From sequence record MT764208.1: DNA of 64,000 nucleotides. One strand, 5' to 3'. This DNA is from Escherichia phage JEP8. Every line of letters starts with the position of its first letter. Within the stretch, counting starts at the first letter, position 1. A program made the translations under genes and the position numbers. Under the pieces are notes generated by a model, which ran no database searches, was not told where the DNA came from, and worked only from the letters and a program-made list of their open reading frames with translations. Below, in pieces: positions 1 through 64,000 of this stretch.

Positions 1-886
1 ACGCTTTTTACCAGTCCAGAATCCACCGATACCCGCAGATTTCAATGGAGGACCAGCAATTGCCTCACGGTCCATAAACATCAAGTGCTCATAGTTGTTC
101 ATGTACTCGCATAACTCGCGATATCCCTCGTCGATAATAGGTTCCATTCGATGTTTACCGAAATTATCAAGGAAGTCAACAAGTTTTTCGGTATCGTCGA
201 AACGGTCTTCCCCACCAACCTTATCAATAACATTGTTAACCAGCACATAAACGGAGTCAGTATCACAATAACGAACATATGCAAAATCAGTTGTTCCGCA
301 AAGCTCGTTTAAGTATTCGTTAATCTTACGCTCAATCCACTGAATTGCAAGCTGACCGAACAGTGTGATCGCACTAGCGTTACGGAGATCATAAAAACGG
401 AATTTAGGATTCCCCAACGCACCATAAAGGGAGTTGATCAAAACTTTTCGAGAAAGCTGGTTTGTATTGCACAAGATCGACTCGTCTTTACATTCATCCA
501 GCAATTTCTCTAAGGCATCTTTACTTAATTCAGAAAGCATCGATTTAAACGCTTCGTCAAAGTCGTGACGCACTTCAACGCTATAGCTAATGGTTCCCCC
601 ATAAACATGATTTTCATCGTGTAGAATCGCTTTACAGAGTTCAGCATTGCGATCACATGCCAACATCATGTTTTTGTACTGCTTACGCTGATCGAATACC
701 TTTTTAATCTCAATCGGTACGATACCATGAATATCTTTTCGATACATCCATCCGTTAGGCGAGCAAGAATACTCATCACTAGGACGTGGTGCAGTTTTAT
801 TGATATACTCGTGCATCGGTGCAGCATCAAAAGATCCAGCGATTGTTTCCGGCGAAATGTTAACCTGACGGATGATTGATGGATAC
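1..886 (-). CDS. 43: DNA polymerase gp43, downstream (C-terminal) exon; 3' end lies beyond the window edge
   Basis: Minus-strand frame from 886 downward reads (G)-YPSIIRQVNISPETI..., continuing PolB motif A of T4 gp43 (FDLTSL|YPSII). In-frame TAA at 889-891 directly upstream and no in-frame ATG/GTG/TTG or RBS, so not an independent cistron. Window start reads ...PPLKSAGIGGFWTGKKR. Confidence 0.85.
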
Positions 887-2000
887 CATTATGTTCAGCG
901 CGGTTCGCTACTCCCGCGCCCGTTCTCTTGCGAACTGCTACATGTCACCATGTAGATCAGACTATATCACATTCTCATAGAGAATCCTGCCATTTCGAAT
1001 CGCTTGATTCTACTCTACTCGGTTCGTTACCCTTTCGATAGTCGTTGAACAACTGCATCTTTAAGCTCATTTTGATCAAACGGTGTTCTCTTACAGTACC
1101 CGCTATAATTCTTAGCAAAAGGTTTCTTCTTACCAAAGATCTCTTTTCCTGAATTATGTGCTTCAACAAGAAAATTCACCATTTCATCAAATGTGAAACT
1201 TGCAAATTTAGCATAAGTTTCATTACGTTTTGACATTATTTTACTCATAACTTCCGGTCGTTTAGACGCTGAATTTTCGCGTTTCTCGCCAGTATTAAAT
1301 GATACCAACTCACCGGAAACATATCTAGGATCATCACAACTAACTCTAAACCGATTTCCTTCATTATCCTTAACGATAACAGTATTCTTTAGCTTTTCTG
1401 CCATAGAATCAAGACCTTTTCGTATAGTGTCCTCATCAGCCCCGAAATATTTCTTTCCGCTCATATCGGTTCTGGCTTTTCCGGTCTTGTTTTCGGATAT
1501 TTTCAGTCTAACTTCCTCTCGCTTGGCTGGGTTATTGTCTCCAGCGAATGCATCTTTGGTTAACGCCTTCACTTTATCGTCATAAGATCCTCTAGAGATG
1601 AAAGCATATGCTCTCTTGCATTCACCGTTATTGAATATTAAGCACAATAACCGATGCGCCTCGACGTGGTCTTCAAACTTAAGCCTAACAAGATTCCATT
1701 TATCTAACCGATATTCAGGGAACATTGACTTCGGGCATATATGATGCACCTCGGAATATTCTTCACCCTGATACGGATTAGACACCAGTTTAATGTAGTC
1801 GTTTAATGCTTCCTCGTTATGTATTTCGTACTTTCTTAAAATGTCTTTCATCTCGCGCCTCCAATGTATATCAATATCTATATACATTATAAGACACGTT
1901 AGCTCAAAATGCAACTGCTGCTGATTGTCTCCTTAGAGATTTCCCAGCAATTAAGCAGGTTATTCGATCACTGTCACCAGTGAAAGCCCCATATCAGTTT
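887..2000 (-). mobile_element. Putative group I intron in gene 43 carrying an HNH homing endonuclease ORF
   Basis: Upstream exon ends ...ACU UCC CU (U at 2001); intervening sequence ends with G at 887; joining restores T-S-L-Y-P-S. GGGG at intron nt 11-14 can pair with exon CCCU (P1, G-U at splice site). P-like AAUUGCUGGGAAA and Q-like AAUCAGCAGC (UGCUG/CAGCA pairing), S-like GAUAUAGUC, and GNRA-capped hairpins (CACUG-GUGA-CAGUG; CUACAUG-GUGA-CAUGUAG). Confidence 0.6.
1027..1851 (-). CDS. HNH homing endonuclease (encoded inside the gene 43 intervening sequence)
   Basis: HNH motif EVHHICPKS...WNLVRL...EDHVEAH. ORF track 1027..1914 trimmed to the ATG at 1851 (MKDILRKYEIHNEE...), which has GGAGG 6 nt upstream. 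Confidence 0.8.
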   Translation of the reverse strand: MKDILRKYEIHNEEALNDYIKLVSNPYQGEEYSEVHHICPKSMFPEYRLDKWNLVRLKFEDHVEAHRLLCLIFNNGECKRAYAFISRGSYDDKVKALTKDAFAGDNNPAKREEVRLKISENKTGKARTDMSGKKYFGADEDTIRKGLDSMAEKLKNTVIVKDNEGNRFRVSCDDPRYVSGELVSFNTGEKRENSASKRPEVMSKIMSKRNETYAKFASFTFDEMVNFLVEAHNSGKEIFGKKKPFAKNYSGYCKRTPFDQNELKDAVVQRLSKG

Positions 2001-3202
2001 AGGGAAGTAAGGTCAAAGCTCATCATCCAACGGTAAGCATTCGGCACAGGTTCTTTTACAAATGCGCCTGGATAAGTCTGCTTAGGCTGTATCTTATTTT
2101 CCGGTACTACTTTACCCTCTGCTTTCAGAGATCCGAAGATAATAGCATCCCATACCTTCATCGGGTTATATACATGGTTAAACTTAATTTTCGCATAGAA
2201 ACATAGACTATACACAAGATCGATAAATCCACGCTTTTTATCAATCGCCAGCACACGGTCAACGTCGCCGATGTTATAATCGATGTAAAGTTGATGGTTG
2301 TCATCACGCAATTTCTTTAATGGACCATCATAATCAACCTTACCGATTCCTGTCTCATATTCAGCAACATAATCTAATGCATATGTTGGTTGAGTCGTAA
2401 AGCTAAATTTCTTGTACAGGTCAATATAATCAAGGCTTTCGATCCCCATGATCGTAAATGCTTCACGCTCGTTGCCAAAATCATCCTGTGAGATTCTGGA
2501 TTTAATCTTACCGCACGGGCTTAGACGGTTTGCCGTTCGACTTCCAAACTTATTCCCGATACGTTTAATGATATATGGAATATCGAATGTTTCTGTGTTC
2601 CAGCCAGTGAAACCAACGGGTCGGTTTTCCTCAAAGAATCGGATGTATTCTAACAGCAATTCATCTTCTGTGTCATAAACGTTATAAACAACGCGCTCCA
2701 CAATATCAGGTCGAAGAATAGACTTGCTTGCTTCCCAGATTTCACCGTTTTTTCCTTTCAAATCAAATACAAAGAAACGATCATGTAAGGAATCATAATG
2801 CGTAATTGCATCGATAGGATATTTCGCTTCTTCTGGTTTAGGAAATTCTGGGGCAGTGACCTCAATATCAACCCACGCTACACGGATTTTATTTCGGTCA
2901 TATCGAATCTCGCCTTTATATGTATCGGACAGATAGGAGATGATAAAATCATCCATCCCTAGTGCCTCTTGCCCCATTTCCCCCATCTTTTTACGCCATT
3001 TGTTGGCCTCGTTCATAGATGGGAATTTTTTAGCAATGCAAGGCTTGCCATAGATATCTTTATAATTCGTAACCATACCAGGCGCGGCATGATGAAATAA
3101 AGTTGGCGTATATTCAACGTAACGCTCTTGTTCTTGTCCAGCATCATCAATATAACGCTCGTAGATCTTATCACCCACTCGCTCACATGACAGAAAATAC
3201 AT
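2001..3202 (-). CDS. 43: DNA polymerase gp43, upstream (N-terminal) exon
   Basis: MYFLSCERVGDKIYERYIDD...DIEV...FDLTSL matches the T4 gp43 N-terminus and 3'-5' exonuclease region (DIEVT, YIDLY...). ATG at 3202 preceded by GGAGGA; the track start at 3232 is GTG. Frame stops with TGA (1994-1996) just past the proposed 5' splice site. Confidence 0.9.
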
Positions 3203-3234
3203 AATATAAACTCCTCCACTTACGAAAGACACTC

Positions 3235-3263
3235 ATTATAGGGGAATCGACTTGGTTTGTCAA
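3235..3263 (-). promoter_or_regulatory. sigma70-type early promoter upstream of gene 43 (TTGACA-N17-TATAAT)
   Basis: Minus strand: TTGACA (3263..3258), 17-nt spacer, TATAAT (3240..3235), then GGAGGA RBS and ATG at 3202. Confidence 0.6.
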
Positions 3264-3284
3264 TACCCCTATCCCATCAGTATC

Positions 3285-3647
3285 TTAGCGTCCGATCTGA
3301 TATTTCTCGATCAGAGTCCACTCTTCTTTCTGTTTGAAAGACAGTACACGGAAATTATTAACTTCGGTAGTTTCAAAATCACTATCAATTAGGGTACATA
3401 GATTCCACTGCGCCAGAAGTTTTGCAATGTTATTACGGCGTAATTCATCTTCCCACGTCATTTTAACACTACGACCATCTAATTTCAACAACTCCTTGAA
3501 ATGAACGATGTAATAGCGCCCTTTCTTCTGGAGAATATGACAAGACTGATACAGAGTCTTGTCTCGATTGTTGGCAATGCCGCAGCGGGTTAAAGTCTCC
3601 TTAATTTTAAGGAAGTTTTCAGGACTAATCAAATTAATTTCAATCAT
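3285..3647 (-). CDS. regA: Translational repressor RegA
   Basis: MIEINLISPENFLKIKETLTRCGIANNRDKTLYQSCHILQKKGRYYIVHFKE... closely matches T4 RegA; position between 62 and 43 as in T4. Confidence 0.9.
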   Translation of the reverse strand: MIEINLISPENFLKIKETLTRCGIANNRDKTLYQSCHILQKKGRYYIVHFKELLKLDGRSVKMTWEDELRRNNIAKLLAQWNLCTLIDSDFETTEVNNFRVLSFKQKEEWTLIEKYQIGR

Positions 3648-3648
3648 T

Positions 3649-4227
3649 TTACCACCTTTCTATAATCTTTTTAAGTCGTTTCCTTTCTGTCTGATTCTTA
3701 GTAACACCCGCCAAAAGTTCATCGGTCGCATACGGTTTAATGTGCTTCAATAACTTGTCCATATATCCCTTTTCATTAGCCAAATCGAGATAAAACCGGG
3801 CGTCATCCATATTTACACAATATGCTTTCGCCACTGCCGTTAAAACCAATTTTTGGTCCAATTCTTCTGTTAGTTTAGCCCATTTACCGTATCGTTTCCC
3901 CTTAGAAATACTCTGTAAGAGATAATCAAAATGCATTTGATCTGGGAGGCCATGACCGATTAAATTCATCACATACGCGCTATATAGACAATCTGCGTGC
4001 TGGGAAAGAGCGGTGTTAATCCATCTCTGGTTATATGCAGAATTGTTTCCCACATTAACGCGCTGTTTATCTAAGGTGATATGATCCATCAGAGCAAATA
4101 ATGCATTGTCGGTTTTCTCGGTGAACGTGTCCGCTAATTCAGACACCTTTTCCCAATCACGAGAGCGCCATGCAATTTCATGCTCGTTTAATTGTGTATC
4201 ATCTTCACCGAAAAATTGACCTAACAT
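3649..4227 (-). CDS. 62: Clamp loader small subunit gp62
   Basis: Size and position between 44 and regA; motifs NEHEIAW..DW, MNLIGHGL, KGKRYGKWAKL match T4 gp62. Confidence 0.85.
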   Translation of the reverse strand: MLGQFFGEDDTQLNEHEIAWRSRDWEKVSELADTFTEKTDNALFALMDHITLDKQRVNVGNNSAYNQRWINTALSQHADCLYSAYVMNLIGHGLPDQMHFDYLLQSISKGKRYGKWAKLTEELDQKLVLTAVAKAYCVNMDDARFYLDLANEKGYMDKLLKHIKPYATDELLAGVTKNQTERKRLKKIIERW

Positions 4228-5201
4228 TATACGAACTCCAATTCAACCATTAATTGCATTAACAAAAAGACAATGTGAATCTCTTTATCAGCCGCGTGCG
4301 CAAACATCTGATTATTTTCACCGATGATCTCAGTGAGACGAATAATCGACGCTGGCTTAACTTGAGTATACAACTCATTATAAAGTTTCTTGACAAATTG
4401 AGCGTATGTATTGGTATATCGTGGCGCAAGTTTACGCACATTAGCAAACTGTTTAGTTTTAAGTGCTTCCACTACATCGGTTACTTCGGTATTGCTACTT
4501 TCGATAACCATACTCAATACACCAGCATCAATTTTACCGTGTTTTGCGTAACGGTCCAAAAGTTTCATTACGCGCCGGAAATCTGGGAAGTTCTGCTTAA
4601 CCAGTTCCGCCAATACGCGCATTTCTTCTACTGGAACACCTTCTTTATCAAGAATTGCTTTACACCGGACGATCATTTCTTTCATCATGCGAAGCTGGTC
4701 ATCTTTAGTCGGAGATCCAAACGTGATTGGATCAAATCGAGATCTCAACGCTGGGATAATACCTTCTAGATCGTTTGCTGTGATAATGAAGGTCACATTG
4801 TTTGAGTATGCCTCGGAGAAACTACGCAAGTGTCTTTGAGCATCAGCCAGCCCTGCTCGGTCATACTCATCGATAATAACAACTTTGCCTTTTTCTCGTT
4901 TTTCTTCATCGAGTGATACACTCTGCGCAAAGCGTGTAATCTCATCTCGGATAAAGTCAATCTTACAATCTGCGCCGTTAACAAACAGATAATCAACACC
5001 CACATCTTCACAAAGCGCCTTAGCAACGGTTGTTTTACCAGTACCCGGCGATGGGCTATGCAGAATCATTGAAGGGATTCGGCCTTGTTTAACGATCTGC
5101 GCGAAGATCTTTTTATCTGCTTCCGGCAGAATACATTCAGAAATTGATTTCGGACGGTATTTCTGTTCCCACTGAAACTCATTTTCATTAACACTCAGCA
5201 T
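4227..5201 (-). CDS. 44: Clamp loader large subunit gp44 (AAA+ ATPase)
   Basis: Walker A SPSPGTGKTT, Walker B VVIIDEYD, EQKYRP N-terminal motif as in T4 gp44. Start set to ATG at 5201 (GAGAGGTG RBS). Confidence 0.9.
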   Translation of the reverse strand: MLSVNENEFQWEQKYRPKSISECILPEADKKIFAQIVKQGRIPSMILHSPSPGTGKTTVAKALCEDVGVDYLFVNGADCKIDFIRDEITRFAQSVSLDEEKREKGKVVIIDEYDRAGLADAQRHLRSFSEAYSNNVTFIITANDLEGIIPALRSRFDPITFGSPTKDDQLRMMKEMIVRCKAILDKEGVPVEEMRVLAELVKQNFPDFRRVMKLLDRYAKHGKIDAGVLSMVIESSNTEVTDVVEALKTKQFANVRKLAPRYTNTYAQFVKKLYNELYTQVKPASIIRLTEIIGENNQMFAHAADKEIHIVFLLMQLMVELEFV

Positions 5202-5265
5202 ATAATCACCTCTCACAAATTACATCATTAAAAAGGGGAGTATAATACTCCCCACAAACATTATA

Positions 5266-5952
5266 TTAGTCGGTGTAGCTGGAGTCAAGGTCACACGCGA
5301 TCATATAAGATACGGTTTCACTTGCCAGCCATACAGCCTTACGGCGAGTGAAGCTCAGTTTGTAATCACCGAAGTCAGTAGCAACCAGTTTCATGTTGTC
5401 TTTACGAATAAAGAAATGGAAGTCGGCGGTTCCGGTATATTCGCCCATGTCAAGACAAAACATCTCATTAGGATTGTTTTTGTCAATCTCTTCCCAGCCT
5501 TTGATCATCAGACGACCATCAATCGGTAGAAATTCAAGGCGGTCCACTTTAAGCTGATTGCTCATTTTCATAAGCTGTTTCAGATCGTCGTTGCTCAATT
5601 CGTAATCTACATCGCTTGCAGGTGGAGTAACTCGGCCTTTCGGTGATACGATAGCGGCAGCACTAGCACCAGGATAGTTAATTTTCAGTCGATCGTTAGA
5701 CACACGAATGTTTCCAGTGCGGTTATCAACCGTAATATCTGCTTCATCGCCTACCAGATTCAGAATACCCAAGAAAGAGTTAAGATCGTAAATCCCAATT
5801 TCGTGTTCCAGTTCTTGATTCAGAGTCGCTTCACCATATACAACGTTTGTCATGTTTTTGGTGATCAGCACATTTCCTTTTTTCAGGATGATACCTGGGT
5901 TAATAGCGGAAAAGTTTTTCAGGGTAGCAATGGTTTCTTTAGTCAGTTTCAT
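5266..5952 (-). CDS. 45: Sliding clamp gp45
   Basis: MKLTKETIATLKNFSAINPGIILK... matches T4 gp45 (MKLSKDTTALLKNFATINSGIMLK); 228 aa. Confidence 0.9.
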   Translation of the reverse strand: MKLTKETIATLKNFSAINPGIILKKGNVLITKNMTNVVYGEATLNQELEHEIGIYDLNSFLGILNLVGDEADITVDNRTGNIRVSNDRLKINYPGASAAAIVSPKGRVTPPASDVDYELSNDDLKQLMKMSNQLKVDRLEFLPIDGRLMIKGWEEIDKNNPNEMFCLDMGEYTGTADFHFFIRKDNMKLVATDFGDYKLSFTRRKAVWLASETVSYMIACDLDSSYTD

Positions 5953-5982
5953 CAAATCACCTTTATCATGTTAATCAATTAA

Positions 5983-6381
5983 TTACGGGTTCACTTCGTG
6001 CTCATTTTGAATCTTTAGCATTCTTTCGATAAATTTTTTCTCGGCTTCCTTATCGGATGAGTGAGTATACTTCAATCCAATGTAAGCTGTCAAGTATTGT
6101 TGCAGAGCATAGACAGTAACAGGATTCTTTGCGGTCTTTTTTCCGTCGAGATATACCAGATCACCACGAACATCAAACGCAAGTTTACGACGAATCACAT
6201 CATCAACAAATTTATCTAGGACAAAATACCACTCAATACACTCTATCCCGTGACGGTAGTTCATTACATCATTATCTTTGATATAATCAAACGGAATATG
6301 ACATAATTTACTATTTTGTAGGATGAATAGCATTTGTTCTTTTAAGCTCATACGTTTCATTCTATCACTTCCCATCAGCAA
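5983..6381 (-). CDS. Hypothetical protein at the rpbA position between 45 and 46
   Basis: 132-aa ORF; assignment by position and size only. Confidence 0.5.
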   Translation of the reverse strand: MLMGSDRMKRMSLKEQMLFILQNSKLCHIPFDYIKDNDVMNYRHGIECIEWYFVLDKFVDDVIRRKLAFDVRGDLVYLDGKKTAKNPVTVYALQQYLTAYIGLKYTHSSDKEAEKKFIERMLKIQNEHEVNP

Positions 6382-6757
6382 TTGCGATCAGACGAGTTAC
6401 TACTACGCTAGCGGCTTCAATCAGCAGTTCATCAGTGTCAATCTGATAACTTTTTTCGAGAATATCTTTACCTCGAATAGTTTTAGCGCCTTTAGCAATT
6501 GAATCATCGTAATACTTGCGCATTGCAGCGATCCATTCTTTTTGCACCATATCATCAATATGCGCGTACAGTTCAAAGCGTGCTTGCTGCGGGATAACCT
6601 TCATTTTAGCTTTCTCGCTTTCTGGCATTTGTAGTACCCACGCTTTACGGATCTTGTTCATTGCTCGGTCAAATTCGAGACTGGTTTTCTTGTTCTGAAT
6701 GTCTGCTACAGTAATTTTAGCCAGGTTTGCGGAAGTAGTCATAATATTAATCTCCAA
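6365..6757 (-). CDS. Hypothetical protein
   Basis: 130-aa ORF tiling with neighbours on the early-gene strand. Confidence 0.55.
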   Translation of the reverse strand: MEINIMTTSANLAKITVADIQNKKTSLEFDRAMNKIRKAWVLQMPESEKAKMKVIPQQARFELYAHIDDMVQKEWIAAMRKYYDDSIAKGAKTIRGKDILEKSYQIDTDELLIEAASVVVTRLIAIADGK

Positions 6758-6772
6758 AATAAAATCAGTATA

Positions 6773-7003
6773 TCACGTTCTAAAGTTTGTTGCAACCCCA
6801 GCATCAGGGTAATCAAGTTTATCAAATTTGGGGACCAGCATAAACTCATGATGACGACAAGACAACATTTTTGTTATGTCTTCATCGCTGTATATGCTGT
6901 TTTTCATATCCCCCATACTAACTACATATTCTTCACCGGAATATAGATTGATTAATGTATACAATTCTAACTCCGGCTGCGTTACTCTGTCAAATGTTAA
7001 CAT
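6773..7003 (-). CDS. Hypothetical small protein
   Basis: 76-aa ORF immediately upstream of gene 46. Confidence 0.45.
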   Translation of the reverse strand: MLTFDRVTQPELELYTLINLYSGEEYVVSMGDMKNSIYSDEDITKMLSCRHHEFMLVPKFDKLDYPDAGVATNFRT

Positions 7004-8687
7004 TCATTTCAGTGAATCGCCCACGTTTAACCATCTTGAGATGACGGCTAAAATCATCAGGGTTATGGTCACGATGGCTGATAATATACACGTTATCATC
7101 TAACTTGTCAATGATGGAATCAAGTGCTTTTACGCCTTGAACGTCAGTAGCCCCATCATAGATTTCATCGAGTACCAACAAAGAAATATTAGTACCAGAT
7201 ACTTTACCAGCAACATCACGCCATGTAAAGAGCATCGCAAGATCAATACGTGCTTTTTCGCCTTGACTGAATGATGTATACGAAAACGATTCACGCCCCC
7301 GTGATTTGATTGTTTCGTTAAACTCTTCATCTAACGTAAAGATATAATCCGCTTCCATGATCTCCAGATAATAAGCAATTCGATCATTGAAATATGGAAT
7401 ATATTTCTTGACGATAGACGCCTTAACACCGGAATCCTTCAACATTTCTGTTACAAATCCGCGATGATATTTTTCAAGAACTAGTTTTGATTTTTCATTG
7501 GTAATCTCTACCAGTTCGTGTTCCAGTTTAGCAAGTTCTTCGGAATTGTCAACCCTTTCTTTTTGTAATTCCTGAATTGCTTTCTGGATCTGTTTAGCCC
7601 GACCTACAGATGCCGTTAAATTAGCTCTCTGTGACTCTATAGCGCGTTTAATTTCCAAGACCTTAGTTTGTGCTGTCTGGAAAGAATTGGCTTTCTCTGC
7701 GTATTCTACGCGCTTCTCGTCAATCAGAGACAGCTTATGTTCTGCTTGTGCTTTTTGCTCGCGCACCGCTTGATCATTACCCTGAATGATCGGTTGTGTA
7801 CACGTAGGACAGACACCGCCTTTCTCGTGCATATGGATAACACGATCAAAGTTCTGGATCTGTGCCCCAATCTGTGCGATAGCCGTATTAATTTTAGCCA
7901 ATGCCGCGCTGGGATCTTCCGGCATAACAACAGCCAATAGCTCATCGGTCAAGCGAGTTTCTTCGGCTTTAAATGCTTTAGCCGATTCCACCTCTTTATC
8001 ATACATATTCTGTAAACGCTGGAGATTCTCGGCACTCGCCTTGCTAGCGTCTTCTATGTACTTTTTATGAGTGTTGATTTGTTGCTGAACGTGATTAGCT
8101 TTCATTTCCTGCATTTGGATATTCTGGGTAATCTCGCGCACATACGCTTTATTCAGTTTATCCATTTCGCCTAGCGTAGCAATATCAAGCAAATCCTCGA
8201 CCAGCTTACGGCGACCCGCTGCCGGAAGACTCATAAACGGAACATAACCCGCAGTGCCTAAAACAACAATCTGCTTAAAGCTGGCTAGGTTCATGCCTAT
8301 GATACCTTCAAAATATTCCTGAAAGTCTTTGGTGCTTGCGCTCTCATCGATCTTTTGACCGTCGCGATGCACTTCGAATACTTCCGGCTTTTGTCCACGT
8401 TTAATATAAAATTCTTTCCCGTCCAGTTCAAACCAGACTTCGACTAACAGTTTCTTTTTGTTGACGCTGTTAATCAATTGGCCTTTCTTGATACTACGAA
8501 ACGGTTTACCAAACAATACAAAGCAAAGCGCCTCGATCATTGTTGATTTACCAGCACCGTTAACACCAGTGATCAGTGTCTTTTTGAATCCGTCTAGCTG
8601 AATCTCAACAGGTTCAGCACCCACGCTCATTATATTTTGATAGCGCAAGGTTTTAAAATTTAACTTTGCCATTAAGCCACTCCGCAA
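6990..8687 (-). CDS. 46: Recombination endonuclease subunit gp46 (SbcC/Rad50-like ATPase)
   Basis: Walker A GVNGAGKST, zinc-hook CPTC, long central coiled coil, C-terminal signature and D-loop (LLVLDEIYDG); 565 aa as in T4 gp46. Confidence 0.9.
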   Translation of the reverse strand: MRSGLMAKLNFKTLRYQNIMSVGAEPVEIQLDGFKKTLITGVNGAGKSTMIEALCFVLFGKPFRSIKKGQLINSVNKKKLLVEVWFELDGKEFYIKRGQKPEVFEVHRDGQKIDESASTKDFQEYFEGIIGMNLASFKQIVVLGTAGYVPFMSLPAAGRRKLVEDLLDIATLGEMDKLNKAYVREITQNIQMQEMKANHVQQQINTHKKYIEDASKASAENLQRLQNMYDKEVESAKAFKAEETRLTDELLAVVMPEDPSAALAKINTAIAQIGAQIQNFDRVIHMHEKGGVCPTCTQPIIQGNDQAVREQKAQAEHKLSLIDEKRVEYAEKANSFQTAQTKVLEIKRAIESQRANLTASVGRAKQIQKAIQELQKERVDNSEELAKLEHELVEITNEKSKLVLEKYHRGFVTEMLKDSGVKASIVKKYIPYFNDRIAYYLEIMEADYIFTLDEEFNETIKSRGRESFSYTSFSQGEKARIDLAMLFTWRDVAGKVSGTNISLLVLDEIYDGATDVQGVKALDSIIDKLDDNVYIISHRDHNPDDFSRHLKMVKRGRFTEMNVNI

Positions 8688-8916
8688 TCACACATTCCAT
8701 AATATTAAATGCTAACACATCTTCATCAATGTTGTAAACACTTGCAGCCTTCACTTTAACTAGTGTGTCTCTGCGATCTGGCAACATGATCACATAATCC
8801 AGTGTCGCCGGATCATATGTCATAAAGGGATCAATGTAAATCCCTTTATTCAATGCCAGATATTCGCGAAGACCTTCTATAACCCTGTGTCTAAGGTAGG
8901 TCATCGATAGAATCAT
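8653..8916 (-). CDS. Hypothetical protein
   Basis: 87-aa ORF between 46 and 47. Confidence 0.5.
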   Translation of the reverse strand: MILSMTYLRHRVIEGLREYLALNKGIYIDPFMTYDPATLDYVIMLPDRRDTLVKVKAASVYNIDEDVLAFNIMECVIAEWLNGKVKF

Positions 8917-9509
8917 TTTAGTTTATGTTCCTCTAAAAATTCTTCAATTTCACCTTGCAGGTCTTCCGCTTGCTGTTCCAGAATATCGCGAAATTCACCT
9001 ACAGTCAAGCGGTGATCACATTTCACCAGTCTATGCGGGAGAATATACCCCTTGTACATTGTCTCTGACGCTTCCAGGAATACCCCGCTATGCATGACAG
9101 AGATCCAACCTGTTAGAGTCAATGGAGTATTCGGAAAATAATATTTGCTGGATTGTTTCCACTGGACGAAAGCACCATATACAATCGGATTATATTCACC
9201 AACCACACTCTTAATAATAGCTTCTACTTTGTCTTTTACAAATACGCCCATATCCATATTGATCATCAATTCTTGTGGATGTATCACTTTAAGATAACGA
9301 TGATAACCATCATCATAATACAGCTTAACCACTGGCTGACCCCACGTAGATGAAATATTCGCTTTCAGATAACCATAAATCGGATTCTTGTAATGTGATT
9401 GTTTTATCGTGTAGTTATGCAACAGCGTAATAAAATGTTGCATTACCAATTTATCTGGATCAGCCGCGACCATAGTCGTATTCATAATATGTTCCCCCTT
9501 CAATCTCAT
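8913..9509 (-). CDS. Hypothetical protein
   Basis: 198-aa ORF between 46 and 47. Confidence 0.55.
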   Translation of the reverse strand: MRLKGEHIMNTTMVAADPDKLVMQHFITLLHNYTIKQSHYKNPIYGYLKANISSTWGQPVVKLYYDDGYHRYLKVIHPQELMINMDMGVFVKDKVEAIIKSVVGEYNPIVYGAFVQWKQSSKYYFPNTPLTLTGWISVMHSGVFLEASETMYKGYILPHRLVKCDHRLTVGEFRDILEQQAEDLQGEIEEFLEEHKLK

Positions 9510-9777
9510 ATTGTTTCAGGTCTTCTAAAAGTTCATCCATTGCTTGTTTCAGCACATGACGCAGCGTAAAGTAATAGCTTTCATCAAATTCTATTTCATC
9601 GCGAGGAATAGAGCGAAACTTACACTTAACGGTAGTGTCAGTGAGTCGCTTTTCGAGCATCATCCGAACTTCTTCATGCTCTTTGGAATACCATACATCA
9701 ACGGAGATCCCCTTACGGCGAGCAAACATAGGCAACGCTGCATTAAATTCCATTACTTTTTGTGCAAGTGTTTTCAT
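9460..9777 (-). CDS. Hypothetical protein
   Basis: 105-aa ORF; start may be internal. Confidence 0.45.
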   Translation of the reverse strand: MKTLAQKVMEFNAALPMFARRKGISVDVWYSKEHEEVRMMLEKRLTDTTVKCKFRSIPRDEIEFDESYYFTLRHVLKQAMDELLEDLKQYEIEGGTYYEYDYGRG

Positions 9778-10025
9778 CGTACAGACTCCATAGACCCACG
9801 AGCAATAACATTCTGGGTAATATCAGCAACCTTACGGGATACGATGGTTGCTAGTTCCAGTCTAGTGATATTGTCTCGGTCGAAAGGAATTTCATCATGT
9901 GTCCACATCCCGTAATTAGAACGGAAGGATAGCATATGTTGACCATTCCGAACAACCTCAAAAACTCGGATCTTAGTAAACTTCTCTAAACTTGCGTTAA
10001 ATTCTTTCAGTGTGTCGGTAATCAT
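9774..10025 (-). CDS. Hypothetical protein
   Basis: 83-aa ORF directly upstream of gene 47. Confidence 0.5.
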   Translation of the reverse strand: MITDTLKEFNASLEKFTKIRVFEVVRNGQHMLSFRSNYGMWTHDEIPFDRDNITRLELATIVSRKVADITQNVIARGSMESVR

Positions 10026-10080
10026 AATAACCTCCCATCAATTTTTTAGAGAGTATAACGGGGATTTCTCCCCGCGTCAA

Positions 10081-11106
10081 CTAACTTTTTGCGCTATTTA
10101 CTTCGGCTAAAAGCTCATCGGAGATACGCTTAACTGCCGCAAGTTCTTCCGGTTCTAGGTTTTGTTCTTCCAGATATTCATAGACCATCTGAATAGTGCT
10201 TTTAACTTCAATAACACCTGTTTCCTGTGATGCGCTACTCTCCAGCTTATGGACCACTTTTAGCTTGTGTACAACGGCCTCTAACGCGCTTTCTAACTTA
10301 GTTAACCCATTATCAGCGACCGTTGCAATTAGGCGCACACTAAGCCCTTTAAAGCGTTCTACATCGATTTTATCATCTGACGGGTAAGTGATACGCACAT
10401 GATAAGTTTTGTCATTCTGGATAAACTCCTTTTTGTGTGTATCTGTATCGAATACCCAAAAACCACGCGGATCATTTTCGTCGCCAGCCGTTAGTGTGTA
10501 TGGTGTACCGATATACGTTACGTTACCGCCATCACTGATAGTATGAAAGTGACCGGAAAACACTTCACGGTATTTCTTGAGGAAGTCCGCGCTATAACCT
10601 TCGGATTTTAACCCTTTATAGAAATAGTAGCCGGACAATTCCCAATGGCCTACACAATATTCGCTGAATGAATTTTGAATAAACTCTAAAACCTCGGATT
10701 TATTGTCATCACAAAACCACGGGAACAGGTCGAATGATACCCCATCAAAGGTAACTGTTTCCGGCTTATCAATAACCTTAATGCAATCATACTGGCTTAA
10801 CACTTCGCGCGGTGCGTTAGGCTGGATCTTATTGCGTTTAAACATATCATGATTCCCGACCGTGATATAACAGGTGATTCCTGCCTCTTCCAGTAATGGG
10901 ATGACCTTAGTACGGTTAAATTTCATGGTTTCATGTGTGATAGCCTTGCGACAATCAAACCAATCCCCTGTTTGAATCCATATCTTAATACCATTTTCTT
11001 TAGAATAATCAACAGCTTTCTTGATCGTGTCTAAAATATACTCATGCACCCACGGATCATCGCCACCGATACCAGTATGCAGATCACCCAAAAGCAAAAT
11101 TTTCAT
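10081..11106 (-). CDS. 47: Recombination nuclease subunit gp47 (SbcD/Mre11-like phosphoesterase)
   Basis: MKILLLGDLHTG, GDWFD, GNHD, GHWEL...GHFH phosphoesterase motifs; near-collinear with T4 gp47. Confidence 0.9.
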   Translation of the reverse strand: MKILLLGDLHTGIGGDDPWVHEYILDTIKKAVDYSKENGIKIWIQTGDWFDCRKAITHETMKFNRTKVIPLLEEAGITCYITVGNHDMFKRNKIQPNAPREVLSQYDCIKVIDKPETVTFDGVSFDLFPWFCDDNKSEVLEFIQNSFSEYCVGHWELSGYYFYKGLKSEGYSADFLKKYREVFSGHFHTISDGGNVTYIGTPYTLTAGDENDPRGFWVFDTDTHKKEFIQNDKTYHVRITYPSDDKIDVERFKGLSVRLIATVADNGLTKLESALEAVVHKLKVVHKLESSASQETGVIEVKSTIQMVYEYLEEQNLEPEELAAVKRISDELLAEVNSAKS

Positions 11107-11150
11107 AGTCTCTTCCTCTCTTCGTTTTCGATGCTCTCACTATATCATAG

Positions 11151-11187
11151 AAAAATAAAAAGGGAAACCCCTTTCGGAGTCTCCCTT
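11151..11187 (-). terminator. Rho-independent terminator (10-bp stem, GAAA loop, U-run)
   Basis: Minus strand GGGAGACUCC-GAAA-GGGGUUUCCC followed by UUUUUAUUUUU. Confidence 0.55.
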
Positions 11188-11196
11188 ATAAAGCCA

Positions 11197-11484
11197 TTAC
11201 AGCATACTTAATACCGTTTGCCGTGTACTAATCCACATAGCAGAAAGCAGTTCTGGCGTGTGTGGCTGTTTGTAGATATCACGTAACTTTCCGATAGCGT
11301 AGATATACGCATCACGGTTATCATCGATGATAGCTTGTTCAGCCCACCGCTTAAGGCGTGCAATCTCTCGCGAGTTCTTACGCAAGATCTTTTCCGCTTT
11401 CTTAGCGGCTTTAGCCTCTAGTTCTGCTTGTACTTTGTCTACTTCATTCACTGCAATCTTGTCATGCTGTTCATCGTAAGTCAT
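11197..11484 (-). CDS. Hypothetical protein
   Basis: 95-aa ORF between 55 and 47. Confidence 0.5.
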   Translation of the reverse strand: MTYDEQHDKIAVNEVDKVQAELEAKAAKKAEKILRKNSREIARLKRWAEQAIIDDNRDAYIYAIGKLRDIYKQPHTPELLSAMWISTRQTVLSML

Positions 11485-11485
11485 G

Positions 11486-11719
11486 TTATTTTACCTCTGG
11501 GATATAATCAATTATTAAAGAAAATTCATCTTCTGATACATTATAGCTATGTGAGATTGTACCCGTCAAGACCTCAAGATCCGGTGATTTGATATTGCAC
11601 GGATCGATAATCACCGGAACGCCGCAATCTCTCAAAAATAATTTGGCGAAATACGGCACGAGGTCAGTTTCAAACTCTGCTTCTTCCAGCAAACGGGAAA
11701 TGTTAATTTTCAATCTCAT
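11486..11719 (-). CDS. Hypothetical protein
   Basis: 77-aa ORF between 55 and 47. Confidence 0.5.
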
Positions 11720-12236
11720 AAAATTGGTCCAGGCTAGGCAATTCCTCAGTCAATACATCTTCAACCTTTGGCGCTTTCGGTTTATTGACCGATTCCTCGT
11801 AGTTGTTGATTTTATCGTAAATGTCCTGTATGAATGCCTCATCAGCAATCTGGCACATATCAGCGTCGCGTTCGTCATATACATGATGCACAAAATATTT
11901 GTATTTTGCGGCTGTCGCTGTTCTCTCTTTTTTAATGCGCTGTACAAAAGCATTAAAGCACGCTTGCGTGATGTAAGCATGAGGATTTTTATACTTTGTC
12001 TCGTCAAAATTAATCAAACCCTTGACCGCCGCTTCGATTCCGTCGTCGATCATTTCTTCGCGCCATGTTTGACTATAACCAGAAAAGTTAAAACGACGTG
12101 ATAGATTTTTAGAGATTTGCATAATTGCTAGGCCGATTTGATCGCTCATTGGAACTTGCCGACCTTCTGCTGCAATTTGTTGTTTCCAACGGCAAATTTC
12201 TTCGTAAAGCTCTTTATTGTTTACATAATCAGACAC
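11703..12236 (-). CDS. 55: Late-transcription sigma factor gp55
   Basis: YVNNKEL...RFNFSGY...[28 protein letters not shown]...FIQDIYDK almost collinear with T4 gp55. Confidence 0.9.
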
Positions 12237-12276
12237 TTCGCACCCTCGCTATTATTTAGGAAATAACCCTTTCGGG

Positions 12277-13746
12277 CTATTCCCCATTACCATTATACTT
12301 TCTTTGCTTAGTTATCCACACTCTAACCATCTCTACTGATTCACCGTCAGACGGATCAAGAGTTTTTCCTTTTTTCTTCATGCGATACTTAAATCCGTTA
12401 AATCTTGCATTCTCTTGCTCGTTAAAGTCGAACATCTTTTTAAATGATTTTCTCCCTTTACGCTCACCACATTCTAGCGGAATCATTCGGTCTGTTATTA
12501 CATTGGCATTAGGTAGAAACGTTTTTAGATAATCCACCAACGCCCAATCAGGAACATATAGATTAACATTCTCCTTGCTCTCGTTGTCTCTCAGGTTACA
12601 ACGCAAACATAATTGAAATGCTGGTTCCAGATAATCAGACACATGACGCGCTTTCAAAAACTCGTTTGTCGGGAGATCACAACTATTAGCAAGACCTTTT
12701 AAAATATCAATCTCCCATCGTTGAGGGTTAAAGCTGAACATCACAGCAACATTTTTATGATGAATGTAAGAGTTAAGACCATAAGATCCGTAAGGTATCC
12801 GCTCACCAATACCATTTGTGCACGCTTCACGGTCCCGATTCACGGTATAAATGAAGTCATCGCCACATTCATTTTTAACCATATCAACAAGACGTTCAAA
12901 GGTATTGTTTGTTTCTGACTGGTGACGCGACCAGCGTTCGGAGTCAGTCATAAGGATGATGTTAACTCTATCTGTATTTTTATACTCTTTGAAATATAGT
13001 CTGGATTCTAGCGCACTCGGAACAAAATCGCAATTTGCATAGTATCGTAGATACTTCCCACTATATGTATCAAAGAGATTTGCACATGCTATCGTAACCT
13101 TTTTAAAGTCTCCCCACGTACCGTGTTTGTTATCGTTCAAGAAAACAATTTTCGACCCATTCTTCCGGTGTCCTTCGTTATGTTTTACCATAACGTTGAT
13201 TTTCTTCTCTAATAACGCCTCATAAAGCCCTCTAAGAGAAGAATCGATCATATCAGTACCATCCTTTGCACTTTCTATCTTTTCTTTGATAGCGGCCTTC
13301 TCAGAGTCTTTTAGAACTAAGTTCTGTAGGCATTCCGATTCGTCGGCGATTGGTTCGCAATGCTTCGTGATAAGTTCAAGATTAGACTTAAACGGATACT
13401 CATTAAATTCAACCAGTTGAGGAACTTCATCAATGTAAAGAGCATATTCACCAAACATTTTTGAACGTTCCATATTAGATAACGCTGTATGTGTAATGAA
13501 TATCACATCAGCACCGTCTTTAACTGATTGCATTATCGACGCTTGCACTGTCTTAAGGCTTCTTAGTCTTGTGCTATCGATCAAGACAGCACGACCGCCC
13601 ATTCTTTTAAACTTATTGTAAGATTGTTCACTTAAAACACGAGATGGCGAAGCAATAACCGCTTTTTCTTTTGTCTCTAGGACGTGGGAAAGTATAGCAT
13701 CAGTTTTCCCCGCCGCTGGCAATGCGATTAATGTTTCAATCTTCAT
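12277..13746 (-). CDS. Uncharacterised P-loop NTPase-domain protein (489 aa)
   Basis: N-terminal Walker A-like LPAAGKTD and Walker B-like LYIDEVPQ; no resemblance to T4 alpha-glucosyltransferase despite lying in the 47-55-nrdH interval. Confidence 0.6.
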   Translation of the reverse strand: MKIETLIALPAAGKTDAILSHVLETKEKAVIASPSRVLSEQSYNKFKRMGGRAVLIDSTRLRSLKTVQASIMQSVKDGADVIFITHTALSNMERSKMFGEYALYIDEVPQLVEFNEYPFKSNLELITKHCEPIADESECLQNLVLKDSEKAAIKEKIESAKDGTDMIDSSLRGLYEALLEKKINVMVKHNEGHRKNGSKIVFLNDNKHGTWGDFKKVTIACANLFDTYSGKYLRYYANCDFVPSALESRLYFKEYKNTDRVNIILMTDSERWSRHQSETNNTFERLVDMVKNECGDDFIYTVNRDREACTNGIGERIPYGSYGLNSYIHHKNVAVMFSFNPQRWEIDILKGLANSCDLPTNEFLKARHVSDYLEPAFQLCLRCNLRDNESKENVNLYVPDWALVDYLKTFLPNANVITDRMIPLECGERKGRKSFKKMFDFNEQENARFNGFKYRMKKKGKTLDPSDGESVEMVRVWITKQRKYNGNGE

Positions 13747-14051
13747 TAGAAACCCTTACGTCGTGCTTTCTGGCATTTCTTGATCATTTTATCAGAAATT
13801 TCGCGCTTAGGTGCAAGCTCTTTCACACCGAAAGCACTAATGCCAAATTCAGAGAGAATATATTCAACCAACAATTCACGCACACGCGCTTTACCGATAT
13901 TCACGCCGTTATTTTTCAGATATGTCTGGCCTTCGACTTGCATCAGATCTAAATCAGCGTCGGTAATATTGATTTCTTCCATGCGCCCAAATCGAGAGTA
14001 AACCATGTGTGCGATTGCATTGTGTACTAACATAATATATTCCTCACTCAA
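13746..14051 (-). CDS. Hypothetical protein
   Basis: 101-aa ORF. Confidence 0.5.
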   Translation of the reverse strand: MSEEYIMLVHNAIAHMVYSRFGRMEEINITDADLDLMQVEGQTYLKNNGVNIGKARVRELLVEYILSEFGISAFGVKELAPKREISDKMIKKCQKARRKGF

Positions 14052-14202
14052 GAATTACTTAATGATACTTACTTTACCAGATCCATGACAATGAGCGCAA
14101 CACCCATCACCACGTAATCCTGTTCCGTTACAGTGTTTACACTTCTTCAACGGTAAAGTCATTATAGCAAATAAAGCAATAATGAACACCGAAACTAAAT
14201 TC

Positions 14203-14472
14203 TCAATAATCATAAATCGCCCTCAGTTCTTTATAGCCTCCAATGTGCTCGTTGTCAATGAATATCTGGGGGTATACAAACCGGAGGCTCTTTGAGTTCA
14301 GCCTCCCCGCCAGTTCTTCAATCATATCACGGTCGGGAATAATGTCAACCCCGACCTGCTTGAATACTGGTTTAAGTGTATACGGAATACCCAGATCATC
14401 CAGTAGCTTCATTGCACTAATACAACCATAACAATGATAAGCCTCTTTAGGTATACCGTATATCTCGATCAT
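14203..14472 (-). CDS. Glutaredoxin-like protein (NrdH-like)
   Basis: CxxC motif (CYGC) near the N-terminus, ~89 aa, ...GGY C-terminal region; adjacent to the anaerobic RNR genes. Confidence 0.65.
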   Translation of the reverse strand: MIEIYGIPKEAYHCYGCISAMKLLDDLGIPYTLKPVFKQVGVDIIPDRDMIEELAGRLNSKSLRFVYPQIFIDNEHIGGYKELRAIYDY

Positions 14473-14945
14473 TTCTCAGCCTTTAATCTTTCTAGTTCTT
14501 CTTCCAGTTCCTTGATCCGTTGGTCACGTTCAAAGTCACGCTGTAACTTAGTGGCGAATACTCGTTTAAACTGATTGTAATCATCGATTTTAAACACTTC
14601 TTCTTCGCCATAGCGACGCACAGAAACTTCGTAGTTATTGAAGAATTGTTGCATCATTGCTTCGGATGATAGTTCTGCTGATACTACTTTAAAATATTGA
14701 TCTTCGGTAGGTGAAAACCAATTACAAGCATAAAGATAAACCTTTTCATTGTCTGGACACTGATAAGCCTTACCATCGATTTCAATCACAGAAACATATT
14801 CAGGTATACTGGATGAATCAATAGCTAAGACTTTAAACGCACGGTCCCCGATAAACTCGGAGATCACACGATTCGCATCACTGGTTGCAAATGCTTTACG
14901 CGCTTGTTCGTTTTTCCACTGATAGGTCATACCAACAACAAACAT
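14469..14945 (-). CDS. Hypothetical protein, WEVGKTY-domain paralog family
   Basis: VGMTYQWKNEQARKAF...IEIDGKAY...; C-terminal charged coiled coil (KELEEELERLKAEK). Confidence 0.6.
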   Translation of the reverse strand: MFVVGMTYQWKNEQARKAFATSDANRVISEFIGDRAFKVLAIDSSSIPEYVSVIEIDGKAYQCPDNEKVYLYACNWFSPTEDQYFKVVSAELSSEAMMQQFFNNYEVSVRRYGEEEVFKIDDYNQFKRVFATKLQRDFERDQRIKELEEELERLKAEK

Positions 14946-14946
14946 A

Positions 14947-15771
14947 TTACCAACCTCGCTCTTTACCGATCAAAAATTCAACTTCACGACGTTTAATATC
15001 TTCTTGAAGGTCTTTAATCTTCTGGCGATCTTGCATGATTTCGTCCATCTTGTCAAGTGCTGTAATGAAATCATCGAAACGTTCAAAGGTTTTACCTTCA
15101 TTTGCTTCGCCAAATTTAACCATTGTCAGGCCGTAACGACTACTAAACAGACGTTTCAACTGTCCAACGATCTTAGAATCAGTAGTGACGACTTCCAATT
15201 CTTCTACTTCTTGAAAGAATTTTCTATCAGAATCAATAAACCAGCTAATTCCTTTATGGTCTTTATCTTCGGTTGCACTCATTAGAGTATGGTCTTTACC
15301 ATCAATTTCAATTACATCAATTTGCCCACATGGACTAACCTTTTTAACAGTAAAAGGTCTATAATTTATTGCTCGTGCAATAACATAATTAAGGTTTGAT
15401 ACGTTTTCAGCATAATGGCAGAAGTCGGTCATAGCATTCGCATCTTTCCAAGTATAAGTTTTACCAACTTCCCATTTCTGGGGAACTTCTTCGACTTCAC
15501 GAAAGAATTTTCTATCGAATGGACTAAAGAAATATGTTGCAGTCCAAATGTCTTTTCCTGTAGCAGTTTTCGCCGTATGATAAACACCGTCTAGCTCTAT
15601 TGCATCAATCCAACCGTTACCCTCGATCTCGATGATGGTAAATGGCTTGTCACCAATAGCTGCACTAATATCGCTGTTAAGTGGAGAAAGAACACCTTCT
15701 CCGTTAGTAATAAACTCAGTTTTAGCGTTTTCGTCTTTCCAAGTGTAAGTTTTACCAATTTCCCATTTCAT
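14947..15771 (-). CDS. Hypothetical protein with two tandem WEVGKTY domains
   Basis: Two internal copies: WEIGKTYTWKDENAKTEF...IELDG...DRKFFREVEE and WEVGKTYTWKDANAMTDF...IEIDGK...DRKFFQEVEE. Confidence 0.65.
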   Translation of the reverse strand: MKWEIGKTYTWKDENAKTEFITNGEGVLSPLNSDISAAIGDKPFTIIEIEGNGWIDAIELDGVYHTAKTATGKDIWTATYFFSPFDRKFFREVEEVPQKWEVGKTYTWKDANAMTDFCHYAENVSNLNYVIARAINYRPFTVKKVSPCGQIDVIEIDGKDHTLMSATEDKDHKGISWFIDSDRKFFQEVEELEVVTTDSKIVGQLKRLFSSRYGLTMVKFGEANEGKTFERFDDFITALDKMDEIMQDRQKIKDLQEDIKRREVEFLIGKERGW

Positions 15772-15783
15772 AATATATTCCCC

Positions 15784-16284
15784 TTAACCGATTTTATCAA
15801 GTTCGTTTAATGCTTTCTCTGCTTCCTGTATAGCTTGCACTCTTTCCGGCATTTTGTCAAGAAAATCTTTCAACTCTTCAAAACTGGAGATATGACGCAA
15901 GGCATTAGCACCGATAGCCGCATGTGATTTGCATTCAAAGCGGATTTTATAATTATCCATAGCCAATTTGAGAAGATCAATTAGATCATGTTCATGACCA
16001 GGCAATAAAACTTCTTTGAAGCACGCTCGGTCGTCATCGGAAAACCATATATTATCACCAACATCGATAGAACTAATATAATCCCCTTCGTGATTATAGA
16101 TTGAACGTACATTACCCCAACGGTCTACCGTAGCGACAGTAAATGGTTTATCTAGATATGTAAACACACCATCAATATTAGGTTTTTGTTCGTAACGCCA
16201 ACAATCACGCAAAATACGCTTTTCGTCCTCACCAACCAACTTATATGTCTTCCCTTCTTCCCATTTCATAATATCATCTCTCAT
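15784..16284 (-). CDS. Hypothetical protein, WEVGKTY-domain paralog family
   Basis: WEEGKTYKLVGEDEK...; C-terminal helical region resembles that of 16274..16810. Confidence 0.6.
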   Translation of the reverse strand: MRDDIMKWEEGKTYKLVGEDEKRILRDCWRYEQKPNIDGVFTYLDKPFTVATVDRWGNVRSIYNHEGDYISSIDVGDNIWFSDDDRACFKEVLLPGHEHDLIDLLKLAMDNYKIRFECKSHAAIGANALRHISSFEELKDFLDKMPERVQAIQEAEKALNELDKIG

Positions 16285-16810
16285 TTTTGATACGTGATTC
16301 TAATTGGATCATACGGTCGCGCGTTTGCTTATATTCGCGGATAGCACCGATTCGGCTAGGCATACCATCCAGTACGCTCTTAATACCTTCTAGGGTAGTG
16401 ATTTTAGCAATGCTATTATGCAATCCTGTCTTATCGATCAACTGAATGTCGTAGGCTTCCATAAGCAGACCCAGACGTTCTAAAGTTAGGTCTTCTTCTT
16501 TTTCTTCCGATTCTGGAATCTTAGGTTCAATAGTAACTTCGGTAAAGAAACGACGCTCACCAGCCCAAAACCACACACCGGAACAGCCAATAGGGGATTC
16601 TTTTAACGTCATAGAGTCGAAATCACTACCAATAATAGTAATTTCTCTAACATCACCATCATCGTCAATGTCTTCTACCATAAACGGGCGACCAGCCAAC
16701 AAGTCCACAATACATCTGTTAATAGACGACGAAAATTTAGTCAGTTCGGCTTTCGACGCTTCGCATTCAATCTTGTAAGTTTTACCAACTTCCCATTCCA
16801 TAATAATCAC
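16274..16810 (-). CDS. Hypothetical protein, WEVGKTY-domain paralog family
   Basis: WEVGKTYKIECEASKAEL...RRFFTEV... Confidence 0.6.
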   Translation of the reverse strand: MIIMEWEVGKTYKIECEASKAELTKFSSSINRCIVDLLAGRPFMVEDIDDDGDVREITIIGSDFDSMTLKESPIGCSGVWFWAGERRFFTEVTIEPKIPESEEKEEDLTLERLGLLMEAYDIQLIDKTGLHNSIAKITTLEGIKSVLDGMPSRIGAIREYKQTRDRMIQLESRIKNER

Positions 16811-16811
16811 C

Positions 16812-17315
16812 TCAAATAATTTTCACTGGAATACTATTAACAATCTTGTATTGTACTTGATTGTCAGACCCCCGCCACGGCTTCTTCGTTGGCATATCTT
16901 TAATATAACGCCCATCGATGAACATGTCAACTGATTCTACAATTTTTCTTTGCTCATCATTCAATTGGTCAAGGGTATAACCGGACCATAGCCAAATATC
17001 TTTATTTGGCATCCATGATTTTACTTCATCGATGATCCGCTGTACACCCTTTAAATTGCGTTTATACAGTGGATCGCCACCTAAGAATGTTAGCCCCTGA
17101 ATAAAATCAGGACTAAGCAGATCCAGAATCAATCCCATTGTATCATCGGTGAATGGTTCCCCGTTCTTAGGATTGAGTATACTGGAATTAAAACAACCAT
17201 CACATGCGTGTGAACATCCGGTAACGTAAAGGGAGACTCTCACTCCCTCACCGTTAACCATATCACAATCTTTAATATCGGCATAGCGTAGTTTGCCGTA
17301 TGTATCAGAACTCAT
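16812..17315 (-). CDS. nrdG: Anaerobic ribonucleotide reductase activating protein NrdG (radical SAM)
   Basis: Radical-SAM cysteine triad CSHACDGC; ~167 aa. The ORF-track start is TTG, so the ATG at 17315 (MSSDTYGKL...) is used. Confidence 0.85.
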   Translation of the reverse strand: MSSDTYGKLRYADIKDCDMVNGEGVRVSLYVTGCSHACDGCFNSSILNPKNGEPFTDDTMGLILDLLSPDFIQGLTFLGGDPLYKRNLKGVQRIIDEVKSWMPNKDIWLWSGYTLDQLNDEQRKIVESVDMFIDGRYIKDMPTKKPWRGSDNQVQYKIVNSIPVKII

Positions 17316-17499
17316 ATTCAATTACCCCGAACTCGTTTACAATCTGCGCTTTATAGTAACCACCGCGAGATGCCAATAGATAAGCTGGTCTTAGGTATTC
17401 GTATTCACGGATTTCTACTTGTGCGTTTTCAGTTTCCCAAATCAGTAAAGTCCACATATTTGATTCTCCTGTAAAGTTGTATCTCGTCTTGATGAATAT

Positions 17500-17528
17500 A
17501 GTATAGGGGATCTCGCGATCCCCGTCAA
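17500..17528 (-). promoter_or_regulatory. sigma70-type early promoter cassette
   Basis: Minus strand TTGACG-N17-TATACT followed by the conserved ...AGGAGAAUCAAAU leader. Confidence 0.5.
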
Positions 17529-17532
17529 GAAT

Positions 17533-18060
17533 TTATTTTAAATTTTTTCGAATGTATTCAGACCATTCCTTCCCTGTCATTTCGGACCCGTTCTGGAAAC
17601 TGAAATATTCATAAGGCATCGAGTCAAGATAAAACAGGATCATACATCGCGCCATATAATACCAATCACGATTAAAGTAAACTACGTTATCACCAGTGCC
17701 ATCAACCCCTTTATCATAACCATCGCGGGTACGGGCTACCCATTGAATAGTATCAGTTTTCTCACGGATAGTAACAGGTTCCCAATATCCAGCACATCCA
17801 GCATGACCACACGAACAAGTAAGGAAGTATTGGCCTTTTGCTTTGTTGTCATCCCATTCACGATGGATTGGTTCGACCTCGTGAAACAGTACCAAACAAT
17901 CATGATTATGCAACACTGGCTTACCATCAATCAATGCATGGAATGTATACAAACGACCAGTAGACAAATAGCTATCCTCACGCTCAACCAGTTCAATAGC
18001 AATCTTTTTAGCTCGTTCTTTGTGTCGTTGTGCTTTACGCTTACGGTTTAATGATTTCAT
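17533..18060 (-). CDS. Hypothetical Cys-rich protein
   Basis: Contains CSCGHAGCAGYWE; start set to the ATG with GAGGTG RBS (MKSLNRKRK...). Confidence 0.55.
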   Translation of the reverse strand: MKSLNRKRKAQRHKERAKKIAIELVEREDSYLSTGRLYTFHALIDGKPVLHNHDCLVLFHEVEPIHREWDDNKAKGQYFLTCSCGHAGCAGYWEPVTIREKTDTIQWVARTRDGYDKGVDGTGDNVVYFNRDWYYMARCMILFYLDSMPYEYFSFQNGSEMTGKEWSEYIRKNLK

Positions 18061-18077
18061 ATTCACCTCACACATTA

Positions 18078-18620
18078 TCAAAGGTCGCGATATAGTACAT
18101 TATGAAAATGAGAACTTGCATTACCAATATTGTAGATAATAAATTCTTCATCCGGCGCTTGCGCTACAAATTGAGTATGAGCAACCGCCACAACCTTAAA
18201 AATACGATCCGTGATCTTGTGTTTAATTTCTGCCCCTACTTCCATAGGAACATATTCATTTGTTTCTGTTTCAGTCGCAAAACAGCCATCTTCTTCATAA
18301 GCACGAACAAATCGGTCGCAATCAGTACGCTTAACAAATTCAAGAGTATATAATTCTCGTGAATTGTCGGTATAGACCAATACAGAATTATTATGATAGC
18401 GAATCACATACAGGTTATTATCATCGTCAATTACGCAAAAGCTACGGATTCCTTCGCCTTGACTCCAGCAGATATTAACCACCGTTCCTCTAATAAAAAA
18501 ACTTTCCTTTAAATTAAAACTAGTCAATGTGCTAGCGTGCATTTTAACAACAACACCATCGCCAATTTCCAGTTTACGAAGTTTAACTTCTTTGCTCAGT
18601 ACACAAAACATCATCATCAT
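18078..18620 (-). CDS. Hypothetical protein
   Basis: 180-aa ORF with an upstream promoter cassette. Confidence 0.55.
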   Translation of the reverse strand: MMMMFCVLSKEVKLRKLEIGDGVVVKMHASTLTSFNLKESFFIRGTVVNICWSQGEGIRSFCVIDDDNNLYVIRYHNNSVLVYTDNSRELYTLEFVKRTDCDRFVRAYEEDGCFATETETNEYVPMEVGAEIKHKITDRIFKVVAVAHTQFVAQAPDEEFIIYNIGNASSHFHNVLYRDL

Positions 18621-18649
18621 GTTGTCCTCTCGTTGTTTTCGATGTGAGC

Positions 18650-18677
18650 ATTATACATTAGCTAATCAAGTTGTCAA
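18650..18677 (-). promoter_or_regulatory. sigma70-type early promoter (TTGACA-N16-TATAAT)
   Basis: Minus strand TTGACA (18677..18672) and TATAAT (18655..18650), then GCUCACAUCGAAAAC leader, RBS and ATG at 18620. Confidence 0.65.
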
Positions 18678-18683
18678 CACCCC

Positions 18684-18714
18684 AAAACGAAAAAGCCGAC
18701 CCTTTCGGATCGGC
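18684..18714 (-). terminator. Rho-independent terminator downstream of nrdD
   Basis: Minus strand AGCCGAUCC-GAAA-GGGUCGGCU hairpin followed by UUUUUCGUUUU. Confidence 0.65.
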
Positions 18715-18720
18715 TGAAAA

Positions 18721-20583
18721 TTACATGTGCTTAACGCGGTTTACCATCTCGGAGTGTTTCCCGTGGTTAAATGGACGCAGATCAACAGATCCAAGATATC
18801 CACTAACGCGACGGATAACATTCATCTTTTCCAGATTGTCATTGCCGCAATCAGGGCAAACAAAACCAGACTCGGTCGCTCTCATTTCCTTATTAGATCC
18901 ACATACATGACATACATCAGAAGGAGTATTAACACCGAAGTAGTGCAATTTATCCATTGCATAGTCTACTACAGTTTCAAGACCTTTCAGGTTGTTTTTC
19001 ATGTCTGGGAACTCAACATAAGAGATCATGCCACCGGACGCCAGCCAGTGATAATCTTTCTCAAAGTCGATTTTCTCAAATGGTGTGACTTTCCGGTCTA
19101 CGTCAAGGTGGAATGAGTTGGTGTACCAGTCTTTATCGGTAGCACCCTTAACAATACCAAATTGCTCTCTGTCCAGTCGATTAAATCGATAGCAAAGGCT
19201 CTCGGCTGGCGTACCGTAAAGACTAAACCCAAGTCCGGTTTCATCCTTCCATTTTTCAGTATAATGACGCAAGATCTTAAGAATATGTTTACCGTATCGC
19301 TGCGCATCTTCCGAATCAAACGGATGAACACCAAACAGGACGCTCAATACCTCATGTAAACCAATATATCCAAGAGAGATACTAGCGCGACCATCTTTCA
19401 ACACTTCCAAAATTTCATCGTTTTGATGAATACGGAAAAATGCACCTTCTGTATACAGCACCGGAGCAACATTGGCTTTAGCGCCTTTTAAAGCGTCTAC
19501 GCGACTCATGAGCGCATCAAAGCAAATAGGCATACGATTGGCTAGCTCTTGTTCGAATAGCTCAATTCTGCGCATTACAGACGCTTTACCAGCACGACGC
19601 GCGGCAATAAGGGCAATACGCGGAAGATTCAGAGTCACAACACCTAAGTTATTACGTCCGTCTAATACTTCTTCTCCTTTCTCATTATGCCACACACCCA
19701 GGAAGCTACGACAACCCATCGGGCTAACCGGAACACTAGATCCGGTGATACTACGGTTATTCTTCGCAGAGATATAATCAGGGTAAAGACGCTTACTAGA
19801 ACATTCCAATGCAAGTTGCTTAATGTCGTAGTTCGGATCTTCCGGTTTAAGGTTTAATCCTTCTTCTAAGAACATCACCAGCTTAGGAAACACCGGAGTG
19901 ATACCATCTTTACCTAAACCTTTAGTTCGAACGTTCAGGATCGCTTTCTGAATCAGTTTTTCTTCCCAGCTAGTACCCATACCAAAGGTTAAAGTCACAA
20001 AAGGCGTTTGACCGTTGGTGGAGAACAAAGTGTTGATTTCATATTCCAACGCTTGATACCCGTCTAAAGTTTCTTTTTCTGTCTTCTCTTGTGCATAGAG
20101 AGTATCAGCTTTGATTCCGTAGGTTTCGGCATCAGCAAGGTGTTTATGATATGTTTTCTCAACATACGGTGCTAACACCTGATCGATGTTTGCGATTGTG
20201 GTCCCTCCATATTGATGACTTGCCACCTGTGCGATAATTTGAGCGGTCACAGCACATGCAACACCGATCGATTTAGGACTTTCGATTTGTGCGCTACCCA
20301 ATTTAAAACCATTCTCTAACATGTCTTTGAGATTAACAAGACAGCAGTTAGTAAACGGCATAGCGGGTGCATAATCCATATCATGATAATGAATATCACC
20401 GTCTACATGCGCTTTATAGATGTGCTCAGGTAACACGGTTTTAGCAATCTGTTTAGACACAGCACCAGCAATCAGATCTCGACGTGTCGGGAATGTTCGC
20501 GCGTCTTTGTTCGCGTTCTCTTTACTTACTTCGTTTTCTTTACCCGTTGCGATCTCTGTAATGTCTTTGATTAGTTTTTCCAT
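18721..20583 (-). CDS. nrdD: Anaerobic ribonucleoside-triphosphate reductase NrdD (glycyl radical enzyme)
   Basis: 620 aa; C-terminal glycyl-radical motif RVSGYLG and C-terminal Zn-ribbon cysteines (CHVCG...CPDCG); uninterrupted. Confidence 0.9.
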   Translation of the reverse strand: MEKLIKDITEIATGKENEVSKENANKDARTFPTRRDLIAGAVSKQIAKTVLPEHIYKAHVDGDIHYHDMDYAPAMPFTNCCLVNLKDMLENGFKLGSAQIESPKSIGVACAVTAQIIAQVASHQYGGTTIANIDQVLAPYVEKTYHKHLADAETYGIKADTLYAQEKTEKETLDGYQALEYEINTLFSTNGQTPFVTLTFGMGTSWEEKLIQKAILNVRTKGLGKDGITPVFPKLVMFLEEGLNLKPEDPNYDIKQLALECSSKRLYPDYISAKNNRSITGSSVPVSPMGCRSFLGVWHNEKGEEVLDGRNNLGVVTLNLPRIALIAARRAGKASVMRRIELFEQELANRMPICFDALMSRVDALKGAKANVAPVLYTEGAFFRIHQNDEILEVLKDGRASISLGYIGLHEVLSVLFGVHPFDSEDAQRYGKHILKILRHYTEKWKDETGLGFSLYGTPAESLCYRFNRLDREQFGIVKGATDKDWYTNSFHLDVDRKVTPFEKIDFEKDYHWLASGGMISYVEFPDMKNNLKGLETVVDYAMDKLHYFGVNTPSDVCHVCGSNKEMRATESGFVCPDCGNDNLEKMNVIRRVSGYLGSVDLRPFNHGKHSEMVNRVKHM

Positions 20584-20629
20584 TGTATCACCTATGAAAA
20601 AGCGGGATTTTCTCCCGCTCGTTGATAGT

Positions 20630-21124
20630 TTATTTTACCAGTTCTGCTAATTCTTTTTCTTTAGCTTCCAGTTCAGCTTTAAGCTGTTTAATCTCTTGTC
20701 GCTTCTTATTAGCGGCTTCCTGCTTACTATTGCGGATAATCTGATCTAGATACAACTCCCAATCCTGAATATTTTTGATAATATAACCGTCAACATTAAT
20801 TGGTCGGATATTTAGTACAGCTTCCAGTTTAGTCGCAAAAACTTTAATTGCTGGTGTGAAGTATTCATATTCGTTATCTTCAAACCAATAACCTAGACTT
20901 GCATTCTCAATACGAAGACGAAGTTCAAGATCAAGGTCTTTATCTTCGGTGTAAAGATCTTGCACATGCCCCATCGAACTAACAACAACTTTAAAACGAA
21001 TTTTATCAACACCACCAAACACATCAGTAAGGATACCAGCAATTGAGCTATTAGCGCAAGATTGGTCGCTGAATGCGTCAAGGTTTTCTTTAGTTACAGT
21101 ATACCAAACATCTTGTACCCACAT
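20630..21124 (-). CDS. Hypothetical protein, related to the WEVGKTY-family C-terminal region
   Basis: KVFATKLEAV resembles KRVFATKLQRDF of 14469..14945; C-terminal coiled coil. ATG preceded by the GAGGATTATATT leader. Confidence 0.55.
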   Translation of the reverse strand: MWVQDVWYTVTKENLDAFSDQSCANSSIAGILTDVFGGVDKIRFKVVVSSMGHVQDLYTEDKDLDLELRLRIENASLGYWFEDNEYEYFTPAIKVFATKLEAVLNIRPINVDGYIIKNIQDWELYLDQIIRNSKQEAANKKRQEIKQLKAELEAKEKELAELVK

Positions 21125-21153
21125 AATATAATCCTCTCGTTGTTAAGTGGGAG

Positions 21154-21181
21154 TATTATAGCATACTCCCTTCGCATGTCA
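21154..21181 (-). promoter_or_regulatory. sigma70-type early promoter (TTGACA-N16-TATAAT)
   Basis: Minus strand TTGACA (21181..21176), TATAAT (21159..21154), then GAGGATTATATT-ATG leader. Confidence 0.6.
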
Positions 21182-22357
21182 AGCACTAACTTTTTTCTTT
21201 ACTGCTTTCACCTTCTGGCGAATTGCTCGAATCTCTTCGATCTCTTTTTCAGTCTCTTTAACAATTTCTTTGCGATTCTGAATATCTGTATCGAGATTAT
21301 CATCAAGTTTAGGCAGCATGTCAATCAAGAACTTTTTAAAGTCTTTCAGGTTTCGGATAACAGCACCTTCACCCATTACCGCCACCCCTACACCATCCGG
21401 CAGATCACCAAACAGCTTAACCAGTTCAGACAGATGATCATGATCTTCTAGTGCTTCTTCCGGTTCAGATGGCAGTTCAACAAAGTTATAACGTTCATCA
21501 TTGCTGATCAAGTGATACCAGCAAAGCCCAAAAGATTTAGGAGTATATTCTACACCATCAACTTCAACCGCGTCAACACTTCCGAAAGAATCTACTTTAG
21601 TTGCCTTAAATCCGTGTTCCAGCTTTTGAACAATTTCAATAACATGACTGGATACGGTTTCCGTATTAAACCAATGAGGCAAATTATGTGGATTTGGCTT
21701 GTAGCGTTCGCCTACTTTAAATCTCTGACCACGCTCTTGCATACGGACATATTCAACTCGCGTGATTTCCGCGAAGTATTCAAATTCGCCACCGTCAAAC
21801 ACACAAGCCCATTGATCACAAAAACGATCTGCCTTAACAGTTTCACCTTTCGCGGTGATCATGGTAGCTGATCCGTGCAATTCTTCTTCAACTAAAAAGC
21901 CATATTCGACAAAATCAACAAGTTTCATAGCTTCTTTGTGATCTGGATCATGCTCTCCCCAGAATCGCTTAAATTCTTGCAAACCTTCTGGGGTAAACGA
22001 ATAACATTTACCTTTTTCAAAGTAAGTCGGCATTGCATCCTCTTTCTTGTTCATCGCTTCGTATGCCTCTTTTGAGATGCGTTTAAAGTATTTACGCTCA
22101 TTGTGCATAATCATAGTAGCCCAATAATCAACAATATCATTAGCGGAATAAACTACATCTCCAGCTTCAATAGTAATAACATGACCGTGGTCATCTTTTT
22201 CTAATACTTTAAAGCCCTTTTCTACGATTTCAGCAACCCGAATATGACCACGGCGCGAAGCATCGGTCAGAATAATTGAATAGCGAGAAAAGTCTAGAAA
22301 CTCATCTTTACCACCTTCACGGAATGCATAGTAATGACCTTCAAAGAATTTAGCCAT
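21179..22357 (-). CDS. Hypothetical protein (392 aa) with repeated domains of the paralog family
   Basis: Shares ERKYFKRISK..., GFKVLEKDD... and a C-terminal ...NLKDFKKFLIDM helical region with 22414..22980. Confidence 0.6.
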   Translation of the reverse strand: MAKFFEGHYYAFREGGKDEFLDFSRYSIILTDASRRGHIRVAEIVEKGFKVLEKDDHGHVITIEAGDVVYSANDIVDYWATMIMHNERKYFKRISKEAYEAMNKKEDAMPTYFEKGKCYSFTPEGLQEFKRFWGEHDPDHKEAMKLVDFVEYGFLVEEELHGSATMITAKGETVKADRFCDQWACVFDGGEFEYFAEITRVEYVRMQERGQRFKVGERYKPNPHNLPHWFNTETVSSHVIEIVQKLEHGFKATKVDSFGSVDAVEVDGVEYTPKSFGLCWYHLISNDERYNFVELPSEPEEALEDHDHLSELVKLFGDLPDGVGVAVMGEGAVIRNLKDFKKFLIDMLPKLDDNLDTDIQNRKEIVKETEKEIEEIRAIRQKVKAVKKKVSA

Positions 22358-22413
22358 AATATAATCCTCTCGTTGTTTAGATGTGAGTATCTTACTACTC
22401 CCGTTTCATCATG

Positions 22414-22980
22414 TCAAGCGTTAAATGACTTTTGGATCTCTTTCAGTTCAGCTACTTTATCGGCGCTGAATTTAGCGTAGGTATCATGTCGAATAATTTC
22501 ACTTTCAAGAAAGGTTTCCAGCCGAGATCTATTTTCAATAAGGAACTCTTTCAGGTCTTCCGCGTTCTTGATAAAGATTTTATTGTCAGTAATGTCATCT
22601 TCAATCGCAAAGGAGATAGAGCGAACTTTACCAAACAAGTTAATCAGATCTTCCAGAGATTCTTCTTTCTTAACTGGTTTCATTTCTTCAAACTGCTTTT
22701 TAGTGATGCGTTTAAAGTATTTGCGCTCGCTTGCATCAATCATGATTGACGCACCCTCATAATCATGAGTTTCTACCAAATACACTTTACCCATAACATT
22801 AACCGTAAGAACTTTAAAGCCCCTGTGAAGCACACCATACAGGAACTTGTTATGTTGTGGATAGCGTTTAACAAATTCCTCTGCGGACTCAGCATTACGG
22901 AAAGTGTAATAACGACCTCGTTCAAAAACAGCATCATTTGAAGACTTAGCTGGATACAATTTATACGTTTTCTGTACCAT
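22414..22980 (-). CDS. Hypothetical protein, paralog of 21179..22357
   Basis: ASERKYFKRITKKQFEEM, GFKVLTVNVMGKV, ...NAEDLKEFLIEN. Start set to the ATG with GAGGA RBS (MVQKTYKLY...). Confidence 0.6.
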   Translation of the reverse strand: MVQKTYKLYPAKSSNDAVFERGRYYTFRNAESAEEFVKRYPQHNKFLYGVLHRGFKVLTVNVMGKVYLVETHDYEGASIMIDASERKYFKRITKKQFEEMKPVKKEESLEDLINLFGKVRSISFAIEDDITDNKIFIKNAEDLKEFLIENRSRLETFLESEIIRHDTYAKFSADKVAELKEIQKSFNA

Positions 22981-22994
22981 AATATAATCCTCTA

Positions 22995-23267
22995 TCATTT
23001 CACTAATTGAACAGCACGGAACAGAATGCGCTCACACGGAAGCAGCATAAATTCCCAACGCGGATCAAAGTCTTTAGCGGTGTATGTTTTCCCATCAACC
23101 GAGATTTCACTTACATAACCAACAGGTGACACTTTAAGAACAGTAAATCCATTCTTGATGACTTCGTAGGTATCTTTCACTCCTTCGTATTCATCATCTA
23201 AGAAGTCTTTACGTGCTTGCTCAGATTTAAAAACATAGGCAACACCGGATTTAAACATCTTACGCAT
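22995..23267 (-). CDS. Hypothetical protein, WEVGKTY-family single-domain member
   Basis: VAYVFKSEQARKDF...GFTVLKV...ISVDGKTY; start set to the ATG with AAGGAGAA RBS. Confidence 0.55.
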   Translation of the reverse strand: MRKMFKSGVAYVFKSEQARKDFLDDEYEGVKDTYEVIKNGFTVLKVSPVGYVSEISVDGKTYTAKDFDPRWEFMLLPCERILFRAVQLVK

Positions 23268-23330
23268 TGTTGATTCTCCTTCTTGATTAGATGGGAGCAT
23301 TTTACTACTCCCATTTCTTATTGTCAACTA

Positions 23331-23804
23331 CTATCTTAAACTTTTTATGAATTGTTTCTTATACTTCTTCGTGATCTCTTCTCTTGTATCAGCGTCGCAG
23401 TAATCGAAACCTTCTGCGTCCATAATAGCAACCATCTCCGCGCGGGTCAAGCGTGAAAATAGTTTTACTTTATCAACGGCATATTGAGGATGTAAATGAT
23501 TGTTGGTGTAGTCTCCTTTGATGTAATTAACATAGTTTGTAGCCCAAACAACGAAATCAGCACCTAAAGCACCAACACCAAACCGCTTAAAGTCTCCGGT
23601 CAACGATCCTTCTAGGCGGTTGCAACACGAATGAAGCAATCCCCTTACGCGGCCTTGCCCTTTCCCATCTAGATCATGATCATGGTCAAGATGGTTTTTG
23701 CTCATATCCTCAAAAAGTGGCAATTGACAAAGGGGGCAAATGCCCCCCTGTTTTTCGAATAGTTCTTGTTTGTACTCTTTAGCACTCTTAGCAGTCAGTA
23801 ACAT
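23331..23804 (-). CDS. 49: Endonuclease VII (Holliday junction resolvase) gp49
   Basis: MLLTAKSAKEYKQ...CPLCQ...HLDHDH...GLLHSCCN matches T4 endonuclease VII; ATG at 23804 with GGAGGGTG RBS. Confidence 0.85.
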   Translation of the reverse strand: MLLTAKSAKEYKQELFEKQGGICPLCQLPLFEDMSKNHLDHDHDLDGKGQGRVRGLLHSCCNRLEGSLTGDFKRFGVGALGADFVVWATNYVNYIKGDYTNNHLHPQYAVDKVKLFSRLTRAEMVAIMDAEGFDYCDADTREEITKKYKKQFIKSLR

Positions 23805-23828
23805 AAATTCACCCTCCAAAGAAGGTAT

Positions 23829-24110
23829 TTAACCATTAATCTTGTTTTTGACTACAAAGGATCTGAACTCATCAAAACCACCTATATAATCACCATTATA
23901 GAAAATCTGCGGCATGGTGGCAATAACTTCTACCCCTGAGCGATCCTGAATGTCGGCAATGATAGAATCAATCTTTACCGGACGACCGTTTTCGTCTACA
24001 CCATCATTAACCGGAATGTAGATGTAAGGGATCTTACGCGATTCACAAAGGCGCTTTGCATTCTGGCAATACTTACAGTTGTAACCTTCAAAACCAAAAA
24101 TTTCTACCAT
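23829..24110 (-). CDS. nrdC: Thioredoxin/glutaredoxin NrdC-like
   Basis: CKYCQNAKRL...MPQIF..GDYIGGFDE pattern as in T4 NrdC; ~93 aa. Confidence 0.8.
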   Translation of the reverse strand: MVEIFGFEGYNCKYCQNAKRLCESRKIPYIYIPVNDGVDENGRPVKIDSIIADIQDRSGVEVIATMPQIFYNGDYIGGFDEFRSFVVKNKING

Positions 24111-24118
24111 GTTATACC

Positions 24119-24931
24119 TCAATCTACGTTAGTTACATAAACTTCTTGCGTATCAGAAGACTTACCACCTGAACGATCTAGGCAATAGGTCTTATTCAAC
24201 AGGACGCAGTTTAAATCATTCCGCTTGATAAAGTCAAGGAGATGATCATTTACCTTTCCCTTATGATGTGTGACATTACTGATACCAAACTGAAAACCAC
24301 GCGCCATAATAGATTCTACCCACTGATAGAATTTAATCTCTTCCTCGTTACTCCAGAACTTATTGTATTCCGCAGAAGTGATAAGGTACGGCGGGTCCAA
24401 ATAAACGAAATCACCTGGCAAGATCTCGATCTCGTCATAGCGACCAGACGTAAAACTGATTCGACCGTCTTTGTTTTCTTCCTTAAAATTCAGGACACGC
24501 TCTACCGCGTTTTCGTTAAAAGTCCGGCGACCAAAATTAGCATTAAATTCTCCCTTTCGGTTATGGCGGTTAATGTTGCTAAAACTGTGCTGAATCAACA
24601 CAAACAGAGATAGCGGATCTGGATTCTCGTTATACTTCTTACGGAATATCATGTAAGCGTCTTTATCATCACGAGACAAATCATTTTCGGCAATAATACG
24701 CTTGATCGTAGAAACCGGATCAGGACACTCGTCAATCGCTTTGTACGCGTCAATTAAGCGGTGATCATAGTCATTAGCCAGCACATCACCTTCGACGTAC
24801 AGAGACACGCTCAAGCCGCCACAGAAGGCATCAACAAAGCGGTTATAGCGCTTAGGGAAATACTTACTAACACCGGGCAATAGCTTTTCCTTATTGCCAG
24901 TATAGGGAATTAAACCTAATGCTTTCTTCAT
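24119..24931 (-). CDS. dam: DNA adenine methyltransferase (Dam, alpha-class)
   Basis: N-terminal YTGNK, motif I FVDAFCGGLSVS, catalytic DPPY (FVYLDPPYLITSAEYNKFW); near-collinear with T4 Dam. Confidence 0.9.
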   Translation of the reverse strand: MKKALGLIPYTGNKEKLLPGVSKYFPKRYNRFVDAFCGGLSVSLYVEGDVLANDYDHRLIDAYKAIDECPDPVSTIKRIIAENDLSRDDKDAYMIFRKKYNENPDPLSLFVLIQHSFSNINRHNRKGEFNANFGRRTFNENAVERVLNFKEENKDGRISFTSGRYDEIEILPGDFVYLDPPYLITSAEYNKFWSNEEEIKFYQWVESIMARGFQFGISNVTHHKGKVNDHLLDFIKRNDLNCVLLNKTYCLDRSGGKSSDTQEVYVTNVD

Positions 24932-25362
24932 TATCCCTTCCTCAAATAAGTTCGCTCAATCTCTACCAGTTCGAAAAAATCTTGCCAGTCGCAAGGAAAA
25001 TTGCAGTTTCCGAAATGATCCTCTTTGTAAAGTTCTTTACCGGATGGCAGCTTAATATCTGTTACGCTGTAGTATCCGCAACAATCGCAATCACCATCTG
25101 TATATTCTGTTTTGGTAGGAATATCCATCATTGCCAGATACAAAGGTACATCGTCTTGCTCAAAGTTCATGTAACCTTCATGGTCGAATGAAACAAAGTT
25201 ATCATCGCCACCGAAAGGGATATAATGGTCATAATCGGTTACAGGTTGACCGTGCAATTCCCATTCTACAATTTTAACATTACCGCTAAACTTGATGCCC
25301 ATAATTTCAACAAGAAAATGAGTATCGTCAATGTAAATCTTACTAGGAGTTGGATAACCCAT
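24931..25362 (-). CDS. Hypothetical protein (Cys-rich C-terminal region)
   Basis: 143-aa ORF; DGDCDCCGYY...CNFPCDW. Confidence 0.55.
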   Translation of the reverse strand: MGYPTPSKIYIDDTHFLVEIMGIKFSGNVKIVEWELHGQPVTDYDHYIPFGGDDNFVSFDHEGYMNFEQDDVPLYLAMMDIPTKTEYTDGDCDCCGYYSVTDIKLPSGKELYKEDHFGNCNFPCDWQDFFELVEIERTYLRKG

Positions 25363-25372
25363 TATATAATCC

Positions 25373-25669
25373 TCATATCTCAGAGAATAGAATCTCTGTT
25401 AGCTTCACTGACTGCTCTCTGAATGTTAGCGTATACTCGAAAGGAAAGTCAACACCCAACTTCAAAAGAGAATAGCCTACCGCCTCTTTATGCTTATCGG
25501 TTAGGGCGATCCTAACCAATTCCCGTTGAATCTCTTTAGGCGGTGAATGGATAGTAACACGGGTATCATGTAATGTCCAGTCACCATTTCGAATTAAGAT
25601 TAACGGTTTATCATCATTGAAGATCACCGACCCCTTTCCGGTCGGTGAATGTTTTATATTAATCATCAA
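25373..25669 (-). CDS. Hypothetical protein
   Basis: 98-aa ORF. Confidence 0.5.
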   Translation of the reverse strand: MMINIKHSPTGKGSVIFNDDKPLILIRNGDWTLHDTRVTIHSPPKEIQRELVRIALTDKHKEAVGYSLLKLGVDFPFEYTLTFREQSVKLTEILFSEI

Positions 25670-25880
25670 ATTCTAAGAAATATTCTGGAACGATATAACC
25701 GTTAAAGTCATTGCACTTATAAAAATGTGGTGCATTCAATGCTGGATGAGCATTAGTAAAGAGTTTACCCTCTAGAAACAGAATGTAATTAATCGGTCTA
25801 ATACCGACAGAATCAGGATCTAAACCTTTTTCTTTCAGTTCAGCCAGCGTTAAAACTCGTCCAGATCGTAACTTAGCCAT
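25659..25880 (-). CDS. Hypothetical protein
   Basis: 73-aa ORF. Confidence 0.45.
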   Translation of the reverse strand: MAKLRSGRVLTLAELKEKGLDPDSVGIRPINYILFLEGKLFTNAHPALNAPHFYKCNDFNGYIVPEYFLEFDD

Positions 25881-26166
25881 GATTTACCCCCAATTCATCA
25901 AGATTATGTCGCAGCATTTCAGAGTATTTTTCTACTTCCTTGATCTTAGTGTGGATCTCCACGATCTCATCTTCACTATCAGATAGTTTAATGGCAATCG
26001 CGAGCGTGCTTTTACCAGCTTTCATAGTCTCTTTCCGTTCAACCAATAGATCCGCGTGTTTCAATAGCAATTCTTCACGTCGAACATAAGCGACGGTCAA
26101 AGCCTCATCAGCGATTTCTAAAGCATTTTCAGCGACACCAACAACCATTTTACGAGTAGACAGCAT
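25873..26166 (-). CDS. Hypothetical protein
   Basis: 97-aa ORF. Confidence 0.5.
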   Translation of the reverse strand: MLSTRKMVVGVAENALEIADEALTVAYVRREELLLKHADLLVERKETMKAGKSTLAIAIKLSDSEDEIVEIHTKIKEVEKYSEMLRHNLDELGVNHG

Positions 26167-26180
26167 AAATTCACCTCACA

Positions 26181-26489
26181 TTATTTCACGTTAACGCCGT
26201 CATCAATCCAGCCGACGCTATTTTGTTTAACAGTTTTACCATAGGATGCATACTTAATCAAGCATGGTTTAACATCATTATCAAATCTTCCTAAACGTAC
26301 TCCCAAATCAGGAATATCCATGTATGCGGCTTTATATCCCCATGTGCCGTATTCAGAATCAATCTCAACCGGACGGCCTTTAAAAGCATACACTACACCG
26401 TGACGGTCAACGATAACATAGCGATAGCCAGCCGGAAGATACACAGTTTCGCCGTAAACTTTAACTGGAGTAGCAGAAGAGATAAACAT
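26181..26489 (-). CDS. Hypothetical protein
   Basis: Start set to the ATG (MFISSATPVKVYG...) preceded by GAGGATTATATT. Confidence 0.55.
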   Translation of the reverse strand: MFISSATPVKVYGETVYLPAGYRYVIVDRHGVVYAFKGRPVEIDSEYGTWGYKAAYMDIPDLGVRLGRFDNDVKPCLIKYASYGKTVKQNSVGWIDDGVNVK

Positions 26490-26523
26490 AATATAATCCT
26501 CACATCGTTCATTTGATGCGGTC

Positions 26524-26552
26524 ATTATATGATAACCGCATTTTCATGTCAA
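26524..26552 (-). promoter_or_regulatory. sigma70-type early promoter (TTGACA-N17-TATAAT)
   Basis: Minus strand TTGACA (26552..26547) and TATAAT (26529..26524). Confidence 0.6.
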
Positions 26553-26559
26553 CAGTTTT

Positions 26560-26869
26560 TTAAAAATCTTCTTCCGGTTTATATCGACCGTCATCGACTG
26601 GTTTTGGACTGAATCCTTTATGCGTGCGCGGCTTCGCTTCCGGTTTACCAGCAATCATCAAACCAAAACATTTCAGCCCCTTATAACACATAACAATATC
26701 AACCACGGTCCACGTTATAGGCCATACGATTGCAGCAATACAAAATGCTCCTGTATCGACCTCTTTGGTGTCCTTGTCGAATCTGGCGTACAAGCAGAAT
26801 ACTAGATACGAGATCATTGCACCAGTAGTCCAGATATAAAGCACATTAACAATATCTTGTGTTGTCACA
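26560..26869 (-). CDS. Hypothetical membrane protein
   Basis: Hydrophobic segments; probable GTG start at 26869 with AGGAGG 5 nt upstream. Confidence 0.5.
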
Positions 26870-26878
26870 TTATCCTCC

Positions 26879-27157
26879 TTACATGTCTTGCAGTGCATAA
26901 AAGCATTTTTCTTCATAGTCATAGAAAATGTCAAAGTATGCTTTTTCCACATACTCGCCATTAATCCAAGCGGCAGTAACAATCAGAGTGGTCCAGTTAG
27001 ATCCGCTCTCAACGGTAAAGGTTTTAATACCCAGCTTCGCTGCCAAGTCGAACGCAAACCGGACGCAACCACGGCAGGAAGTGATATTGGAAGTTTTGAT
27101 TTTAAAGCCACCGCGAGTTTTAGAAATTTCTACTTTAGCGAAAGACAGGTTGCTCAT
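26879..27157 (-). CDS. Hypothetical protein
   Basis: Start at the ATG with AAGGAGAATCAAA leader (MSNLSFAKVEI...). Confidence 0.55.
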   Translation of the reverse strand: MSNLSFAKVEISKTRGGFKIKTSNITSCRGCVRFAFDLAAKLGIKTFTVESGSNWTTLIVTAAWINGEYVEKAYFDIFYDYEEKCFYALQDM

Positions 27158-27199
27158 TTTGATTCTCCTTAAGAAAGTGTGTTTCGTTTTGATGTGTGT

Positions 27200-27228
27200 A
27201 GTATAGGGGATCACCGATCCCCTGTCAA
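27200..27228 (-). promoter_or_regulatory. sigma70-type early promoter cassette (TTGACA-N17-TATACT)
   Basis: Minus strand TTGACA (27228..27223), TATACT (27205..27200), then the ...CAUCAAAACGAAACAC... leader. Confidence 0.55.
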
Positions 27229-27236
27229 CAACTTTT

Positions 27237-27500
27237 TTATGATTTTAGTGAATTAACCACCACATCAAAATGATGTACAGAGTACACCTTATTAAACACA
27301 TATTCATCGTGTTTAGGAATCGCCCCTAATCGCTCTATTTCGCTCGCTAACACGATAAAACGTTTATCCGGTGCATTTACCTTATATGCTTCAACAACGC
27401 ACGGAAAACGCGTTTTAGCGAGTTCGGGATAGTTTTCTGACTCCATCAGGACAATGAATACCCTATTACATTGATTGTAGAATCCGGTTTTTGATTTCAT
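27237..27500 (-). CDS. Hypothetical protein
   Basis: Start trimmed to an internal ATG to limit overlap with the upstream ORF; start uncertain. Confidence 0.45.
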   Translation of the reverse strand: MKSKTGFYNQCNRVFIVLMESENYPELAKTRFPCVVEAYKVNAPDKRFIVLASEIERLGAIPKHDEYVFNKVYSVHHFDVVVNSLKS

Positions 27501-27807
27501 CAAGTTTTCTTCTCTGTGAAATTCGTGCAATCTTCCTTTCATGATTTCGTTGGTTCTTGTCTTCACAGTTTACCCACTCAACAAGGTCTTTACCTAACTC
27601 GAAAGCCCATTCTCGGTCCTGCTTTACGTTTTGTAGGTATGGACTTTCCGACACTCGAAGAAGTGATCTTGTCGTAACAAGAATGATCTCAGGAATGTTC
27701 GGATGTTCCTTTCCATATACAATAGGACGCGAGTCACTATCAATACCCTGTAAGAAGGTGTATCCTGAATCACTTAGAATCATATACTTTTTCATTTCAC
27801 ACATCAC
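27466..27807 (-). CDS. Hypothetical protein
   Basis: 113-aa ORF. Confidence 0.5.
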   Translation of the reverse strand: MMCEMKKYMILSDSGYTFLQGIDSDSRPIVYGKEHPNIPEIILVTTRSLLRVSESPYLQNVKQDREWAFELGKDLVEWVNCEDKNQRNHERKIARISQRRKLDEIKNRILQSM

Positions 27808-28061
27808 AGTTTCCTCAACCAGTTATTAAAGCGAGCAAACCATGACGCTTTTCGTGCTTCTTTTACTTTATGTGCACGCAAACCACTGAAACACCATTCA
27901 TAATCATCACTGAAATATGATTCAACAGGAACACCCGCATTTCGTAGTTCTCTGGTCTTTATCATGAATCCTTGACATAAGGGGCGACCTTCAACAATGA
28001 TAGGAAGTTTAACTTTTTCCATGAAAGTATACCCAGCACGGTCAATAATTTCAATTTTCAT
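27804..28061 (-). CDS. Hypothetical protein
   Basis: 85-aa ORF. Confidence 0.5.
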   Translation of the reverse strand: MKIEIIDRAGYTFMEKVKLPIIVEGRPLCQGFMIKTRELRNAGVPVESYFSDDYEWCFSGLRAHKVKEARKASWFARFNNWLRKL

Positions 28062-28305
28062 TTACATTATCTCCATAGATCTTTCCATCAATATCAATTT
28101 CACCAGCACGAACATCTAGGATAAGATGCGGTAGGTGAATGCAGTTTTCCCACCCTACTCGCTTCATTTCTGAAACAGTGACGTAAGCCCACCCGTTCGC
28201 TGTAATAAAGTCTACTTCAACCTTGAGAGGAAAGCAAGACTTTTCTATGTCTTCAAATCCGATAATGTGTTTTGTCGTTGAATATGGAATATATCCGGTG
28301 ATCAT
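28051..28305 (-). CDS. Hypothetical protein
   Basis: 84-aa ORF. Confidence 0.5.
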   Translation of the reverse strand: MITGYIPYSTTKHIIGFEDIEKSCFPLKVEVDFITANGWAYVTVSEMKRVGWENCIHLPHLILDVRAGEIDIDGKIYGDNVNEN

Positions 28306-28736
28306 TTTGTGATCTCCTTATACTCAACACACCATAAGCGGGTAGCCCATGATAAACGCTCATAACGCTGGCAGAAATCGGACCATAGATATTGTGTACC
28401 GTCTTGCATGGTTGAAATATGCGTTTTCTCACCTACTTTCACGAAAGAAGTATTCGATTTTGTGATCTCGACCGGAGTATATCCGAAAGCGGGTTCCAAG
28501 CCAACATCTGAACTAAATGCCAATTTAACAGAATTTGTTTTTCTGACCGCTGTCCGGTTTCCTTCTGGGTACAGCACAGCAGGTTTAGCGCCTAAGCGGA
28601 TAAACTCAGTGTTTTTAATAAACAGAATATCATGATAACCGTCATATTCCGACACTTCCATAGTAACAGGAAAATCGACATGTTCTAAACCTGGTAGATC
28701 TCGCATATCATGAAAGGTCGCCATCAACTTTTTCAT
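28302..28736 (-). CDS. Hypothetical protein
   Basis: Start at the ATG with GAGGA RBS (MKKLMATFHD...). Confidence 0.5.
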   Translation of the reverse strand: MKKLMATFHDMRDLPGLEHVDFPVTMEVSEYDGYHDILFIKNTEFIRLGAKPAVLYPEGNRTAVRKTNSVKLAFSSDVGLEPAFGYTPVEITKSNTSFVKVGEKTHISTMQDGTQYLWSDFCQRYERLSWATRLWCVEYKEITK

Positions 28737-28746
28737 TCTATATTCC

Positions 28747-28944
28747 TCACTCTTCTGTTTCATTTCTTTTATATGGTACTATAACAGGATTAATACAGCA
28801 AGCACCAATTACGTTATGAGCACCACAATTTAAGCATTTATAATCATGGAACTTATTAAGGAATCGACCAAACTCATAACCGACTAGCGCCGCATGTACT
28901 TGAGTCTCGATCTCATCCATATCAGCCAATGTTTTAACCTTCAT
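28747..28944 (-). CDS. Hypothetical small Cys-containing protein
   Basis: Start at the ATG preceded by GAGGATTATATT (MKVKTLADM...); CxxC...CC pattern. Confidence 0.5.
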   Translation of the reverse strand: MKVKTLADMDEIETQVHAALVGYEFGRFLNKFHDYKCLNCGAHNVIGACCINPVIVPYKRNETEE

Positions 28945-28954
28945 AATATAATCC

Positions 28955-29245
28955 TCAAATTGTAGTTTTGCGAAGATGGTCATTACATGCTTTTAATGCA
29001 TCGGTCGCGGTGTCATAGCGAGTATTATCATAGCACCAATAACCATCTGTCAACTGATAAATTAATCCATCCTTTTTAGCTTCGATGAAAGACAATTCTT
29101 TGAAAGTTTCTACTTTCTTTGCTGATACTCCACGGTCACGTCGCTTATACAGTTTAGCTAAAATGCGTTCAGCTTGTTCCTCTTTATCTCCAGACAGATC
29201 CCAGATGATGTTTCGGATATGCTTGATTAATTGTTCAGTGGTCAT
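28955..29245 (-). CDS. Hypothetical protein
   Basis: 96-aa ORF downstream of a promoter cassette. Confidence 0.55.
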   Translation of the reverse strand: MTTEQLIKHIRNIIWDLSGDKEEQAERILAKLYKRRDRGVSAKKVETFKELSFIEAKKDGLIYQLTDGYWCYDNTRYDTATDALKACNDHLRKTTI

Positions 29246-29274
29246 CTTTGATTCTCCTTAGTTGGTATGCGTGC

Positions 29275-29302
29275 ATTATAGCATTGTGATTATCTTTGTC
29301 AA
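29275..29302 (-). promoter_or_regulatory. sigma70-type early promoter (TTGACA-N16-TATAAT)
   Basis: Minus strand TTGACA (29302..29297), TATAAT (29280..29275), then GCACGCAUACCAACUAAGGAGAAUCAAAG-AUG. Confidence 0.65.
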
Positions 29303-29307
29303 CACCC

Positions 29308-29340
29308 AAAAACAAAAAAGGCTACCCCGAAGGATAGCCC
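29308..29340 (-). terminator. Rho-independent terminator downstream of the gp38-like gene
   Basis: Minus strand GGGCUAUCC-UUCG-GGGUAGCC hairpin followed by UUUUUUGUUUUU. Confidence 0.65.
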
Positions 29341-29346
29341 ATAAAA

Positions 29347-30126
29347 TTACACGCGAGCACCGTAGATCGTGCCTACTTTATCCCAGCGAGGGGCATTGCC
29401 AGTAACAGCCTTACCAGCCGCTCCGCCATTATATTCCGATCCCCGTCCACGGATATTACATTTACCACCAGCGCCACCAGCATCACCACCGTTACCGCCA
29501 TTATATACACCGTTGACAGACCCTTTACCTGGCGCGGAAATAGTACCAGCAGTAGCACCCTGTTCCATTTTAGCAGACCCACCAGCAGCGCCAAATGGAC
29601 GACCGCCGCCACCTCCAAAAGTCAATTTCATTTGTGGAAAAGGAGACCAGTATCCTCCGCCACCACCACCACCGCCACCGCAAATAGCGCCGTTATTTGT
29701 GATGCGTAAGCGTGTGCCTATACCGTTGTTAATTGCATTACCACCAGCACCACCAGCGGAGTTATTGCCACCATTACCACCACGCCCCCAAACATGAACA
29801 CCTGCATTAATGATCAATGTTACATATTCGTTTGTTAACGAGCTAGGGAAGTCAAGACAAGGAACGCCAGTAGATTGGGAAACAATATTACCCGTGATAG
29901 TAATTACTACCGGAGTAGATCCTTGTGCTTTCATCCAGTTAATAAGAGTGTCTTTATTGTAAGAGTTACTAGCACCAATGCTATAATGAATCTCTTTAGA
30001 GCGTCCGACCATTGCCGACATATACGCCGGACGACCTAAGCGTACAGCTTGCATTGCGGCGCTCATCCACCGTTGACCAGTCTCGGACACCGCAGATGAT
30101 CCTACCCATCCAGAAGATATTGCCAT
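29347..30126 (-). CDS. gp38-like glycine-rich receptor-binding adhesin (T2-type)
   Basis: N-terminal WVGSSAVSETGQRWM...NTLINWMKAQG, GRGGNGGNNS, poly-Gly run GGGGGGGGG, GGGGGRPFG and C-terminal ...TIYGARV match the T2/T6-type gp38 adhesin as recalled; 259 aa. Confidence 0.75.
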   Translation of the reverse strand: MAISSGWVGSSAVSETGQRWMSAAMQAVRLGRPAYMSAMVGRSKEIHYSIGASNSYNKDTLINWMKAQGSTPVVITITGNIVSQSTGVPCLDFPSSLTNEYVTLIINAGVHVWGRGGNGGNNSAGGAGGNAINNGIGTRLRITNNGAICGGGGGGGGGYWSPFPQMKLTFGGGGGRPFGAAGGSAKMEQGATAGTISAPGKGSVNGVYNGGNGGDAGGAGGKCNIRGRGSEYNGGAAGKAVTGNAPRWDKVGTIYGARV

Positions 30127-30138
30127 AAAATTTCCTCA

Positions 30139-30162
30139 CAAGAAAAGCCCCAATTAAGGGGC
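30139..30162 (-). terminator. Hairpin/terminator between the 73-aa ORF and the gp38-like gene
   Basis: Minus strand GCCCC-UUAAUU-GGGGC followed by UUUUCUU. Confidence 0.45.
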
Positions 30163-30180
30163 ATTGATTGATAATATTAC

Positions 30181-30402
30181 TTAGATGACCTCTGCTTCAC
30201 CATCCAGGAAGAAAGACCATGTTTTGTTAGGATAGCGAAGCGCCCATGATTCAGCAGTTTTAACACCAGCTTCGAACAATTGACGGCTGGTTACTTTAGC
30301 CATACCATCTTCGATGGCAACGTTTTCAATAATCATCGGGTACTTAGCGCCACGCATGAAACCGAAACCAGCGGAAGATTTGATAATTTTAACAGTTGCC
30401 AT
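30181..30402 (-). CDS. Hypothetical protein (73 aa), co-transcribed upstream of the gp38-like gene
   Basis: ATG preceded by the AGGAGAATCAAAA leader and a promoter cassette. Confidence 0.55.
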   Translation of the reverse strand: MATVKIIKSSAGFGFMRGAKYPMIIENVAIEDGMAKVTSRQLFEAGVKTAESWALRYPNKTWSFFLDGEAEVI

Positions 30403-30443
30403 TTTTGATTCTCCTAGAAAGTGTATCTCGTTTCGATGTGTGT

Positions 30444-30473
30444 ATTATGCAATAACACCGGAACGCTGTCAAC
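30444..30473 (-). promoter_or_regulatory. sigma70-type early promoter (TTGACA-N18-CATAAT)
   Basis: Minus strand TTGACA (30473..30468) and CATAAT (30449..30444), then the ACACACAUCGAAACGAG leader. Confidence 0.6.
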
Positions 30474-30490
30474 ACTTTCTAAGAAAAATT

Positions 30491-30775
30491 TTAAACTAAT
30501 CGAATGTAGCCCAAAATTTCAGCACTTTTAGCCAGATCTAAAATTTCCCATTCAAGATCGCCGTAGTCATAATTTGCAACCATCAACTGACCATTTTTCA
30601 TGCAGCAATCATGAGAGAAAATTTGCCCCGCATAAACTACGATAGTGATAAACTTTCCTGATTCTGGCGGTGTGGAAGACAAAGCGACCATATGACCATT
30701 CAGCTTAGTCACCAGTGATGGAACAATAAAATTCGGGCTTACCTTAATACCGTTAAATTCGTTTGTGTCTTTCAT
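30491..30775 (-). CDS. Hypothetical protein
   Basis: 94-aa ORF. Confidence 0.5.
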   Translation of the reverse strand: MKDTNEFNGIKVSPNFIVPSLVTKLNGHMVALSSTPPESGKFITIVVYAGQIFSHDCCMKNGQLMVANYDYGDLEWEILDLAKSAEILGYIRLV

Positions 30776-31122
30776 GCCAGACCTCGCAAAACACTAATAG
30801 CATAATCATGCTGGTTATTCATAATATCAATTGCATTGTGATAACGAGCTAAACCATCAAGGATAAATTCTTGTTTATCCTGTTTCAGTTTGGTATCACG
30901 CGCAGCCATAAGAGCATCGAGAACAGGTCCAAAGTGATTATCTAATTCATCTTCGGTTGCAATGTTTCCTATTGCCTCGTCGATCCGTGATTCTAATGCT
31001 TGCTTTTCGTTGATCACTTGCTGGGTATATTCCAACACATCAAGAATATCGCGGGTAACGTCGCCGTGATAAGGTATTCCCGCATGAAGATGATCAATTA
31101 ATCGCTGAATATCGATGTTCAT
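30772..31122 (-). CDS. Hypothetical protein
   Basis: 116-aa ORF. Confidence 0.5.
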   Translation of the reverse strand: MNIDIQRLIDHLHAGIPYHGDVTRDILDVLEYTQQVINEKQALESRIDEAIGNIATEDELDNHFGPVLDALMAARDTKLKQDKQEFILDGLARYHNAIDIMNNQHDYAISVLRGLA

Positions 31123-31457
31123 TTGTAACCCTCCTCTGAAAGCACATCCCAGATCGTTGAGTCAAGGTGCATTAAATTCCACATAATAGAGTCATAACTA
31201 CCGAAGCCAGAAGTAAAAATTACATCACACTGGCGATAGGTCTTATGAAAATCGGTGGCTGTCTCTGCATCAATCGGCATATCGTCACCAGAAAGCACCA
31301 GACATTTAAGAATCATAACTCTGTTAGCCGTTGGCGCTTGCTTAGTCTTTTCAGCATATTTTTCGATGATCCGTTTTGCCTTTTCTTCTTTGATACGTCC
31401 AGACCAAATCCGGTTTCGGTATTGATTCATAATAATTTCAATCACATCATTTTGCAT
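31119..31457 (-). CDS. Hypothetical protein
   Basis: 112-aa ORF. Confidence 0.5.
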   Translation of the reverse strand: MQNDVIEIIMNQYRNRIWSGRIKEEKAKRIIEKYAEKTKQAPTANRVMILKCLVLSGDDMPIDAETATDFHKTYRQCDVIFTSGFGSYDSIMWNLMHLDSTIWDVLSEEGYK

Positions 31458-31656
31458 TCTTCACGGTCTCCATAATTGTTTTGTAAGCCAGTTTAAGATG
31501 ATCACCGAAAAACTTTGCAGTGTTACCCTTCGGATCGCGGAGCATGGTTTCTACGATCTCATCGGCAGTAACAATTTCTCCTTTCTTTGCTGCATGTTCT
31601 ACCATATACTTCAAAGTTTCTTCGGAAGCAAGTGCTGCGGCTACTGGATTAATCAT
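31447..31656 (-). CDS. Hypothetical protein
   Basis: 69-aa ORF downstream of a promoter cassette. Confidence 0.5.
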   Translation of the reverse strand: MINPVAAALASEETLKYMVEHAAKKGEIVTADEIVETMLRDPKGNTAKFFGDHLKLAYKTIMETVKNAK

Positions 31657-31685
31657 TTTGATTCTCCTTTGTTGTCGATGTATGC

Positions 31686-31714
31686 ATTATGCTATACCCT
31701 ATTCCGGTTGTCAA
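31686..31714 (-). promoter_or_regulatory. sigma70-type early promoter (TTGACA-N17-CATAAT)
   Basis: Minus strand TTGACA (31714..31709) and CATAAT (31691..31686). Confidence 0.6.
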
Positions 31715-31720
31715 CACCTA

Positions 31721-31750
31721 AAAACGAAAAAGCCACCCTTTCGGATGGCT
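31721..31750 (-). terminator. Rho-independent terminator
   Basis: Minus strand AGCCAUCC-GAAA-GGGUGGCU followed by UUUUUCGUUUUU. Confidence 0.6.
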
Positions 31751-31983
31751 TTTGATTATATTTTATTCTAATCCATTTGTATAGTAGTGTTTGAATCGAC
31801 CTTTGCTAAACTCGTTAAACATAGTAACCAATTTACCACCACTTTCCAATGATAGCACTTCCTCGTCTTAGACGGGTCTTCCGATTCGGCAGTAATTGAA
31901 CACGCGAAAGTATGAGGAAGCCAAATAGTTGTGTTAATGCTAGTATTCTTTTACTTCTGGTATGCATCCCACAGTGACTAACA

Positions 31984-32382
31984 TTAAGCCAGTCGAGTGA
32001 GTTTATAAATTGTTTTAAAGCATAGAGCTTTGATATCGTCTAAAACGCTCTGTAACGAGCTATCAACATCATTATAAATCTCACTAGCCATTTGCGTTAA
32101 CTCTTGCAAATAGGCAATTTCGCTCATCTCCTTGCGGACGACCAACGTTGGCTGATAACGACCAGTGATCCCAATATTGGTTTCAGTGAAATCATCAACC
32201 AATTCTTGCATTTCAAGATAGAACTCTTCTAGAGCCTTATGTTTTGCATAAGATCCAGGACCAGTTACTCCAAAATGCGCAGAATGCATATAAGTAACAC
32301 TCATCAGACATTCACCGATAAAGCGGTCAACTTTATTAGCTTTCCCCTCTTCGGACGTCTTTAGAAAATCAATGAATTTCAT
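31984..32382 (-). CDS. Hypothetical protein, possibly ferritin/Dps-like four-helix bundle (weak)
   Basis: Start trimmed to MKFIDFLK...; motif HSAHFGVTGPGSYAKHKALEEFY loosely resembles Dps helix A/B region. Confidence 0.4.
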   Translation of the reverse strand: MKFIDFLKTSEEGKANKVDRFIGECLMSVTYMHSAHFGVTGPGSYAKHKALEEFYLEMQELVDDFTETNIGITGRYQPTLVVRKEMSEIAYLQELTQMASEIYNDVDSSLQSVLDDIKALCFKTIYKLTRLA

Positions 32383-32671
32383 GTTCTTTATTCTCCATAT
32401 TATGCAACATAACAAACTGTTGTGCGGCATATTCCCCCATAATAAAACACTGCTTAGAATCCATACATTTACTACGAGCATACATCTTCATAATATGGGC
32501 ATGAAATTTCTGGCTGGTTTCAATGGAAGGAGATATTTTGTTTACATATACTATCATTGCACCGTCGAAATAATCAGTAAAGTCACCAGTTGGATCATAT
32601 TGATCAGCACTGACGCTTCCGACCGCAGTAAAGCATATTGCCGCTGTTAGAGTTTTACGAATAAATGACAT
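32369..32671 (-). CDS. Hypothetical secreted/periplasmic protein
   Basis: N-terminal signal-peptide-like MSFIRKTLTAAICFTAVGSVSA. Confidence 0.5.
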   Translation of the reverse strand: MSFIRKTLTAAICFTAVGSVSADQYDPTGDFTDYFDGAMIVYVNKISPSIETSQKFHAHIMKMYARSKCMDSKQCFIMGEYAAQQFVMLHNMENKEHEIH

Positions 32672-32740
32672 AAGTCATTCCCCCAGATTTAAAAATATTC
32701 AGTTATATTTATAATCTGGGGCTTTATTTATGATTAACTC

Positions 32741-33337
32741 TTAGTTGGTAGTACCATCAATAAAATGTTTACGGCACACAGAAACATATTTATCCTCTGC
32801 ACCAACTTCGATTTGAGCACCATCGCGAATAACATTACCCTCTTTATCTACACGAAGGACCATTGTTGCTTTCTTGCCACAATGACAAATACCCTTCATT
32901 TCGACCAGTTTATCAGCAAATGCCATTAATGCCGCAGATCCTTCAAATAGATTGCCCTGAAAGTCAGTGCGAAGGCCATAGCACAGTACAGGGATATTTG
33001 CATCATCAACAAGCGCACACAAGCCTAAAACATGCTCTTTAGTCATAAATTGGGCTTCATCTACAAAAACTGCATCTGGACGCCATCGATCCGGTCTACG
33101 CTTACCTAACGATTCACGATAAACCAAGTCGAAAAGATCATCCGATTTAGTGAAGGTGATCGCTGGAGCACTTAGGCCAATTCGGGAAACAACTTCACTT
33201 TCTGAATCTCGATTATCAATCGCTGGCTTAAGAATTAATACTCGCATATCACGTTCGGTATAGTTATAAGCACTTTGTAACAGGGAAGTTGATTTGCCAG
33301 CGTTCATAGATGCATAGTAGAAATATAATTGCGCCAT
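32741..33337 (-). CDS. tk: Thymidine kinase
   Basis: P-loop MNAGKST near the N-terminus, DEAQF, and C-terminal Zn-binding cysteines (C..C...C..H); 198 aa. Confidence 0.9.
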   Translation of the reverse strand: MAQLYFYYASMNAGKSTSLLQSAYNYTERDMRVLILKPAIDNRDSESEVVSRIGLSAPAITFTKSDDLFDLVYRESLGKRRPDRWRPDAVFVDEAQFMTKEHVLGLCALVDDANIPVLCYGLRTDFQGNLFEGSAALMAFADKLVEMKGICHCGKKATMVLRVDKEGNVIRDGAQIEVGAEDKYVSVCRKHFIDGTTN

Positions 33338-33630
33338 TAATTAATCTCCAAAAATCCAGCAAGACCTAAACCGATATAAACCCAGATACAAAGGAAAAAG
33401 AAGCAAACACCCATAGCAAAGATAAATCCGCGTAGTGTCTTTGGATAACCTACCCAATATTCCCGACCATCTTCTAACCGGATCAGCTTATTTCCTTGAG
33501 AGTCCATATCAATTACAACATGTTTATTTCTGGATTGTAACAGATACTGCTTGACAATCTCAATACCCGCCATAATAACAATAACGAAAATAAAAGTCCA
33601 CACAACAAGATTAATGATAGTCTCAAGCAT
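33337..33630 (-). CDS. Hypothetical membrane protein
   Basis: Two hydrophobic segments. Confidence 0.5.
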   Translation of the reverse strand: MLETIINLVVWTFIFVIVIMAGIEIVKQYLLQSRNKHVVIDMDSQGNKLIRLEDGREYWVGYPKTLRGFIFAMGVCFFFLCIWVYIGLGLAGFLEIN

Positions 33631-33865
33631 TTTCTATCACCTCCACCCAATCAGGTGTTTCCTGAAAGACTCCTTCGCCTTCATGATGGTCGCAACCTTT
33701 ATTGCTGCAATACATCCACCAATCCCACATTCCCCACGGTAAACGATGCATATCGTCGTTACAGCAAGTGAAGATGATAGGCCAACCACATCTACCACAA
33801 CGGCAGTTTTCCTTCATGTGAGCGGTATTAGGCTTCTTCATAGATGACTCCAATATAATCGACAT
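33623..33865 (-). CDS. Hypothetical Zn-ribbon-like protein
   Basis: CRCGRCGW...CCND...CSNKGCDHH. Confidence 0.5.
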   Translation of the reverse strand: MSIILESSMKKPNTAHMKENCRCGRCGWPIIFTCCNDDMHRLPWGMWDWWMYCSNKGCDHHEGEGVFQETPDWVEVIENA

Positions 33866-34068
33866 TTACATTTAGGGCAATGCGGTTCTTTAATATAATA
33901 CCCGTCTGTCTTCGGAACACTAACAGGAGCGGTTTTTATATTGTATTCAGTGAAACAACGAAAACAAGTTACGTTTTCTACAGACTGACGTTTCACCCAA
34001 TCACCGGAATATAGATCATTTTTATTTGTCATATTCAACCACCACAATGTTAATGTCTGGAGTAGCAA
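33838..34068 (-). CDS. Hypothetical Zn-ribbon-like protein
   Basis: CFRCF...CPKCKC. Confidence 0.45.
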   Translation of the reverse strand: MLLQTLTLWWLNMTNKNDLYSGDWVKRQSVENVTCFRCFTEYNIKTAPVSVPKTDGYYIKEPHCPKCKCRLYWSHL

Positions 34069-34477
34069 TATTAATGATCTCTTCTACACATTCCCACTCA
34101 AGGCCACCGATACCGCAACCGATTTTAGGAATATAGAAAGGCTGTATAGCACCCTCAAAAACATCATTGAGAGACTCAAATCCTTTCAGGATAGCACCAT
34201 ATTCAGCATTTGGACCCGGTCGGAATTGGGTATAGAGATTCACCCCGCACCAGTTATAACCATTAACTTGATGCGTCCAGATACTAAACCCACCCAACTT
34301 TTCTACCTTACCGCGAGAAGTTTGCTTGTCAATCTCTAACGCTTGCGGGAACTCTTTCGCGATCTTCGCAGCAATACCAGCGCCCATAGTATGAAAACAA
34401 TTACAACCATGAATTAAATGACCGTTTCCTTGTTTAAACAGGGCGATGAGATCGCCCTTTACAGTATCAATAATCAT
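34022..34477 (-). CDS. Macro-domain protein (TARG1/OARD1-like ADP-ribose-processing fold)
   Basis: GDLIAL...HGCNCFHTMGAGIAAKIAKEFP...PKIGCGIGGLEWECVEEII resembles the TARG1-type macro domain pattern. Confidence 0.6.
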   Translation of the reverse strand: MIIDTVKGDLIALFKQGNGHLIHGCNCFHTMGAGIAAKIAKEFPQALEIDKQTSRGKVEKLGGFSIWTHQVNGYNWCGVNLYTQFRPGPNAEYGAILKGFESLNDVFEGAIQPFYIPKIGCGIGGLEWECVEEIINIATPDINIVVVEYDK

Positions 34478-34492
34478 AATATAAACCTCTCA

Positions 34493-34852
34493 TTAGTCAC
34501 GGGAAGACAACCCAGCCATAAAACGGCTTAACAGTGTGTCGCGATAAGCAAAGCATAATTGCTTATCAGGGGCAGTATCACACAGGTTGCGTTTTGTTTT
34601 AGCAAAGCTGGCAATACTCAGATCCCATGCTCGATTTTTTCGTTTTTCGTCTCGACCTTGTTTATATGCTTCATCAAGTTCGAGCGCGATAAAATCACTA
34701 CACATGTTATCATCATCACAGAAAGTTTTAATGATCTTTTTGTTGATCTCAAATCCTTTGTATTCGAACTTTGGATAAGGGCGCTCATTACTAGCAAGCG
34801 CACCAGCCGAGAACATCATAACAATCATAGCAATTATTGTCAACTTTTTCAT
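34493..34852 (-). CDS. Hypothetical secreted protein
   Basis: Signal peptide MKKLTIIAMIVMMFSAGALA. Confidence 0.5.
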   Translation of the reverse strand: MKKLTIIAMIVMMFSAGALASNERPYPKFEYKGFEINKKIIKTFCDDDNMCSDFIALELDEAYKQGRDEKRKNRAWDLSIASFAKTKRNLCDTAPDKQLCFAYRDTLLSRFMAGLSSRD

Positions 34853-34859
34853 ATATTCC

Positions 34860-35450
34860 TCAATAGCGTTTAGTCTTAAGAATGCCTTTACTCTTTAGAT
34901 GGTTAGCCTTTTTTAGTACGTCATCAGCATAACCTAATCCGGCTTTATAGTTCCATCCAGCATTGTAAGAAGCTAGCGCGAGTCTGATATTACCGTTTCG
35001 AATATCCAGCCAGTATGCTAACTCATCCATCGCGTAGAATGCAGAAACCTCGCGATTCATGATAAAGTTGATAGTCTGGCGATCACTCATTTTAACACCG
35101 CGCTTTGCATTTTTCGCTTTCACCGTTTTAAGGTAATTTTGAAATAATCCATAAGCATGATGATTTTTCTTTGGTGCTAAGTTTGCACCCGCGCTTGATT
35201 CTTGCCATGCGATACCCGCCAGGATGTGACCTAAACCCTTTCCGTTATAGCGAATATTCGGATGGTACTTTTTCAACTTACCGCTTTTCTCGAATTGCTC
35301 GCCGTATTGATAGGCGAAATGTAAATTATCTAGTTGGTGTGCTGTAAAGTTGTCTATCGGCGCTTTTTTGATCGGTGCGCTAGTCGATGCGTGTGTAGCA
35401 CCAACGGCTAGTGACAGACTCAATACTATCGCTTTTAGAACTTTTAACAT
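34860..35450 (-). CDS. Secreted lytic transglycosylase (SLT)-domain protein
   Basis: Signal peptide MLKVLKAIVLSLSLAVGATHA; SLT-like motifs IAWQESS and AYGLFQ. Confidence 0.6.
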   Translation of the reverse strand: MLKVLKAIVLSLSLAVGATHASTSAPIKKAPIDNFTAHQLDNLHFAYQYGEQFEKSGKLKKYHPNIRYNGKGLGHILAGIAWQESSAGANLAPKKNHHAYGLFQNYLKTVKAKNAKRGVKMSDRQTINFIMNREVSAFYAMDELAYWLDIRNGNIRLALASYNAGWNYKAGLGYADDVLKKANHLKSKGILKTKRY

Positions 35451-35535
35451 TAATTTCTCCTGTTTGGCTTAACTTTCTGATTTCATAATATAGCCCTATC
35501 ACCAGAAAGTCAAGCATTAACTCAACCAATTTCCA

Positions 35536-35958
35536 TTATTGGTCTACCTTCAAAACAACCGCCGACATTTTACCCGCCAGTCGTTTTGGATTCTCTATAA
35601 TCATTCGGCAGCATAGACCGTGATATGGCTTACCCTCTTCGATTAGATCTACTGTCATCCCGATCCACATGTTACCGTCAGTAATTTCTAATCGATTAGG
35701 TCGGTCTTCCATTTTCAGGAAGTCGAAGATCTCCGGCAAACGAGTTTCTATCTTATTGAATAGTTCCATTGTCTTATGTTCATCGATATGACGATCGGTT
35801 AGACGGTCGATCATATGCGGACTAAAGCGAATGAAAATATACTCGCCGTAACCATCATTCAAGCACTTTTCTTTGATCTGCGCATTGGTTTTGCGCATTT
35901 CGGTTTCGAAGAATCTACGCAGCTTACTACGGCGAACATGTACGTTAATTGTTTCCAT
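35536..35958 (-). CDS. regB: Endoribonuclease RegB
   Basis: From the internal Met: METINVHVRRSKLRRFFE...RLEITDGNMWIGMTV...CRMIIENPKRLAGKMSAVVLK matches T4 RegB. Confidence 0.8.
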   Translation of the reverse strand: METINVHVRRSKLRRFFETEMRKTNAQIKEKCLNDGYGEYIFIRFSPHMIDRLTDRHIDEHKTMELFNKIETRLPEIFDFLKMEDRPNRLEITDGNMWIGMTVDLIEEGKPYHGLCCRMIIENPKRLAGKMSAVVLKVDQ

Positions 35959-35962
35959 TTTA

Positions 35963-36298
35963 TTATCCTTTCTTAAACAAATTGCGAAGCCAGTATACAA
36001 ACGGGATTTCTTTAAACTTGAACTTGTCAATAGTTAATTCTTTAGTAGCAAGATGAATACCATAAGCATCATGTGTAACTATATGCCATTTTCTATAGTC
36101 CAAATGTGAACAACCGTCTGGATCTAGGTTAATAAGAGTTTCTCGCTCACTAGGATTATTTTTCCACAATTTTGTAATAGGATCGCACATAATTCGACCT
36201 AGCGTACCATGAATAATCTCACAACGGTAAAGTTTTCCAGCAGTGAGATAGGCGCACCCGTCATAGTCGGTATAAACAAACACTTCTTTAACACTCAT
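35963..36298 (-). CDS. Hypothetical protein, DGxCSHL small-paralog family
   Basis: DPDGCSHLDYRKWHIV; start at the ATG with AGGAGTATTAAA leader (the ORF-track start overlaps the promoter). Confidence 0.5.
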   Translation of the reverse strand: MSVKEVFVYTDYDGCAYLTAGKLYRCEIIHGTLGRIMCDPITKLWKNNPSERETLINLDPDGCSHLDYRKWHIVTHDAYGIHLATKELTIDKFKFKEIPFVYWLRNLFKKG

Positions 36299-36319
36299 TT
36301 TAATACTCCTTTGTTTCGA

Positions 36320-36355
36320 TGGGGGTATATTACTACCCCCGATCATGTGTGTCAA
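36320..36355 (-). promoter_or_regulatory. sigma70-type early promoter cassette (TTGACA-N17-TAATAT)
   Basis: Minus strand TTGACA (36355..36350) followed by TAATAT and the CCCAUCGAAACAAAGGAG leader. Confidence 0.5.
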
Positions 36356-36616
36356 CTACTTTTTCAAGATTTTTTTGATCACATTCCAAAGACCTTTATT
36401 CTCAGGTTGTTTTGGTTCTTCGATCAGTGTCCATGTTCGACCGTCTAAGTGTGCACAATTTTTAAGACAAATAAAAATCTGGTGTCCCTTATCATCACGG
36501 ATATAACCACTATTCGCAAATCTTTCATGTGGTGTATATTCATACAGTGTATTTGGTGTAATATACTTGCGGTTACTATAAGGTGTCATCACATACATCA
36601 TGGTACTAACTCCCAT
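36356..36616 (-). CDS. Hypothetical protein, DGxCSHL small-paralog family
   Basis: GYIRDDKGHQIFICLKNCAHLDGRTWTL. Confidence 0.5.
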   Translation of the reverse strand: MGVSTMMYVMTPYSNRKYITPNTLYEYTPHERFANSGYIRDDKGHQIFICLKNCAHLDGRTWTLIEEPKQPENKGLWNVIKKILKK

Positions 36617-36792
36617 TTATCACCGCGAAGATGAGAACATCCACCATCAAGAAGGATCGTAATACGAAACCCCGCATCATCTTCAATATACCCGATAGTC
36701 GGTGGATGTTCGTCGTCTCGTGCCGGGGTAAAATCATACATCTTCCCCGGTGTGATATCATTGCCTTTATTGCTATTGGTATAAACTTGCAT
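36598..36792 (-). CDS. Hypothetical protein, DGxCSHL small-paralog family
   Basis: GYIEDDAGFRITILLDGGCSHLRGDKWEL. Confidence 0.5.
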   Translation of the reverse strand: MQVYTNSNKGNDITPGKMYDFTPARDDEHPPTIGYIEDDAGFRITILLDGGCSHLRGDKWELVP

Positions 36793-36813
36793 TTTCTTAA
36801 TCTCCTATATTAA

Positions 36814-37512
36814 CTAACCACGGGTATAGTGTTCCAGAACAACTGTCAGATGAATATATTCTAATAGATCTTTCCAAAAGTCAACATCTGGTTCTTCCGG
36901 CATACCGTTTTTCTTTGCCTCTTCACGAGCGAGTTTAACACGCTCGTAGAGATCTTTCAATTCTTCCCGCACATTATCAAAGGTTCTTTCTCCTAACTTA
37001 CACGCTAAAATCGAAGAACGTCTCGCGAGCGGGAATTGTATATCACCTGTCTGATAGATTTCAAGTAGCTGATAACCAACACGCAGAGCATGAGAAAGAT
37101 CTTTCCAGTTACTGAAATACTTTTCAGATTTGGCTACCTGTTTCTTGAGATAACCAGACAAACCCCACATACCAACATGATAGAATTTATCGCGATGTGT
37201 TCGGATGTATTCCCATTCTCTGGAGGATTCAACCAACATGTTACTAGGCGCGTGCACCATGTCAATAGCACCGATATCGCCTTTACATGCCAGATTGATA
37301 AACCGTTTTAGACTGAACATATTAACGTCAATATCGTCTTTGGTGTTCTTGATACCTTGACCGCTAGTGCTTTGGTCATAGTGTTCTTTCATCGATCCTA
37401 AGATAATTTCTTTCGCAGTCGGAACAAAGATACCACGATAATCTTTATCGGAATTTTCAGTATCAAGGCCGTATAAGTGAGACCCGAAGACCATTTTAAC
37501 CATTGTATGCAT
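36814..37512 (-). CDS. Nucleotidyltransferase-fold protein (Pol-beta superfamily)
   Basis: N-terminal FGSHLYGLDTENSDKDYRGIFV (GS...D.D signature of Pol-beta-type NTases) with a helical C-terminal region; ATG with GAGGGT RBS. Confidence 0.6.
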   Translation of the reverse strand: MHTMVKMVFGSHLYGLDTENSDKDYRGIFVPTAKEIILGSMKEHYDQSTSGQGIKNTKDDIDVNMFSLKRFINLACKGDIGAIDMVHAPSNMLVESSREWEYIRTHRDKFYHVGMWGLSGYLKKQVAKSEKYFSNWKDLSHALRVGYQLLEIYQTGDIQFPLARRSSILACKLGERTFDNVREELKDLYERVKLAREEAKKNGMPEEPDVDFWKDLLEYIHLTVVLEHYTRG

Positions 37513-37598
37513 AATTAAACCCTCAGTTGATTAAGAGATTGCATCATACCATCATAAAAATAAAAAGCCAACCCTTTTCGGATTGGCTTGATGAAAAA

Positions 37599-38015
37599 TT
37601 AGAGAGATTCGGTAAAGGTACGAGCGATAACATCACGTTGCTGGTCTGGAGTCAGACTATTGAAGCGCACTGCGTAACCAGAAACGCGAATTGTAAGCTG
37701 CGGGTACTTCTCAGGATGTTCAACAGCGTCCAGCAACATTTCTCGTAACAATACATTAACATTCAAATGCTGACCACCTTCGACAACCGGAGCACCATTA
37801 TCTACAATGACAGGACGGAAGCTAGTTGTGTGCAGTGCCAGCGAATCGACGTCTTCTGCGGTGATCACATGGTCTTCTGCGAAAGTTTTACTAACAATTA
37901 CTTTAGCACCGATCAGTGCTTTCGGTTCGGATACCAGAATCATAGGCGCGAAGTGTCCACCAATAATAGTACCTTTATGCTCACCTTTCATGATTTGAAT
38001 TGCTTTAAATTCCAT
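37599..38015 (-). CDS. Autonomous glycyl radical cofactor (GrcA/YfiD-like)
   Basis: C-terminal [61 protein letters not shown] nearly matches E. coli YfiD, including the RVSGY glycyl-radical motif. Confidence 0.85.
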
Positions 38016-38150
38016 AATTCACCTCTTATAGATCAGGACGTTCGTCATTAACTTTTCCAACCAAAACACCATAGAGTTTATCAGGTTGGACTTTACGATT
38101 CTTTTTAATTGTAGCACGAAATCGACGAGCTACGCTATCTTTATTTTTCA

Positions 38151-38636
38151 TTAGTTGATACCTAAGCCAATGAAAATAGGTTGGTCTTCTACATTACCCA
38201 TCCCAACACTAAGTCGATTCACTTCTAAAAACTGCAATACGCTGTCAGTAAATCCGCGCATGGTAGTATCTAGGATAAAAATTGTTTTGTCAAGACTACG
38301 ACCTCGCCATGTGATCGGATTCAGGAAAGTTCGGATCGACGTACAATCTACATTTGAAATATTTACATTTTCACCGCGACCGCGATCTCGGATCGTTTTG
38401 GCATGTTCCCGCGTCGTTGAAACGATAAAGACACTATAGCCTTTTCTAGTATAATGGTCATATAACTTGATTGTAGCGTCTGTATGCCCTGTCTGACGTC
38501 CTAAATTGATTGAGACGATGGAATCTAGGTCATCAGCAAAATTGCGTCGCTTACGACGTTCTATGATGCCATTTACGGCAGATACACACGCAGCATAAAT
38601 CAAATCTTTACTTTCTAATTTTACATCAATATTCAT
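38151..38636 (-). CDS. Hypothetical protein
   Basis: 161-aa ORF. Confidence 0.5.
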   Translation of the reverse strand: MNIDVKLESKDLIYAACVSAVNGIIERRKRRNFADDLDSIVSINLGRQTGHTDATIKLYDHYTRKGYSVFIVSTTREHAKTIRDRGRGENVNISNVDCTSIRTFLNPITWRGRSLDKTIFILDTTMRGFTDSVLQFLEVNRLSVGMGNVEDQPIFIGLGIN

Positions 38637-38698
38637 GGTAAAGTCTCCAGTGAACGGGGAGAGATCCTTAGATTGTCTCCCCGTTGATGGTTAATATT

Positions 38699-39088
38699 TT
38701 ATTTTGGATCTGGGTATTTGCTGTGTGGTAATTGTAGATGAGGACCATCTTTAAAACTAGTCCAATCCCCACCCCATTCAACAGGAACACCCAATTCTCG
38801 ACCAGCTTGTTTAAATGCATCAGCGATCATGCGGTAATATTTCATGTTCCATGTATCTTTATCTTTCGGATACGCTACAACGTCAACCGCGAAACCGTGA
38901 AGATGACGAGATTTCATAGTCTTAGATTTACCTTCCGCAACATATTTCTTTTGCGTTTCTAGACTACGCACACCTTCCGTAATACCAAAATCGACCGGAG
39001 TCAGTTCTAATGCACGATGAACGACTTTTACCAGGTCTGGATGTACACCAACAAGCCGATCTTTGCTTCTTTGAGATAATCTAAACAT
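38699..39088 (-). CDS. Peptidase M15-type endolysin (probable L-alanyl-D-glutamate endopeptidase)
   Basis: Zn-binding pattern SRHLHGFAVDV ... DGPH typical of M15 cell-wall peptidases; occupies the locus where T4 has lysozyme e; GGGGGTGA RBS. Confidence 0.7.
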   Translation of the reverse strand: MFRLSQRSKDRLVGVHPDLVKVVHRALELTPVDFGITEGVRSLETQKKYVAEGKSKTMKSRHLHGFAVDVVAYPKDKDTWNMKYYRMIADAFKQAGRELGVPVEWGGDWTSFKDGPHLQLPHSKYPDPK

Positions 39089-39116
39089 TATTCACCCCCT
39101 TTGTGAGTGATAATAT

Positions 39117-39308
39117 TTAGATTCCTGCAATCCTGCATAGAGTTCTTGTATTAGCACCAATCAGGATAGCATTGACTACAACCATTCCCCAATCAACCCA
39201 CGGATTATTATAAATGCTAAATCCGTTTGTTATGCCAAATACAAGCATTCCGGTACACATACTCAGAGCAATAATCAACATCACGGTAAAACCAAATGCA
39301 AATTTCAT
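39117..39308 (-). CDS. Small hydrophobic membrane protein (holin/lysis-accessory candidate)
   Basis: 63 aa, two predicted TM segments; immediately upstream of the endolysin. Confidence 0.5.
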   Translation of the reverse strand: MKFAFGFTVMLIIALSMCTGMLVFGITNGFSIYNNPWVDWGMVVVNAILIGANTRTLCRIAGI

Positions 39309-39309
39309 A

Positions 39310-39527
39310 TTATTTTCCTTTTCTCTGTTTACGTTTATAAAAGTAATACATTACCTCATCGCGTCCGGTGATCCAACATGCTAGGGCAGTAAACAGGTTT
39401 ACAATTCCCAACACACCTACTGACGCGGCGCTGTCAACAGACATAGGAACAGTAAAGGCCATAGCTAACATAGCAATGCCACAAATGACATTAAGCACCA
39501 TTATAATAAGACCGAAGAAAACCATTG
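39310..39527 (-). CDS. Small hydrophobic membrane protein
   Basis: Start set to the ATG with GGAGGA RBS (MVFFGLIIMVLNV...). Confidence 0.5.
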
Positions 39528-39529
39528 TC

Positions 39530-39707
39530 AATCCTCCCAAATAAGAAAACCAACAATCACGCCAGTGATAAGACATGATGCGCCGCTAATAAGACAACCA
39601 GCACCAAGTGATTCCCACCAGATCAGAGAAGCGACAATAACGCAAATTCCCCAGACTACCGCAATCACAACATAGGCAAGGGTCGCCCAAAACATATATT
39701 TGTTCAT
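39530..39707 (-). CDS. Small hydrophobic membrane protein (59 aa, below ORF-track cutoff)
   Basis: Manual translation MNKYMFWATLAYVVIAVVWGICVIVASLIWWESLGAGCLISGASCLITGVIVGFLIWED. Confidence 0.4.
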
Positions 39708-39892
39708 AATAAACCCAACTCACCAAACAAATAAGAAAAAAGCCATATCAACAGAAACGAGGCAATTGATCCGACAAGCAAAATGATATTAGAGAATCCA
39801 CCGTCTACCCAGGCAACAAAACAGAATACGCTAGTATAGAAGCATAAACCCATTACAAAGCATACTATAAGCAACCATAGATAAAACGTCAT
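39704..39892 (-). CDS. Small hydrophobic membrane protein
   Basis: 62 aa, hydrophobic. Confidence 0.5.
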   Translation of the reverse strand: MTFYLWLLIVCFVMGLCFYTSVFCFVAWVDGGFSNIILLVGSIASFLLIWLFSYLFGELGLL

Positions 39893-40114
39893 AGAAAGTC
39901 CTCCAGCGAGATAAATTAGTGCGGGTAGTGGAATGTACTACCCGCTTTGTTAATCAACGCAGAGCTTCTTCTAGCGCGATCCCAAACCATCCACAAACAA
40001 CGCCCATACAGACAGCTACAAGAAGATTCATTCTCTCTTTAGGGATCATTGCAATCATAACAACAACCATACAGAAAGCCATTACCATTGATGTTAACAT
40101 TTGTTCAACCATTA

Positions 40115-40453
40115 TCACACCTTTAAAGTCATAGACGCATAAACATTAATGCCAGGCCAGTTAGGATCGCAATTATACTCAACATCCCACAAATAAAGCG
40201 GTTTAGATGTATCAGCCAAGTTTTTAAAATCTTCTACCCACATTTCAAGGCTATATGATGGATAAACTAGGCTATCATATCCGCCGTAACGTTGGCCTAC
40301 TGGTCGGTCAGTAAAAACTACCTCAAGATCCGGTAATTCTTTTTCAAGGATAACCGCCAGCGCATAAATCAGACGGTCTTCCTTGTTACGCTGCCGAAGG
40401 ACCGTTGTCAGTTGGTTTTTCTGGTTCACTAGCAAGCACCTCCACATTTTCAC
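40115..40453 (-). CDS. Hypothetical protein (start uncertain)
   Basis: 112-aa ORF overlapping the upstream ORF by ~68 nt. Confidence 0.4.
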   Translation of the reverse strand: MKMWRCLLVNQKNQLTTVLRQRNKEDRLIYALAVILEKELPDLEVVFTDRPVGQRYGGYDSLVYPSYSLEMWVEDFKNLADTSKPLYLWDVEYNCDPNWPGINVYASMTLKV

Positions 40454-40706
40454 AGAATGAAATTTTCACAGACACAATTTTACCATAAGTGAAGAATGAA
40501 TATACATTATCGATATATTCAACGTCACCTACAATCACATCAAACTGCGGATCAGCAACCGCCGCAACATATTCTACCAGTTCATCAAGAGAATGCAACT
40601 TAATTTCATCAATTCGGCTGTATTTGGTTGCATCTTTGATTTTAAAACCACGTTCTTTCAGCTTATCAATTAGAATTTCACGCGGAGTTTCAAACAGTTT
40701 GCTCAT
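40386..40706 (-). CDS. Hypothetical protein
   Basis: 106-aa ORF. Confidence 0.5.
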   Translation of the reverse strand: MSKLFETPREILIDKLKERGFKIKDATKYSRIDEIKLHSLDELVEYVAAVADPQFDVIVGDVEYIDNVYSFFTYGKIVSVKISFCENVEVLASEPEKPTDNGPSAA

Positions 40707-40727
40707 AATATAATCCTCACATTAAAT

Positions 40728-40928
40728 CTAAAATTTGTTAACGACGAATTGCATAATTAGACTAATCATAAACATTGCAAACCAAGTATAAATGCAACAG
40801 ATAAAAGCTACATACAATTCAATCTGGTCAGAGAATACACCGGGTAAAAGCATTAGCAAAATAACAACAGTAAAGACGCTAGCGATACCCGCAACAAAAC
40901 CAATATCATTTTTACTAATCGTCATCAA
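40728..40928 (-). CDS. Small hydrophobic membrane protein
   Basis: 66 aa. Confidence 0.45.
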   Translation of the reverse strand: MMTISKNDIGFVAGIASVFTVVILLMLLPGVFSDQIELYVAFICCIYTWFAMFMISLIMQFVVNKF

Positions 40929-41122
40929 GTCACCGTTTTGTAAAGAAACACAATAAAATCCAAGACAAGAAAGACAGTGTAAATGATCATCGTCAAGACA
41001 GTAAACACTGTCAAATTTTCATCGTTAGTTAATTCATAGTCGCCCATCCATACAATAACAAGATATAGCATTGAAAGAATGGAAGCACCTACTAAGTTAA
41101 AAAACATATTCTTTAGCGTCAT
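40925..41122 (-). CDS. Small hydrophobic membrane protein
   Basis: 65 aa. Confidence 0.45.
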   Translation of the reverse strand: MTLKNMFFNLVGASILSMLYLVIVWMGDYELTNDENLTVFTVLTMIIYTVFLVLDFIVFLYKTVT

Positions 41123-41123
41123 G

Positions 41124-41306
41124 TTAACAATCCTCGCGGCTTAAGTCAACAGCAATTGCATACAGAATAATGAATATACTAGCAGATCCGAGAATCAATG
41201 CACCGTCACATTTTGAAACTCGCTCATCAAAATGCAACATTATCCATCCGAGGATGTTAAAGGCGCACACCGCGCCTATGTTATCTAACCAATTAATCTT
41301 TTTCAT
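41124..41306 (-). CDS. Small hydrophobic membrane protein
   Basis: 60 aa. Confidence 0.45.
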   Translation of the reverse strand: MKKINWLDNIGAVCAFNILGWIMLHFDERVSKCDGALILGSASIFIILYAIAVDLSREDC

Positions 41307-41314
41307 AATATACC

Positions 41315-41641
41315 TTAGAAAGAAACAGTTTTCAAGAAATCCAGATTTTCAGTACCGAATACAGAAAAGTAGTGTTTTCCTTTTTCGGTTTTAGAGAAAG
41401 CGATTGTCTTCTCTACATGGTGACGGAAGCCAGACAGACGATCACCCAGGTCAAGGCGGCAAGCGTAAGTAGTGCCGTTTTCGAAAGTAACCTCGATTTG
41501 AGTTTTGTCGTATTCGCTTTCATAGGCTTTTGCTGCCGCTTCCAGTGCTTTACGCTCGAAGTCTTCGAAGTGGAATACTTCGTTTGCGTTAGCGAATACA
41601 GAAGATTCAGAGAAGATAACTTTAACAGATACTGGTTTCAT
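41315..41641 (-). CDS. Hypothetical protein
   Basis: 108-aa ORF downstream of a promoter cassette. Confidence 0.55.
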   Translation of the reverse strand: MKPVSVKVIFSESSVFANANEVFHFEDFERKALEAAAKAYESEYDKTQIEVTFENGTTYACRLDLGDRLSGFRHHVEKTIAFSKTEKGKHYFSVFGTENLDFLKTVSF

Positions 41642-41682
41642 TTGATACTCCTTAGTAGTTCGTGTTTCGTTTCGATGGGTGT

Positions 41683-41711
41683 ATTATGCTATACACCCTC
41701 TCGTGTGTCAA
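41683..41711 (-). promoter_or_regulatory. sigma70-type early promoter (TTGACA-N17-CATAAT)
   Basis: Minus strand TTGACA (41711..41706) and CATAAT (41688..41683), then the ACACCCAUCGAAACGAAACAC leader. Confidence 0.6.
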
Positions 41712-41719
41712 CAACTTTT

Positions 41720-41908
41720 TTAGTCTTTTTTCATAATTTCTAGAGCAGTTTCTACAGCACCTTTCCAACCCTCCCACATAATGGACATAGTAATGAAGTT
41801 AAAGCACCCGCAGGAATCAGCCTTTTTAGAAATAAACCATTCTGCAAACTCTTCGCTCATACCATGCTCTTTAGCGGATTCGCGTAATTGTTCAATTTGG
41901 TCTTCCAT
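41720..41908 (-). CDS. Hypothetical protein
   Basis: 62-aa ORF. Confidence 0.45.
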   Translation of the reverse strand: MEDQIEQLRESAKEHGMSEEFAEWFISKKADSCGCFNFITMSIMWEGWKGAVETALEIMKKD

Positions 41909-41917
41909 AGTATCACC

Positions 41918-42118
41918 TCAACACTTAACGTTATTCAAACGATTTTGAAAGTACATATAGCAAGCATAATTTTGTTTTGGCTGTACCGTATCAGATAAGC
42001 ACGCTTTTACAGCCTCGCGGTCCGATGGGTCTACGCCCTCAGCGTTAAGCAATGCTAAGATCTGATAATAGCGTACTCTCAGTTGCGTTAATGGTTTCTC
42101 TCCCATAAAACCCTCCAA
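41918..42118 (-). CDS. Hypothetical protein
   Basis: 66-aa ORF. Confidence 0.45.
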   Translation of the reverse strand: MEGFMGEKPLTQLRVRYYQILALLNAEGVDPSDREAVKACLSDTVQPKQNYACYMYFQNRLNNVKC

Positions 42119-42346
42119 TTAAAGTTGTTCTGCAATGTATGCGGTGCATTTACGGAGTTTAGCCATCGCACCACCTTTCATGTCGCTTGCACCTACAAGG
42201 TTCATAATCTCTAAGCGGTCAGCCGGATTCAGTCTAGTAGCCCAGATCTGGTTAGCCAGTTCCATTTTACCCATCTGCGGTTCCATCTCTAACAGTTCGC
42301 GCTCAAATTCGATAATTTCTTTTGCTGCGTCTTTAAAGTTAATCAT
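42119..42346 (-). CDS. Hypothetical protein
   Basis: 75-aa ORF. Confidence 0.5.
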   Translation of the reverse strand: MINFKDAAKEIIEFERELLEMEPQMGKMELANQIWATRLNPADRLEIMNLVGASDMKGGAMAKLRKCTAYIAEQL

Positions 42347-42412
42347 TTTGGTCCTCCCGTTTCGTTGATGGTTATATTGTAGGGGAGTTATCCTCCCCTG
42401 TCAACACTTTTA

Positions 42413-42598
42413 TCAGAAATATGCAATATAGTTTGCCAGTCCTACAGAGTCATCATTCGGCATTGCTTTTACTGCCAGTTCAAACCCTGCTTCAACTTTC
42501 TGTTTAGCGGATTCTTCGTTATAACCCCAGATTACCAGAATAGCTACTACGTTTTCTTTGCTTACTGCTTTAAGTGCTTTAGTGATGCGACGTGCCAT
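42413..42598 (-). CDS. Hypothetical protein
   Basis: 61-aa ORF downstream of a promoter cassette. Confidence 0.5.
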   Translation of the reverse strand: MARRITKALKAVSKENVVAILVIWGYNEESAKQKVEAGFELAVKAMPNDDSVGLANYIAYF

Positions 42599-42644
42599 AA
42601 TTTGATTCTCCGTTTAAGAAAGTGTGTTTCGTTTCGATGGGTGT

Positions 42645-42673
42645 ATTATGCTATAGGCCGGATCTGGTGTCAA
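42645..42673 (-). promoter_or_regulatory. sigma70-type early promoter (TTGACA-N17-CATAAT)
   Basis: Minus strand TTGACA (42673..42668) and CATAAT (42650..42645), then the CAUCGAAACGAAACAC leader. Confidence 0.6.
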
Positions 42674-42700
42674 CAACTTTTTTAAAAAAATTTTAGGCAA

Positions 42701-42725
42701 TAAAAAAGCCACTCCGAAGAGTGGC
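42701..42725 (-). terminator. Rho-independent terminator
   Basis: Minus strand GCCACUC-UUCG-GAGUGGC followed by UUUUUUAUU. Confidence 0.65.
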
Positions 42726-42876
42726 TTATAGGGAAGGTAGCGAATCTTCCTTGTCTCCAACCTGCTAGCGGACTAGCAAGTGAATGCTTTAGCGTACCGG
42801 ATCGCCCACATACGCTGTAATAAATGCGGCTAGGTGACGTCCAAATCATTCTAACCGCGCTGTCTTTAGTTCACTA

Positions 42877-43095
42877 TTATTTATATCGCTTTCTCTCGCG
42901 ACGTTTTTGATCTTCTTCCTTGATAGAGTTAAATGCATCAAAAAGACACATGACACTGATAATGAACATAACCGTATTTTCTACGATATCCCACGGCTTC
43001 GCATCAGTACAGATCCCCCAAACGGTAAGAAATGCAAATAAGGCAGAAGAGATCACAAGCATGATACTTGCTAAGATATAAAAAGTCATTTTCAT
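42877..43095 (-). CDS. Small membrane protein
   Basis: 72 aa, hydrophobic N-terminus, basic C-terminal tail. Confidence 0.5.
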   Translation of the reverse strand: MKMTFYILASIMLVISSALFAFLTVWGICTDAKPWDIVENTVMFIISVMCLFDAFNSIKEEDQKRRERKRYK

Positions 43096-43286
43096 GGTTT
43101 TACCTCAATTCTTCGATATTCATCACACATCCACGCAGTAAGCAAGAATCCCAACACATAAGCAACAAAATACGTTAATGCTTCTTCTGGTTCGGTGCTA
43201 TGCGCCATCATCAGACCAGCGAGAAAGGTCTTAACAATTACATTTAAAATAATTAGCCACGCAAATAATTTCATCGTTTGCCCCAT
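43092..43286 (-). CDS. Small membrane protein
   Basis: 64 aa. Confidence 0.45.
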   Translation of the reverse strand: MGQTMKLFAWLIILNVIVKTFLAGLMMAHSTEPEEALTYFVAYVLGFLLTAWMCDEYRRIEVKP

Positions 43287-43510
43287 TTCGGACGAGTCTG
43301 TTCAAACTTATACATTACGTAACAATCTCGAATCATCCACGTAACAAGAGCACCAGTCAACACAGACAACACACAGAAGAAGTAAAACGGTCCGGTTGCA
43401 TTATCAACATGAGCAAGCCATGTAAAGAAAACACATGCAAGGAATGTAAAGAACATCATAAAGCACAAAAAAGCGAAATATTTTATACTACTCATATCGC
43501 CACCATACAA
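43271..43510 (-). CDS. Small membrane protein
   Basis: 79 aa. Confidence 0.45.
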   Translation of the reverse strand: MYGGDMSSIKYFAFLCFMMFFTFLACVFFTWLAHVDNATGPFYFFCVLSVLTGALVTWMIRDCYVMYKFEQTRPKWGKR

Positions 43511-43598
43511 CAGATCATAAGAAAACCCAACGCAATAAGAATTGCATCAAATTTAGTGAACTCCGGTCCACCTATCAACATCATTCGTTCCTGTTCAG

Positions 43599-43798
43599 TC
43601 ATAGATCACAGATCCATCTAAAAGCACCACATACAGCGATCAGGAGTGTAGGAACACTTGAGAAGAAAACCAACGTACAAAAATCATCTAGTGTAATACC
43701 GGAATAACTACCGACTGCAATCACACCGATGATCAGACACAGAAAGAAAACAAATGCAATCAGAAACAAAGTATTGCTAAACAGTTTAGTGATCATTA
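43599..43798 (-). CDS. Small membrane protein
   Basis: Start set to the ATG with GGGGTG RBS (MITKLFSNTLFL...). Confidence 0.45.
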
Positions 43799-43989
43799 GA
43801 CACCCCACGACGATCAATTTCAAAAACTTTTTTATCATCAACGAAGCATGTCACAACTGCCTCGTTGACTTCCGCAAATTGTTGTGTTACCCACTTAAGG
43901 TCAGATCGAAACAATGTTCTATTAATAACAAATGTTTTACCGCTCTTATCCTTACCCATAAATTTTGCTTTAACCATATCCAATTCCAT
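43786..43989 (-). CDS. Hypothetical protein
   Basis: 67-aa ORF. Confidence 0.45.
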   Translation of the reverse strand: MELDMVKAKFMGKDKSGKTFVINRTLFRSDLKWVTQQFAEVNEAVVTCFVDDKKVFEIDRRGVSNDH

Positions 43990-44000
43990 ATTATCACCTT

Positions 44001-44159
44001 ATTTGCTAATCGCTAAACCTAATCCGAAGAGAGCACCCGAGGCTACAGTATACCCGAAAGTTTCAAAGGCAGTAAAGACATCTAAGCCACCAGCTAACAG
44101 AGTTGCAGTAAACAGAGTACCAGCTACGAACATAAAAGTTTTACCGATAAATTTCATTT
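44001..44159 (-). CDS. Small membrane protein (52 aa, below ORF-track cutoff)
   Basis: Manual translation MKFIGKTFMFVAGTLFTATLLAGGLDVFTAFETFGYTVASGALFGLGLAISK; preceded by the AAGGAGAATCAAAAA leader. Confidence 0.4.
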
Positions 44160-44189
44160 TTTGATTCTCCTTTCGTTTCGTTTCGATGG

Positions 44190-44222
44190 GAGTATCTTAC
44201 TACCCCCGTTTCATGTTGTCAA
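44190..44222 (-). promoter_or_regulatory. sigma70-type early promoter cassette (TTGACA-N17-TAAGAT)
   Basis: Minus strand TTGACA (44222..44217) followed by TAAGAT and the CCCAUCGAAACGAAACGAAAGGAG leader. Confidence 0.5.
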
Positions 44223-44228
44223 CTATTT

Positions 44229-44603
44229 TTAAGAATATTTTACTTCGTCTACAATGTCTTTCATGACATTGATTTCCATTCCGGTCAGAACACGTTGGAA
44301 CATGTGCTGCACATACGCTTTCAGATATTCATTTGATGGCTTGCTATCGAAAGTCTTTTTAGTGTAGTAGTCATCACCGAAAGCTACTGTAATTACATTT
44401 TCGTCGTCGTTCCAAGCGATATAAGCAAATTTGCCGTTATCCCAGAAGCGAGCACTAATTGCTACTTTTGTTGAATCGAATCCTACTTCGCTGTGAGATT
44501 CAAGAACTACTTGCGTGCCAGTTTCTTTATGAATGTAGTAGCGGGATACTAAGTCAAAGTTACGGGTGTAGTGACATTCGAATTTATCTTTAAACATCAT
44601 CAT
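44229..44603 (-). CDS. Hypothetical protein
   Basis: 124-aa ORF. Confidence 0.55.
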   Translation of the reverse strand: MMMFKDKFECHYTRNFDLVSRYYIHKETGTQVVLESHSEVGFDSTKVAISARFWDNGKFAYIAWNDDENVITVAFGDDYYTKKTFDSKPSNEYLKAYVQHMFQRVLTGMEINVMKDIVDEVKYS

Positions 44604-44637
44604 TTTTTGATTCTCCTAAGTGTGTTTCGATGTGTGC

Positions 44638-44666
44638 ATTATGCTATAGTCGTTTATGGTTGTCAA
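44638..44666 (-). promoter_or_regulatory. sigma70-type early promoter (TTGACA-N17-CATAAT)
   Basis: Minus strand TTGACA (44666..44661) and CATAAT (44643..44638). Confidence 0.6.
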
Positions 44667-44672
44667 CACATA

Positions 44673-44702
44673 AAAACAAAAAACCCCGAAAAATTTTCGG
44701 GG
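44673..44702 (-). terminator. Rho-independent terminator
   Basis: Minus strand CCCCGAAAA-UUUUUCGGGG hairpin followed by a U-run. Confidence 0.6.
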
Positions 44703-44709
44703 TATAAAA

Positions 44710-45180
44710 TTACAGTTTGGTCGTCCACTCCAGGTCTAGATCTTCGACATACTCATGAGATCGGACAATCTCTAAATCGAACTCTAGGTCAGTGCCAAAT
44801 TTACGCGCACCAACATCATAAGAAAGCGTGATATGCGGTACATATTCAGGATAATCCCACGTCGCACCTAAAGCAGTTCCGATATCGTGTCTGAATTGCA
44901 TGTAGTCGCTTTCAAATGCCAGCACAAGTGCATTAGTACCGGATTGAGTTTCAAACACTTTAAGATGACACAGAGAGCCTAAGAACTTTTCCCCTTCTTC
45001 TGGGATAAACGGAACATAGACACGAGAATATAAGATAGTGCTATGCAGTTTATCACGAGGAACGGCATTAGGCAGATCGTAGAACTCCTGCAATTTTTCA
45101 ATGCGGTCTAGTGTATCCTCAGTGAATTTAACAGCCGCATATGTACCTTTAACGGATTCTCGAAACGGGGTCATAATCAA
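44710..45180 (-). CDS. 2H phosphoesterase at the gene 57B position (Acb1-like cyclic-oligonucleotide phosphodiesterase candidate)
   Basis: Two H-x-[TS]-x motifs (HSTILYS and HITLSY) ~80 aa apart, the 2H/LigT-fold signature; directly upstream of 57A. Confidence 0.65.
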   Translation of the reverse strand: MIMTPFRESVKGTYAAVKFTEDTLDRIEKLQEFYDLPNAVPRDKLHSTILYSRVYVPFIPEEGEKFLGSLCHLKVFETQSGTNALVLAFESDYMQFRHDIGTALGATWDYPEYVPHITLSYDVGARKFGTDLEFDLEIVRSHEYVEDLDLEWTTKL

Positions 45181-45443
45181 GCCTCCGTGATCAGTTCTAC
45201 TTCCTCTTTATCGTCTTCCGCTGCTTCGTCTTTAGGGAGAAGTGCTTTCACTTCTTCGACAATAGCATCAAGGGAAACAGTGCCGTTTTCGTCTGGCTGA
45301 ATACCCAGAATGCGTACCAGTTCCATCAATACACGCTCACGATCTTTCAGTTGGCCTTCTAAGAATGCGGCCTTTTCTTGAGTGTCAAACAGACGTACTT
45401 TCAGGACATTAATCATTTGTTCATGCTGATTGGACATATTCAC
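45177..45443 (-). CDS. 57A: Tail-fibre assembly chaperone gp57A
   Basis: 88-aa acidic coiled-coil protein ...LMELVRILGI...AIVEEVKALL...EDDKEE resembling T4 gp57A; position before gene 1. Confidence 0.75.
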   Translation of the reverse strand: MNMSNQHEQMINVLKVRLFDTQEKAAFLEGQLKDRERVLMELVRILGIQPDENGTVSLDAIVEEVKALLPKDEAAEDDKEEVELITEA

Positions 45444-45469
45444 ATCTCCTACTTGTTGATAACTTTTTA

Positions 45470-46126
45470 TTAAATGTTCGCGAGAATCGCGCTTTCAAAT
45501 TCTTCTAATGTGCCATTATTTATAATGATGGTTTCACCGTCAATAGGCAAAATTCCTTTTTCGGTGGAGTGAGTCGATACAATACCAGTATCACGCTGAA
45601 TATGCAACACCTTAGCACCCATAGCACGCATGAGAGCAATTTCAATAGGCTGACGCACATCAACCACTACAAAATACCCTTCTTCATTTTTGCGCTTCAT
45701 AAACTCATCCACAAAGAGATTACACCAATAAAGCGGATTGATCAAGTTAACCATTATATCAGTACCGAGAGTGGTTAACATGAGACGAATAGACCAGACG
45801 TTATTATGTTTTTCGCCGATCTCATTAACAACCTTGTAAATCTCAGCCAGACGATCACAAGTAAAGGAGCTACCGCCATACTTCGAATCTAGCATAAGCA
45901 GACACTGAATAAACCACTTATGCGCGGTATAGGTATCAATACCTAGATCGGCTTCTCTGTCACGCCCTAACCCGTCAAAGTCAAGATAAGTCAGACCTAA
46001 GTCTGGTTGACATTCGCATAAGATTTCTTTGATCGGTGCTGCCAGTTGATAACTGTGTCCATCAATGATTAACGCGGCAGTGTCTTTTCCTACTCGCTTT
46101 TTACCACAAAGTGCAATCAATTTCAT
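45470..46126 (-). CDS. 1: dNMP kinase gp1
   Basis: P-loop CGKKRVGKDT at the N-terminus; ...WSIRLMLTTLGTDIMVN...VLHIQRD... matches T4 gp1. Confidence 0.85.
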   Translation of the reverse strand: MKLIALCGKKRVGKDTAALIIDGHSYQLAAPIKEILCECQPDLGLTYLDFDGLGRDREADLGIDTYTAHKWFIQCLLMLDSKYGGSSFTCDRLAEIYKVVNEIGEKHNNVWSIRLMLTTLGTDIMVNLINPLYWCNLFVDEFMKRKNEEGYFVVVDVRQPIEIALMRAMGAKVLHIQRDTGIVSTHSTEKGILPIDGETIIINNGTLEEFESAILANI

Positions 46127-46141
46127 TATATAAGCCTCTTA

Positions 46142-46732
46142 TTATTTTCTAAAAACAGGGTGCATAGCTTTAATACCTTCCACCCGCTGACGATCCGCCG
46201 CCTGAATTGCTGGGCGAGGAACGATCAGTTGACCATCACGTTCAATGCTCATTGTTTTAAAGGGAAGAATTGCAGTACACACCAGAGATTCATGCATATC
46301 ATCGGTGTATGTTAACTCAAGTTCCCCCAATTGTGAACACCAACAACCATAAAAGTTAAAGGTGCAAACAATGTTACGGCGTTCATTGTCCATCATGTGG
46401 ACTTGAACGGCTTCCGGCATTGAATCCTTCCACGCTGTGGAGTTACCGTTATTGTAGTCTACTATAGAAAGCATCCATGTGTAAAGGTTTAGATAGCTTT
46501 CCAAATGCTCATCGACAATAAACCGGACTACCAACGGGTCAAACTCCACATGACTAGACGGATAATCAGCAACCGCCAAACCATATTGACCAGCAACTTG
46601 CTTAGTCGGTGGAATGGTTATAGCAGGAAGTGTAACACCTTGAGCATTTAAAGTAAAGCCTTTTGTTAGCTGTCCATCTGGAATATTGATCTGCCAGTTA
46701 CTAGGGTTAGCATAGTTAAAGAGATTAGACAT
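46142..46732 (-). CDS. 3: Tail completion / sheath stabiliser gp3 (by position)
   Basis: 196-aa ORF between genes 1 and 2; assignment mainly by synteny. Confidence 0.55.
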   Translation of the reverse strand: MSNLFNYANPSNWQINIPDGQLTKGFTLNAQGVTLPAITIPPTKQVAGQYGLAVADYPSSHVEFDPLVVRFIVDEHLESYLNLYTWMLSIVDYNNGNSTAWKDSMPEAVQVHMMDNERRNIVCTFNFYGCWCSQLGELELTYTDDMHESLVCTAILPFKTMSIERDGQLIVPRPAIQAADRQRVEGIKAMHPVFRK

Positions 46733-46921
46733 TACTGATTCCTCAAATGAAAATATTTATTAACAATTGTCGCTTTGCGACGTGCCGTAGGCACTGACTA
46801 ATTTTTAACCGAAACAAATTTTTATTATTCTAAAGATCTTTCTTCGTTTTGGTTATGTTTTAACCAATAACTATATTTTTATACAGTAATAAATAAAACG
46901 GGTACTATACGAGGACTTCTT

Positions 46922-47176
46922 ATGACAGAAGACATTTTGTTAAAACTCTATGATCGTTTGGATAACGAATTAGCAACATTGCGGGGTGAAGTTCTCTATT
47001 TGTCTAAATGCAATACAGATCTGCTTAAGCAGATTGCAGAAAGGGATGATCAAATAAAATCCCTTTCAGGTGCATTACGTGATCGCGACAAGGCATTAGA
47101 GATTTTACAGCGTGTTACCAATAAGGAAGAATTAAAAGACTTCTTACATGGTTATGCTCATGCCATCGATCTATAA
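46922..47176 (+). CDS. Hypothetical coiled-coil protein on the opposite strand between genes 3 and 2
   Basis: 84-aa ORF with GAGGA-like RBS, AAUAAAUA element upstream, and a hairpin terminator immediately downstream. Confidence 0.45.
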   Translation: MTEDILLKLYDRLDNELATLRGEVLYLSKCNTDLLKQIAERDDQIKSLSGALRDRDKALEILQRVTNKEELKDFLHGYAHAIDL

Positions 47177-47204
47177 TAAAAAAGCCCGTCATTGACGGGC
47201 TTAA
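47177..47204. terminator. Bidirectional hairpin terminator
   Basis: GCCCGUCA-UUGA-CGGGC flanked by A-run (5') and U-rich (3'); lies between the stop codons of the plus-strand 84-aa ORF and minus-strand gene 2. Confidence 0.6.
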
Positions 47205-47206
47205 TC

Positions 47207-48028
47207 TTATGCATCCTTCCAAACTTTCCTTGCGTCGTATTTCTTGCCTTTTGACATAAACTGATATGTAGGCATATAGATAATATTGCTCCAGTCTTTC
47301 GGGCTAATCTCAACAAGTTTTGTTTTAATGTGTCCCGGTAGATATGCTTTGATCATATGGTCACTACCACGCATACCTTTTACATCGCTCCATTTGATTT
47401 TTAAGCGTGTTTTATTGCTCAAGGTAGGAGTAGATGCATATTGCTTTAAAAGTGCCTCTAAAAACTGCTGACGGGCTTTAGGAGTTACATAGTGTAAGTT
47501 AAGACCCAACATTACAGTATTACCCGCCTTTGTCTTAGAATCACCCAGACAAATGATCAGCGGGAAAACATCCCAATATGGCAAAGTGTCTTTATACTTC
47601 GCATCATACATAAAGGTATAGATTCGCCCTACTTGCGGTTTTACAATCTGGTGTCCCTTTATTCCCGCTTTTATTGTTTTAGTAAACCACTCCTGTGATT
47701 TTTCTTTAGGGCGACTCTTTGATACAGCACGCATAGACGCACGAAAATCATTAATCATCATCATTGCGCGTTGCTGCTTATTGAGACCCTTTGCGCCTTT
47801 CCCTTTTAGTTTTTCAACTTCTATTGCTGTTTTAATTTCGCTGGCATAACGAGACATACTTTTAGTGAAAGTCGCATAGGCTATTCCCTTAGAATCTGCA
47901 AATGCTTTAGCTGTCATGCCTTTGGCTTTTGCTTTCGCAAATTCTACACCCAATTCGACCCACTGTTTAGACTTTCGTTTTTGGGGAGACGGCTTTTCGT
48001 CTTCGGTGATTATTTCAAATACGCTCAT
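47207..48028 (-). CDS. 2: DNA end-protector protein gp2
   Basis: 273 aa (T4 gp2 is ~274 aa); basic N-terminal region; position between 4 and 3; GAGGATAATATT-ATG leader. Confidence 0.7.
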   Translation of the reverse strand: MSVFEIITEDEKPSPQKRKSKQWVELGVEFAKAKAKGMTAKAFADSKGIAYATFTKSMSRYASEIKTAIEVEKLKGKGAKGLNKQQRAMMMINDFRASMRAVSKSRPKEKSQEWFTKTIKAGIKGHQIVKPQVGRIYTFMYDAKYKDTLPYWDVFPLIICLGDSKTKAGNTVMLGLNLHYVTPKARQQFLEALLKQYASTPTLSNKTRLKIKWSDVKGMRGSDHMIKAYLPGHIKTKLVEISPKDWSNIIYMPTYQFMSKGKKYDARKVWKDA

Positions 48029-48039
48029 AATATTATCCT

Positions 48040-48516
48040 CTATTTGTTAAGCCCTTTAAAGCCAAACACTTTCTTTAATGCATGTTCGGTTATGATCTTA
48101 AACTCCATGTTATGCTTTTGGCACAAATCAACCGCAGCTTTCCACTTTTCCGTGTTTACAGTATATGTGTAACACTCTTGCATGTATCTTTGCTTAGTCT
48201 TAGTGGTTATTCTTTTTGGCCTTTCCGGTGGCCGTGTCTCTTTTGCCGGTTTAACTTCCCACAAGAACTCTTTACCATCTACAAATTTCACCCAAAAATC
48301 CATATGATACTTTCTGGATCGTTTATCTGCGCTAGACCAGTAAGGTATAATCACACACTCAGAGTTCCATTTAGACACGCTAGGACTACGGTCCAAAAAT
48401 TTCATTATGTGCAATTCCCAGCTTGATCTATAAGTGATTTTATGCAAGTTGTTTCCTTTGTACTTCTCAGGATTTTCTGGCTTGAACTTGCCCTTATAAG
48501 TGTTAGATCCTCCCAT
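48040..48516 (-). CDS. 4: Head completion protein gp4
   Basis: 158 aa; position between 53 and 2 on the opposite strand to 53. Confidence 0.7.
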   Translation of the reverse strand: MGGSNTYKGKFKPENPEKYKGNNLHKITYRSSWELHIMKFLDRSPSVSKWNSECVIIPYWSSADKRSRKYHMDFWVKFVDGKEFLWEVKPAKETRPPERPKRITTKTKQRYMQECYTYTVNTEKWKAAVDLCQKHNMEFKIITEHALKKVFGFKGLNK

Positions 48517-48531
48517 TTTAGCACCCTTTAT

Positions 48532-48539
48532 TATAAATA
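48532..48539 (+). promoter_or_regulatory. T4-type late promoter core TATAAATA upstream of gene 53
   Basis: Exact TATAAATA 33 nt upstream of the gene 53 ATG. Confidence 0.6.
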
Positions 48540-48571
48540 CATAATACTATTTATCAATTGAGGGTGCTAAA

Positions 48572-49126
48572 ATGCTCTTTTCTTTCTTCCCTGCCATTGA
48601 ATACAACGGCAAGATGATTACTGACATTGTGCGCAATTACCGCGCATATTTCAACGCAATAATTTCTGATTATAACATACAAACATATTACATTCAAGGT
48701 AGTCCACGACCGGAACAAGTTGCATATGAAGTATACGGAAACCAACAACTTTATTGGATCTTGCTGATGCTTAATGACGTATACGATCCGTTCCATGACT
48801 GGATCACCGATCAAGAGACAGCATATGAATCAGCCGAACAACGATATGCAAACGTAGGAGGAAATCAAGTATTATACCACGTTGATATTGACGGAAACAA
48901 GTATTGGAATCTTACCGAATATCCGAAAGGATCAAGCAATTGGTATGATAAAGGGGATATTCATCATCGTCATTTGCAGTTTCAAGGTGCATTATCGGCG
49001 GTAGACACACTGGAAGATGCGATCCTCCGCAATGAGGAACGACGCAAGATCAAGATCATAGATCCTACACAAATTAAACAATTTATTAACGCATTCATTC
49101 GAGAAATGGAAAAGGCTGATGTGTAA
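48572..49126 (+). CDS. 53: Baseplate wedge protein gp53
   Basis: ...QTYYIQGSPRPEQVAYEVYGNQQLYWILLMLNDVYDP...WYDKGD...GALSAVDT... matches T4 gp53. Confidence 0.9.
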   Translation: MLFSFFPAIEYNGKMITDIVRNYRAYFNAIISDYNIQTYYIQGSPRPEQVAYEVYGNQQLYWILLMLNDVYDPFHDWITDQETAYESAEQRYANVGGNQVLYHVDIDGNKYWNLTEYPKGSSNWYDKGDIHHRHLQFQGALSAVDTLEDAILRNEERRKIKIIDPTQIKQFINAFIREMEKADV

Positions 49127-49137
49127 GGTGATTAATT

Positions 49138-50937
49138 ATGCTAATGTTTAATAACTCCGTTAAATGGTTTACCGGAATTGTAGAAAACAGGGAAGACCCA
49201 TTAATGCTGGGGCGTGTTCAGGTTAGGATTCATGGTATACATCCCTCGCTATCCGCGCACGGTGACATTCAAGGTCTTCCAACCGAAGATCTATTATGGA
49301 TTACGCCAGTACAAGATATTACAAGCGCGGCGATCTCCGGTATAGGTCAAAGCCCTACTGGTATTGTTGAAGGTTCAATGGTATTTGGTTTGGCTTTAGA
49401 TGAACGTTATTTAAACTGCGTTATTCTTGGTACTATTGCCGGACAATATACAGAGAAACCACTCACTACAGAAGGTTTTTGCGACCCTTCTGGTGCATAT
49501 CCTCGTTATATTGGTAATGATGTTAATATTCTTGCTCGTGGCGGTATTAACCCAGAAACCGGGCAAACAACAAAACCTGATAGTGTCTATATTCGAGATG
49601 AAAACACTGGAGTTGCAGTAAATCCAGACGACGAGCCATTAGACCAAATTCCGGTTGATGATAATCCTGATTTTACAATAGAAAAAATGCTGCGGGGCGA
49701 TGAGGGATATCGCGAGAAATGGTATCTTGATTCAGAAGGATATCCGACAATAGGCATCGGGCATTTGATCATTTATAAGAAAACCAGTGATCTTGATATT
49801 ATCAATAATGAACTTTCTAAGCTGGTAGGGCGTGAAGTTACAAACGGAAGACTTACCGCCGAAGAAGTTAGTAAAGTATTTGCCGACGATATAGAAAAGA
49901 CTCGTCGTGATATGCGCAAACATCCACGAATTGCACCTGTCTATAATAAATGTAATGCCTCACGTCGTATGGCATTAGAAAATATGGCGTTTCAAATGGG
50001 TGTTGGTGGATTGGGTAAATTTAAGAATAGTCTTGCTGCGATGTTAGCGGAAGAATGGAAACAAGCCTATGATGGATTACGTCAATCGGTATGGGCTAAC
50101 CAAACTCCAGGACGATCCAGCCGTGTTTCTAAAATTATTCTTACTGGCAACTTAGAATCATATGGCGTAATTGCTCCAAAGAAAGAGGAATCAATTTCTG
50201 ATGATCCGCGAGCACGTTTGAGAAATGCCCGTATTGCTGCCTATAAGACGCAGAGAGCAGAAGAAGACCCAGAAGCACCGTTTACCCCACAAGACACACG
50301 AATCATGTTTAAAGAGCCTAAGAGTTCGTATTCTGCAAGGTATCCTTATAACCATGTGTACGAGTCAGAGAGCGGTCATATTATCGAGATTGATGATACT
50401 CCTTCTCATGAGCGATATCATCGTAAACATCCTTCGGGTACATTTGAAGAAACCAGACCGGACGGAACGAGGGTAGAAAAGATTGAAGGCGATGATTATC
50501 TGATCGTTAAACAAGGCCGGAAAGTAAACGTTAAGGGTAATTTGCAAGTTGTTGTTGAAGGTGACGCGCAAGTTTATTATATGGGTAATGTGATGCAAAC
50601 CGTTGATGGTAACGTCACTGAATTTATTCGTGGTAATGTTAATCAGACCGTTGAAGGTACTGCTAACATGCATGTTGTAGGTGATGTTACCGCTCAGCTT
50701 GACGCTAATTTGACGGCTAACGTCAAGGGTAATGCTGAATTAATGATCGAGGGTAACACTACCGAAACAATTAAAGGTAACTATGATTTAACCGTTGAGG
50801 GTAATTTTAATATGACCGTCAATGGCACTAAATCAGATCAGGTTAATGGTGACTGGTCCCGTAATTGTGGTGCAAGCGTTAAAGATATTGCATCTGGTAC
50901 AGTTAAAATTGATGGTAGCCGTATTGATCTTGGGTGA
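49138..50937 (+). CDS. 5: Baseplate hub / tail lysozyme gp5
   Basis: N-terminal OB-fold region, central T4-lysozyme-like domain (EGYPTIGIGHL...NMAFQMG...WANQTP), C-terminal beta-helix repeats (VxGNxxxxVEG...). Confidence 0.9.
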   Translation: MLMFNNSVKWFTGIVENREDPLMLGRVQVRIHGIHPSLSAHGDIQGLPTEDLLWITPVQDITSAAISGIGQSPTGIVEGSMVFGLALDERYLNCVILGTIAGQYTEKPLTTEGFCDPSGAYPRYIGNDVNILARGGINPETGQTTKPDSVYIRDENTGVAVNPDDEPLDQIPVDDNPDFTIEKMLRGDEGYREKWYLDSEGYPTIGIGHLIIYKKTSDLDIINNELSKLVGREVTNGRLTAEEVSKVFADDIEKTRRDMRKHPRIAPVYNKCNASRRMALENMAFQMGVGGLGKFKNSLAAMLAEEWKQAYDGLRQSVWANQTPGRSSRVSKIILTGNLESYGVIAPKKEESISDDPRARLRNARIAAYKTQRAEEDPEAPFTPQDTRIMFKEPKSSYSARYPYNHVYESESGHIIEIDDTPSHERYHRKHPSGTFEETRPDGTRVEKIEGDDYLIVKQGRKVNVKGNLQVVVEGDAQVYYMGNVMQTVDGNVTEFIRGNVNQTVEGTANMHVVGDVTAQLDANLTANVKGNAELMIEGNTTETIKGNYDLTVEGNFNMTVNGTKSDQVNGDWSRNCGASVKDIASGTVKIDGSRIDLG

Positions 50938-50945
50938 GGTAACTA

Positions 50946-51512
50946 ATGGTTGAAATTCTTCCGATGAGTTCAAAATTGGAGGATATCAGCGAGCGAGAAA
51001 TCTTTGAGGTGGTGTTCTCTTATAAAGCAACGCCACCGGATGCAAATACCACATACACGATTAAAGAGTTTAAGATCAGCGAGTATCGCCCTAATAAGGG
51101 CGTTACCGTTGAAGAAACTAAAATATCTGGTGAGTATCGGGATAGTTTTTCGCTTGGCACGGATTCTCTTAAATATATAACGAAAGATAGAATTAAAAAA
51201 TCTGCCGGAAGTTTTGATGATTTACCAGATCCAACTACCGCAGATCTATATTATTTTAACGCTCCTACACGTCTACAGGAGGTTTATACTTATAAAGTCA
51301 CCCTAACCTATATCCAATCTGTTTCAGAGTCTTCTGGTGGTTCTGGTGAAGGAAATAGTGGTGGTTCCAATAGCCGAGAGGGTGCTGGTGAAACTAATCC
51401 GCCTCCGGTAGTAACCGAACACACAATAGAGAAAGTTTATACTCAAACCGTTTTTGGAAATTGGGATGTGTGGTCGCAGCAACTAAGAGATTATGTACAT
51501 AGGGGTGTTTAA
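50946..51512 (+). CDS. Hypothetical protein at the gene 5.1 position
   Basis: 188-aa ORF directly after gene 5. Confidence 0.6.
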   Translation: MVEILPMSSKLEDISEREIFEVVFSYKATPPDANTTYTIKEFKISEYRPNKGVTVEETKISGEYRDSFSLGTDSLKYITKDRIKKSAGSFDDLPDPTTADLYYFNAPTRLQEVYTYKVTLTYIQSVSESSGGSGEGNSGGSNSREGAGETNPPPVVTEHTIEKVYTQTVFGNWDVWSQQLRDYVHRGV

Positions 51513-51578
51513 TGGCTGGCGGGTGTCGATGCCCCGCCGTCATAAATAGTTATATAATGATTTAATATGAGGTGTTTT

Positions 51579-52319
51579 ATGATTAAAGTGCATGACGATT
51601 TCAAAGAACTTTATAATGTATGCTCTGAACGTTTTTATTATGATGAAACGAGCGGAACAATTAGACGAAAATATGATTGTAAGAGCAATCATTATAAAGC
51701 GGGTGATGTAGTAGGATATAAAAGAAAACAAAAAAGAACAAATAGTGAAGATGATGTGTGCTATCTGTTTACTAAGATTGATGGAGTTTCTTATTCAATT
51801 CAACAAATTGTCTTCTTGCTTACCGACGGATATATACCAAATTGCATCGATCATATTAACAGAGACACACTAGATAATCACCGTGAAAATCTTCGTGATG
51901 CATCGCGAAGCGGAAATGCTCGCAATAAGTGCAAAGTATATAAAAATGGTTTCGCCTCTTCCGATTACATTGGTGTGTCTAAGCGGGGTTCTGGATTTAG
52001 GTGTCGTATTAGAATAAACCATGTTATTGCATATGATGAAACGTTCGAAAATGAAACATCTGCTGCATATGCATATAACGTAGAATGTATAAAATTAGGT
52101 GTCAGTGAGTATACCAACTTTAATAAATTTGAAGACGAAGAATCTGTTAGGAAACTTTACGAAAAAGAGAAAGAAAATAAAGAGTTTCAAGAATATTGGA
52201 AGGGAACACATAAACAGGGTAAAAGATGGGGTGCTAAAGTTAAGAGTGTGCGTTTGGGTACATTCGAAACAAGGGAAGAAGCTAGACTAGCTATAATTCG
52301 CTACAAAGAGGGGTTTTGA
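51579..52319 (+). CDS. HNH homing endonuclease with two AP2-like DNA-binding domains
   Basis: HNH motif [18 protein letters not shown]; AP2-like segments [38 protein letters not shown] and [35 protein letters not shown]. Start at the second ATG (GAGGTG RBS). Confidence 0.8.
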
Positions 52320-52612
52320 TGGCTGGTTTATCATATGACAAAGCAAAAACTACTGGACATGGTAATTACGGTCCGACAATAATTAATGCAACTCAATCTA
52401 AGGTATTTGTTGAGGGTATCCCTGTATTAGTCGAAGGAGACCCAATTACACCACACACAAAAACAACAAAGCCTTATGATACACACGGGGGAACTACGGT
52501 CGCCAGTACCCCGAAAGTATTTGTTACCGGAAAGAAAGCAATTCAAATGGCAGATCGTATTAGCTGTGGCGATACCGTCGCTATGGCATCACCGAAGGTA
52601 TTCATAAAATGA
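52316..52612 (+). CDS. 5.4: PAAR-repeat spike-tip protein gp5.4
   Basis: 98 aa; position before gene 6; PAAR-like repeated beta-strand motifs ([19 protein letters not shown]...[10 protein letters not shown]...KVFIK). Confidence 0.8.
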
Positions 52613-54513
52613 CAAAGCAAAAGATTACACAAATTCCTGATATTTTTAATGCTGCTACATTCGATGAAATTAAAAGCGCATTAACAGACTGGATGAGAAA
52701 CCAGGAAGAATTTAAAGATTTTGATTTTAATGGTGCTGGTATTAACGTATTGATGGACTTGCTCGCATATAACACTCTGTATATTCAGCAATTCGCTAAC
52801 GCCGCGCTATATGAATCTTTTATCAGAACTGCAATTAAGCGTAGTTCAGTTGTTCAAGCCGCGCAAGATTTAGGATATTTGCCAGCAAGTAAAACTAGTG
52901 CATCGACTACAATTATGTTGCACGTAACACATCCTCGAAATCCGGCAAGTATTCGAATCCCACGAGGAACTAAATTTATTGCAAGTGTGGACCGCCAGAC
53001 GTCTTATACGTTTGTTACTACAGAAGACGTTGTGAGCGTTTTAGGTTCAAATGGTTTATATACGCCTATGCTTAAAGTCGCGCAAGGTCGTATTGTTCGT
53101 ACAGAAATGTTATTTGATCCGAAGAAACAAATTCTGATCCGCGATCCAGATATTGACCGCGCTCAGGTTAAGTTGTGGGTAGACGGTGCTGAATGGAAAG
53201 ACTGGACGCGAGAAAGTATTGTTAATGCAACTGGCGCTAGTAATATTTTCTATATGCGTGAAACCGTAGACGGTCATACCGAAATCTTCTTTGGTGAAGG
53301 TGAATCAACTTTATCTGCTGCTGGCGGTGCACTGGAAGCAAATTATATTGGTGGACTTAAGCCGTCAACTGGTGCTAATATCGTAATTGAATATATTAGC
53401 ACTAAAGGCGCGGAAGCAAACGGATCTGTCAATTTCACATACGCGGATACCCTTGCATCTATCTCTATTGTTAAAATTATTGAGAATCCGACAAATGATC
53501 GTGATTATGTCGGTGCAGATGGTGGTGGTGATCCTGAATCAATCGAACGTATTCGTGAACTTGCTCCGGTAATGCGTGAATCTCAGCGTCGTTGTGTTAC
53601 TGCTTCCGACTATGAGGCTTTTGTGTCTAGCCGTTTTGGTAGTATTGTTCAGGCGGTACAATGTTTCACCGACCGAGAAAAACCGGGTTATGCTTTTGTT
53701 GCGGTTAAGCCTAAATCTGGCTTGCGCTTGACAACTGTTCAAAAAGAAGATATGCGGGATTATCTGGCAAAATATAATCTTGCCCCTATCACGCCGAGCA
53801 TCATTGACCCTAACTATCTGTATATTAAACAGAATATTAAAGTTTCCTATTCAATCAATGACTTGTCAGAATCAGAGCAGTGGTTGCGCGGTGCGGTTAT
53901 TGATCAGATTGATGCATATTATACCGACGAAGTGGAAATTTTTAACCAGACCTTTAGTAAGTCTAAAATGCTTGCGCGTATTGACAAAGCTGATGTATCT
54001 GTGATAGGTTCTAGTGCAGAAATCGAGATGGTGCGAGAGATCGACAACTTCTATAAAGCACCGATGGCTGGAATCAAGTTTTTAAACCAGTATAAGAGCG
54101 GAATCAAGTCTAGTTCATTCAACTTCGAAAAGGACGACAAGCAATATCCGATCCATTATGTAAGTACAGAAATGAACAAAGAATCCGGTTTAGCTAAATT
54201 GCTGGTTGGACCTTTCCCTGTTGGTTCTGCAATCGCTTTACCGCACTATTCCGGCACTGATTTTGATAAAGAGGTTATCGACGGTGCAGACCTATACTTT
54301 GAGGTTGGAGAGGTTCAGCATTATGAAGACCTTATTTCATGGGATCTGGGTAAACTGAATATCAATAGCGATCGCTTTACGGGTTCATATATTGAGTTGA
54401 CAGCTAAACCGATTGCTGATAACATCTTTACTAAAGACGGTTCTTTGATCGTGTTTGAAAACGATCTCCGTCCTCAGTACACAACTATTAGTCTGGAGGC
54501 AATTGCTCAATGA
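52609..54513 (+). CDS. 6: Baseplate wedge protein gp6
   Basis: 634 aa, position and size as T4 gp6; N-terminal ...[27 protein letters not shown]. Confidence 0.85.
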
Positions 54514-57500
54514 TTAAAGCGCCTAGTGTAACTAGCTTGACAATAGAAAAATTGTCTGCTAATCAGGCGTATATCACATGGGATGACGTAGGCGAAAACT
54601 TCTTTTATTTTGTGGAGTTAGCCGAAACCAGAACACGAGACGGGGAGATCATCCCCGTCGATGAGTTAAGCTGGGTAAACCTGGGATATACTGCCGAACA
54701 AAACTGGTTTGAGGATAAAAACCTTTTTCCAGAATATTATTACAAATTTCGTGTAGCAGTAGCCGCAGAAGGATTTGAACAAAGTAAATGGATTGAAACC
54801 GAAGAGTTTCAGACATTTAAAACAAACGCATATAATTTTTCTATGATGCGAGAGTTCAACCTTGCAAACGAGTTTGTTAAGCAAAAGTTTACATATGATA
54901 ATCGTGATTATATTAAATTCAATACTGATTTAATTCAAGCATCATTGATGAAGGAAGATTTTGTCTTTAGTCCTGAATATGCAAACATGACAAATATCTC
55001 AAACTACATTGTAGTTGATGAGAACTTTCATGAAATACAGGATCACATAGAAAAAGTTTGTATTGATATAAACCGCACTATGTTAGCGGAAATGAACGGT
55101 GTTTTGTACCTTTTCGAACGGTTCCAGCCGATCGTGAAAGTGTCAAATGATAAAGGTCAATCATGGAAAGCATACAAGGCTTTTAATGACCGTGTAGGAA
55201 ATCCGGTTTCCCGCACATGCGTTTATCAGTCTAAAACCACTACTTACGTTTTAGGATATGACCGAATCTTTTACGGACGACAAGCTAGAGATACTCGATG
55301 GAGCGCGGACGATGTTCGATTTAGTGATGATACGATCACTTTTGCAAAGGTTGGTGACGAGAACGATTTAGGCTTTGACGTTGAGGTCTTTGGTGTGTTT
55401 TCCAGATTAACAGGGGACACCACAAAATACGCCGAAGCTATGGCGTGCAGTGATGACTATTTGTGGGTTGGTGCTAAAGATGTTATTCGCCGGATTCGTC
55501 TTAAGAATACTCCAGTTGATACCGTACAGGGTTCGCCTACGTTTGGCGAAAAAATATTCGACCCTGATGTTATCCGAGTAACAGGAAATGATAAAGCTGT
55601 CATTCAGAAAATGGATGTGATCGACGGTAAATTGCTTGTGTTTGTTACTGGTGAAGTTAAACAGCGTTATCAAGATCCAACTAAACCAGAAAACGTTGTT
55701 CCGTCAGATGATGCGGGTGTATACTTAATCGAGAGTGATGGTCTGTCTTTTCAGAGAGTATTTGGCAACACTCCGCAGGAAAGGGAATATATTCAGCATG
55801 GGTTCAGTAATATGTCAACCAATGGTGATGAGGTGTTCATAAGCCATTATAATCATCACTTCGAAAGCATTTTACCTGATCCAGAAACTGCCGCGAAATA
55901 TGAATTAAGCGAAGCCGTAAAATATTCTCAGGAGCCAACTTATCTAACTGATAAGAAAATACATCAAACTACTTTCAGAGCAAGTTATGATGATTTGCGT
56001 ATCTGGGAGTTAGGACCGCAAGCGTATTATAATGAGGCTGATTATACATGGATGCGTCGAAACGGTGTTCGTGTGTGGATCACAAATGATAATCGCCCGT
56101 TGGTTGTTTATCCAGAGGTTATCTATACTCAAGAAGTTGATACGTCTGGCATTCTTGACCAAAATAGGGTTAACCGAGAAGTTTATGATAAGGGGACCGT
56201 GACCTGTTATCTGAACAATGTTAAATTTGAAGGATTCAAACAATATGCATCCGGTGTAATGTTCCATAAAAACACGGGAGAGATCATAGGATTCTATCAA
56301 TTTAATTACCGTGTTCGTGATCAAGTTGGTGTATACTGGAAGCCAACAAATGTAGCATTTGTTGCTGAATTGCAAAATCAGGTTCGAGAGGTTCCCTGGG
56401 TTCCGGTTCACTACGATCGAGAGCAAGATCCAGATTTGCGACCTTTACTGAATAAGATGACACCGGATAGCTTTTTACTTGAGAACGAAAATTTCAGAAA
56501 ATTCTCTGAATATTATCTGCAATTCTTAAGTGATGGTTCAGGAACATATTATAATAAACTAAAAAATCTGATTAAAAACAAATATCCACGCGAGCAAGAT
56601 GCATATGAGTATCTTTGGTCAGAAATGAACAAACGAAACATCTATGCAGACAAAAACAAGCGAGATGCGGTAGTAAGATTCTTTGAATCCCGCAAATCAG
56701 ATTTTTATTCCACTAAGGGCGTGGAGGCTTCTTATAAGTTCCTGTTTAAGTTACTGTATAATGAAGATGTGGAAATTGAGGTTGAATCGCAAGCCGGACT
56801 AGAGTATGATATTGTCGTTAGTTCAACGAACATTGACGAGGATATCGTAGGTCGCACGATCTATACTCAAACCGGACGGGCTAACGTGACGTATCTTGAA
56901 AGGGAATATGAAGGTGGTCGCCTACGCTGGCGAGTAACCATTCATAACCTGATCGGGCGGTTCGAAGAAGGTCAAGTGATCAAATCAGAGAAAACAGCGT
57001 TTGAAGGGATGATCCTTGTTGGTGTACGTGGTAAAGAGTTGTTGAGTAGTTCAATCGACTATATCAACCGCTCACGAAGCCAATACACCATGAAGATTAA
57101 AAGTGCATTGCCAGTTTCTCGCTATGCAAATGATGTAATGCGATTCGTTCATCCTGTCGGCTTTGGGTTTATCGGTGTTACCCTGCTTACGATGTTCATT
57201 AACAGCGGGTTAAGCATGAAACACACAGAGACGATAATTCAATCTCTAAAAAATTATAAGTTTGACAGCGGATTGCCTAGCGTGTATCCTGATCGGGTGG
57301 CAGACCTTGACGTTGACGGAAACATTAAGAAAGACCCGCTTACCGGAAAAGCATTATACTTAACGTCACCGACAATGGGCGAAGAGTTCCCCGTTCCTCC
57401 TGAATATGATCAGGAGAACAGCGAATTGTTCCACGGACTTAAAGCAAGCGAACGAAGATTTGCAATGAGTCCACTGTTTGACCAGTCGGCGGTAACATTC

Positions 57501-57596
57501 TCTATGTTCCGTGAACTTGTAGATAAACGGTTGAAGGATAATATAGGGAATCCACGAGATCCGAAGAATCCGACACAGAGGAAAATTAATGGCTAA
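54510..57596 (+). CDS. 7: Baseplate wedge protein gp7
   Basis: 1028 aa (T4 gp7 ~1032 aa), between 6 and 8. Confidence 0.85.
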   Translation: MIKAPSVTSLTIEKLSANQAYITWDDVGENFFYFVELAETRTRDGEIIPVDELSWVNLGYTAEQNWFEDKNLFPEYYYKFRVAVAAEGFEQSKWIETEEFQTFKTNAYNFSMMREFNLANEFVKQKFTYDNRDYIKFNTDLIQASLMKEDFVFSPEYANMTNISNYIVVDENFHEIQDHIEKVCIDINRTMLAEMNGVLYLFERFQPIVKVSNDKGQSWKAYKAFNDRVGNPVSRTCVYQSKTTTYVLGYDRIFYGRQARDTRWSADDVRFSDDTITFAKVGDENDLGFDVEVFGVFSRLTGDTTKYAEAMACSDDYLWVGAKDVIRRIRLKNTPVDTVQGSPTFGEKIFDPDVIRVTGNDKAVIQKMDVIDGKLLVFVTGEVKQRYQDPTKPENVVPSDDAGVYLIESDGLSFQRVFGNTPQEREYIQHGFSNMSTNGDEVFISHYNHHFESILPDPETAAKYELSEAVKYSQEPTYLTDKKIHQTTFRASYDDLRIWELGPQAYYNEADYTWMRRNGVRVWITNDNRPLVVYPEVIYTQEVDTSGILDQNRVNREVYDKGTVTCYLNNVKFEGFKQYASGVMFHKNTGEIIGFYQFNYRVRDQVGVYWKPTNVAFVAELQNQVREVPWVPVHYDREQDPDLRPLLNKMTPDSFLLENENFRKFSEYYLQFLSDGSGTYYNKLKNLIKNKYPREQDAYEYLWSEMNKRNIYADKNKRDAVVRFFESRKSDFYSTKGVEASYKFLFKLLYNEDVEIEVESQAGLEYDIVVSSTNIDEDIVGRTIYTQTGRANVTYLEREYEGGRLRWRVTIHNLIGRFEEGQVIKSEKTAFEGMILVGVRGKELLSSSIDYINRSRSQYTMKIKSALPVSRYANDVMRFVHPVGFGFIGVTLLTMFINSGLSMKHTETIIQSLKNYKFDSGLPSVYPDRVADLDVDGNIKKDPLTGKALYLTSPTMGEEFPVPPEYDQENSELFHGLKASERRFAMSPLFDQSAVTFSMFRELVDKRLKDNIGNPRDPKNPTQRKING

Positions 57597-58584
57597 TGAA
57601 AATAGTGTGATCTATCGCTCAATAATTACTAGTAAATTTAGAACGGAAAAACTTCTGAATTTCTATAATTCTGTAGGCGATGAGGCAAATCAAATTACAA
57701 TTTATGGAACGTTTGGACGTTCGGAGCCGTGGTCAGAAAACGAAAAAGAGGTGGGCTTTGCCCCACCTTATCCGACCGATTCAACGGCTGGCGTTGTTGA
57801 TATGTGGACCCATATGATGGGGGCGGTTAAGATTAACAAATCACTTCTTGATGCGGTTATCCCTCGTAAAGATTGGGGTGATACCGGACAGGATAACCCG
57901 CGCACGTTCTTTATCAATGACGTTGTTGTTGTAAACTCAGCACCATATAACCGTACAGATGTTGGTAGCGGTTGGATGGTGTATCGAGTGACAGATGTTC
58001 CTGATCGCGGTTATTGTTCTATTTCAAGCATTGACGCAAAAGTAGAGTGTTTGAAATTGGGTGGAAAATGGACCCCTACGCATGAATCAATCGCGCCACC
58101 AGTAGGGAAAGGCGATTCTATTGATATGGGTGACGGATATCGTTGGGAATATTTGTACACAATTCCACCTGATGCGGCGATCAACCGTTGCACCAATGAA
58201 CATATTGTTGTACCGTTCCCCGATGAACTGCGACAAGATCCGGCGCGTTGGGGCTATGACAATGTGATCACCTGGTATAATGACTATAATCTGCTTTATC
58301 GGCTGAAAGTAGTAACTTTGCGTTTTCAGGCTTATATGGACTCTGCGCAATTCCCAACTACCGCGTTAGTGGGTAATACTGGTTTCCGTCAGTTAAGCAT
58401 TATCCTTAACCCATTGGAAAAGAAAGCACGCCCTAGCGATCCAGACGTTAAAGCGGTTAAAGATCAGTACCGTCCGCAAGACTTAGAGCCACACTCAGGA
58501 GAAATGATCTACATGGAAAACCGACAACCTATCGTTCGGTCATTAGATCAAACAGAACTTGTTTCTGTATTGTTTGAGTTCTAA
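57589..58584 (+). CDS. 8: Baseplate wedge protein gp8
   Basis: 331 aa (T4 gp8 ~334 aa), between 7 and 9. Confidence 0.85.
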   Translation: MANENSVIYRSIITSKFRTEKLLNFYNSVGDEANQITIYGTFGRSEPWSENEKEVGFAPPYPTDSTAGVVDMWTHMMGAVKINKSLLDAVIPRKDWGDTGQDNPRTFFINDVVVVNSAPYNRTDVGSGWMVYRVTDVPDRGYCSISSIDAKVECLKLGGKWTPTHESIAPPVGKGDSIDMGDGYRWEYLYTIPPDAAINRCTNEHIVVPFPDELRQDPARWGYDNVITWYNDYNLLYRLKVVTLRFQAYMDSAQFPTTALVGNTGFRQLSIILNPLEKKARPSDPDVKAVKDQYRPQDLEPHSGEMIYMENRQPIVRSLDQTELVSVLFEF

Positions 58585-58596
58585 GTGTATGATTTA

Positions 58597-58634
58597 AAAG
58601 CCAATTCGAGAGAGTTGGCTTTTCTGTTTTTGGT
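58597..58634 (+). terminator. Rho-independent terminator after gene 8
   Basis: GCCAAUUC-GAGAGA-GUUGGC hairpin followed by UUUUCUGUUUUU. Confidence 0.65.
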
Positions 58635-58635
58635 G

Positions 58636-58664
58636 TTGACAATCTTGTCTGGTAAAGGTATAAT
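58636..58664 (+). promoter_or_regulatory. sigma70-type promoter (TTGACA-N17-TATAAT) inside the late baseplate cluster
   Basis: TTGACA (58636..58641), TATAAT (58659..58664), then GCUCACAUCUAAACAACGGAGGAUAAAUU-AUG, the same cassette leader type as the minus-strand early promoters. Confidence 0.7.
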
Positions 58665-58693
58665 GCTCACATCTAAACAACGGAGGATAAATT

Positions 58694-58927
58694 ATGGCAC
58701 GTCGTAAATTTACAGATAATTGTGAAGCAATTCAGGTATCCCCTTGCGGTTGGGATGTGATCGCGAACGGTGAAAAGATCGGAGAGATCATCGATCATAC
58801 TCATTCATCATTAGCCGATTACACCGATGAACTATGGGAGGGTATCAACTTCATGAATGACACTAAACGATTCAAGACTATCGACGAAGCTATCTATTTT
58901 GTGTATAATCCAACTTTCGGTATGTGA
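58694..58927 (+). CDS. Hypothetical protein (inserted module between genes 8 and 9)
   Basis: 77-aa ORF with GGAGGA RBS directly after the promoter. Confidence 0.55.
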   Translation: MARRKFTDNCEAIQVSPCGWDVIANGEKIGEIIDHTHSSLADYTDELWEGINFMNDTKRFKTIDEAIYFVYNPTFGM

Positions 58928-58938
58928 GGAACTAGAAA

Positions 58939-59271
58939 ATGGCACGCGTAAATATTAAATTGCATTACACAATGAATAAAGCTAAGTTCCCAATGCAAAA
59001 GCATTACTATGGTCTACGTGCACAAGATCCTAAACTCTATGGTACTCATTGGTTTTGTAAACATGATAACCAATGGCACACATACGAAGAAATGCACGAG
59101 ATGATGAAACAGGGTATTGAATTTAGTTATTCTAATTATGACCATCGTATAACTTGCATTCGAAAATTGAAACGATGGATTCGTAAGAATCCGCAATTTA
59201 AAAACTTTGTGTTCTTTATGTCTCATGTTTATTTGGGGCATAGCGTTACCGTCACAGCAAAGGTTAAATAA
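58939..59271 (+). CDS. Hypothetical protein (inserted module)
   Basis: 110-aa ORF with GAGGAA RBS; His/Cys-containing. Confidence 0.55.
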   Translation: MARVNIKLHYTMNKAKFPMQKHYYGLRAQDPKLYGTHWFCKHDNQWHTYEEMHEMMKQGIEFSYSNYDHRITCIRKLKRWIRKNPQFKNFVFFMSHVYLGHSVTVTAKVK

Positions 59272-60110
59272 TGGCACGACTTTCTAAACAAGAACAAAAA
59301 TTACACGACCGAGCAATGGAGTTGATTAATTCAGATCGCCCATTGACATATGAAGAAAAAGAATTTTGCTATAATAACTATCATGGCGATGGGCTAGGTG
59401 GTTCCGGTGCATTCTTTACCCCAGAAGGGCTTGCATGGGATTTTACCATCGATGCACATTGCACAGGAAAAGTATTGGATCTTTGTGCTGGGATCGGTCG
59501 CTTATCTTTTTGTATGTTACATCGTTGTAAGCCAGAAAAGATCGTATGCGTCGAACTCAATCCAGAATTTGCGCGGATTGGCAAGCGACTATTACCGGAA
59601 GCAGAATGGATCACCAGCGATGTATTCGAATTTGAGTCAAACGAAAAATTCGATGTTGTAATTAGCAATCCACCTTTCGGGAAAATCAATACAACCGACA
59701 CAAAGGATGTATTTGAGTACACTGGCGGCGAATTTGAATTTAAGGTTATGACGCTAGGGCAAAAGTTTGCCGATGTTGGCTATTTTATTGTTCCTGTGGG
59801 TTCCGCTGGTTTTGCTTATTCCGGCAGACCTTATTATGACGGGACCATGAAGTCTAATAAATATCTAAAATGGAGCAAACAAACTGGTTTGGTGACTTAT
59901 GCCGGATGTGGGATCGATACATCAATCTATCGCGATGAATGGCACAGTACCAACGTTTTAACAGAAGTGGTTGAGGTTCGGTATTACGAGAAAGAAGCCG
60001 TAGAAGCGCCTAAATCGCGTCCTAACGAACAAATAGAAGAAAGTAAGGAGATTACCTTACCGAAACAGGAAAGCGAGTCTGGGACGCTCTCAGATTTGTT
60101 TGACATTTAA
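59271..60110 (+). CDS. SAM-dependent methyltransferase with NPPF motif (gamma-class amino-MTase fold; DNA N6-adenine/N4-cytosine or RNA/protein target unresolved)
   Basis: Motif I VLDLCAGIGRLS, acidic loop VCVELNPE, motif IV VISNPPFG, in the order I then IV. Confidence 0.7.
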   Translation: MARLSKQEQKLHDRAMELINSDRPLTYEEKEFCYNNYHGDGLGGSGAFFTPEGLAWDFTIDAHCTGKVLDLCAGIGRLSFCMLHRCKPEKIVCVELNPEFARIGKRLLPEAEWITSDVFEFESNEKFDVVISNPPFGKINTTDTKDVFEYTGGEFEFKVMTLGQKFADVGYFIVPVGSAGFAYSGRPYYDGTMKSNKYLKWSKQTGLVTYAGCGIDTSIYRDEWHSTNVLTEVVEVRYYEKEAVEAPKSRPNEQIEESKEITLPKQESESGTLSDLFDI

Positions 60111-60140
60111 TTATAAGCCGTCCTTGTGGGCGGCTTTTTT

Positions 60141-60148
60141 GTATGTAT
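60141..60148 (+). promoter_or_regulatory. T4-type late promoter core TATAAATA upstream of gene 9
   Basis: Exact TATAAATA 37 nt upstream of the gene 9 ATG, after a weak hairpin plus T-run that closes the inserted module. Confidence 0.55.
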
Positions 60149-60185
60149 TTTATAAATAATACATCATAACATGAGGAATTAAACA

Positions 60186-61040
60186 ATGGCACAAGTTCCA
60201 AAGAAAAGAATAGACACAGGTACTGTCGGCAATCCATCGACTGGCGATATCTTATATGATGGCGGCAATAAAATTAACGATAACTTTGATTCAATATATG
60301 ACGCATTTGCTGATCAGCGGTTTAAAGACGTAGACCACGGTGTGGGAAGAATGGTTATTCATGCAACCGGATACTATCAGAAGCATCCACGTCAAAGCTA
60401 CGCTGGTTCCGCTGTTGAGATTGGGAGTCTACACGATATCGATACAACTCAAGGCGCACTTATTGCTATTCTACCTAAAGCAAAGGTCGGCGAGGGTGTT
60501 GTATTCATAAATAGTAACGGTAGCCTTTCAACGACGACACCGCTCAATATTCGAACTCAAGCAGGTGATTCTATTAGCGGTTATTCCGGTGATGCTACAA
60601 TAACACAACCATTTTCAAAAGTCACTGTTTGGTGTACTGCCGTTGAAGGTAGTCGCGTAACGTGGCGATTGGGTATCGAAAGTATGTTTACCGATACAAC
60701 AACGCCATTAGATAAAACAGTTAACGTAACTGGAGTAGCAACAAACGTTGCTATTGCCGCAAAAACAGAATACGTTTCCATCAAATTATTAACTACCGCT
60801 AGCAATACATCCGGTTCAAAAATGCGTTCAAGTGAAACGCTACTGATGATTGATTCTAAAGCCGGAAAAGTTTATGCGACGGAATATGCAGTTTTGCAGA
60901 AGACAGAAGATGAACTATACACGGTTCGTTATTTCATCGGTTCCGGCGATAAAGTATATGCAGAGTATAAGGCTACTGGCGAAAATATTCGTTTAGCAGT
61001 TAAAGCCGTAGACACTATTAAAATCGGGGTTGCTACATGA
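60186..61040 (+). CDS. 9: Baseplate wedge / long-tail-fibre connector gp9
   Basis: PKKRIDTGTVGNPSTGDILYDGGNKINDNFDSIYDAFADQR...HATGYYQKH... closely matches the T4 gp9 N-terminus. Confidence 0.9.
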   Translation: MAQVPKKRIDTGTVGNPSTGDILYDGGNKINDNFDSIYDAFADQRFKDVDHGVGRMVIHATGYYQKHPRQSYAGSAVEIGSLHDIDTTQGALIAILPKAKVGEGVVFINSNGSLSTTTPLNIRTQAGDSISGYSGDATITQPFSKVTVWCTAVEGSRVTWRLGIESMFTDTTTPLDKTVNVTGVATNVAIAAKTEYVSIKLLTTASNTSGSKMRSSETLLMIDSKAGKVYATEYAVLQKTEDELYTVRYFIGSGDKVYAEYKATGENIRLAVKAVDTIKIGVAT

Positions 61041-62839
61041 AACAATTAATTAATATCGGTAACGTTGTTGATGACGGTACAGGTGATTATCTAAGAAAAG
61101 GTGGTCAAAAGATTAATGACAACTTTTCTGAACTTTATAATAAGCTGGGGGATGGTGATATCCCTCATGCATCCGGCGCATGGAAAACTCACACACAACC
61201 AGTATTAAAACCAAATTTTGGTGATGCATGGGCGATTAATACAACGAACAACGCTGTTTCTGTTGAATTGCCTAAAGGAAGCGCGAGTGATTATAATAAA
61301 ACAATTAAACTTCGTGATGTTTGGCGCTCATGGGCTGCACATAACGTAACGTTGAAGCCAGCACAAGGTGATACCATTAAGGGATCTCCAATCGACCGTG
61401 AGTTGTATAAAGATTTCATGGATGTTGAATTGGTTTATTGTGCGCCTGGACGTTGGGAATATGTCGAAAATAAACGAGTAGATACTATCACCACTTCCGA
61501 TTTAAGCACAGTCGCCAAAGAAGTTTATATTGCAACCGAAGGACAAACAGACTTCCCCAATGTGTTTGGTTCCAATACTTACAATATTCGAAATGTTGAA
61601 GTGTATTATCGCGGTAACTTGCTTTATTATGGCAAGGATTTAACCGATGATTCTAACTATGGTTCAATCGGTGAAAACGGTGATATTGTTCCGCTGGACG
61701 GTAAAAGCATTAAATTACGCTTCCCTTGTTCGGCTGGTGATACCATTCAAATCATCACTTATATGGACGGTATCGCATCTTTCCGGTCAAGCTATATTAC
61801 TCATACAATCCGCGTTTATGAAACAGGAATGACCACTTTGGAATCCATCCCTGGTGAAGTTTGGGTTGGTGAACTGGCTAATAAGAAAGAATTTACTAAT
61901 GCGGAATTAGGCGTAAGTAAGAGAGATCTTATTAATCCAAATTCATTTGAATTGCTGATCAACGGCACACAAATGATTAAAGCGGGTGATGCTGATTTAC
62001 CTTCCTTTATTTGTGAAGGCGCTGACGGTGAAACGGAAGAAACCTGCGTACTTGCTGGCGGTCAATGGGTGGAATCTGGGGAAGATTATTCATTGATGTT
62101 CGACGAAAACAGCGTGGTGACTGGTATTAAATTATCTAAAGCACTAGATAACCGAGATACTATCACAATTCGCTGGTTTAATAATGATATCGGAACATTA
62201 ATGGAATGGGACGGTGTAGGCGGTATTAAAGAAAAAGCAGATAAAATCTATCTTAATAACGAAGATGAAGTTACTCTGACAAATCGAATTGAATATACCG
62301 ATTTCCAGAATCCAAGCCAAGCAACTAAACGCCCAATGGAAGATTATACAGGTCGTGTGATGGATATCTATTCCATATTCGATATTTTCTATCCTATAGG
62401 CACAATTTATGAAAATGCGCATAACCCAGCTAACCCAGCGACATATATGGGATTTGGTACATGGGTACGTTATGCAGAAAAAGAATTTTTAGTTGGTTGG
62501 TCTTCTGACGCAAGCGATCAAAACTTCGCACTAAACAACAACGATCTTGATACACATGGTCAACCTACACACACCGCAGGTGGTAACGGTGGTGATGTTG
62601 CATACCAGATCAAGAAAAATATGATTCCTGAATTACAGAGCGACGTTCGAGTTCTTGTAAAAGATGATAACGGAAATATTATCATTGGTGGTTGTCAGGT
62701 AGACCCTGATGCAGTAGGTCCAGCGTTTACCAAATATCGCGAAGATAATGTTAAAGTTAATCAGGGAAATACCGACCCATCAATGATTGGTATTCTTCCT
62801 CCATACAGAACTGTCTATCGTTGGCTAAGGGTAGGTTAA
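61037..62839 (+). CDS. 10: Baseplate wedge protein gp10
   Basis: 600 aa (T4 gp10 ~602 aa); N-terminal IGNVVDDGTGDYLRKGGQKINDNF motif shared with gp9. Confidence 0.85.
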   Translation: MKQLINIGNVVDDGTGDYLRKGGQKINDNFSELYNKLGDGDIPHASGAWKTHTQPVLKPNFGDAWAINTTNNAVSVELPKGSASDYNKTIKLRDVWRSWAAHNVTLKPAQGDTIKGSPIDRELYKDFMDVELVYCAPGRWEYVENKRVDTITTSDLSTVAKEVYIATEGQTDFPNVFGSNTYNIRNVEVYYRGNLLYYGKDLTDDSNYGSIGENGDIVPLDGKSIKLRFPCSAGDTIQIITYMDGIASFRSSYITHTIRVYETGMTTLESIPGEVWVGELANKKEFTNAELGVSKRDLINPNSFELLINGTQMIKAGDADLPSFICEGADGETEETCVLAGGQWVESGEDYSLMFDENSVVTGIKLSKALDNRDTITIRWFNNDIGTLMEWDGVGGIKEKADKIYLNNEDEVTLTNRIEYTDFQNPSQATKRPMEDYTGRVMDIYSIFDIFYPIGTIYENAHNPANPATYMGFGTWVRYAEKEFLVGWSSDASDQNFALNNNDLDTHGQPTHTAGGNGGDVAYQIKKNMIPELQSDVRVLVKDDNGNIIIGGCQVDPDAVGPAFTKYREDNVKVNQGNTDPSMIGILPPYRTVYRWLRVG

Positions 62840-62840
62840 T

Positions 62841-63485
62841 ATGATTTCGAAAACACGTTCAAAAGCTAGTGTATTTTCCAGCGATGCGGCGTTTATTTCA
62901 TACGATCCAGGATCGAAAGATCCTGTTATCGGTGGTTCTCGTCCTATTGGTGGTGTTAATGTCGATCAATCAAGAAAAGGTTCCTATGTAAGCAACGTTC
63001 AATCTGCAATTGATGACCTTTATTCATTGTCAATGATCCGAATTGGTGATGTGTTGGTTACAACCAACTCAACTCCACCACAAGCCGCAGGACAGATTGA
63101 AACTCTGTCATTTTCTGGTTCTGTTAACAATCAGCATAATCCAGACGCAAACAAAGTATTAATTGATGTTTTGGGTTATCCATTTATTGTTGATGTTGGG
63201 TCTTCCGGTGTTTCTCTATGTGAAAAAGTAACGGAAAAATTTACCGAACTAATGAATAAAAACATTATGTTCAAAGAAGTAAAAAGAAAAGGAAGTAGCA
63301 ACGACCAATTAGAAATTCATTATATCGATTCTCTTGAACATCCACCAACCGATATTAACAAGTACGGAATTACAATTACAGGAAATGTTGATTCTCCTGC
63401 TCGTGTTGGTTATGGTTCATGGTCTCGAATGGGTACAGAAGAGAAATTTGGAACTACCCTATATTATTTCAAACGTATTGCATAA
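62841..63485 (+). CDS. 11: Baseplate wedge protein gp11
   Basis: 214 aa (T4 gp11 ~219 aa), between 10 and 12. Confidence 0.8.
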   Translation: MISKTRSKASVFSSDAAFISYDPGSKDPVIGGSRPIGGVNVDQSRKGSYVSNVQSAIDDLYSLSMIRIGDVLVTTNSTPPQAAGQIETLSFSGSVNNQHNPDANKVLIDVLGYPFIVDVGSSGVSLCEKVTEKFTELMNKNIMFKEVKRKGSSNDQLEIHYIDSLEHPPTDINKYGITITGNVDSPARVGYGSWSRMGTEEKFGTTLYYFKRIA

Positions 63486-63496
63486 GGTGATGTATA

Positions 63497-64000
63497 ATGG
63501 CAAACAATACTATTAACCATGTAAAAGACGATGCTCAATACGTCAAGTTTAACCCTGTAAATGATTGGCCTCAAAGCATTACCAACGTACAAGCGGCTTT
63601 AGCCGCTATTAATGGCTTTGCCGTAAATGGATTACCAGACGCTACGGAAGATACAGCCGGGATCGCTGCAATCGCAACTCAGGAAGAAGTAAACGACGGG
63701 ACAGTAGACAATAAGATCGTGACTCCAAAAACACTGGCTGTTAAAATGTCACGTCCAGATGCCACAAAAGAAGTAAAAGGCATTACCCGATTTGCCACGA
63801 TGGAAGAATCGCTGCAAGAGAGCAACGAGAACATGGCAATCGGTCCAGACACACTAAACCATTACTTCACCACTAAAAAGGCGTCAGAGAGCGTTCAGGG
63901 GACTATTAAGATATGTTCTCTTGAGGCGGCAAAGATTGGCAGTGATGACACAATGGCAGTAACACCGAAAAAGATGCACACTGCCATTGCACAGATTGTA
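63497..64000 (+). CDS. 12: Short tail fibre protein gp12 (N-terminal part; continues beyond the window)
   Basis: MANNTINHVKDDAQYVKFNPVNDWPQSITNVQAALAAINGFAVNGLPDATEDTAGIAAIATQEEVNDGT... resembles the T4 gp12 N-terminus. Confidence 0.85.
   Translation, partial: MANNTINHVKDDAQYVKFNPVNDWPQSITNVQAALAAINGFAVNGLPDATEDTAGIAAIATQEEVNDGTVDNKIVTPKTLAVKMSRPDATKEVKGITRFATMEESLQESNENMAIGPDTLNHYFTTKKASESVQGTIKICSLEAAKIGSDDTMAVTPKKMHTAIAQIV

Follow-up and report, generated by a model that had tools for sequence, protein, structure and literature searches.

The 64,000-nucleotide stretch of the RB49-like Escherichia phage JEP8 analysed here (MT764208.1; hereafter the window) carries eight minus-strand genes, around its anaerobic ribonucleotide reductase genes, that contain 11 copies of a domain of about 90 amino acids. 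These genes (A to H) are a genuine paralog family and, as judged by profile comparison, form a branch of the T4 GoF (ComC-alpha)/Frd.2/MotB.1 family that has expanded in Krischvirus; MotB.1 is a remote member of that family. Between Krischvirus genomes the N-terminal barrels of the encoded proteins undergo barrel-specific allele exchange, with the C-terminal tail remaining constant. The GoF/Frd.2 family itself is known; what looks new is its threefold expansion, with barrels swapped and the tail kept constant.

The gene family and its members

All eight open reading frames (ORFs) are present on the minus strand where the first-pass annotation had placed them, and its estimate of about 11 domain copies agrees with the 11 counted: two in B, three in F and one in each other gene. 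Gene A (14469..14945, 158 aa) encodes one barrel (residues 1-95, 14661-14945; leave-one-protein-out profile E = 3.7e-13, the same search being quoted for the genes that follow) and a helical C-terminal module, whilst gene B (14947..15771, 274 aa) has the tandem barrels B1 (15481-15771; 1.3e-14) and B2 (15184-15480; 1e-16) ahead of its C-terminal module. Genes C (15784..16269, 161 aa; barrel 3.4e-13, C-terminal domain (CTD) 4.9e-7) and D (16274..16801, 175 aa) each comprise one barrel and a C-terminal module; an alternative start for C lies at 16284 and the mechanical ORF start of D at 16810, the most likely start codons being those at 16269 and 16801. Gene E (20630..21124, 164 aa) combines the most divergent barrel (1.2e-4, rank 1; phrog_3710 match 2e-4) with a charged C-terminal helix. 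The three tandem barrels of gene F (21179..22357, 392 aa) lie at 22058-22357, 21743-22033 and 21458-21733 (3.4e-11, 1.5e-5 and 1.9e-9) and are followed by a C-terminal module; the gene is annotated in RB49 as 'frd.2 / goF mRNA metabolism modulator', and its relatives form only 8 clusters in the protein collection, every one at least 83% identical. Gene G (22414..22980, 188 aa), its start codon preceded by a GAGGATTATATT leader, has one basic barrel (net +4; 6.2e-13) and a C-terminal module, and gene H (22995..23267, 90 aa; 3.7e-16) is a barrel alone, annotated at identical length as RB49p060. The TTG at 23327 forms the -35 box of a promoter, and the starts proposed earlier for G (22980) and H (23267) are therefore better than those of the mechanical ORFs.

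A profile built from the six clear copies and searched against 613 six-frame ORF segments recovers F (6.8e-16), G (9.6e-7) and E (5.2e-4), the next best ORF scoring 0.025. With leave-one-protein-out profiles all 11 copies rank first, at E values of 1e-16 to 1.2e-4, compared with 0.007-0.24 for the best of 605 background ORFs; membership is weakest for E and the middle barrel of F. Accordingly, the proposal of a paralogous minus-strand family is borne out, and the shared motifs, whose lack of significance had been named as a ground for abandoning it, are significant when run as profile searches. Chance or compositional motifs in place of a real family might be suspected from the low identity between paralogs (13-37% for most pairs, with a maximum of 37% except for B1 and B2 at 49%) and from the two weak members, but every copy ranks first, independent PHROG models cross-match family members, T4 GoF is retrieved at 1e-9 and AlphaFold2 (AF2) returns a repeated fold unit; we regard this explanation as having a negligible probability and reject it on the profile searches. 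Core residues are kept by all paralogs at these identities, indicating long-term purifying selection.

Membership of the GoF family and the barrel fold

The window-only profile retrieves T4 GoF (1.1e-9) and Frd.2 (1.1e-4), and a broader profile retrieves GoF at 4e-18, Frd.2 at 5.8e-12 and MotB.1 at 5.4e-5. Reciprocally, when the 613 window ORFs are ranked by a GoF-only profile, the first four places go to B (1.1e-7), A (2.4e-6), D (1.9e-4) and G (1.8e-3), with H, F, C and E tied to GoF only via the family profile. PHROGs labelled goF match these proteins, and in RefSeq the annotation of F and G is already 'goF mRNA metabolism modulator'. The earlier remark that the family is not recognised from T4 must therefore be corrected, since GoF and Frd.2 are members and MotB.1 a remote one; as to whether it maps to a well-characterised domain, the family has a name already (GoF), but no domain of known function was matched. 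Kim et al. (2025, PMC12152347) described it as a family with an LSm-like fold, in a paper whose main text makes no mention of Krischvirus, arrays or tandem barrels (PMC12152347); the RB49 expansion, the tandem barrels and the barrel swap with a constant tail are apparently undescribed.

Like the T4 proteins, those of the window are carried by a T4-like phage, here a Krischvirus (Straboviridae), and would belong to the early class by promoter consensus; homologs are confined to phages and make up just 69 clusters in a set of 1.84 billion representatives. The three T4 genes encode one barrel each and are dispersed (goF by gene 39 and cef, frd.2 by frd and gene 32, motB.1 by motB), whereas in the window eight genes with 11 barrels, including two- and three-barrel proteins, cluster around nrdDG. 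Genome-wide, RB49 has nine family genes with 12 barrels, compared with three in T4, which supports the view of a locally amplified, diverging multigene family in an early region; the ninth member, Dc2, lies upstream of gene 41, and the place of T4 goF is empty in RB49. The positions of the genes also bear on whether the products might be accessory factors of anaerobic ribonucleotide reduction, working alongside NrdD, NrdG and NrdH, for example to assemble, activate or regulate the class III reductase. Family genes flank nrdD and nrdG, and A-D are apparently co-transcribed with nrdG and nrdH, but the T4 genes sit away from nrd genes, two-barrel relatives in Karamvirus-type phages occupy the goF-cef locus, Dc2 lies elsewhere, and the T4 nrd slots equivalent to the array sites contain mobile endonucleases or nothing, so that we consider such a role highly improbable.

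In the AF2 model of D (pLDDT about 90 over residues 1-90) the N-terminal domain is a five-stranded antiparallel sheet or barrel whose nearest neighbours are SH3-like domains of the FeoA/DtxR type, at a modest score; Foldseek searches against the PDB gave E values that were not significant. The same fold unit recurs across the D and F models, the latter containing three barrel units, a hairpin and a 55-residue helix, with an inter-barrel arrangement predicted without confidence (pTM 0.41). An acidic linker of low pLDDT (residues 94-103 of D, 299-310 of F) leads into the helical module, giving a layout of barrel, flexible linker and variable C-terminal domain to which H, as a barrel only, is the exception. 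T4 GoF and Frd.2 share the N-terminal five-stranded barrel of about 90 residues, with FeoA and IdeR as structural neighbours, and the order of barrel, acidic linker and short C-terminal part, but the longer helix-hairpin-long-helix module of the window proteins was not detected in them. Of the helical or coiled-coil C-terminus described in the first-pass annotation, the helical part stands, being predicted in seven of the eight proteins (H has none), whereas a heptad test supports a coiled coil for F alone (p = 0.02) and marginally for D; homology of the modules is partly supported, with leave-one-out E values of 5e-7 for C, 0.0085 for F and 0.017 for B and those of the remaining CTDs not significant.

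Membership of the FeoA family was rejected: the eight window proteins show no Pfam match or sequence similarity to FeoA (PF04023), and, unlike the SH3-like domains of FeoA, DtxR, IdeR and SloR, the modelled barrels carry a two-helix insertion between strands 1 and 2. The metal-binding histidine cluster is, moreover, absent from GoF (PMC12152347). With Hfq and the Sm/LSm proteins the barrels share a small, bent five-stranded beta-sheet, and the published rationale for the LSm link is the effect of GoF(D25Y) on RNA stability (PMC12152347). None of the eight proteins, however, matches Pfam LSM or Hfq at E up to 1, there is no N-terminal helix before the sheet as in the Sm fold, the helices being inserted after strand 1, and the barrels are mostly acidic, unlike these RNA chaperones; membership of Sm/LSm/Hfq was rejected on the lack of a sequence-model match and the differing helix placement. 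The T4 proteins are not predicted to form rings, and AF3 gave no confident multimers for them (PMC12152347).

T4 GoF is early, abundant (about 20,000 copies per cell) and non-essential, and runs as monomer and dimer (PMC12152347, PMC2988021). GoF(D25Y) stabilises gene 41 mRNA post-transcriptionally, and D25Y and G84R suppress the growth defect of T4 on rho(nusD) hosts, the mRNA and rho(nusD) effects being known only for these two mutants (PMC12152347, PMC2988021). Wild-type GoF and MotB.1 have almost no effect in an RNA reporter assay, deletions are without phenotype, and no family member has a demonstrated wild-type function (PMC12152347). Unlike the T4 proteins, many window barrels are natively basic at the position of G84R and aromatic near D25: Lys or Arg occupies the GoF-84 position in five of 11 barrels and Arg the GoF-83 position in eight of 11, and the loop that holds D25 in GoF has an aromatic residue in eight of 11 (none of three in the T4 trio), although the alignment of this loop is unreliable because its length varies.

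Promoters and exchange of barrel alleles

Early promoters of the PeSL type, all on the minus strand, precede E (21155..21182), F (22389..22417) and H (23299..23327), the last serving G too. That before E (TTGACA-16-TATAAT, its -10 box covered by a GGGAGTA/TACTCCC stem-loop) matches the consensus at 12/12 positions, its stem folding at -9.7 kcal/mol (z -2.4), whilst that before F matches at 10/12 with an imperfect stem and that before H at 11/12 (stem z -2.4). The three stems fold at -5 to -10 kcal/mol, and the GGGAGTA stem motif occurs three times in the window against 0.03 expected, each time before a family gene. The complete cassette of sigma70 promoter and stem-loop followed by Shine-Dalgarno sequence and ATG is found at E, F and H and is missing at A, B, C, D and G. 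A further promoter-like site (17500..17528, minus strand; 10/12 match, palindrome between the hexamers) lies upstream of o17305-nrdG and is the probable common promoter of nrdG, D, C, B, A and nrdH; A-D are tightly packed downstream of nrdG, and no promoter-like site of comparable quality lies directly upstream of D, C, B or A. An intrinsic terminator (20597..20620, minus strand; 8-bp GC-rich stem, then a T run; -13.8 kcal/mol, z -4.1) closes the H-G-F-E cluster just before nrdD, and Makalu_001 has one annotated at the equivalent place. Two earlier claims thus fall away: only three of the eight genes (E, F and H), not most, have a sigma70-type promoter of their own, and the supposedly shared leader, GAGGA(N)TATATTATG, is not family-specific because seven of its 11 occurrences in the window sit at unrelated genes, making it a phage-wide ribosome-binding consensus. 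The promoter consensus suggests that the family genes are probably expressed early.

Arbiol et al. (2010, PMC2839356) described PeSL cassettes and modular shuffling in the hyperplastic regions of RB49 and phi1, and named nrdD as a gene associated with a PeSL. The promoters of E, F and H resemble these PeSLs in combining consensus sigma70 elements, a stem-loop that covers the -10 box and, after it, a strong Shine-Dalgarno sequence with ATG, and recombination likewise produces differences in gene content between close relatives; A-D, in contrast to the RB49/phi1 cassette genes, are without any PeSL. Whilst whole ORFs were inserted, deleted or replaced between PeSLs in that study (PMC2839356), what is exchanged here is smaller than a gene, a single barrel, and one of the breakpoints falls within the gene, where barrel and CTD meet.

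Across the five genomes sampled, the barrel alleles that replace one another between near-identical Krischvirus genomes are 37-67% identical, compared with 88-100% for the C-terminal modules of the same proteins (mean 96%), and neighbouring genes are 98-100% identical where the barrel-coding parts are swapped. Identities below 85% were found in 13 of 55 barrel comparisons and one of 35 CTD comparisons, and blocks of DNA divergence coincide with the barrel-coding parts. Gene A differs from its counterparts in E26, Makalu, FL04 and L010 in this way (barrel 57-67%, CTD 90-97%), as do gene C from that of RB49 (41% and 100%) and gene E from that of Makalu (48% and 88%); B2 is replaced in FL04 and L010 by a barrel only 37-39% identical, and the E26 ortholog of B is missing exactly one 96-aa repeat. 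RB49, E26, Makalu, FL04 and one IMG/VR contig all keep the array intact and in syntenic order. These swaps lend support to the earlier idea of diversification. The unrelated neighbour o17533 likewise shows allele exchange in Makalu.

Possible functions of the array

We consider it about an even chance that the products are modular binding proteins of the early class, in which recognition falls to a variable barrel while the tail is constant, and that they act on mRNA fate. They would be small, mostly acidic and probably early-expressed proteins, with one to three N-terminal SH3-like ('LSm-like') barrels of about 90 residues, an acidic linker and a helix-hairpin-long-helix C-terminal module. 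The barrel may serve as a specificity module whose macromolecular partner is RNA or else a protein involved in RNA metabolism or transcription termination, direct RNA binding being disfavoured by the acidity of nine of the 11 barrels (net -3 to -9), and the constant module may mediate self-association or docking, dimers then presenting two, four or six barrels. The most likely output would be post-transcriptional, because the genetics of T4 GoF point that way: the proteins would tune how stable early and middle phage transcripts are, or how far they are read through, in a phage lacking MotA/AsiA. The repertoire could have been diversified by ancient tandem duplication and unequal recombination between tandem barrels, and whole barrel cassettes may be exchanged among co-circulating phages, with the conserved C-terminal module and the upstream flank as anchors.

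Instead of acting on RNA, each barrel type might bind and neutralise a variable host protein, such as a defence sensor or effector, in the anti-defence or host-takeover arms race suggested by the first-pass annotation, with exchange tracking host strains. Such binders are possible but the less probable reading. Barrel-specific replacement in otherwise near-identical genomes, omega values of 0.17-0.53 in family genes compared with 0.03-0.14 in neighbouring genes, the acidity of the barrels, closest folds (FeoA, Tudor, MIB repeat) that are mostly protein-protein interaction modules, a hyperplastic setting with early promoters (PMC2839356) and the dispensability of the T4 homologs in laboratory strains (PMC12152347) would all suit it. 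However, the eight proteins resemble no PADLOC, Pfam or NCBIfam model (a single chance-level PADLOC match at E = 0.0066 and none in NCBIfam), the literature searched shows no experimental link of family members to defence systems, omega is below 1 overall, the sole known phenotype of the family concerns mRNA stability and Rho, and the exchange at o17533 means that general regional plasticity could explain the pattern.

That plasticity might be taken further, with the genes as largely neutral passengers, duplicated and shuffled by PeSL- or repeat-mediated recombination and of little selected function. The site matches the PeSL-rich plastic region of RB49/phi1 (PMC2839356), all three GGGAGTA-type PeSLs in the window precede family genes, copy number has been altered by unequal recombination and the T4 homologs are non-essential (PMC12152347); yet each Krischvirus genome examined retains the eight genes intact and in the same order, the C-terminal modules stay nearly constant, omega is well below 1, the diverged paralogs retain the core residues expected under long-term purifying selection and T4 GoF accumulates to high copy number (PMC12152347), all of which make neutrality decidedly unlikely. 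A more specific form of the modular-binder reading, which we hold only tentatively and think rather unlikely, is that a constant scaffold displays interchangeable barrels from a population-wide pool (at least 11 barrel types per genome and six or more alternative types in five genomes), each tuned to a variable host target; the several paralogs whose natural barrels already have the basic and aromatic residues that T4 GoF gains only by suppressor mutation would then be natively RNA-protecting or Rho-counteracting.

Host-driven diversification of a specificity module would be expected to leave just such a variable barrel on a constant tail, and the barrel swaps show that single domains, and not only whole genes, can be the units of recombination in T4-type hyperplastic regions. 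This bears on the selection or engineering of RB49-like phages, a common component of therapeutic E. coli phage collections. Since the late 1970s geneticists have been puzzled by GoF (comC-alpha), whose mutants rescue T4 on rho mutant hosts, and the Krischvirus array provides a natural series of 11-12 diverged barrels, some with T4 suppressor-type residues. Native barrels suit the published reporter and plating assays, so that the question of GoF activity is directly testable; were some paralogs natively active, the long-sought wild-type activity of the GoF family would be revealed.

A phage family shared with T4 GoF

The eight ORFs that the first-pass annotation placed on the minus strand are all present, namely A (14469-14945), B (14947-15771), C (15784-16269), D (16274-16801), E (20630-21124), F (21179-22357), G (22414-22980) and H (22995-23267), in a region with 97-98% identity to RB49-like Krischvirus coliphages (FL38 97.9%, RB49 97.3%; 58 records match). 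The proposed starts of G at 22980 and of H at 23267 are correct, the mechanical ORF of H opening at a TTG that is the -35 box of the H promoter. When all 613 ORF segments in the six frames of the window were searched with a profile made from six clear N-terminal domain copies, F (E = 6.8e-16), G (9.6e-7) and E (5.2e-4) were picked up, with the next ORF at 0.025. The annotation had allowed that the shared motifs might lack statistical significance; in a leave-one-protein-out test, in which the profile was stripped of every copy from the protein tested, 11 of 11 copies ranked first (E-values 1e-16 to 1.2e-4; best background ORF 0.007-0.24), and the paralogy of the eight genes is therefore real. 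The estimate of about 11 domain copies holds, with two in B, three in F and one in each of A, C, D, E, G and H.

Scans of the eight proteins against Pfam, NCBIfam and PADLOC gave no match above chance, and the best match in a sequence-profile search of the PDB (RepX, 0.0098) fell short of significance and was judged spurious. PHROGs do match the family proteins, and three cross-matching PHROGs carry the label "goF mRNA metabolism modulator", which is also what RefSeq calls the F and G orthologs in RB49. Contrary to the initial impression that the family has no recognisable T4 counterpart, a profile of only the 11 window copies, searched against T4 six-frame ORFs, finds goF (E = 1.1e-9) and frd.2 (1.1e-4), and a broader profile with distant representatives added finds GoF (4e-18), Frd.2 (5.8e-12) and MotB.1 (5.4e-5). 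Reciprocally, with a profile of 87 T4-type GoF orthologs, the four highest-ranked window ORFs are B, A, D and G (1e-7 to 2e-3), followed by H, F and C, none of which reaches significance by itself; E is undetected. The eight genes thus belong to the GoF/Frd.2/MotB.1 family of phage proteins, which Kim et al. (2025, PMC12152347) characterise by an N-terminal "LSm-like" beta-barrel. As this family is known and partly annotated in RefSeq, the array is not a new kind of system. The family is small and, as far as can be told, phage-restricted: only 69 clusters match among 1.84 billion representative proteins, and ten distant cluster representatives have only unnamed metagenomic proteins as members.

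T4 GoF (ComC-alpha) is early and abundant, at about 20,000 copies per cell, occurs as monomer and dimer and is dispensable in the laboratory (PMC12152347). GoF(D25Y) stabilises gene 41 mRNA post-transcriptionally (PMC12152347), and T4 carrying either D25Y or G84R is able to grow on rho(nusD) hosts (PMC12152347, PMC2988021). Around the invariant Phe near the barrel C-terminus (the GoF-83/84 region), where the alignment is robust, 8 of the 11 window barrels carry Arg at the position of GoF residue 83 and five carry Lys or Arg at that of residue 84, the site of G84R. An aromatic residue occurs in the variable loop holding D25 in 8/11 window barrels against 0/3 T4 proteins, a point that is suggestive only, since the alignment of this loop is unreliable.

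Architecture, expansion and expression

An AF2 model of D, computed from an alignment of paralogs and orthologs, has a pLDDT of ~90 for residues 1-90, which form a barrel of one strand, two helices and three to four more strands, followed at lower confidence by a C-terminal tail. A Foldseek search against the PDB returned nothing significant, and BFVD gave 59 matches at E <=1e-3, all uncharacterised proteins and mostly from T4-like phages (of Escherichia, Aeromonas, Proteus, Morganella, Edwardsiella, Pectobacterium, Citrobacter, Cronobacter and Enterobacter; also phAPEC8 and CBB). The C-terminus had been described as helical or coiled-coil; the helical part stands, a helix, hairpin and long helix being predicted in the D and F models, and a coiled coil is not clearly supported, the heptad test being significant for F alone. 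Tails average 96% identity between orthologs. Homology of the tail across all seven paralogs that carry one (H is barrel-only) is only partly supported: leave-one-out searches recover C (4.9e-7), F (0.0085) and B (0.017), the other paralogs being not significant, and in pairwise BLAST the pairs C-D, A-B and F-G align over their full length. The tail was not detected in T4 GoF or Frd.2.

Copy number, which the first-pass annotation had proposed to compare between related phages, differs between RB49 and T4: when scanned in full, the RB49 genome yields nine genes with 12 barrels, comprising the eight around nrdDG and one further gene, Dc2, whereas T4 has three genes with three barrels. Dc2 (RB49 NC_005066, 11993-12628, 211 aa, E = 1.5e-7), which lies outside the window, sits immediately upstream of gene 41, which encodes the mRNA stabilised by T4 GoF(D25Y), and the GoF-83/84 site of Dc2 reads RGFFDEV. 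At the T4 goF-cef-motB position RB49 lacks goF, cef, motB and motB.1, the gene order there being gene 39, the 39.2 homolog and dexA; frd.2 is absent beside frd, and the RB49 annotation includes neither motA nor asiA. The GoF-like genes of RB49 have effectively moved to the nrd region.

Two features noted at the outset, the tandem copies in B and the multi-domain character of the 392-aa F, correspond to two and three barrels, respectively; the F model contains three repeated units whose mutual arrangement is without confidence (pTM 0.41). Two-barrel relatives also occur at the goF-cef locus of Karamvirus-type phages, and the search of representative proteins found about ten two-barrel clusters, so the multi-barrel layout is not unique to the window family. 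For a three-barrel metagenomic representative (P0145), tblastn against phages gave no match. The most similar barrel pairs are adjacent or intragenic (the two B barrels 49%, the first F barrel and G 37%, C and D 32%; all others <=31%), which points to tandem duplication long ago. RB49, E26, Makalu_001, FL04 and one IMG/VR contig all carry the array intact and syntenic, and a contig search for loci related to protein B gave only two matches, both Krischvirus-type.

The suggestion that most members have their own promoter was not borne out, strong sigma70-type promoters being present only before E, F and H (12/12, 10/12 and 11/12 hexamer matches, respectively). G lies downstream of H across a gap of 14 bases, and A, B, C and D stand head to tail behind nrdG without a strong promoter of this type. 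The E, F and H promoters have in common a GGGAGTA...TACTCC stem-loop over the -10 box, a subtype with three occurrences in 64 kb against 0.03 expected, and they correspond to the promoter-early stem-loop (PeSL) cassettes known from RB49 and phi1 (PMC2839356). Ahead of nrdD, the H-G-F-E cluster is closed by a strong intrinsic terminator (20597-20620; -13.8 kcal/mol, z -4.1). The leader GAGGA(N)TATATTATG, previously taken as a shared family feature, has 11 sites in the window at <=1 mismatch; because seven of these are at unrelated genes, it is a consensus for translation initiation used throughout the phage and does not mark the family.

Two more PeSL-like promoters, of other subtypes, were observed on the minus strand at 17500-17528, with the palindrome GGGGATCGCGAGATCCCC between the hexamers, and at 18650-18677, with a 12/12 consensus and just downstream of the nrdD terminator (18694-18715). 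The former precedes a 50-aa minus-strand ORF (17305-17457) that overlaps the nrdG start and matches Pfam DUF7170 (E = 1.4e-17); the latter precedes ORF o18078. Elsewhere, over ~48000-50000, GC skew turns from negative to positive near 49 kb, where minus-strand early genes give way to plus-strand late (baseplate) genes.

Exchange of barrel-coding cassettes

Between the Krischvirus genomes compared, the neighbouring genes gp55, nrdH, nrdG, nrdD and gp49 are 98-100% identical. Individual family genes fall to 65-78% identity with dS of 0.3-1.2, values that indicate replacement of alleles and not a locally raised rate of change. The blocks of divergent DNA match the barrel-coding parts, identity being below 85% in 13 of 55 barrel comparisons versus 1 of 35 tail comparisons. 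Thus barrel and tail identities are 41% and 100% for C in RB49, 45% and 96% for D in FL04, 48% and 88% for E in Makalu, and 57-67% and 90-97% for A; in B of FL04 the second barrel alone is divergent (37%), the first being 100% and the tail 97% identical. We considered whether the swapped barrels are copies of paralogs from the same genome, but each finds its best match in its positional counterpart (42-71%) and not in another paralog, which identifies them as distinct allelic barrel types and not as intragenomic conversions. In E26, B has lost exactly one 96-aa barrel, with the junction within the shared DRKFF-EVEE motif, indicating unequal recombination between tandem barrels; a dN of 2.1 for B versus E26 is an artefact of this repeat deletion. 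Omega for the divergent alleles is 0.17-0.53, compared with 0.03-0.14 in neighbouring genes, and does not exceed 1 overall; on these ratios the divergent alleles are under relaxed or diversifying selection.

Within F, a ~250-bp block at the junction of the second and third barrels (21600-21850, minus strand) is 83-84% identical to RB49, E26, Makalu and FL04, the remainder of the gene being 95-97% identical to the same phages; within this three-barrel gene the block is a small patch of mosaicism. A non-family minus-strand ORF between nrdG and nrdD (17533-18060, phrog_8242) has a Makalu_001 allele only 50% identical, with neighbours above 96%, so that regional allele replacement extends beyond the GoF-like genes.

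Two further minus-strand ORFs in the window are highly conserved across Krischvirus. A 52-aa ORF (14055-14213; 96-100%) has, after a hydrophobic segment at the N-terminus, two CxxCxGxG repeats (CKHCNGTG and CAHCHGSG), the DnaJ-type zinc-finger motif, and may encode a membrane-anchored mini zinc-finger protein. The 489-aa product of 12277-13746 (RB49p044, "hypothetical"; phrog_2467), with a weak match to the DEAD-box/P-loop family PF00270 (E = 3e-6), is 99.6-100% identical, which is unusually high for an unannotated early gene.

Candidate roles and significance

The best-supported reading is that the family consists of early modular binding proteins, in which the barrel would serve as the specificity module and the tail as a constant module for self-association or docking. 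By extension from GoF genetics, the likeliest field of action would be the fate of phage mRNA, through stability or Rho-related read-through. Nine of the 11 barrels are acidic (net charge -3 to -9; the exceptions are G at +4 and H at +1), which counts against generic RNA binding. The acidic surfaces also fit the main rival explanation, as do the cassette exchange of barrels and the nearest folds, which are protein-binding in character: the barrels might take part in an arms race by binding variable host proteins, with an anti-defence or takeover role, a proposal that we regard as possible though doubtful. The position of the array might suggest a role tied to anaerobic ribonucleotide reduction by nrdD and nrdG; that the relatives in T4 and Karamvirus-type phages occupy other loci, unlinked to nrd genes, makes this unlikely. 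Nor is the array likely to be a neutral hitch-hiker, given that both it and the tails are conserved.

In the literature searched we found no description of the Krischvirus-specific expansion, of tandem-barrel proteins with a shared tail, of barrel-specific allele exchange or of natural suppressor-like residues in the barrels; multi-barrel proteins are not discussed in the main text of Kim et al. 2025 (PMC12152347), though the 210-sequence tree of that paper may include some of the proteins. These four features appear to be new here, and the sub-genic cassette exchange is the most interesting result. The window family makes the old question of what wild-type GoF does open to experiment, and exposes domain-level shuffling in the hyperplastic regions of T4-type phages.

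Follow-up and report, generated by a model that had tools for sequence, protein, structure and literature searches.

The gp38 of phage T4 is an assembly chaperone that is absent from the virion and unrelated to the gp38 adhesins of other T-even-type phages, with which it shares the gene number and, in several database records, the name. In T4 it is gp37 that provides the adhesin function, through a C-terminal domain unrelated to the small adhesins of the gp38 type (PMC3157838, PMC4122927). In phages of the S16, T2/T6 and PP01 type, gp38 has a two-part architecture, consisting of a gp37-docking N-terminus and glycine motifs that alternate with hypervariable loops, and its gene (g38) is located directly behind g37 in the late tail-fibre operon, for instance in the order g37-g38-t in slur13. 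The displacement of g38 in RB49-like phages (Krischvirus) was first reported in 2002 (Desplats, as cited by Trojet 2011, PMC3157838) and was given again in a 2026 preprint, at ~55 kb from g37, and the promoters and terminators of RB49 were catalogued in 2006. RB49 and Phi1 also contain the promoter-early stem-loop (PeSL) cassettes described by Arbiol et al. 2010 (PMC2839356), which are defined by an intergenic sigma-70 consensus promoter, a stable stem-loop, and a Shine-Dalgarno sequence with the start of an ORF, repeated through hyperplastic regions.

Here, we describe g38 in a 64-kb window of Escherichia phage JEP8, the window being the whole stretch of DNA that was analysed. It belongs to a Krischvirus genome and is ~97-98% identical at the DNA level to Sf20, GoldenSnicker, GEC-3S and RB49, and many Krischvirus genomes match it at ~97% over 24 kb, while identity to Sf20, GoldenSnicker and GEC-3S at the g38 locus is 98%. 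Gene, locus (nrdC/dam ... ORF80-g38 ... rI/tk), strand and the layout of promoter, hairpin and terminator are all the same as for the "displaced" g38 of RB49, Phi1, JSE and GEC-3S, the difference being confined to the allele of the receptor-binding half. The displaced g38 is thus already known and genus-wide, and the finding is correct but ordinary; as publications have described the displacement from 2002 onward, a preliminary description of this DNA, made from the sequence alone, overrated its surprise value. What we add is the swapping of one half within the gene, a weak hairpin before g38 and the lack of a late promoter nearer than rI. We consider it very probable that the locus as a whole represents a single functional Krischvirus g38 at a fixed, displaced position, which is diversified by intragenic swapping and expressed from early promoters.

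A full-length gp38 adhesin gene on the early strand

The gene and its surroundings comprise the following features.

29347..30126, minus strand: g38, long-tail-fibre tip adhesin (receptor-recognising protein), 259 aa plus stop, ATG start
29827..30126, minus strand: g38 codons 1-100, N-terminal part including the putative gp37-docking domain, conserved in the genus
29347..29826, minus strand: g38 codons 101-259, glycine-rich receptor-binding domain with hypervariable segments between the motifs and a conserved 14-residue tail
30181..30402, minus strand: 73-aa ORF, first gene after the promoter, co-oriented with and upstream of g38; PHROG 7345 (4.9e-34), function unknown
24119..24931, minus strand: dam
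32369..32671, minus strand: rI
32741..33337, minus strand: tk

The ORF at 29347..30126 is a full-length gp38 adhesin of the T2/T6/S16 type. Its product matches the Pfam families GP38 (PF05268; 5.4e-73, 245.9 bits, profile positions 1-218 of 218) and Gp38_N (PF21721; 3.9e-18, 65.6 bits, positions 1-40 of 40), exceeding in each case the curated cut-off of 25 bits over the full profile length. It also matches PHROG 2056 (4.9e-102) and aligns over its full length with the S16 gp38 of known structure (PDB 6F45_D; residues 1-257, 2e-50), and the records of Phi1 and RB49 annotate the same ORF as gene 38. An AlphaFold2 model (pLDDT 93.3, pTM 0.84) was matched by Foldseek to 6F45_D (E = 6e-22, TM 0.82/0.85) and to the receptor-binding domain of PP01 gp38 (9v85_C, TMt 0.87), the likeness in fold being judged by superposition of the whole model. 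Protein searches and superposition on S16 gp38 therefore agree with the preliminary description, which had recognised a complete gp38-like glycine-rich adhesin; the motifs it quoted are present (WVGSSAVSETGQRWM, EYVTLIINAGVHVWGRGGNGG, a nine-glycine run at residue 150, GGGGGRPFG and the ending TIYGARV) except for NTLINWMKAQG, which actually reads DTLINWMKAQG.

Glycine makes up 23% of the product and 32% of residues 101-259, and most of the invariant or near-invariant columns of the gp38 alignment are glycines (G114-G117, G128-129, G150-156, G172-175 onward), with troughs of identity between them. No hydrophobic segment or signal peptide was detected in the product, for which the maximum Kyte-Doolittle 19-residue mean is 1.24, and an identical protein sequence was not found in the assembly collection. 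By homology to the S16 gp37-gp38 complex (6F45), the N-terminal domain would dock on the tip of the gp37 trimer, so that gp38 would act as a monomeric adhesin capping each long tail fibre, while the C-terminal polyglycine-II sandwich would display hypervariable loops for binding to an outer-membrane protein and/or O-antigen as the primary receptor. A 142-aa ORF antisense to g38 (29369..29797, plus strand) was rejected as a gene, because its proline-rich product reflects the glycine codons on the opposite strand. Scans of the entire window for Rfam families and tRNA genes produced no hit.

A position directly downstream of g37 is typical of the gp38 family, though not defining, and is not what we found: g38 is carried on the early strand, in the interval from dam to rI/tk, 18.4 kb from the baseplate genes gp53, gp5, gp6, gp7 and gp8, which begin at 48572 on the plus strand, so that dam, tk, strand and distance are all as first described. 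The order nrdC/dam...g38...rI/tk is common to all relatives examined (GEC-3S, Phi1, RB49, FL37 and kaaroe). A tblastn search with gp38 returned one place in each Krischvirus record among those listed, and the 64-kb window contains neither a second gp38 copy nor g37. In the 164.3-kb genome of Phi1, g37 occupies 151.6-154.6 kb and g38 occupies 45.0-45.8 kb, which puts ~55 kb between them going round the map; Phi1 gp37 has 980 aa (PHROG 1699, 3e-197), and in RB49 gp37 carries a self-cleaving C-terminal chaperone domain (PMC9569957). Judged by relatives that are ~96-98% identical to the 64 kb seen of this phage, the gene is the sole gp38 gene and lies away from g37. The preliminary description would have yielded to an only gp38 gene adjoining g37 in a differently organised tail-fibre locus; by these relatives, the gene is indeed the only one, but it does not adjoin g37. 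Among the readings offered there, a relocated adhesin was the right one, and in JEP8 it would sit ~55 kb from g37 in an early-strand hyperplastic region between nrdC/dam and rI/tk, at a place fixed across the genus. Downstream of g37, Phi1 has the 79-aa ORF252, followed by the holin gene t. We considered ORF252 as a gp38 remnant at the canonical site and rejected it, as it belongs to the unrelated PHROG 402 and BLASTP did not align it with gp38 at a threshold as permissive as E = 100.

Exchange of the receptor-binding half

The two halves of the protein differ in their relationships. Residues 1-100 share 98-100% amino acid identity with GEC-3S, Phi1, RB49, FL37 and kaaroe, 79% with Tequatrovirus slur13 and 42% with T6, and the tail (residues 246-259) is 100% identical within the genus. 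For residues 101-245, identity is 96% to GEC-3S, 92% to slur13 and 71-72% to RB49, Phi1, FL37 and kaaroe; slur13 gp38 is thus nearer in this part than any Krischvirus allele outside the GEC-3S group, although it differs in its N-terminal domain, its canonical locus and its genus. In an alignment of six genomes, the promoters, the terminators, the 73-aa ORF and codons 1-100 of g38 were 96-100% identical and only codons ~101-245 diverged, with DNA identity at the locus falling to 0.42-0.78 in alignment columns 701-1100.

Because the divergence begins and ends inside g38, with flanks and 5' 300 nt that are 96-100% identical, the present exchange is, by this alignment, intragenic, and the genus-specific N-terminal domain marks g38 as a resident gene with a swapped C-terminal half. 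On the same comparison, g38 diversity arises by swapping of the receptor-binding half within the gene. The breakpoints inside g38 also lead us to reject exchange via PeSL cassettes as the source of allele diversity, which had been put forward as cassette-mediated shuffling; that the original relocation of g38 occurred by PeSL-mediated cassette insertion is a possibility. Host range would accordingly shift by point mutation and by recombination inside g38 that exchanges the receptor-binding half, and such exchange reaches other genera, even those with g38 at the canonical site. RB49 mutants that gained a new host carried only gp38 E230K, with or without Y231S (PMC9569957). The corresponding residues of the JEP8 allele, E231 and Y232, are both conserved. 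The 2026 preprint assigned RB49 gp38 to OmpA and another Krischvirus subtype to Tsx.

Transcription signals and expression timing

The predicted signals on the g38 strand are as follows.

29275..29340, minus strand: complete PeSL directly after g38, with a strong terminator (29340..29319) and a perfect (12/12) sigma-70 promoter (29302..29275)
30134..30137, minus strand: Shine-Dalgarno GAGG of g38 (GAGGAAATTTTATG), read from the sequence, without GGAG
30140..30162, minus strand: GC hairpin GCCCC-TTAATT-GGGGC (stem 30162..30147) with U-tract, between the 73-aa ORF and g38, candidate weak terminator or attenuator
30444..30472, minus strand: sigma-70-type early promoter, TTGACA-17 nt-CATAAT, 11/12 match, annotated in GEC-3S and equivalent to the predicted RB49 Pe:46502
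31686..31753, minus strand: next PeSL upstream, terminator 31753..31728 and promoter 31714..31686, equivalent to RB49 terminator 47750-47767 and Pe:47746
32706..32713, minus strand: nearest T4-type late promoter core (TATAAATA), before rI, equivalent to RB49 Pl:48756

The element directly after g38 has all parts of the PeSL cassettes of RB49 and Phi1, namely an upstream stop codon, a stem-loop (-14.7 kcal/mol, z = -3.1), -35 and -10 hexamers, a Shine-Dalgarno sequence and the start of the next ORF, together with the AGGAGAATCAAA ribosome-site module of that ORF. Its counterparts are annotated in GEC-3S and predicted in RB49 (terminator 45339-45360, promoter Pe:45336), and the window contains 11 copies of the AGGAGAATCAAA module where 0.5 would be expected. 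The element upstream of the 73-aa ORF (30404..30480) has the 11/12 promoter and the AGGAGAATCAAA module, and its only stem-loop is weak and not significant (-5.3 kcal/mol, z = -0.96); two other cassettes of the window, folded for comparison, gave z = -2.8 and -4.5, with the hairpin between the hexamers. The 73-aa ORF had been described as co-oriented with g38 behind a sigma-70-type promoter, and both are present, whereas the proposed bracketing of the pair by terminator/promoter cassettes holds for the downstream side, where the cassette is complete; the upstream side has a promoter but no significant stem-loop. The 73-aa ORF has no Pfam match, is kept in all relatives examined and has a weak paralogue at 27804..28061.

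The hairpin between the 73-aa ORF and g38, which the preliminary description overlooked, implies that this "two-gene unit" is interrupted by a candidate weak terminator or attenuator. The centroid fold of the hairpin alone has -11.2 kcal/mol, and the surrounding 59-nt region has a minimum free energy of -13 kcal/mol (z = -1.72). Stem and U-tract are identical in six genomes, with one loop base differing in FL37, and the hairpin is annotated as a terminator in GEC-3S and predicted as one in RB49 ("38<--ORF080c", confidence 90). GGAG occurs in the ribosome-binding sites of 8/14 neighbouring early ORFs versus 1/11 late baseplate genes, which are small numbers, and g38 resembles the latter.

On the minus strand between g38 and 32706 we found no TATAAATA late promoter core, only a one-mismatch variant within a coding region (TATGAATA, 30816-30823), and the six-genome alignment likewise revealed no late promoter near g38 in the relatives. 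The core before rI, upstream of g38, is separated from it by 2.6 kb and two terminators and corresponds to the only late promoter predicted in that part of RB49. Among T4-type phages, it is unusual for a structural gene to lack its own late promoter. A literature search, in part poorly targeted, found no Krischvirus transcriptome or virion proteome.

From these motifs we infer a model of g38 expression. The promoter at 30444..30472 would drive the 73-aa ORF and, by read-through, g38, and the upstream PeSL (31686..31753) would mark the start of a 2.4-kb early transcription unit, fed by two sigma-70-type early promoters, of which g38 would be the last gene. The weak hairpin just before g38 would attenuate transcription and hold output low, ~six copies per virion being sufficient. 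Without GGAG, the RegB cleavage motif, translation of g38 may go on after neighbouring early messages are inactivated, and some late g38 transcripts may arise by read-through from the late promoter of rI. A stricter version, in which the adhesin has left the late programme altogether, being made from sigma-70 early transcripts only, with the hairpin (30162..30147) setting the dose and the GGAG-free site protecting the message from RegB, is conceivable but rather doubtful; if true, the adhesin would accumulate before its gp37 partner exists.

Alternative readings and implications

It is extremely improbable that the gene encodes a second or alternative adhesin that extends host range beside a canonical g38 next to g37, as the preliminary description had also suggested. 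Its position is atypical for T-even phages and its receptor-binding half is nearer to the Tequatrovirus allele than to other Krischvirus alleles, but the N-terminal domain is genus-specific (98-100% identity), a gp38-like sequence is found at a single place in each of the listed Krischvirus genomes and is not repeated within the window, and the slot after g37 is filled in Phi1 by an unrelated ORF; the single copy in the relatives thus contradicts this suggestion. We give hardly more credence to an early-expressed decoy or superinfection-exclusion factor that would block receptors or incoming phage without being a virion component, a role likewise proposed at the outset. The product lacks a hydrophobic segment and a signal peptide, and could therefore not reach the outer-membrane receptors of the cell envelope. 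Furthermore, its gp37-docking N-terminal domain is complete and almost invariant within the genus, the RB49 host-range mutations E230K and Y231S map to g38 (PMC9569957), and a phage without g38 would have no adhesin at all. The early strand, the sigma-70-type promoters and the lack of a late promoter of its own speak for such a role.

The records of GEC-3S and JSE and the original record of RB49 name the product a "distal long tail fibre assembly catalyst", which would make it a T4-style assembly chaperone that is not part of the fibre; as the name is inherited from T4 and the product belongs to the adhesin family PF05268, whose S16 representative has a structure determined in complex with the gp37 tip, this function is scarcely credible. 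Finally, the 73-aa ORF and g38 could form a PeSL-bounded mobile cassette that is still moving, for example as an excised mini-circle, and exchanging host range. In RB49 and Phi1, other ORFs have been shown to be excised and inserted by way of PeSLs (PMC2839356, whose main text does not mention g38), the pair is followed immediately by a complete PeSL and preceded by a promoter that has the shared AGGAGAATCAAA module, and such an event could explain the original relocation. However, the locus does not change position among the genomes examined, the upstream element has no significant stem-loop such as a full PeSL carries, and divergence starts and stops inside the gene between flanks and a 5' 300 nt that are 96-100% identical, which leaves ongoing mobility very unlikely.

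The preferred reading, a single resident g38 at a fixed displaced locus, matters because the host range of most T-even-type phages, which serve in therapy, is determined mainly by gp38. Several records name the g38 product "assembly catalyst", "tail assembly protein" or "hypothetical protein", and annotation and engineering pipelines need to find g38 ~55 kb from g37 in RB49-like phages. The timing and dosing of a structural gene without a late promoter is a modest question. The receptor-binding half is exchanged between genera whatever the locus, which agrees with the published modular model and with recent receptor-swap experiments.

Position and copy number of gene 38

The feature considered here is the well-documented displaced gene 38 (g38) of RB49-like phages, flanked by equally well-documented PeSL elements (the promoter/stem-loop cassette class of RB49 and Phi1), and is already known. 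The gene and its surroundings are arranged as follows.

29347..30126, minus strand: g38, an ORF of 259 aa
30181..30402, minus strand: 73-aa ORF, the upstream neighbour of g38
24119..24931, minus strand: dam
32369..32671, minus strand: rI
32741..33337, minus strand: tk
from 48572, plus strand: baseplate genes gp53, gp5, gp6, gp7 and gp8, 18.4 kb from g38

The setting put forward in the preliminary description, on the early strand between nrdC/dam and tk and ~20 kb from the baseplate genes, was confirmed. The DNA of the locus is 98% identical to that of Shigella phage Sf20, Escherichia phage GoldenSnicker and the Krischvirus relative GEC-3S, and across the surrounding 24 kb its identity to many Krischvirus genomes is 96-97%; identity to RB49 and Phi1 at the locus is ~90%, with the differences concentrated in g38. 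The order nrdC-dam, small ORFs, g38, 73-aa ORF, small ORFs, rI-tk is common to GEC-3S, Phi1, RB49, FL37 and kaaroe, and the gene is called '38' in the Phi1 and RB49 records. The Phi1 tail-fibre operon, g34 to g37, occupies 145-154.6 kb; next to it comes not g38 but a 79-aa ORF, ORF252 (L003 19628..19867), and directly after that the holin gene t. ORF252, which fills the canonical g38 slot, is a PHROG 402 member, hydrophobic at its N-terminus and with a tail that is acidic, and has no similarity to gp38. Phi1 g38 is located at 45.0-45.8 kb, ~55 kb past g37 when the 164-kb map is followed round. The displacement was described by Trojet et al. 2011 (PMC3157838), citing Desplats et al. 2002, and a 2026 preprint (10.64898/2026.04.02.716166), which gives a distance of ~55 kb from g37, puts the position of g38 down to displacement or acquisition in the genus ancestor.

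The proposal that g38 is a second adhesin gene is contradicted by copy number, since tblastn (778 places in 770 records in total) gave one gp38 place per Krischvirus record among the records listed, and no second copy was found within the 64-kb window.

Several neighbouring ORFs were also inspected. A weak paralogue of the 73-aa ORF lies at 27804..28061 (minus), at a distance of 2.1 kb; the two align over 41 aa with 37% identity (E = 7e-5, from a search of a small database). In kaaroe, the homologue of this ORF has its orthologue-group label, VOG6032, in common with two ORFs close by. The adjacent ORFs 21179..22357, 22414..22998 and 22995..23300 (minus) resemble one another, with identities of 25-36% and E values from 1e-7 to 9e-4, and the two largest had no Pfam match; relatives have genes annotated as frd.2 or 'goF mRNA metabolism modulator' (twice) within this stretch. 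The mechanically called 165-aa ORF 31984..32481 (minus) overlaps rI by 113 nt and probably starts at an internal ATG, because the rI.-1 product annotated in relatives is shorter, at 132 aa. Between nrdC and dam, GEC-3S carries an HNH homing-endonuclease gene of 756 bp (L001 24..779) that Phi1 lacks at this place; the ORF spacing in the window, where the next large ORF beside dam is 23331..23819, suggests that its junction (~23820..24120) also lacks this gene.

The gp38 adhesin and the source of its diversity

Membership of the product in the gp38 adhesin family, as first proposed from the sequence, is secure. It matched Pfam GP38 over the full profile (5.4e-73), Gp38_N (3.9e-18) and PHROG 2056 ('tail fiber protein; host specificity', 4.9e-102), and the crystal structure of the S16 adhesin (6F45_D) aligned to residues 1-257 (2e-50). 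An AlphaFold2 model built with 66 homologues as input had a mean pLDDT of 93.3, and its only significant PDB matches were S16 gp38 (E = 6e-22, TM 0.82/0.85) and the PP01 gp38 receptor-binding domain; T6 gp38 and M1 gp38 are among the homologues. Glycine accounts for 23% of all residues and for 32% of those from 101 to 259; nine stand in a row at residue 150 and five at residue 171. Most motifs quoted in the preliminary description were found, with the exception of NTLINWMKAQG, which reads DTLINWMKAQG. The 142-aa proline-rich ORF antisense to g38 (29369..29797, plus), with runs such as PPPPPPPP, was rejected as a gene because it mirrors the GGN glycine codons of g38, and could be mis-called by automated gene callers.

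By homology and published genetics, a gp38 monomer would dock onto the gp37 trimer tip via its N-terminal domain, and loops of the glycine-rich domain would bind the receptor. Golomidova et al. 2022 (PMC9569957) regarded gp38 as the receptor-binding protein on the long tail fibres of RB49-like phages and found that RB49 mutants with a new host bear gp38 E230K only, with or without Y231S; the equivalents in the window are E231 and Y232. A role as an early decoy or superinfection-exclusion factor is contradicted by these RB49 genetics, by the conserved docking domain and by the lack of any export signal, and the database name that makes gp38 a T4-type chaperone is an inherited legacy label.

In an alignment of six Krischvirus loci, the promoter, 73-aa ORF, hairpin, ribosome site and g38 codons 1-100 are 96-100% identical, as are the last ~14 g38 codons and the downstream PeSL, and the drop in identity to 0.42-0.78 is limited to columns 701-1100.

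Protein identity of the window gp38 to relatives
GEC-3S: residues 1-100, 100%; residues 101-245, 96%
RB49, Phi1, FL37 and kaaroe: residues 1-100, 98-100%; residues 101-245, 71-72%
slur13 (Tequatrovirus): residues 1-100, 79%; residues 101-245, 92%

Unlike the window gene, slur13 g38 has the canonical g37-g38-t position. Identities of the N- and C-halves are uncoupled across 65 database homologues (T6: N 42%, C 75%; P0032: N 98%, C 56%). This uncoupling and the confinement of diversity within g38 therefore indicate that the receptor-binding half is swapped by intragenic recombination, across genera and whatever the locus. Such an exchange was proposed by Trojet et al. (PMC3157838), and in the engineered crosses of the 2026 preprint the distal half of the gene alone was exchanged. 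Cassette-mediated shuffling had been offered as one possible origin of the adhesin gene at this place; the breakpoints fall inside the gene, and on this pattern we rejected PeSL cassette exchange as the source of the present diversity. The same pattern argues against the 73-aa ORF and g38 being an active PeSL mobile cassette, a reading that is not supported. PeSL cassette exchange may have caused the original relocation of g38.

Control elements and expression of gene 38

The control elements of the two-gene unit, and the sites of a ribosome-site module across the window, are all on the minus strand.

30472..30444: 73-aa ORF promoter, TTGACA-17-CATAAT
30162..30147: GC hairpin and U-tract between the 73-aa ORF and g38, absent from the preliminary description
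29340..29319: strong hairpin terminator after g38 (z = -3.1)
29302..29275: 12/12 promoter after g38
17459, 23269, 27158, 29247, 30404, 31657, 41641, 42601, 44160, 44606 and 63387: AGGAGAATCAAA sites

Terminator/promoter cassettes had been described as bracketing the unit. The downstream cassette and the upstream promoter hold, and folding of the upstream element gave no significant stem-loop. The ribosome-site module AGGAGAATCAAA, with one mismatch allowed, precedes a start codon at 11 places in the window, where 0.5 would be expected, and all of them are on the early (minus) strand. A sigma-70 promoter comes before the module at the seven exact-match sites examined, with a stem-loop that either separates the -35 hexamer from the -10 hexamer (17470, 27169) or is placed upstream of -35 (29258, 31668, 44617), and both placements match published PeSL subclasses. 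Arbiol et al. 2010 (PMC2839356) defined the PeSL class, which takes in the elements flanking g38. For RB49, early promoters Pe:45336, Pe:46502 and Pe:47746 and terminators '078c<--38', '38<--080c' and '084c<--rI' were predicted in 2006 (PMC1524935 supplements).

Judging from these signals, g38 appears to be the final gene in a unit of 2.4 kb between strong terminators (31753..31728 and 29340..29319) that would be fed by two sigma-70-type promoters (31714..31686 and 30472..30444); the weak hairpin just upstream of g38 is conserved. No T4-type late promoter core was found nearer g38 than 32706..32713, in front of rI. In the 2006 survey (PMC1524935), Pl:48756 is the sole late promoter predicted in this part of RB49, neither a MotA orthologue nor a middle-promoter consensus could be found for RB49, and AsiA orthologues are reported only for RB69, 44RR, Aeh1 and KVP40. 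Across both strands of the window, variants of the late-promoter core TATAAATA with one mismatch are fewer than expected (84 versus 135 +/- 12), which suggests selection against accidental late promoters; the five exact copies are at chance level (6.4).

The g38 ribosome site GAGGAAATTTTATG contains GAGG without GGAG and looks late-type. In small samples, 1 of the 11 late baseplate genes (48500..63500, plus) has GGAG, compared with 8 of the 14 ORFs on the early strand around g38 (24900..33400, minus); these 8 include all the ORFs that come first behind a promoter. GGAG is the cleavage motif of T4 RegB, a homologue of which is annotated in GEC-3S and Phi1, and the difference in ribosome-site class may be related to RegB cleavage. 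About six copies of gp38 are needed per virion. We tentatively propose a joint model, to which we give somewhat less than an even chance, in which g38 would be made at a low level from early promoters whose transcription the hairpin attenuates, its message would be spared by RegB, and late read-through would possibly top up synthesis. Since a small GC hairpin, GAGGGCTTCGGCCCTC, also follows the g37 stop and precedes the g38 ribosome site at the canonical junction of slur13 (L004 1440..1475), such an intercistronic hairpin may be a general dosing device, not peculiar to the displaced locus. No Krischvirus transcript or proteome data were found in the literature.

What the first reader, a model, noticed from the sequence alone, without database searches (positions are those of the whole stretch)
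34022..34477. TARG1-like macro domain protein in the early region
The 151-aa product carries GDLIAL...HGCNCFHTMGAGIAAKIAKEFP...PKIGCGIGGLEWECVEEII, which matches the pattern I recall for TARG1/OARD1-type macro domains that remove ADP-ribose from modified substrates. A phage-encoded enzyme of this kind could reverse host ADP-ribosylation used as an antiviral measure (for example DarT-type DNA ADP-ribosylation) or regulate phage ADP-ribosyltransferases.
Basis: partly seen in the sequence, partly recalled or inferred. Interest (0 to 1): 0.5.

Follow-up and report, generated by a model that had tools for sequence, protein, structure and literature searches.

The report
Phage Tk.4/AdfM anti-DarT macrodomain gene

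Summary

The window is an RB49-like (Krischvirus) T4-type phage. The gene is tk.4, annotated in RB49 as "phosphatase; A1pp motif". It is 44% identical over its full length to T4 Tk.4 and lies in the same tk - tk.4 - vs - vs.1 - regB order.

A 2025 preprint shows T4 tk.4 is the only T4 gene needed to grow on DarTG2-bearing E. coli and names it AdfM.

One correction. Both TARG1 catalytic residues are missing: Lys84 is Gln84 here and Asp125 is Gly124. Gln84 is present in 119 of 122 family members. This matches Streptomyces SCO6735, a Gln-type macrodomain shown to cleave thymidine-linked ADP-ribose from DNA. PhiKZ "AdfM" is a different, DarG-like Lys-type protein.

No biochemistry exists for the Tk.4 type. 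Verdict: correct, ordinary, essentially already known.

The parts
34022..34477 (-). tk.4 / adfM orthologue: 151-aa stand-alone macrodomain protein (ATG 34477, TAA 34024-34022)
34486..34489 (-). Shine-Dalgarno GAGG, 8 nt upstream of the ATG
   Evidence: Read directly from the sequence.
34400..34402 (-). Codon AAT = Asn26, within the H23-G-C-N26-C motif. Invariant in 122/122 family members. Equivalent to TaqDarG Asn22, SCO6735 Asn27 and PhiKZ AdfM Asn23, each of which loses activity when mutated.
   Evidence: Conservation. Alignment. Mutant data from PMC5179494, PMC9411070 and PMC13309987.
34376..34387 (-). Met31-Gly-Ala-Gly34: first ADP-ribose-binding loop (the 'MGAG' shared with TARG1 and PhiKZ AdfM)
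   Evidence: M31 and G34 are invariant or nearly so. Alignment.
34226..34228 (-). Codon CAA = Gln84, in N80-x-Y82-T83-Q84. It occupies the position of the catalytic Lys of TARG1 (K84) and DarG (K80) and of the essential Gln85 of SCO6735.
   Evidence: Gln in 119/122 family members. Profile-to-PDB alignments. Profile-guided site table. SCO6735 Q85A/Q85E are inactive (PMC9411070).
34103..34120 (-). Gly120-Cys-Gly122-Ile-Gly124-Gly125: diphosphate-binding loop. Gly124 sits where TARG1 has catalytic Asp125.
   Evidence: G120 and G122 invariant. Position 124 is G or A, never D, in 120/120 residues aligned at that column. Alignment.
34493..34852 (-). Upstream neighbour vs (valyl-tRNA synthetase modifier homologue); synteny marker
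   Evidence: RB49 annotation. 27% identity, E 1e-8, to T4 Vs. Same order in T4.
32741..33337 (-). Downstream thymidine kinase gene tk; synteny marker. Three small ORFs lie between tk.4 and tk, as in T4 (tk.1-tk.3).
   Evidence: ORF list. RB49 and T4 annotations.
35536..35958 (-). regB endoribonuclease homologue; synteny marker upstream of vs.1 and vs
   Evidence: Translation. RB49 and T4 annotations.
34815..34843 (-). Best sigma-70-like promoter match in the neighbourhood (TTGACA-17-TATGAT with TG, 11/12). It lies inside the 5' end of vs and is oriented towards tk.4. Consensus match only; function not shown.
   Evidence: Promoter scan: 35 sites found against 25.0 +/- 4.8 expected, so most such hits are not significant.

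Best explanation
The gene encodes the Krischvirus (RB49-type) orthologue of phage T4 Tk.4/AdfM. It is a stand-alone, 151-residue macrodomain made from the leftward pre-replicative gene block.

Proposed mechanism. On infection of a host carrying a DarTG2 toxin-antitoxin defence, DarT2 ADP-ribosylates thymidines in single-stranded phage DNA (TNTC motifs) and blocks replication. The phage macrodomain binds the ADP-ribose through its MGAG and G-x-G-x-G-G loops. It then hydrolyses the ribose-thymine N-glycosidic bond, releasing free ADP-ribose and restoring replicable DNA.

It lacks the Lys nucleophile of TARG1 and DarG and carries an almost invariant Gln84, held in place by the invariant Asn26. 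The chemistry is therefore most likely of the SCO6735 type, in which the Gln positions the distal ribose and a water molecule. It is not the TARG1 Lys/Asp covalent mechanism. The protein has no DarT-binding domain, so it acts as an orphan 'eraser' rather than as a toxin-binding antitoxin.

What is shown and what is inferred:
- Shown here: ORF, macrodomain fold and class, orthology and synteny with T4 tk.4, and the active-site residue pattern with its conservation.
- Shown by others for relatives: the T4 tk.4 knockout becomes DarTG2-sensitive; SCO6735 (Gln type) and PhiKZ gp104 (Lys type) remove DarT2-made ADP-ribose from DNA in vitro.
- Inferred: that this protein has the same activity, substrate and mechanism.
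For: Identity and fold:
- Pfam Macro above its cutoff.
- AF2 model with pLDDT 97.1.
- Foldseek top hits TARG1, Poa1p and DarG.
- The only NCBIfam and PADLOC hits are DarG models, and they cover only the macrodomain part (2-141 of 338; 3-141 of 329).

Orthology:
- 98% DNA identity to RB49, where the CDS is tk.4.
- 44% identity / 65% similarity over 150 aa to T4 Tk.4, E 4e-45.
- Same tk ... tk.4 - vs - vs.1 - regB order in T4.
- One place per phage record, and one copy in the window.

Function of relatives:
- T4 tk.4 was the single hit under DarTG2, and its knockout sensitises T4 (bioRxiv 10.1101/2025.11.20.689424).
- T4 lacking adfA and adfN stays DarTG2-resistant, so another factor was expected (PMC11825919).
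- SCO6735 cleaves dT-ADPr DNA, Q85A/Q85E are dead and N27S is nearly dead (PMC9411070).
- The DarG macrodomain alone suffices as an antitoxin (PMC5179494).
- PhiKZ AdfM removes DarT2 ADP-ribose in vitro (PMC13309987).

Active site: Asn26 in 122/122, Gln84 in 119/122, G120 and G122 invariant, and position 124 never Asp. Gln84 aligns with SCO6735/BT1257 Gln and with DarG/TARG1 Lys in profile alignments.
Against: - No experiment exists on this protein, or on any Krischvirus phage, with DarTG2.
- The T4 evidence is genetic only and comes from a preprint. It reports no hydrolase assay or catalytic mutant of Tk.4.
- Identity to T4 Tk.4 is 44%, so specificity could differ.
- The catalytic Lys that is essential in DarG (K80A is dead) is absent.
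- The analogy to SCO6735 rests on about 24% identity, and SCO6735's longer Lys89-bearing mobile loop is missing here.
- Iyer et al. (PMC9503650) argued that most phage macrodomains act on small soluble ADP-ribose derivatives rather than on macromolecular adducts.
- Sequence alone cannot fix a macrodomain's substrate.
Confidence: 0.75

Rival explanations
1. It is a scavenger of small soluble ADP-ribose derivatives. One option is the ADP-ribose-1''-phosphate phosphatase activity implied by the public 'phosphatase / A1pp' annotation (Poa1p-like). Another is a hydrolase or sponge for O-acetyl-ADP-ribose or ADP-ribose-derived immune signals.
For: - RB49 and many phage records call it 'phosphatase; contains A1pp phosphatase motif'.
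- Poa1p shares the H-x-C-N-C motif (HSCNC against HGCNC).
- Iyer et al. proposed that phage macrodomains mainly target low-molecular-weight ADP-ribose derivatives (PMC9503650).
Against: - The 'phosphatase' label comes from the old domain name (A1pp), not from an assay.
- Poa1p differs at three pocket positions that are conserved in the Tk.4 family: Ser for Gln84, Asn for Gly120 and Phe for Gly124.
- The only phenotype reported for an orthologue is DarTG2 sensitivity.
- T4-type RNA repair (Pnkp/Rnl) does not generate Appr1p (established knowledge; not tested here).
Confidence: 0.1
2. It reverses protein or RNA ADP-ribosylation. The targets could be modifications made by the phage's own ADP-ribosyltransferases (ModB, and possibly Alt or ModA), giving temporal control, or modifications made by host ARTs on Glu/Asp or RNA ends.
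For: - RB49 encodes ModB (RB49p014), outside the window.
- TARG1 and SCO6735 both also remove ADP-ribose from automodified PARP1 in vitro (PMC9411070).
Against: - T4 Alt, ModA and ModB modify arginine, a linkage removed by ARH/DraG-type enzymes and not by macrodomains (established knowledge).
- The TARG1 Lys/Asp dyad used for Glu-ester cleavage is absent.
- Homologues occur in many phage groups: Vequintavirus (taxonomy confirmed) and records of Salmonella, Pseudomonas and Cellulophaga phages. From recall only, not checked here, those groups are not known to carry Alt/Mod enzymes.
- No phenotype links tk.4 to Alt or Mod.
Confidence: 0.07
3. It counters DarT2 mainly without catalysis. It would do so by binding and inhibiting DarT2 (as ICP1 AdfB and RB69 AdfA do for their DarTs), or by shielding ADP-ribosylated sites. 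In that case the Lys-to-Gln change would mark a binding-only macrodomain.
For: - Catalytically dead SCO6735 Q85A inhibits DarT in vitro, more strongly than DarG or TARG1 mutants (PMC9411070).
- AdfB acts through direct interaction (PMC11481870).
- The canonical nucleophile is missing.
Against: - The full ADP-ribose pocket is under strong purifying selection: N26, Q84, G120, G122 and the MGAG loop.
- In SCO6735 the same Gln is required for catalysis, not merely tolerated.
- The DarG macrodomain K80A alone did not inhibit DarT (PMC5179494).
- There is no DarT-binding C-terminal domain.
Confidence: 0.06

Closest known systems
Phage T4 Tk.4 = AdfM (anti-DarT factor Macrodomain; bioRxiv 10.1101/2025.11.20.689424)
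   Same: Orthologue. 44% identical over the full length (E 4e-45), similar size (151 against 155 aa), and same position between tk/tk.1-3 and vs-vs.1-regB on the same strand. Same active-site pattern: HGCNC, MGxG, NLYTQF, GxGIG..
   Different: 56% of residues differ. The RB49-type copy is closer (67-69%) to Vequintavirus homologues than to T4's. The anti-DarTG2 phenotype has been shown only for T4.
Streptomyces coelicolor SCO6735 (PDB 5E3B) and Bacteroides BT1257 (2FG1/2AFC): stand-alone Gln-type macrodomains
   Different: Only about 23-24% identity. The 'mobile loop' after the Gln is 5 residues shorter here and lacks SCO6735's Lys89. Lys34 (WGKG) is Ala33 (MGAG) here. Position 124 is Gly rather than Ala. 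They are bacterial chromosomal genes, not phage counter-defence genes.
DarG (DarG2) antitoxin macrodomain of DarTG2 (PDB 5M3I, 5M31/5M3E, 7OMU)
   Different: The catalytic Lys80 is Gln. There is no C-terminal DarT-binding domain (151 aa against about 330-340). It is not next to a darT gene. NCBIfam score is 49.5 against a cutoff of 250. DarG's Trp83 is not conserved.
Human TARG1/OARD1 (C6orf130; PDB 4J5R/4J5S)
   Same: Top Foldseek hit (E 5e-11, TM 0.76-0.82). 27-30% identity, the highest among solved relatives. Same size.
   Different: Both catalytic residues are replaced: Lys84 -> Gln84 and Asp125 -> Gly124. TARG1 has Ser where this family has the invariant Asn26. TARG1's main substrates are Glu/Asp-linked protein ADP-ribose and OAADPr.
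PhiKZ gp104 'AdfM' of chimalliviruses (Cell Rep 2026, PMC13309987)
   Same: Phage-encoded stand-alone macrodomain that counters DarTG2. Conserved Asn (N23). Same class and same proposed biological role. Activity on DarT2-modified DNA was shown in vitro..
   Different: A different subfamily that was given the same name independently. It is 19% identical to the window protein but 36% to Mtb DarG. It keeps the DarG-type Lys (FPTKD). It is imported into the phage nucleus.
Yeast Poa1p ADP-ribose-1''-phosphate phosphatase (PDB 6LFQ)
   Different: Ser at position 84, Asn at 120 and Phe at 124. A large insertion before the last loop. 24% identity.

Membership tests
Macro domain superfamily (Pfam PF01661) | Profile score above the curated gathering cutoff | tested here: met
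   29.9 bits against a cutoff of 22, E 6e-7, covering model positions 1-118 of 118.
Macro domain superfamily (Pfam PF01661) | Three-layer alpha/beta/alpha fold with a central mixed six-stranded sheet and the ADP-ribose cleft loops (GxG) | tested here: met
ALC1-like / TARG1-DarG-SCO6735 class of macrodomains | Closest structural and sequence neighbours are TARG1, DarG and SCO6735/BT1257 rather than the MacroD, PARG or viral Mac1 classes | tested here: met
TARG1/OARD1 proper | Catalytic Lys84 nucleophile | tested here: not met
   Gln84 at that column (CAA, 34228-34226). Gln in 119/122 family members.
TARG1/OARD1 proper | Asp125 of the Lys/Asp dyad | tested here: not met
   Gly124 here. The column is Gly or Ala and never Asp.
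DarG (DarG2) antitoxin | Macrodomain with catalytic Lys80 | tested here: not met
   Gln84 aligns with the Lys of Mtb DarG 'FPTKK'.
DarG (DarG2) antitoxin | C-terminal DarT-binding domain; full-length equivalog score | tested here: not met
   151 aa. NCBIfam NF048014 scores 49.5 bits against a cutoff of 250 and matches only model positions 2-141 of 338. The PADLOC DarG match covers 3-141 of 329.
DarG (DarG2) antitoxin | Encoded next to a darT toxin gene | tested here: not met
   The neighbours are vs, vs.1 and regB upstream, and three small ORFs and tk downstream.
DarG (DarG2) antitoxin | Conserved Asn (TaqDarG N22) in the ribose pocket | tested here: met
   Asn26 is invariant, 122/122.
SCO6735/BT1257-type (Gln-type) dT-ADPr DNA hydrolases | Gln at the catalytic-Lys position, plus the Asn that positions it | tested here: met
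   Q84 and N26 align with SCO6735 Q85 and N27 in profile alignments. The equivalence of Q85 to K84/K80 comes from the structure-based alignment in PMC9411070.
SCO6735/BT1257-type (Gln-type) dT-ADPr DNA hydrolases | Extended mobile loop with Lys89 (and Lys34) proposed to bind DNA | tested here: not met
   The loop from Gln to the conserved Tyr has 9 residues here against 14 in SCO6735. Ala33 replaces Lys34.
SCO6735/BT1257-type (Gln-type) dT-ADPr DNA hydrolases | Hydrolysis of thymidine-linked ADP-ribose on ssDNA | not testable with these tools
   Needs an in vitro assay with a DarT2-modified oligonucleotide.
T4 Tk.4 / AdfM family (PHROG 335) | Full-length homology to T4 Tk.4 | tested here: met
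   44% identity, 65% positives, 150 of 151 residues aligned, E 4e-45. PHROG 335 E 1.5e-62.
T4 Tk.4 / AdfM family (PHROG 335) | Conserved genomic position (tk - small ORFs - tk.4 - vs - vs.1 - regB), single copy | tested here: met
   RB49 and T4 annotation tables and the window ORF list. One place per record and one copy in the window.
T4 Tk.4 / AdfM family (PHROG 335) | Confers resistance to DarTG2 | not testable with these tools
   Shown only for T4, by HIDEN-SEQ and a clean knockout (preprint).
PhiKZ-type AdfM (chimallivirus gp104) | Close DarG-like sequence with retained Lys | tested here: not met
   19% identity to gp104. gp104 is 36% identical to Mtb DarG and has FPTKD.
Poa1p-type ADP-ribose-1''-phosphate phosphatase | Poa1p pocket residues (H23; Ser at the position-84 column; N-S-G-I-F loop) | tested here: inconclusive
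   The His and the H-x-C-N-C motif are shared. Columns 84 (S against Q), 120 (N against G) and 124 (F against G) differ. Which residues make Poa1p a phosphatase could not be checked, because the paper is not in the library.

The most novel reading that the evidence does not exclude
The Tk.4/AdfM family may be a distinct, lysine-independent branch of DNA de-ADP-ribosylating macrodomains. It carries the SCO6735-type Asn26/Gln84 active site on a short-loop, TARG1-sized scaffold. It is also very common: homologues of this protein at tblastn E below 1e-5 occur in about 5% of sequenced phage genomes. That count was not split into Gln-type and Lys-type proteins.

If so, phages would have recruited two mechanistically different macrodomains, the Gln type (T4/RB49) and the Lys type (PhiKZ), against the same DarT2 lesion. 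The Gln type might have a broader or different substrate range, for example other base- or RNA-linked ADP-ribose, or added DarT2 inhibition by binding.

Neither of the two papers naming 'AdfM' mentions this distinction in the passages read here.
Probability: 0.45. Interest if true: 0.4.

Novelty: already known. Interest (0 to 1): 0.25.

Why it matters
DarTG systems ADP-ribosylate phage DNA, and phages answer with erasers: AdfN (a NADAR enzyme) against DarT1 guanine adducts, and AdfM (a macrodomain) against DarT2 thymine adducts.

This analysis places the RB49-type gene in the T4 AdfM family. That extends the likely anti-DarTG2 function to Krischvirus and, by homology, to a family found in about 2,700 phage records. 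This is useful for predicting host range in phage therapy and for correcting the misleading 'phosphatase' or 'hypothetical protein' labels.

The one point beyond the literature is mechanistic. The T4/RB49 type has Gln where DarG and TARG1 have the catalytic Lys, like SCO6735. 'AdfM' therefore currently covers two different active-site types. A Q84A, Q84K or N26A mutant series would test a lysine-independent mechanism directly.

Tried and rejected
- **Single-sequence AlphaFold2** gave pLDDT 40 and was discarded. It was rerun with a 65-sequence alignment.
- **Plain MAFFT alignment of the references** misplaced the longer SCO6735/BT1257 loop, so their Gln did not line up. HMMER profile alignments place it on Gln84, in agreement with the published structure-based equivalence (chain residue 105 = Gln85). 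Conversely, hmmalign shifted the PhiKZ loop by one to two residues. For PhiKZ I relied on MAFFT and on its 36% identity to Mtb DarG.
- **ICP1 AdfB** was considered as a relative. It acts by binding DarT and is not described as a macrodomain hydrolase, so it was rejected as a homologue.
- **The CmdTAC paper** (mRNA ADP-ribosylation of T-even phages) was checked for a link to tk.4. It mentions macrodomains only in its reference list.
- **The cytidine ADP-ribosylation paper** tested only the T4 NADAR enzyme, not Tk.4.
- **A literature search for 'AdfM'** was swamped by unrelated 'adfm' strings, but it did surface the PhiKZ paper.
- **The Poa1p structure paper** is not in the library, so the determinants of phosphatase activity could not be checked.
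- **A bacterial origin next to darT** was looked for. The one chromosomal homologue examined (Pelagimonas) is an orphan among housekeeping genes.
- **Model coordinates are not exposed to scripts**, so the Asn26-Gln84 geometry in the model could not be measured.
Full report
**1. The observation.**

The window holds an uninterrupted ORF of 151 codons at exactly 34022-34477, but on the minus strand. The start is ATG 34477-34475 and the stop is TAA 34024-34022. The plus-strand reading of the same interval is broken by stops.

A GAGG Shine-Dalgarno sits 8 nt upstream of the ATG and 15 nt after the stop codon of the preceding gene. The last 11 nt overlap the ATG of a 64-codon downstream ORF. This tight packing is typical of T4-type pre-replicative gene blocks. 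The protein has no second copy in the window.

**2. What it is.**

The protein matches Pfam Macro (PF01661) above the gathering cutoff: 29.9 bits against 22, E 6e-7, across the whole model. It also matches PHROG 335 at E 1.5e-62.

The only NCBIfam and PADLOC hits are the DarG antitoxin models. In both cases only the N-terminal macrodomain third of the model is covered, and the score is far below the equivalog cutoff: 49.5 against 250 bits for NCBIfam, and 52.4 bits for PADLOC.

A single-sequence structure prediction was useless (pLDDT 40). With a 65-sequence family alignment (A1), AlphaFold2 gave pLDDT 97.1 and pTM 0.91.
- Foldseek against the PDB puts TARG1 first (E 5e-11, TM 0.76-0.82), followed by Poa1p, T. 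aquaticus and M. tuberculosis DarG, BT1257 and SCO6735.

**3. Which genome and which gene.**

The surrounding 4 kb is 98% identical to RB49 and other Krischvirus (Straboviridae) phages of E. coli. The protein is 100% identical to that of phage Cognac.

In RB49 this CDS is tk.4 (RB49p091), annotated 'phosphatase; contains A1pp phosphatase motif'. It lies between three small ORFs plus tk on one side and vs, vs.1 and regB on the other. T4 has the same arrangement.

The window protein is 44% identical and 65% similar to T4 Tk.4 over 150 residues (E 4e-45). The neighbouring Vs proteins are also homologous (27%, E 1e-8). Phage records carry one copy each. The gene is therefore the orthologue of T4 tk.4.

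Homologues at tblastn E below 1e-5 occur in 2,735 of 50,697 phage records across many host genera. They are variously labelled 'phosphatase', 'macro domain protein' or 'hypothetical protein'.

**4. What is known about relatives.**

- **T4 Tk.4.** A 2025 preprint (HIDEN-SEQ, bioRxiv 10.1101/2025.11.20.689424) reports that tk.4 was the single significant hit when a T4 transposon library was grown on E. coli expressing DarTG2. A clean knockout sensitised T4 to DarTG2. The gene was renamed adfM (anti-DarT factor Macrodomain). Enzymatic removal of ADP-ribose was proposed but not assayed.
- **Why another factor was expected.** Earlier work showed that T4 lacking adfA and adfN (gene 30.3, a NADAR enzyme specific for DarT1 guanine adducts) remained DarTG2-resistant (PMC11825919).
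- **PhiKZ gp104.** Independently, this chimallivirus protein was also named AdfM. It removes DarT2-made ADP-ribose from a TNTC oligonucleotide in vitro, and N23A reduces its activity (PMC13309987).
- **DarG.** The DarG macrodomain alone suffices as an antitoxin, and K80A kills it (PMC5179494).
- **SCO6735.** This stand-alone bacterial macrodomain cleaves thymidine-linked ADP-ribose from DNA and protects against DarT. It has Gln85 in place of the catalytic Lys. Q85A and Q85E are inactive, N27S is nearly inactive, and a water-mediated mechanism was proposed (PMC9411070).

**5. The active site, where the 'TARG1-like' label needs correcting.**

Across 122 family sequences the conservation is as follows:

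| Position | Residue(s) | Count |
|---|---|---|
| 26 | Asn | 122/122 |
| 24 | Gly | 122/122 |
| 23 | His | 118 |
| 80 | Asn | 121 |
| 82 | Tyr | 121 |
| 83 | Thr | 119 |
| 84 | Gln | 119 (one Lys, one Arg, one gap) |
| 120, 122 | Gly | all aligned sequences |
| 124 | Gly or Ala | 60 each, never Asp |

Profile-to-PDB alignments and a profile-guided alignment of references give these equivalences:
- Gln84 lies on the Lys of DarG ('FPTKK') and TARG1 ('LITKK'), and on the Gln of SCO6735/BT1257 ('MIGQH').
- Gly124 lies on TARG1 Asp125.
- Asn26 lies on DarG N22, SCO6735 N27 and PhiKZ N23.

T4 Tk.4 has the same residues. Hence both residues of the TARG1 catalytic dyad are missing, and so is the DarG nucleophile. 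The pocket is of the SCO6735 type.

It is not simply an SCO6735 homologue, however. Identity is about 24%. The loop after the Gln is five residues shorter, which is the TARG1/DarG length, and lacks Lys89. Ala33 replaces Lys34.

PhiKZ gp104, translated from the construct printed in the paper, keeps the Lys (FPTKD). It is 36% identical to Mtb DarG but only 19% to the window protein. The name 'AdfM' therefore now covers two different active-site types.

Alignment caveats: plain MAFFT misaligned the long SCO6735/BT1257 loop, and hmmalign shifted the PhiKZ loop. The equivalences used here are those supported by the HMMER profile alignments and by the published structure-based alignment.

**6. Most likely mechanism.**

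The protein is made from the leftward pre-replicative block. It probably binds ADP-ribosyl-thymidine in single-stranded phage DNA and hydrolyses the N-glycosidic bond, undoing DarT2's replication block. Gln84, held by Asn26, would position the distal ribose and a water molecule rather than a Lys forming a covalent adduct. The protein has no DarT-binding domain and no adjacent toxin gene, so it is an orphan eraser.

Confidence that it is a macrodomain is about 0.97. Confidence that its role is anti-DarT2 DNA de-ADP-ribosylation is about 0.75. The SCO6735-like chemistry is an inference, at about 0.5.

**7. Rivals.**

- **(a) Small-molecule ADP-ribose processing**, including the annotated 'phosphatase'. 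Poa1p is in the same structural tier and shares the H-x-C-N-C motif. It differs at columns 84, 120 and 124, and the label derives from a domain name. Iyer et al. favoured small-molecule substrates for phage macrodomains in general.
- **(b) Reversal of protein or RNA ADP-ribosylation**, including by the phage's own ModB, which RB49 encodes outside the window. Arginine-linked ADP-ribose is not a macrodomain substrate (established knowledge), and the family occurs in other phage groups such as Vequintavirus. That those groups lack Alt/Mod enzymes is my recollection and was not checked.
- **(c) Non-catalytic inhibition of DarT2.** SCO6735 Q85A does inhibit DarT in vitro. But the whole pocket is under strong constraint, and the DarG macrodomain K80A alone does not inhibit DarT.

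**8. Novelty and verdict.**

The macrodomain nature of tk.4 is already recorded in the RB49 and T4 RefSeq notes ('contains A1pp phosphatase motif'). Phage macrodomains are known to be common: 41% of myoviruses carry one (PMC9503650). The anti-DarTG2 role of the T4 orthologue was reported in 2025.

The finding is therefore correct but already known. What this analysis adds is the assignment of the Krischvirus gene to that family and the observation that the T4/RB49 type is a Gln-type pocket, distinct from the PhiKZ/DarG Lys type. Interest is low to moderate (0.25).

Noticed in passing
window 34022-34477; L007 (Escherichia phage AlexBoehm/Bas56, Vequintavirus) 2501-2959: The closest homologues outside Krischvirus are 67-69% identical and sit in Vequintavirus phages of about 135-140 kb (AlexBoehm, EduardKellenberger, ECML-10). 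These belong to a different subfamily. Same-family T4-type phages are only 44-50% identical. This hints at horizontal exchange of the macrodomain gene between E. coli phage lineages.
   Followed up: partly
window 34493-34852 (-), gene vs: The 'valyl-tRNA synthetase modifier' homologue begins with a signal-peptide-like segment (MKKLTIIAMIVMMFSAGALA). T4 Vs does too (MTKILVLCIGLISFSASA). That is odd for a protein said to modify a cytoplasmic enzyme. The HIDEN-SEQ preprint reports T4 vs as the most depleted gene in minimal medium.
   Followed up: no
window 34815-34843 (-): Near-consensus sigma-70-like promoter (TTGACA-17-TATGAT with an extended TG, 11/12). It lies inside the first codons of vs and points towards tk.4. 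If it is functional, it would give a transcript that skips the vs start. This is a consensus match only.
   Followed up: no
window 37565-37589 (-) and 31728-31753 (-): Two strong intrinsic-terminator-like hairpins (10-11 bp stems followed by T runs) on the coding strand. They bracket a block of about 5.8 kb that contains vs.1, vs, tk.4, the small ORFs, tk and rI, and so possibly mark transcription-unit boundaries.
   Followed up: no
window 34860-35450 (-), vs.1 homologue: This 196-aa protein has an N-terminal signal-like sequence and a 'GIAWQESS' motif reminiscent of lytic transglycosylases. It is annotated only as hypothetical (Vs.1) in RB49.
   Followed up: no
window 33838-34032 (-): A 64-aa ORF whose ATG overlaps the last 11 nt of tk.4. 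It has four Cys arranged as CxxC...CxxC (CFRC ... CPKC), which suggests a small zinc-ribbon protein. It is annotated as hypothetical in RB49 (RB49p090).
   Followed up: no
RB49 NC_005066 8917-9420 (L004), outside the window: RB49 carries a modB ADP-ribosyltransferase gene. No alt, modA, 30.3/adfN (NADAR) or 61.2/adfA genes are annotated in the RB49 region that corresponds to the window. The rest of the genome was not inspected.
   Followed up: partly
L005 6001-6459 (Pelagimonas phthalicica chromosome): A bacterial member of the same Gln-type family (43% identical) is a stand-alone gene among housekeeping genes, with no darT nearby. Like SCO6735, such orphan erasers exist in bacterial chromosomes.
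   Followed up: partly
literature: Two groups independently gave the name AdfM to non-orthologous phage macrodomains: T4 Tk.4 (Gln type) and PhiKZ gp104 (Lys type, DarG-like). This is a source of future annotation confusion.
   Followed up: yes
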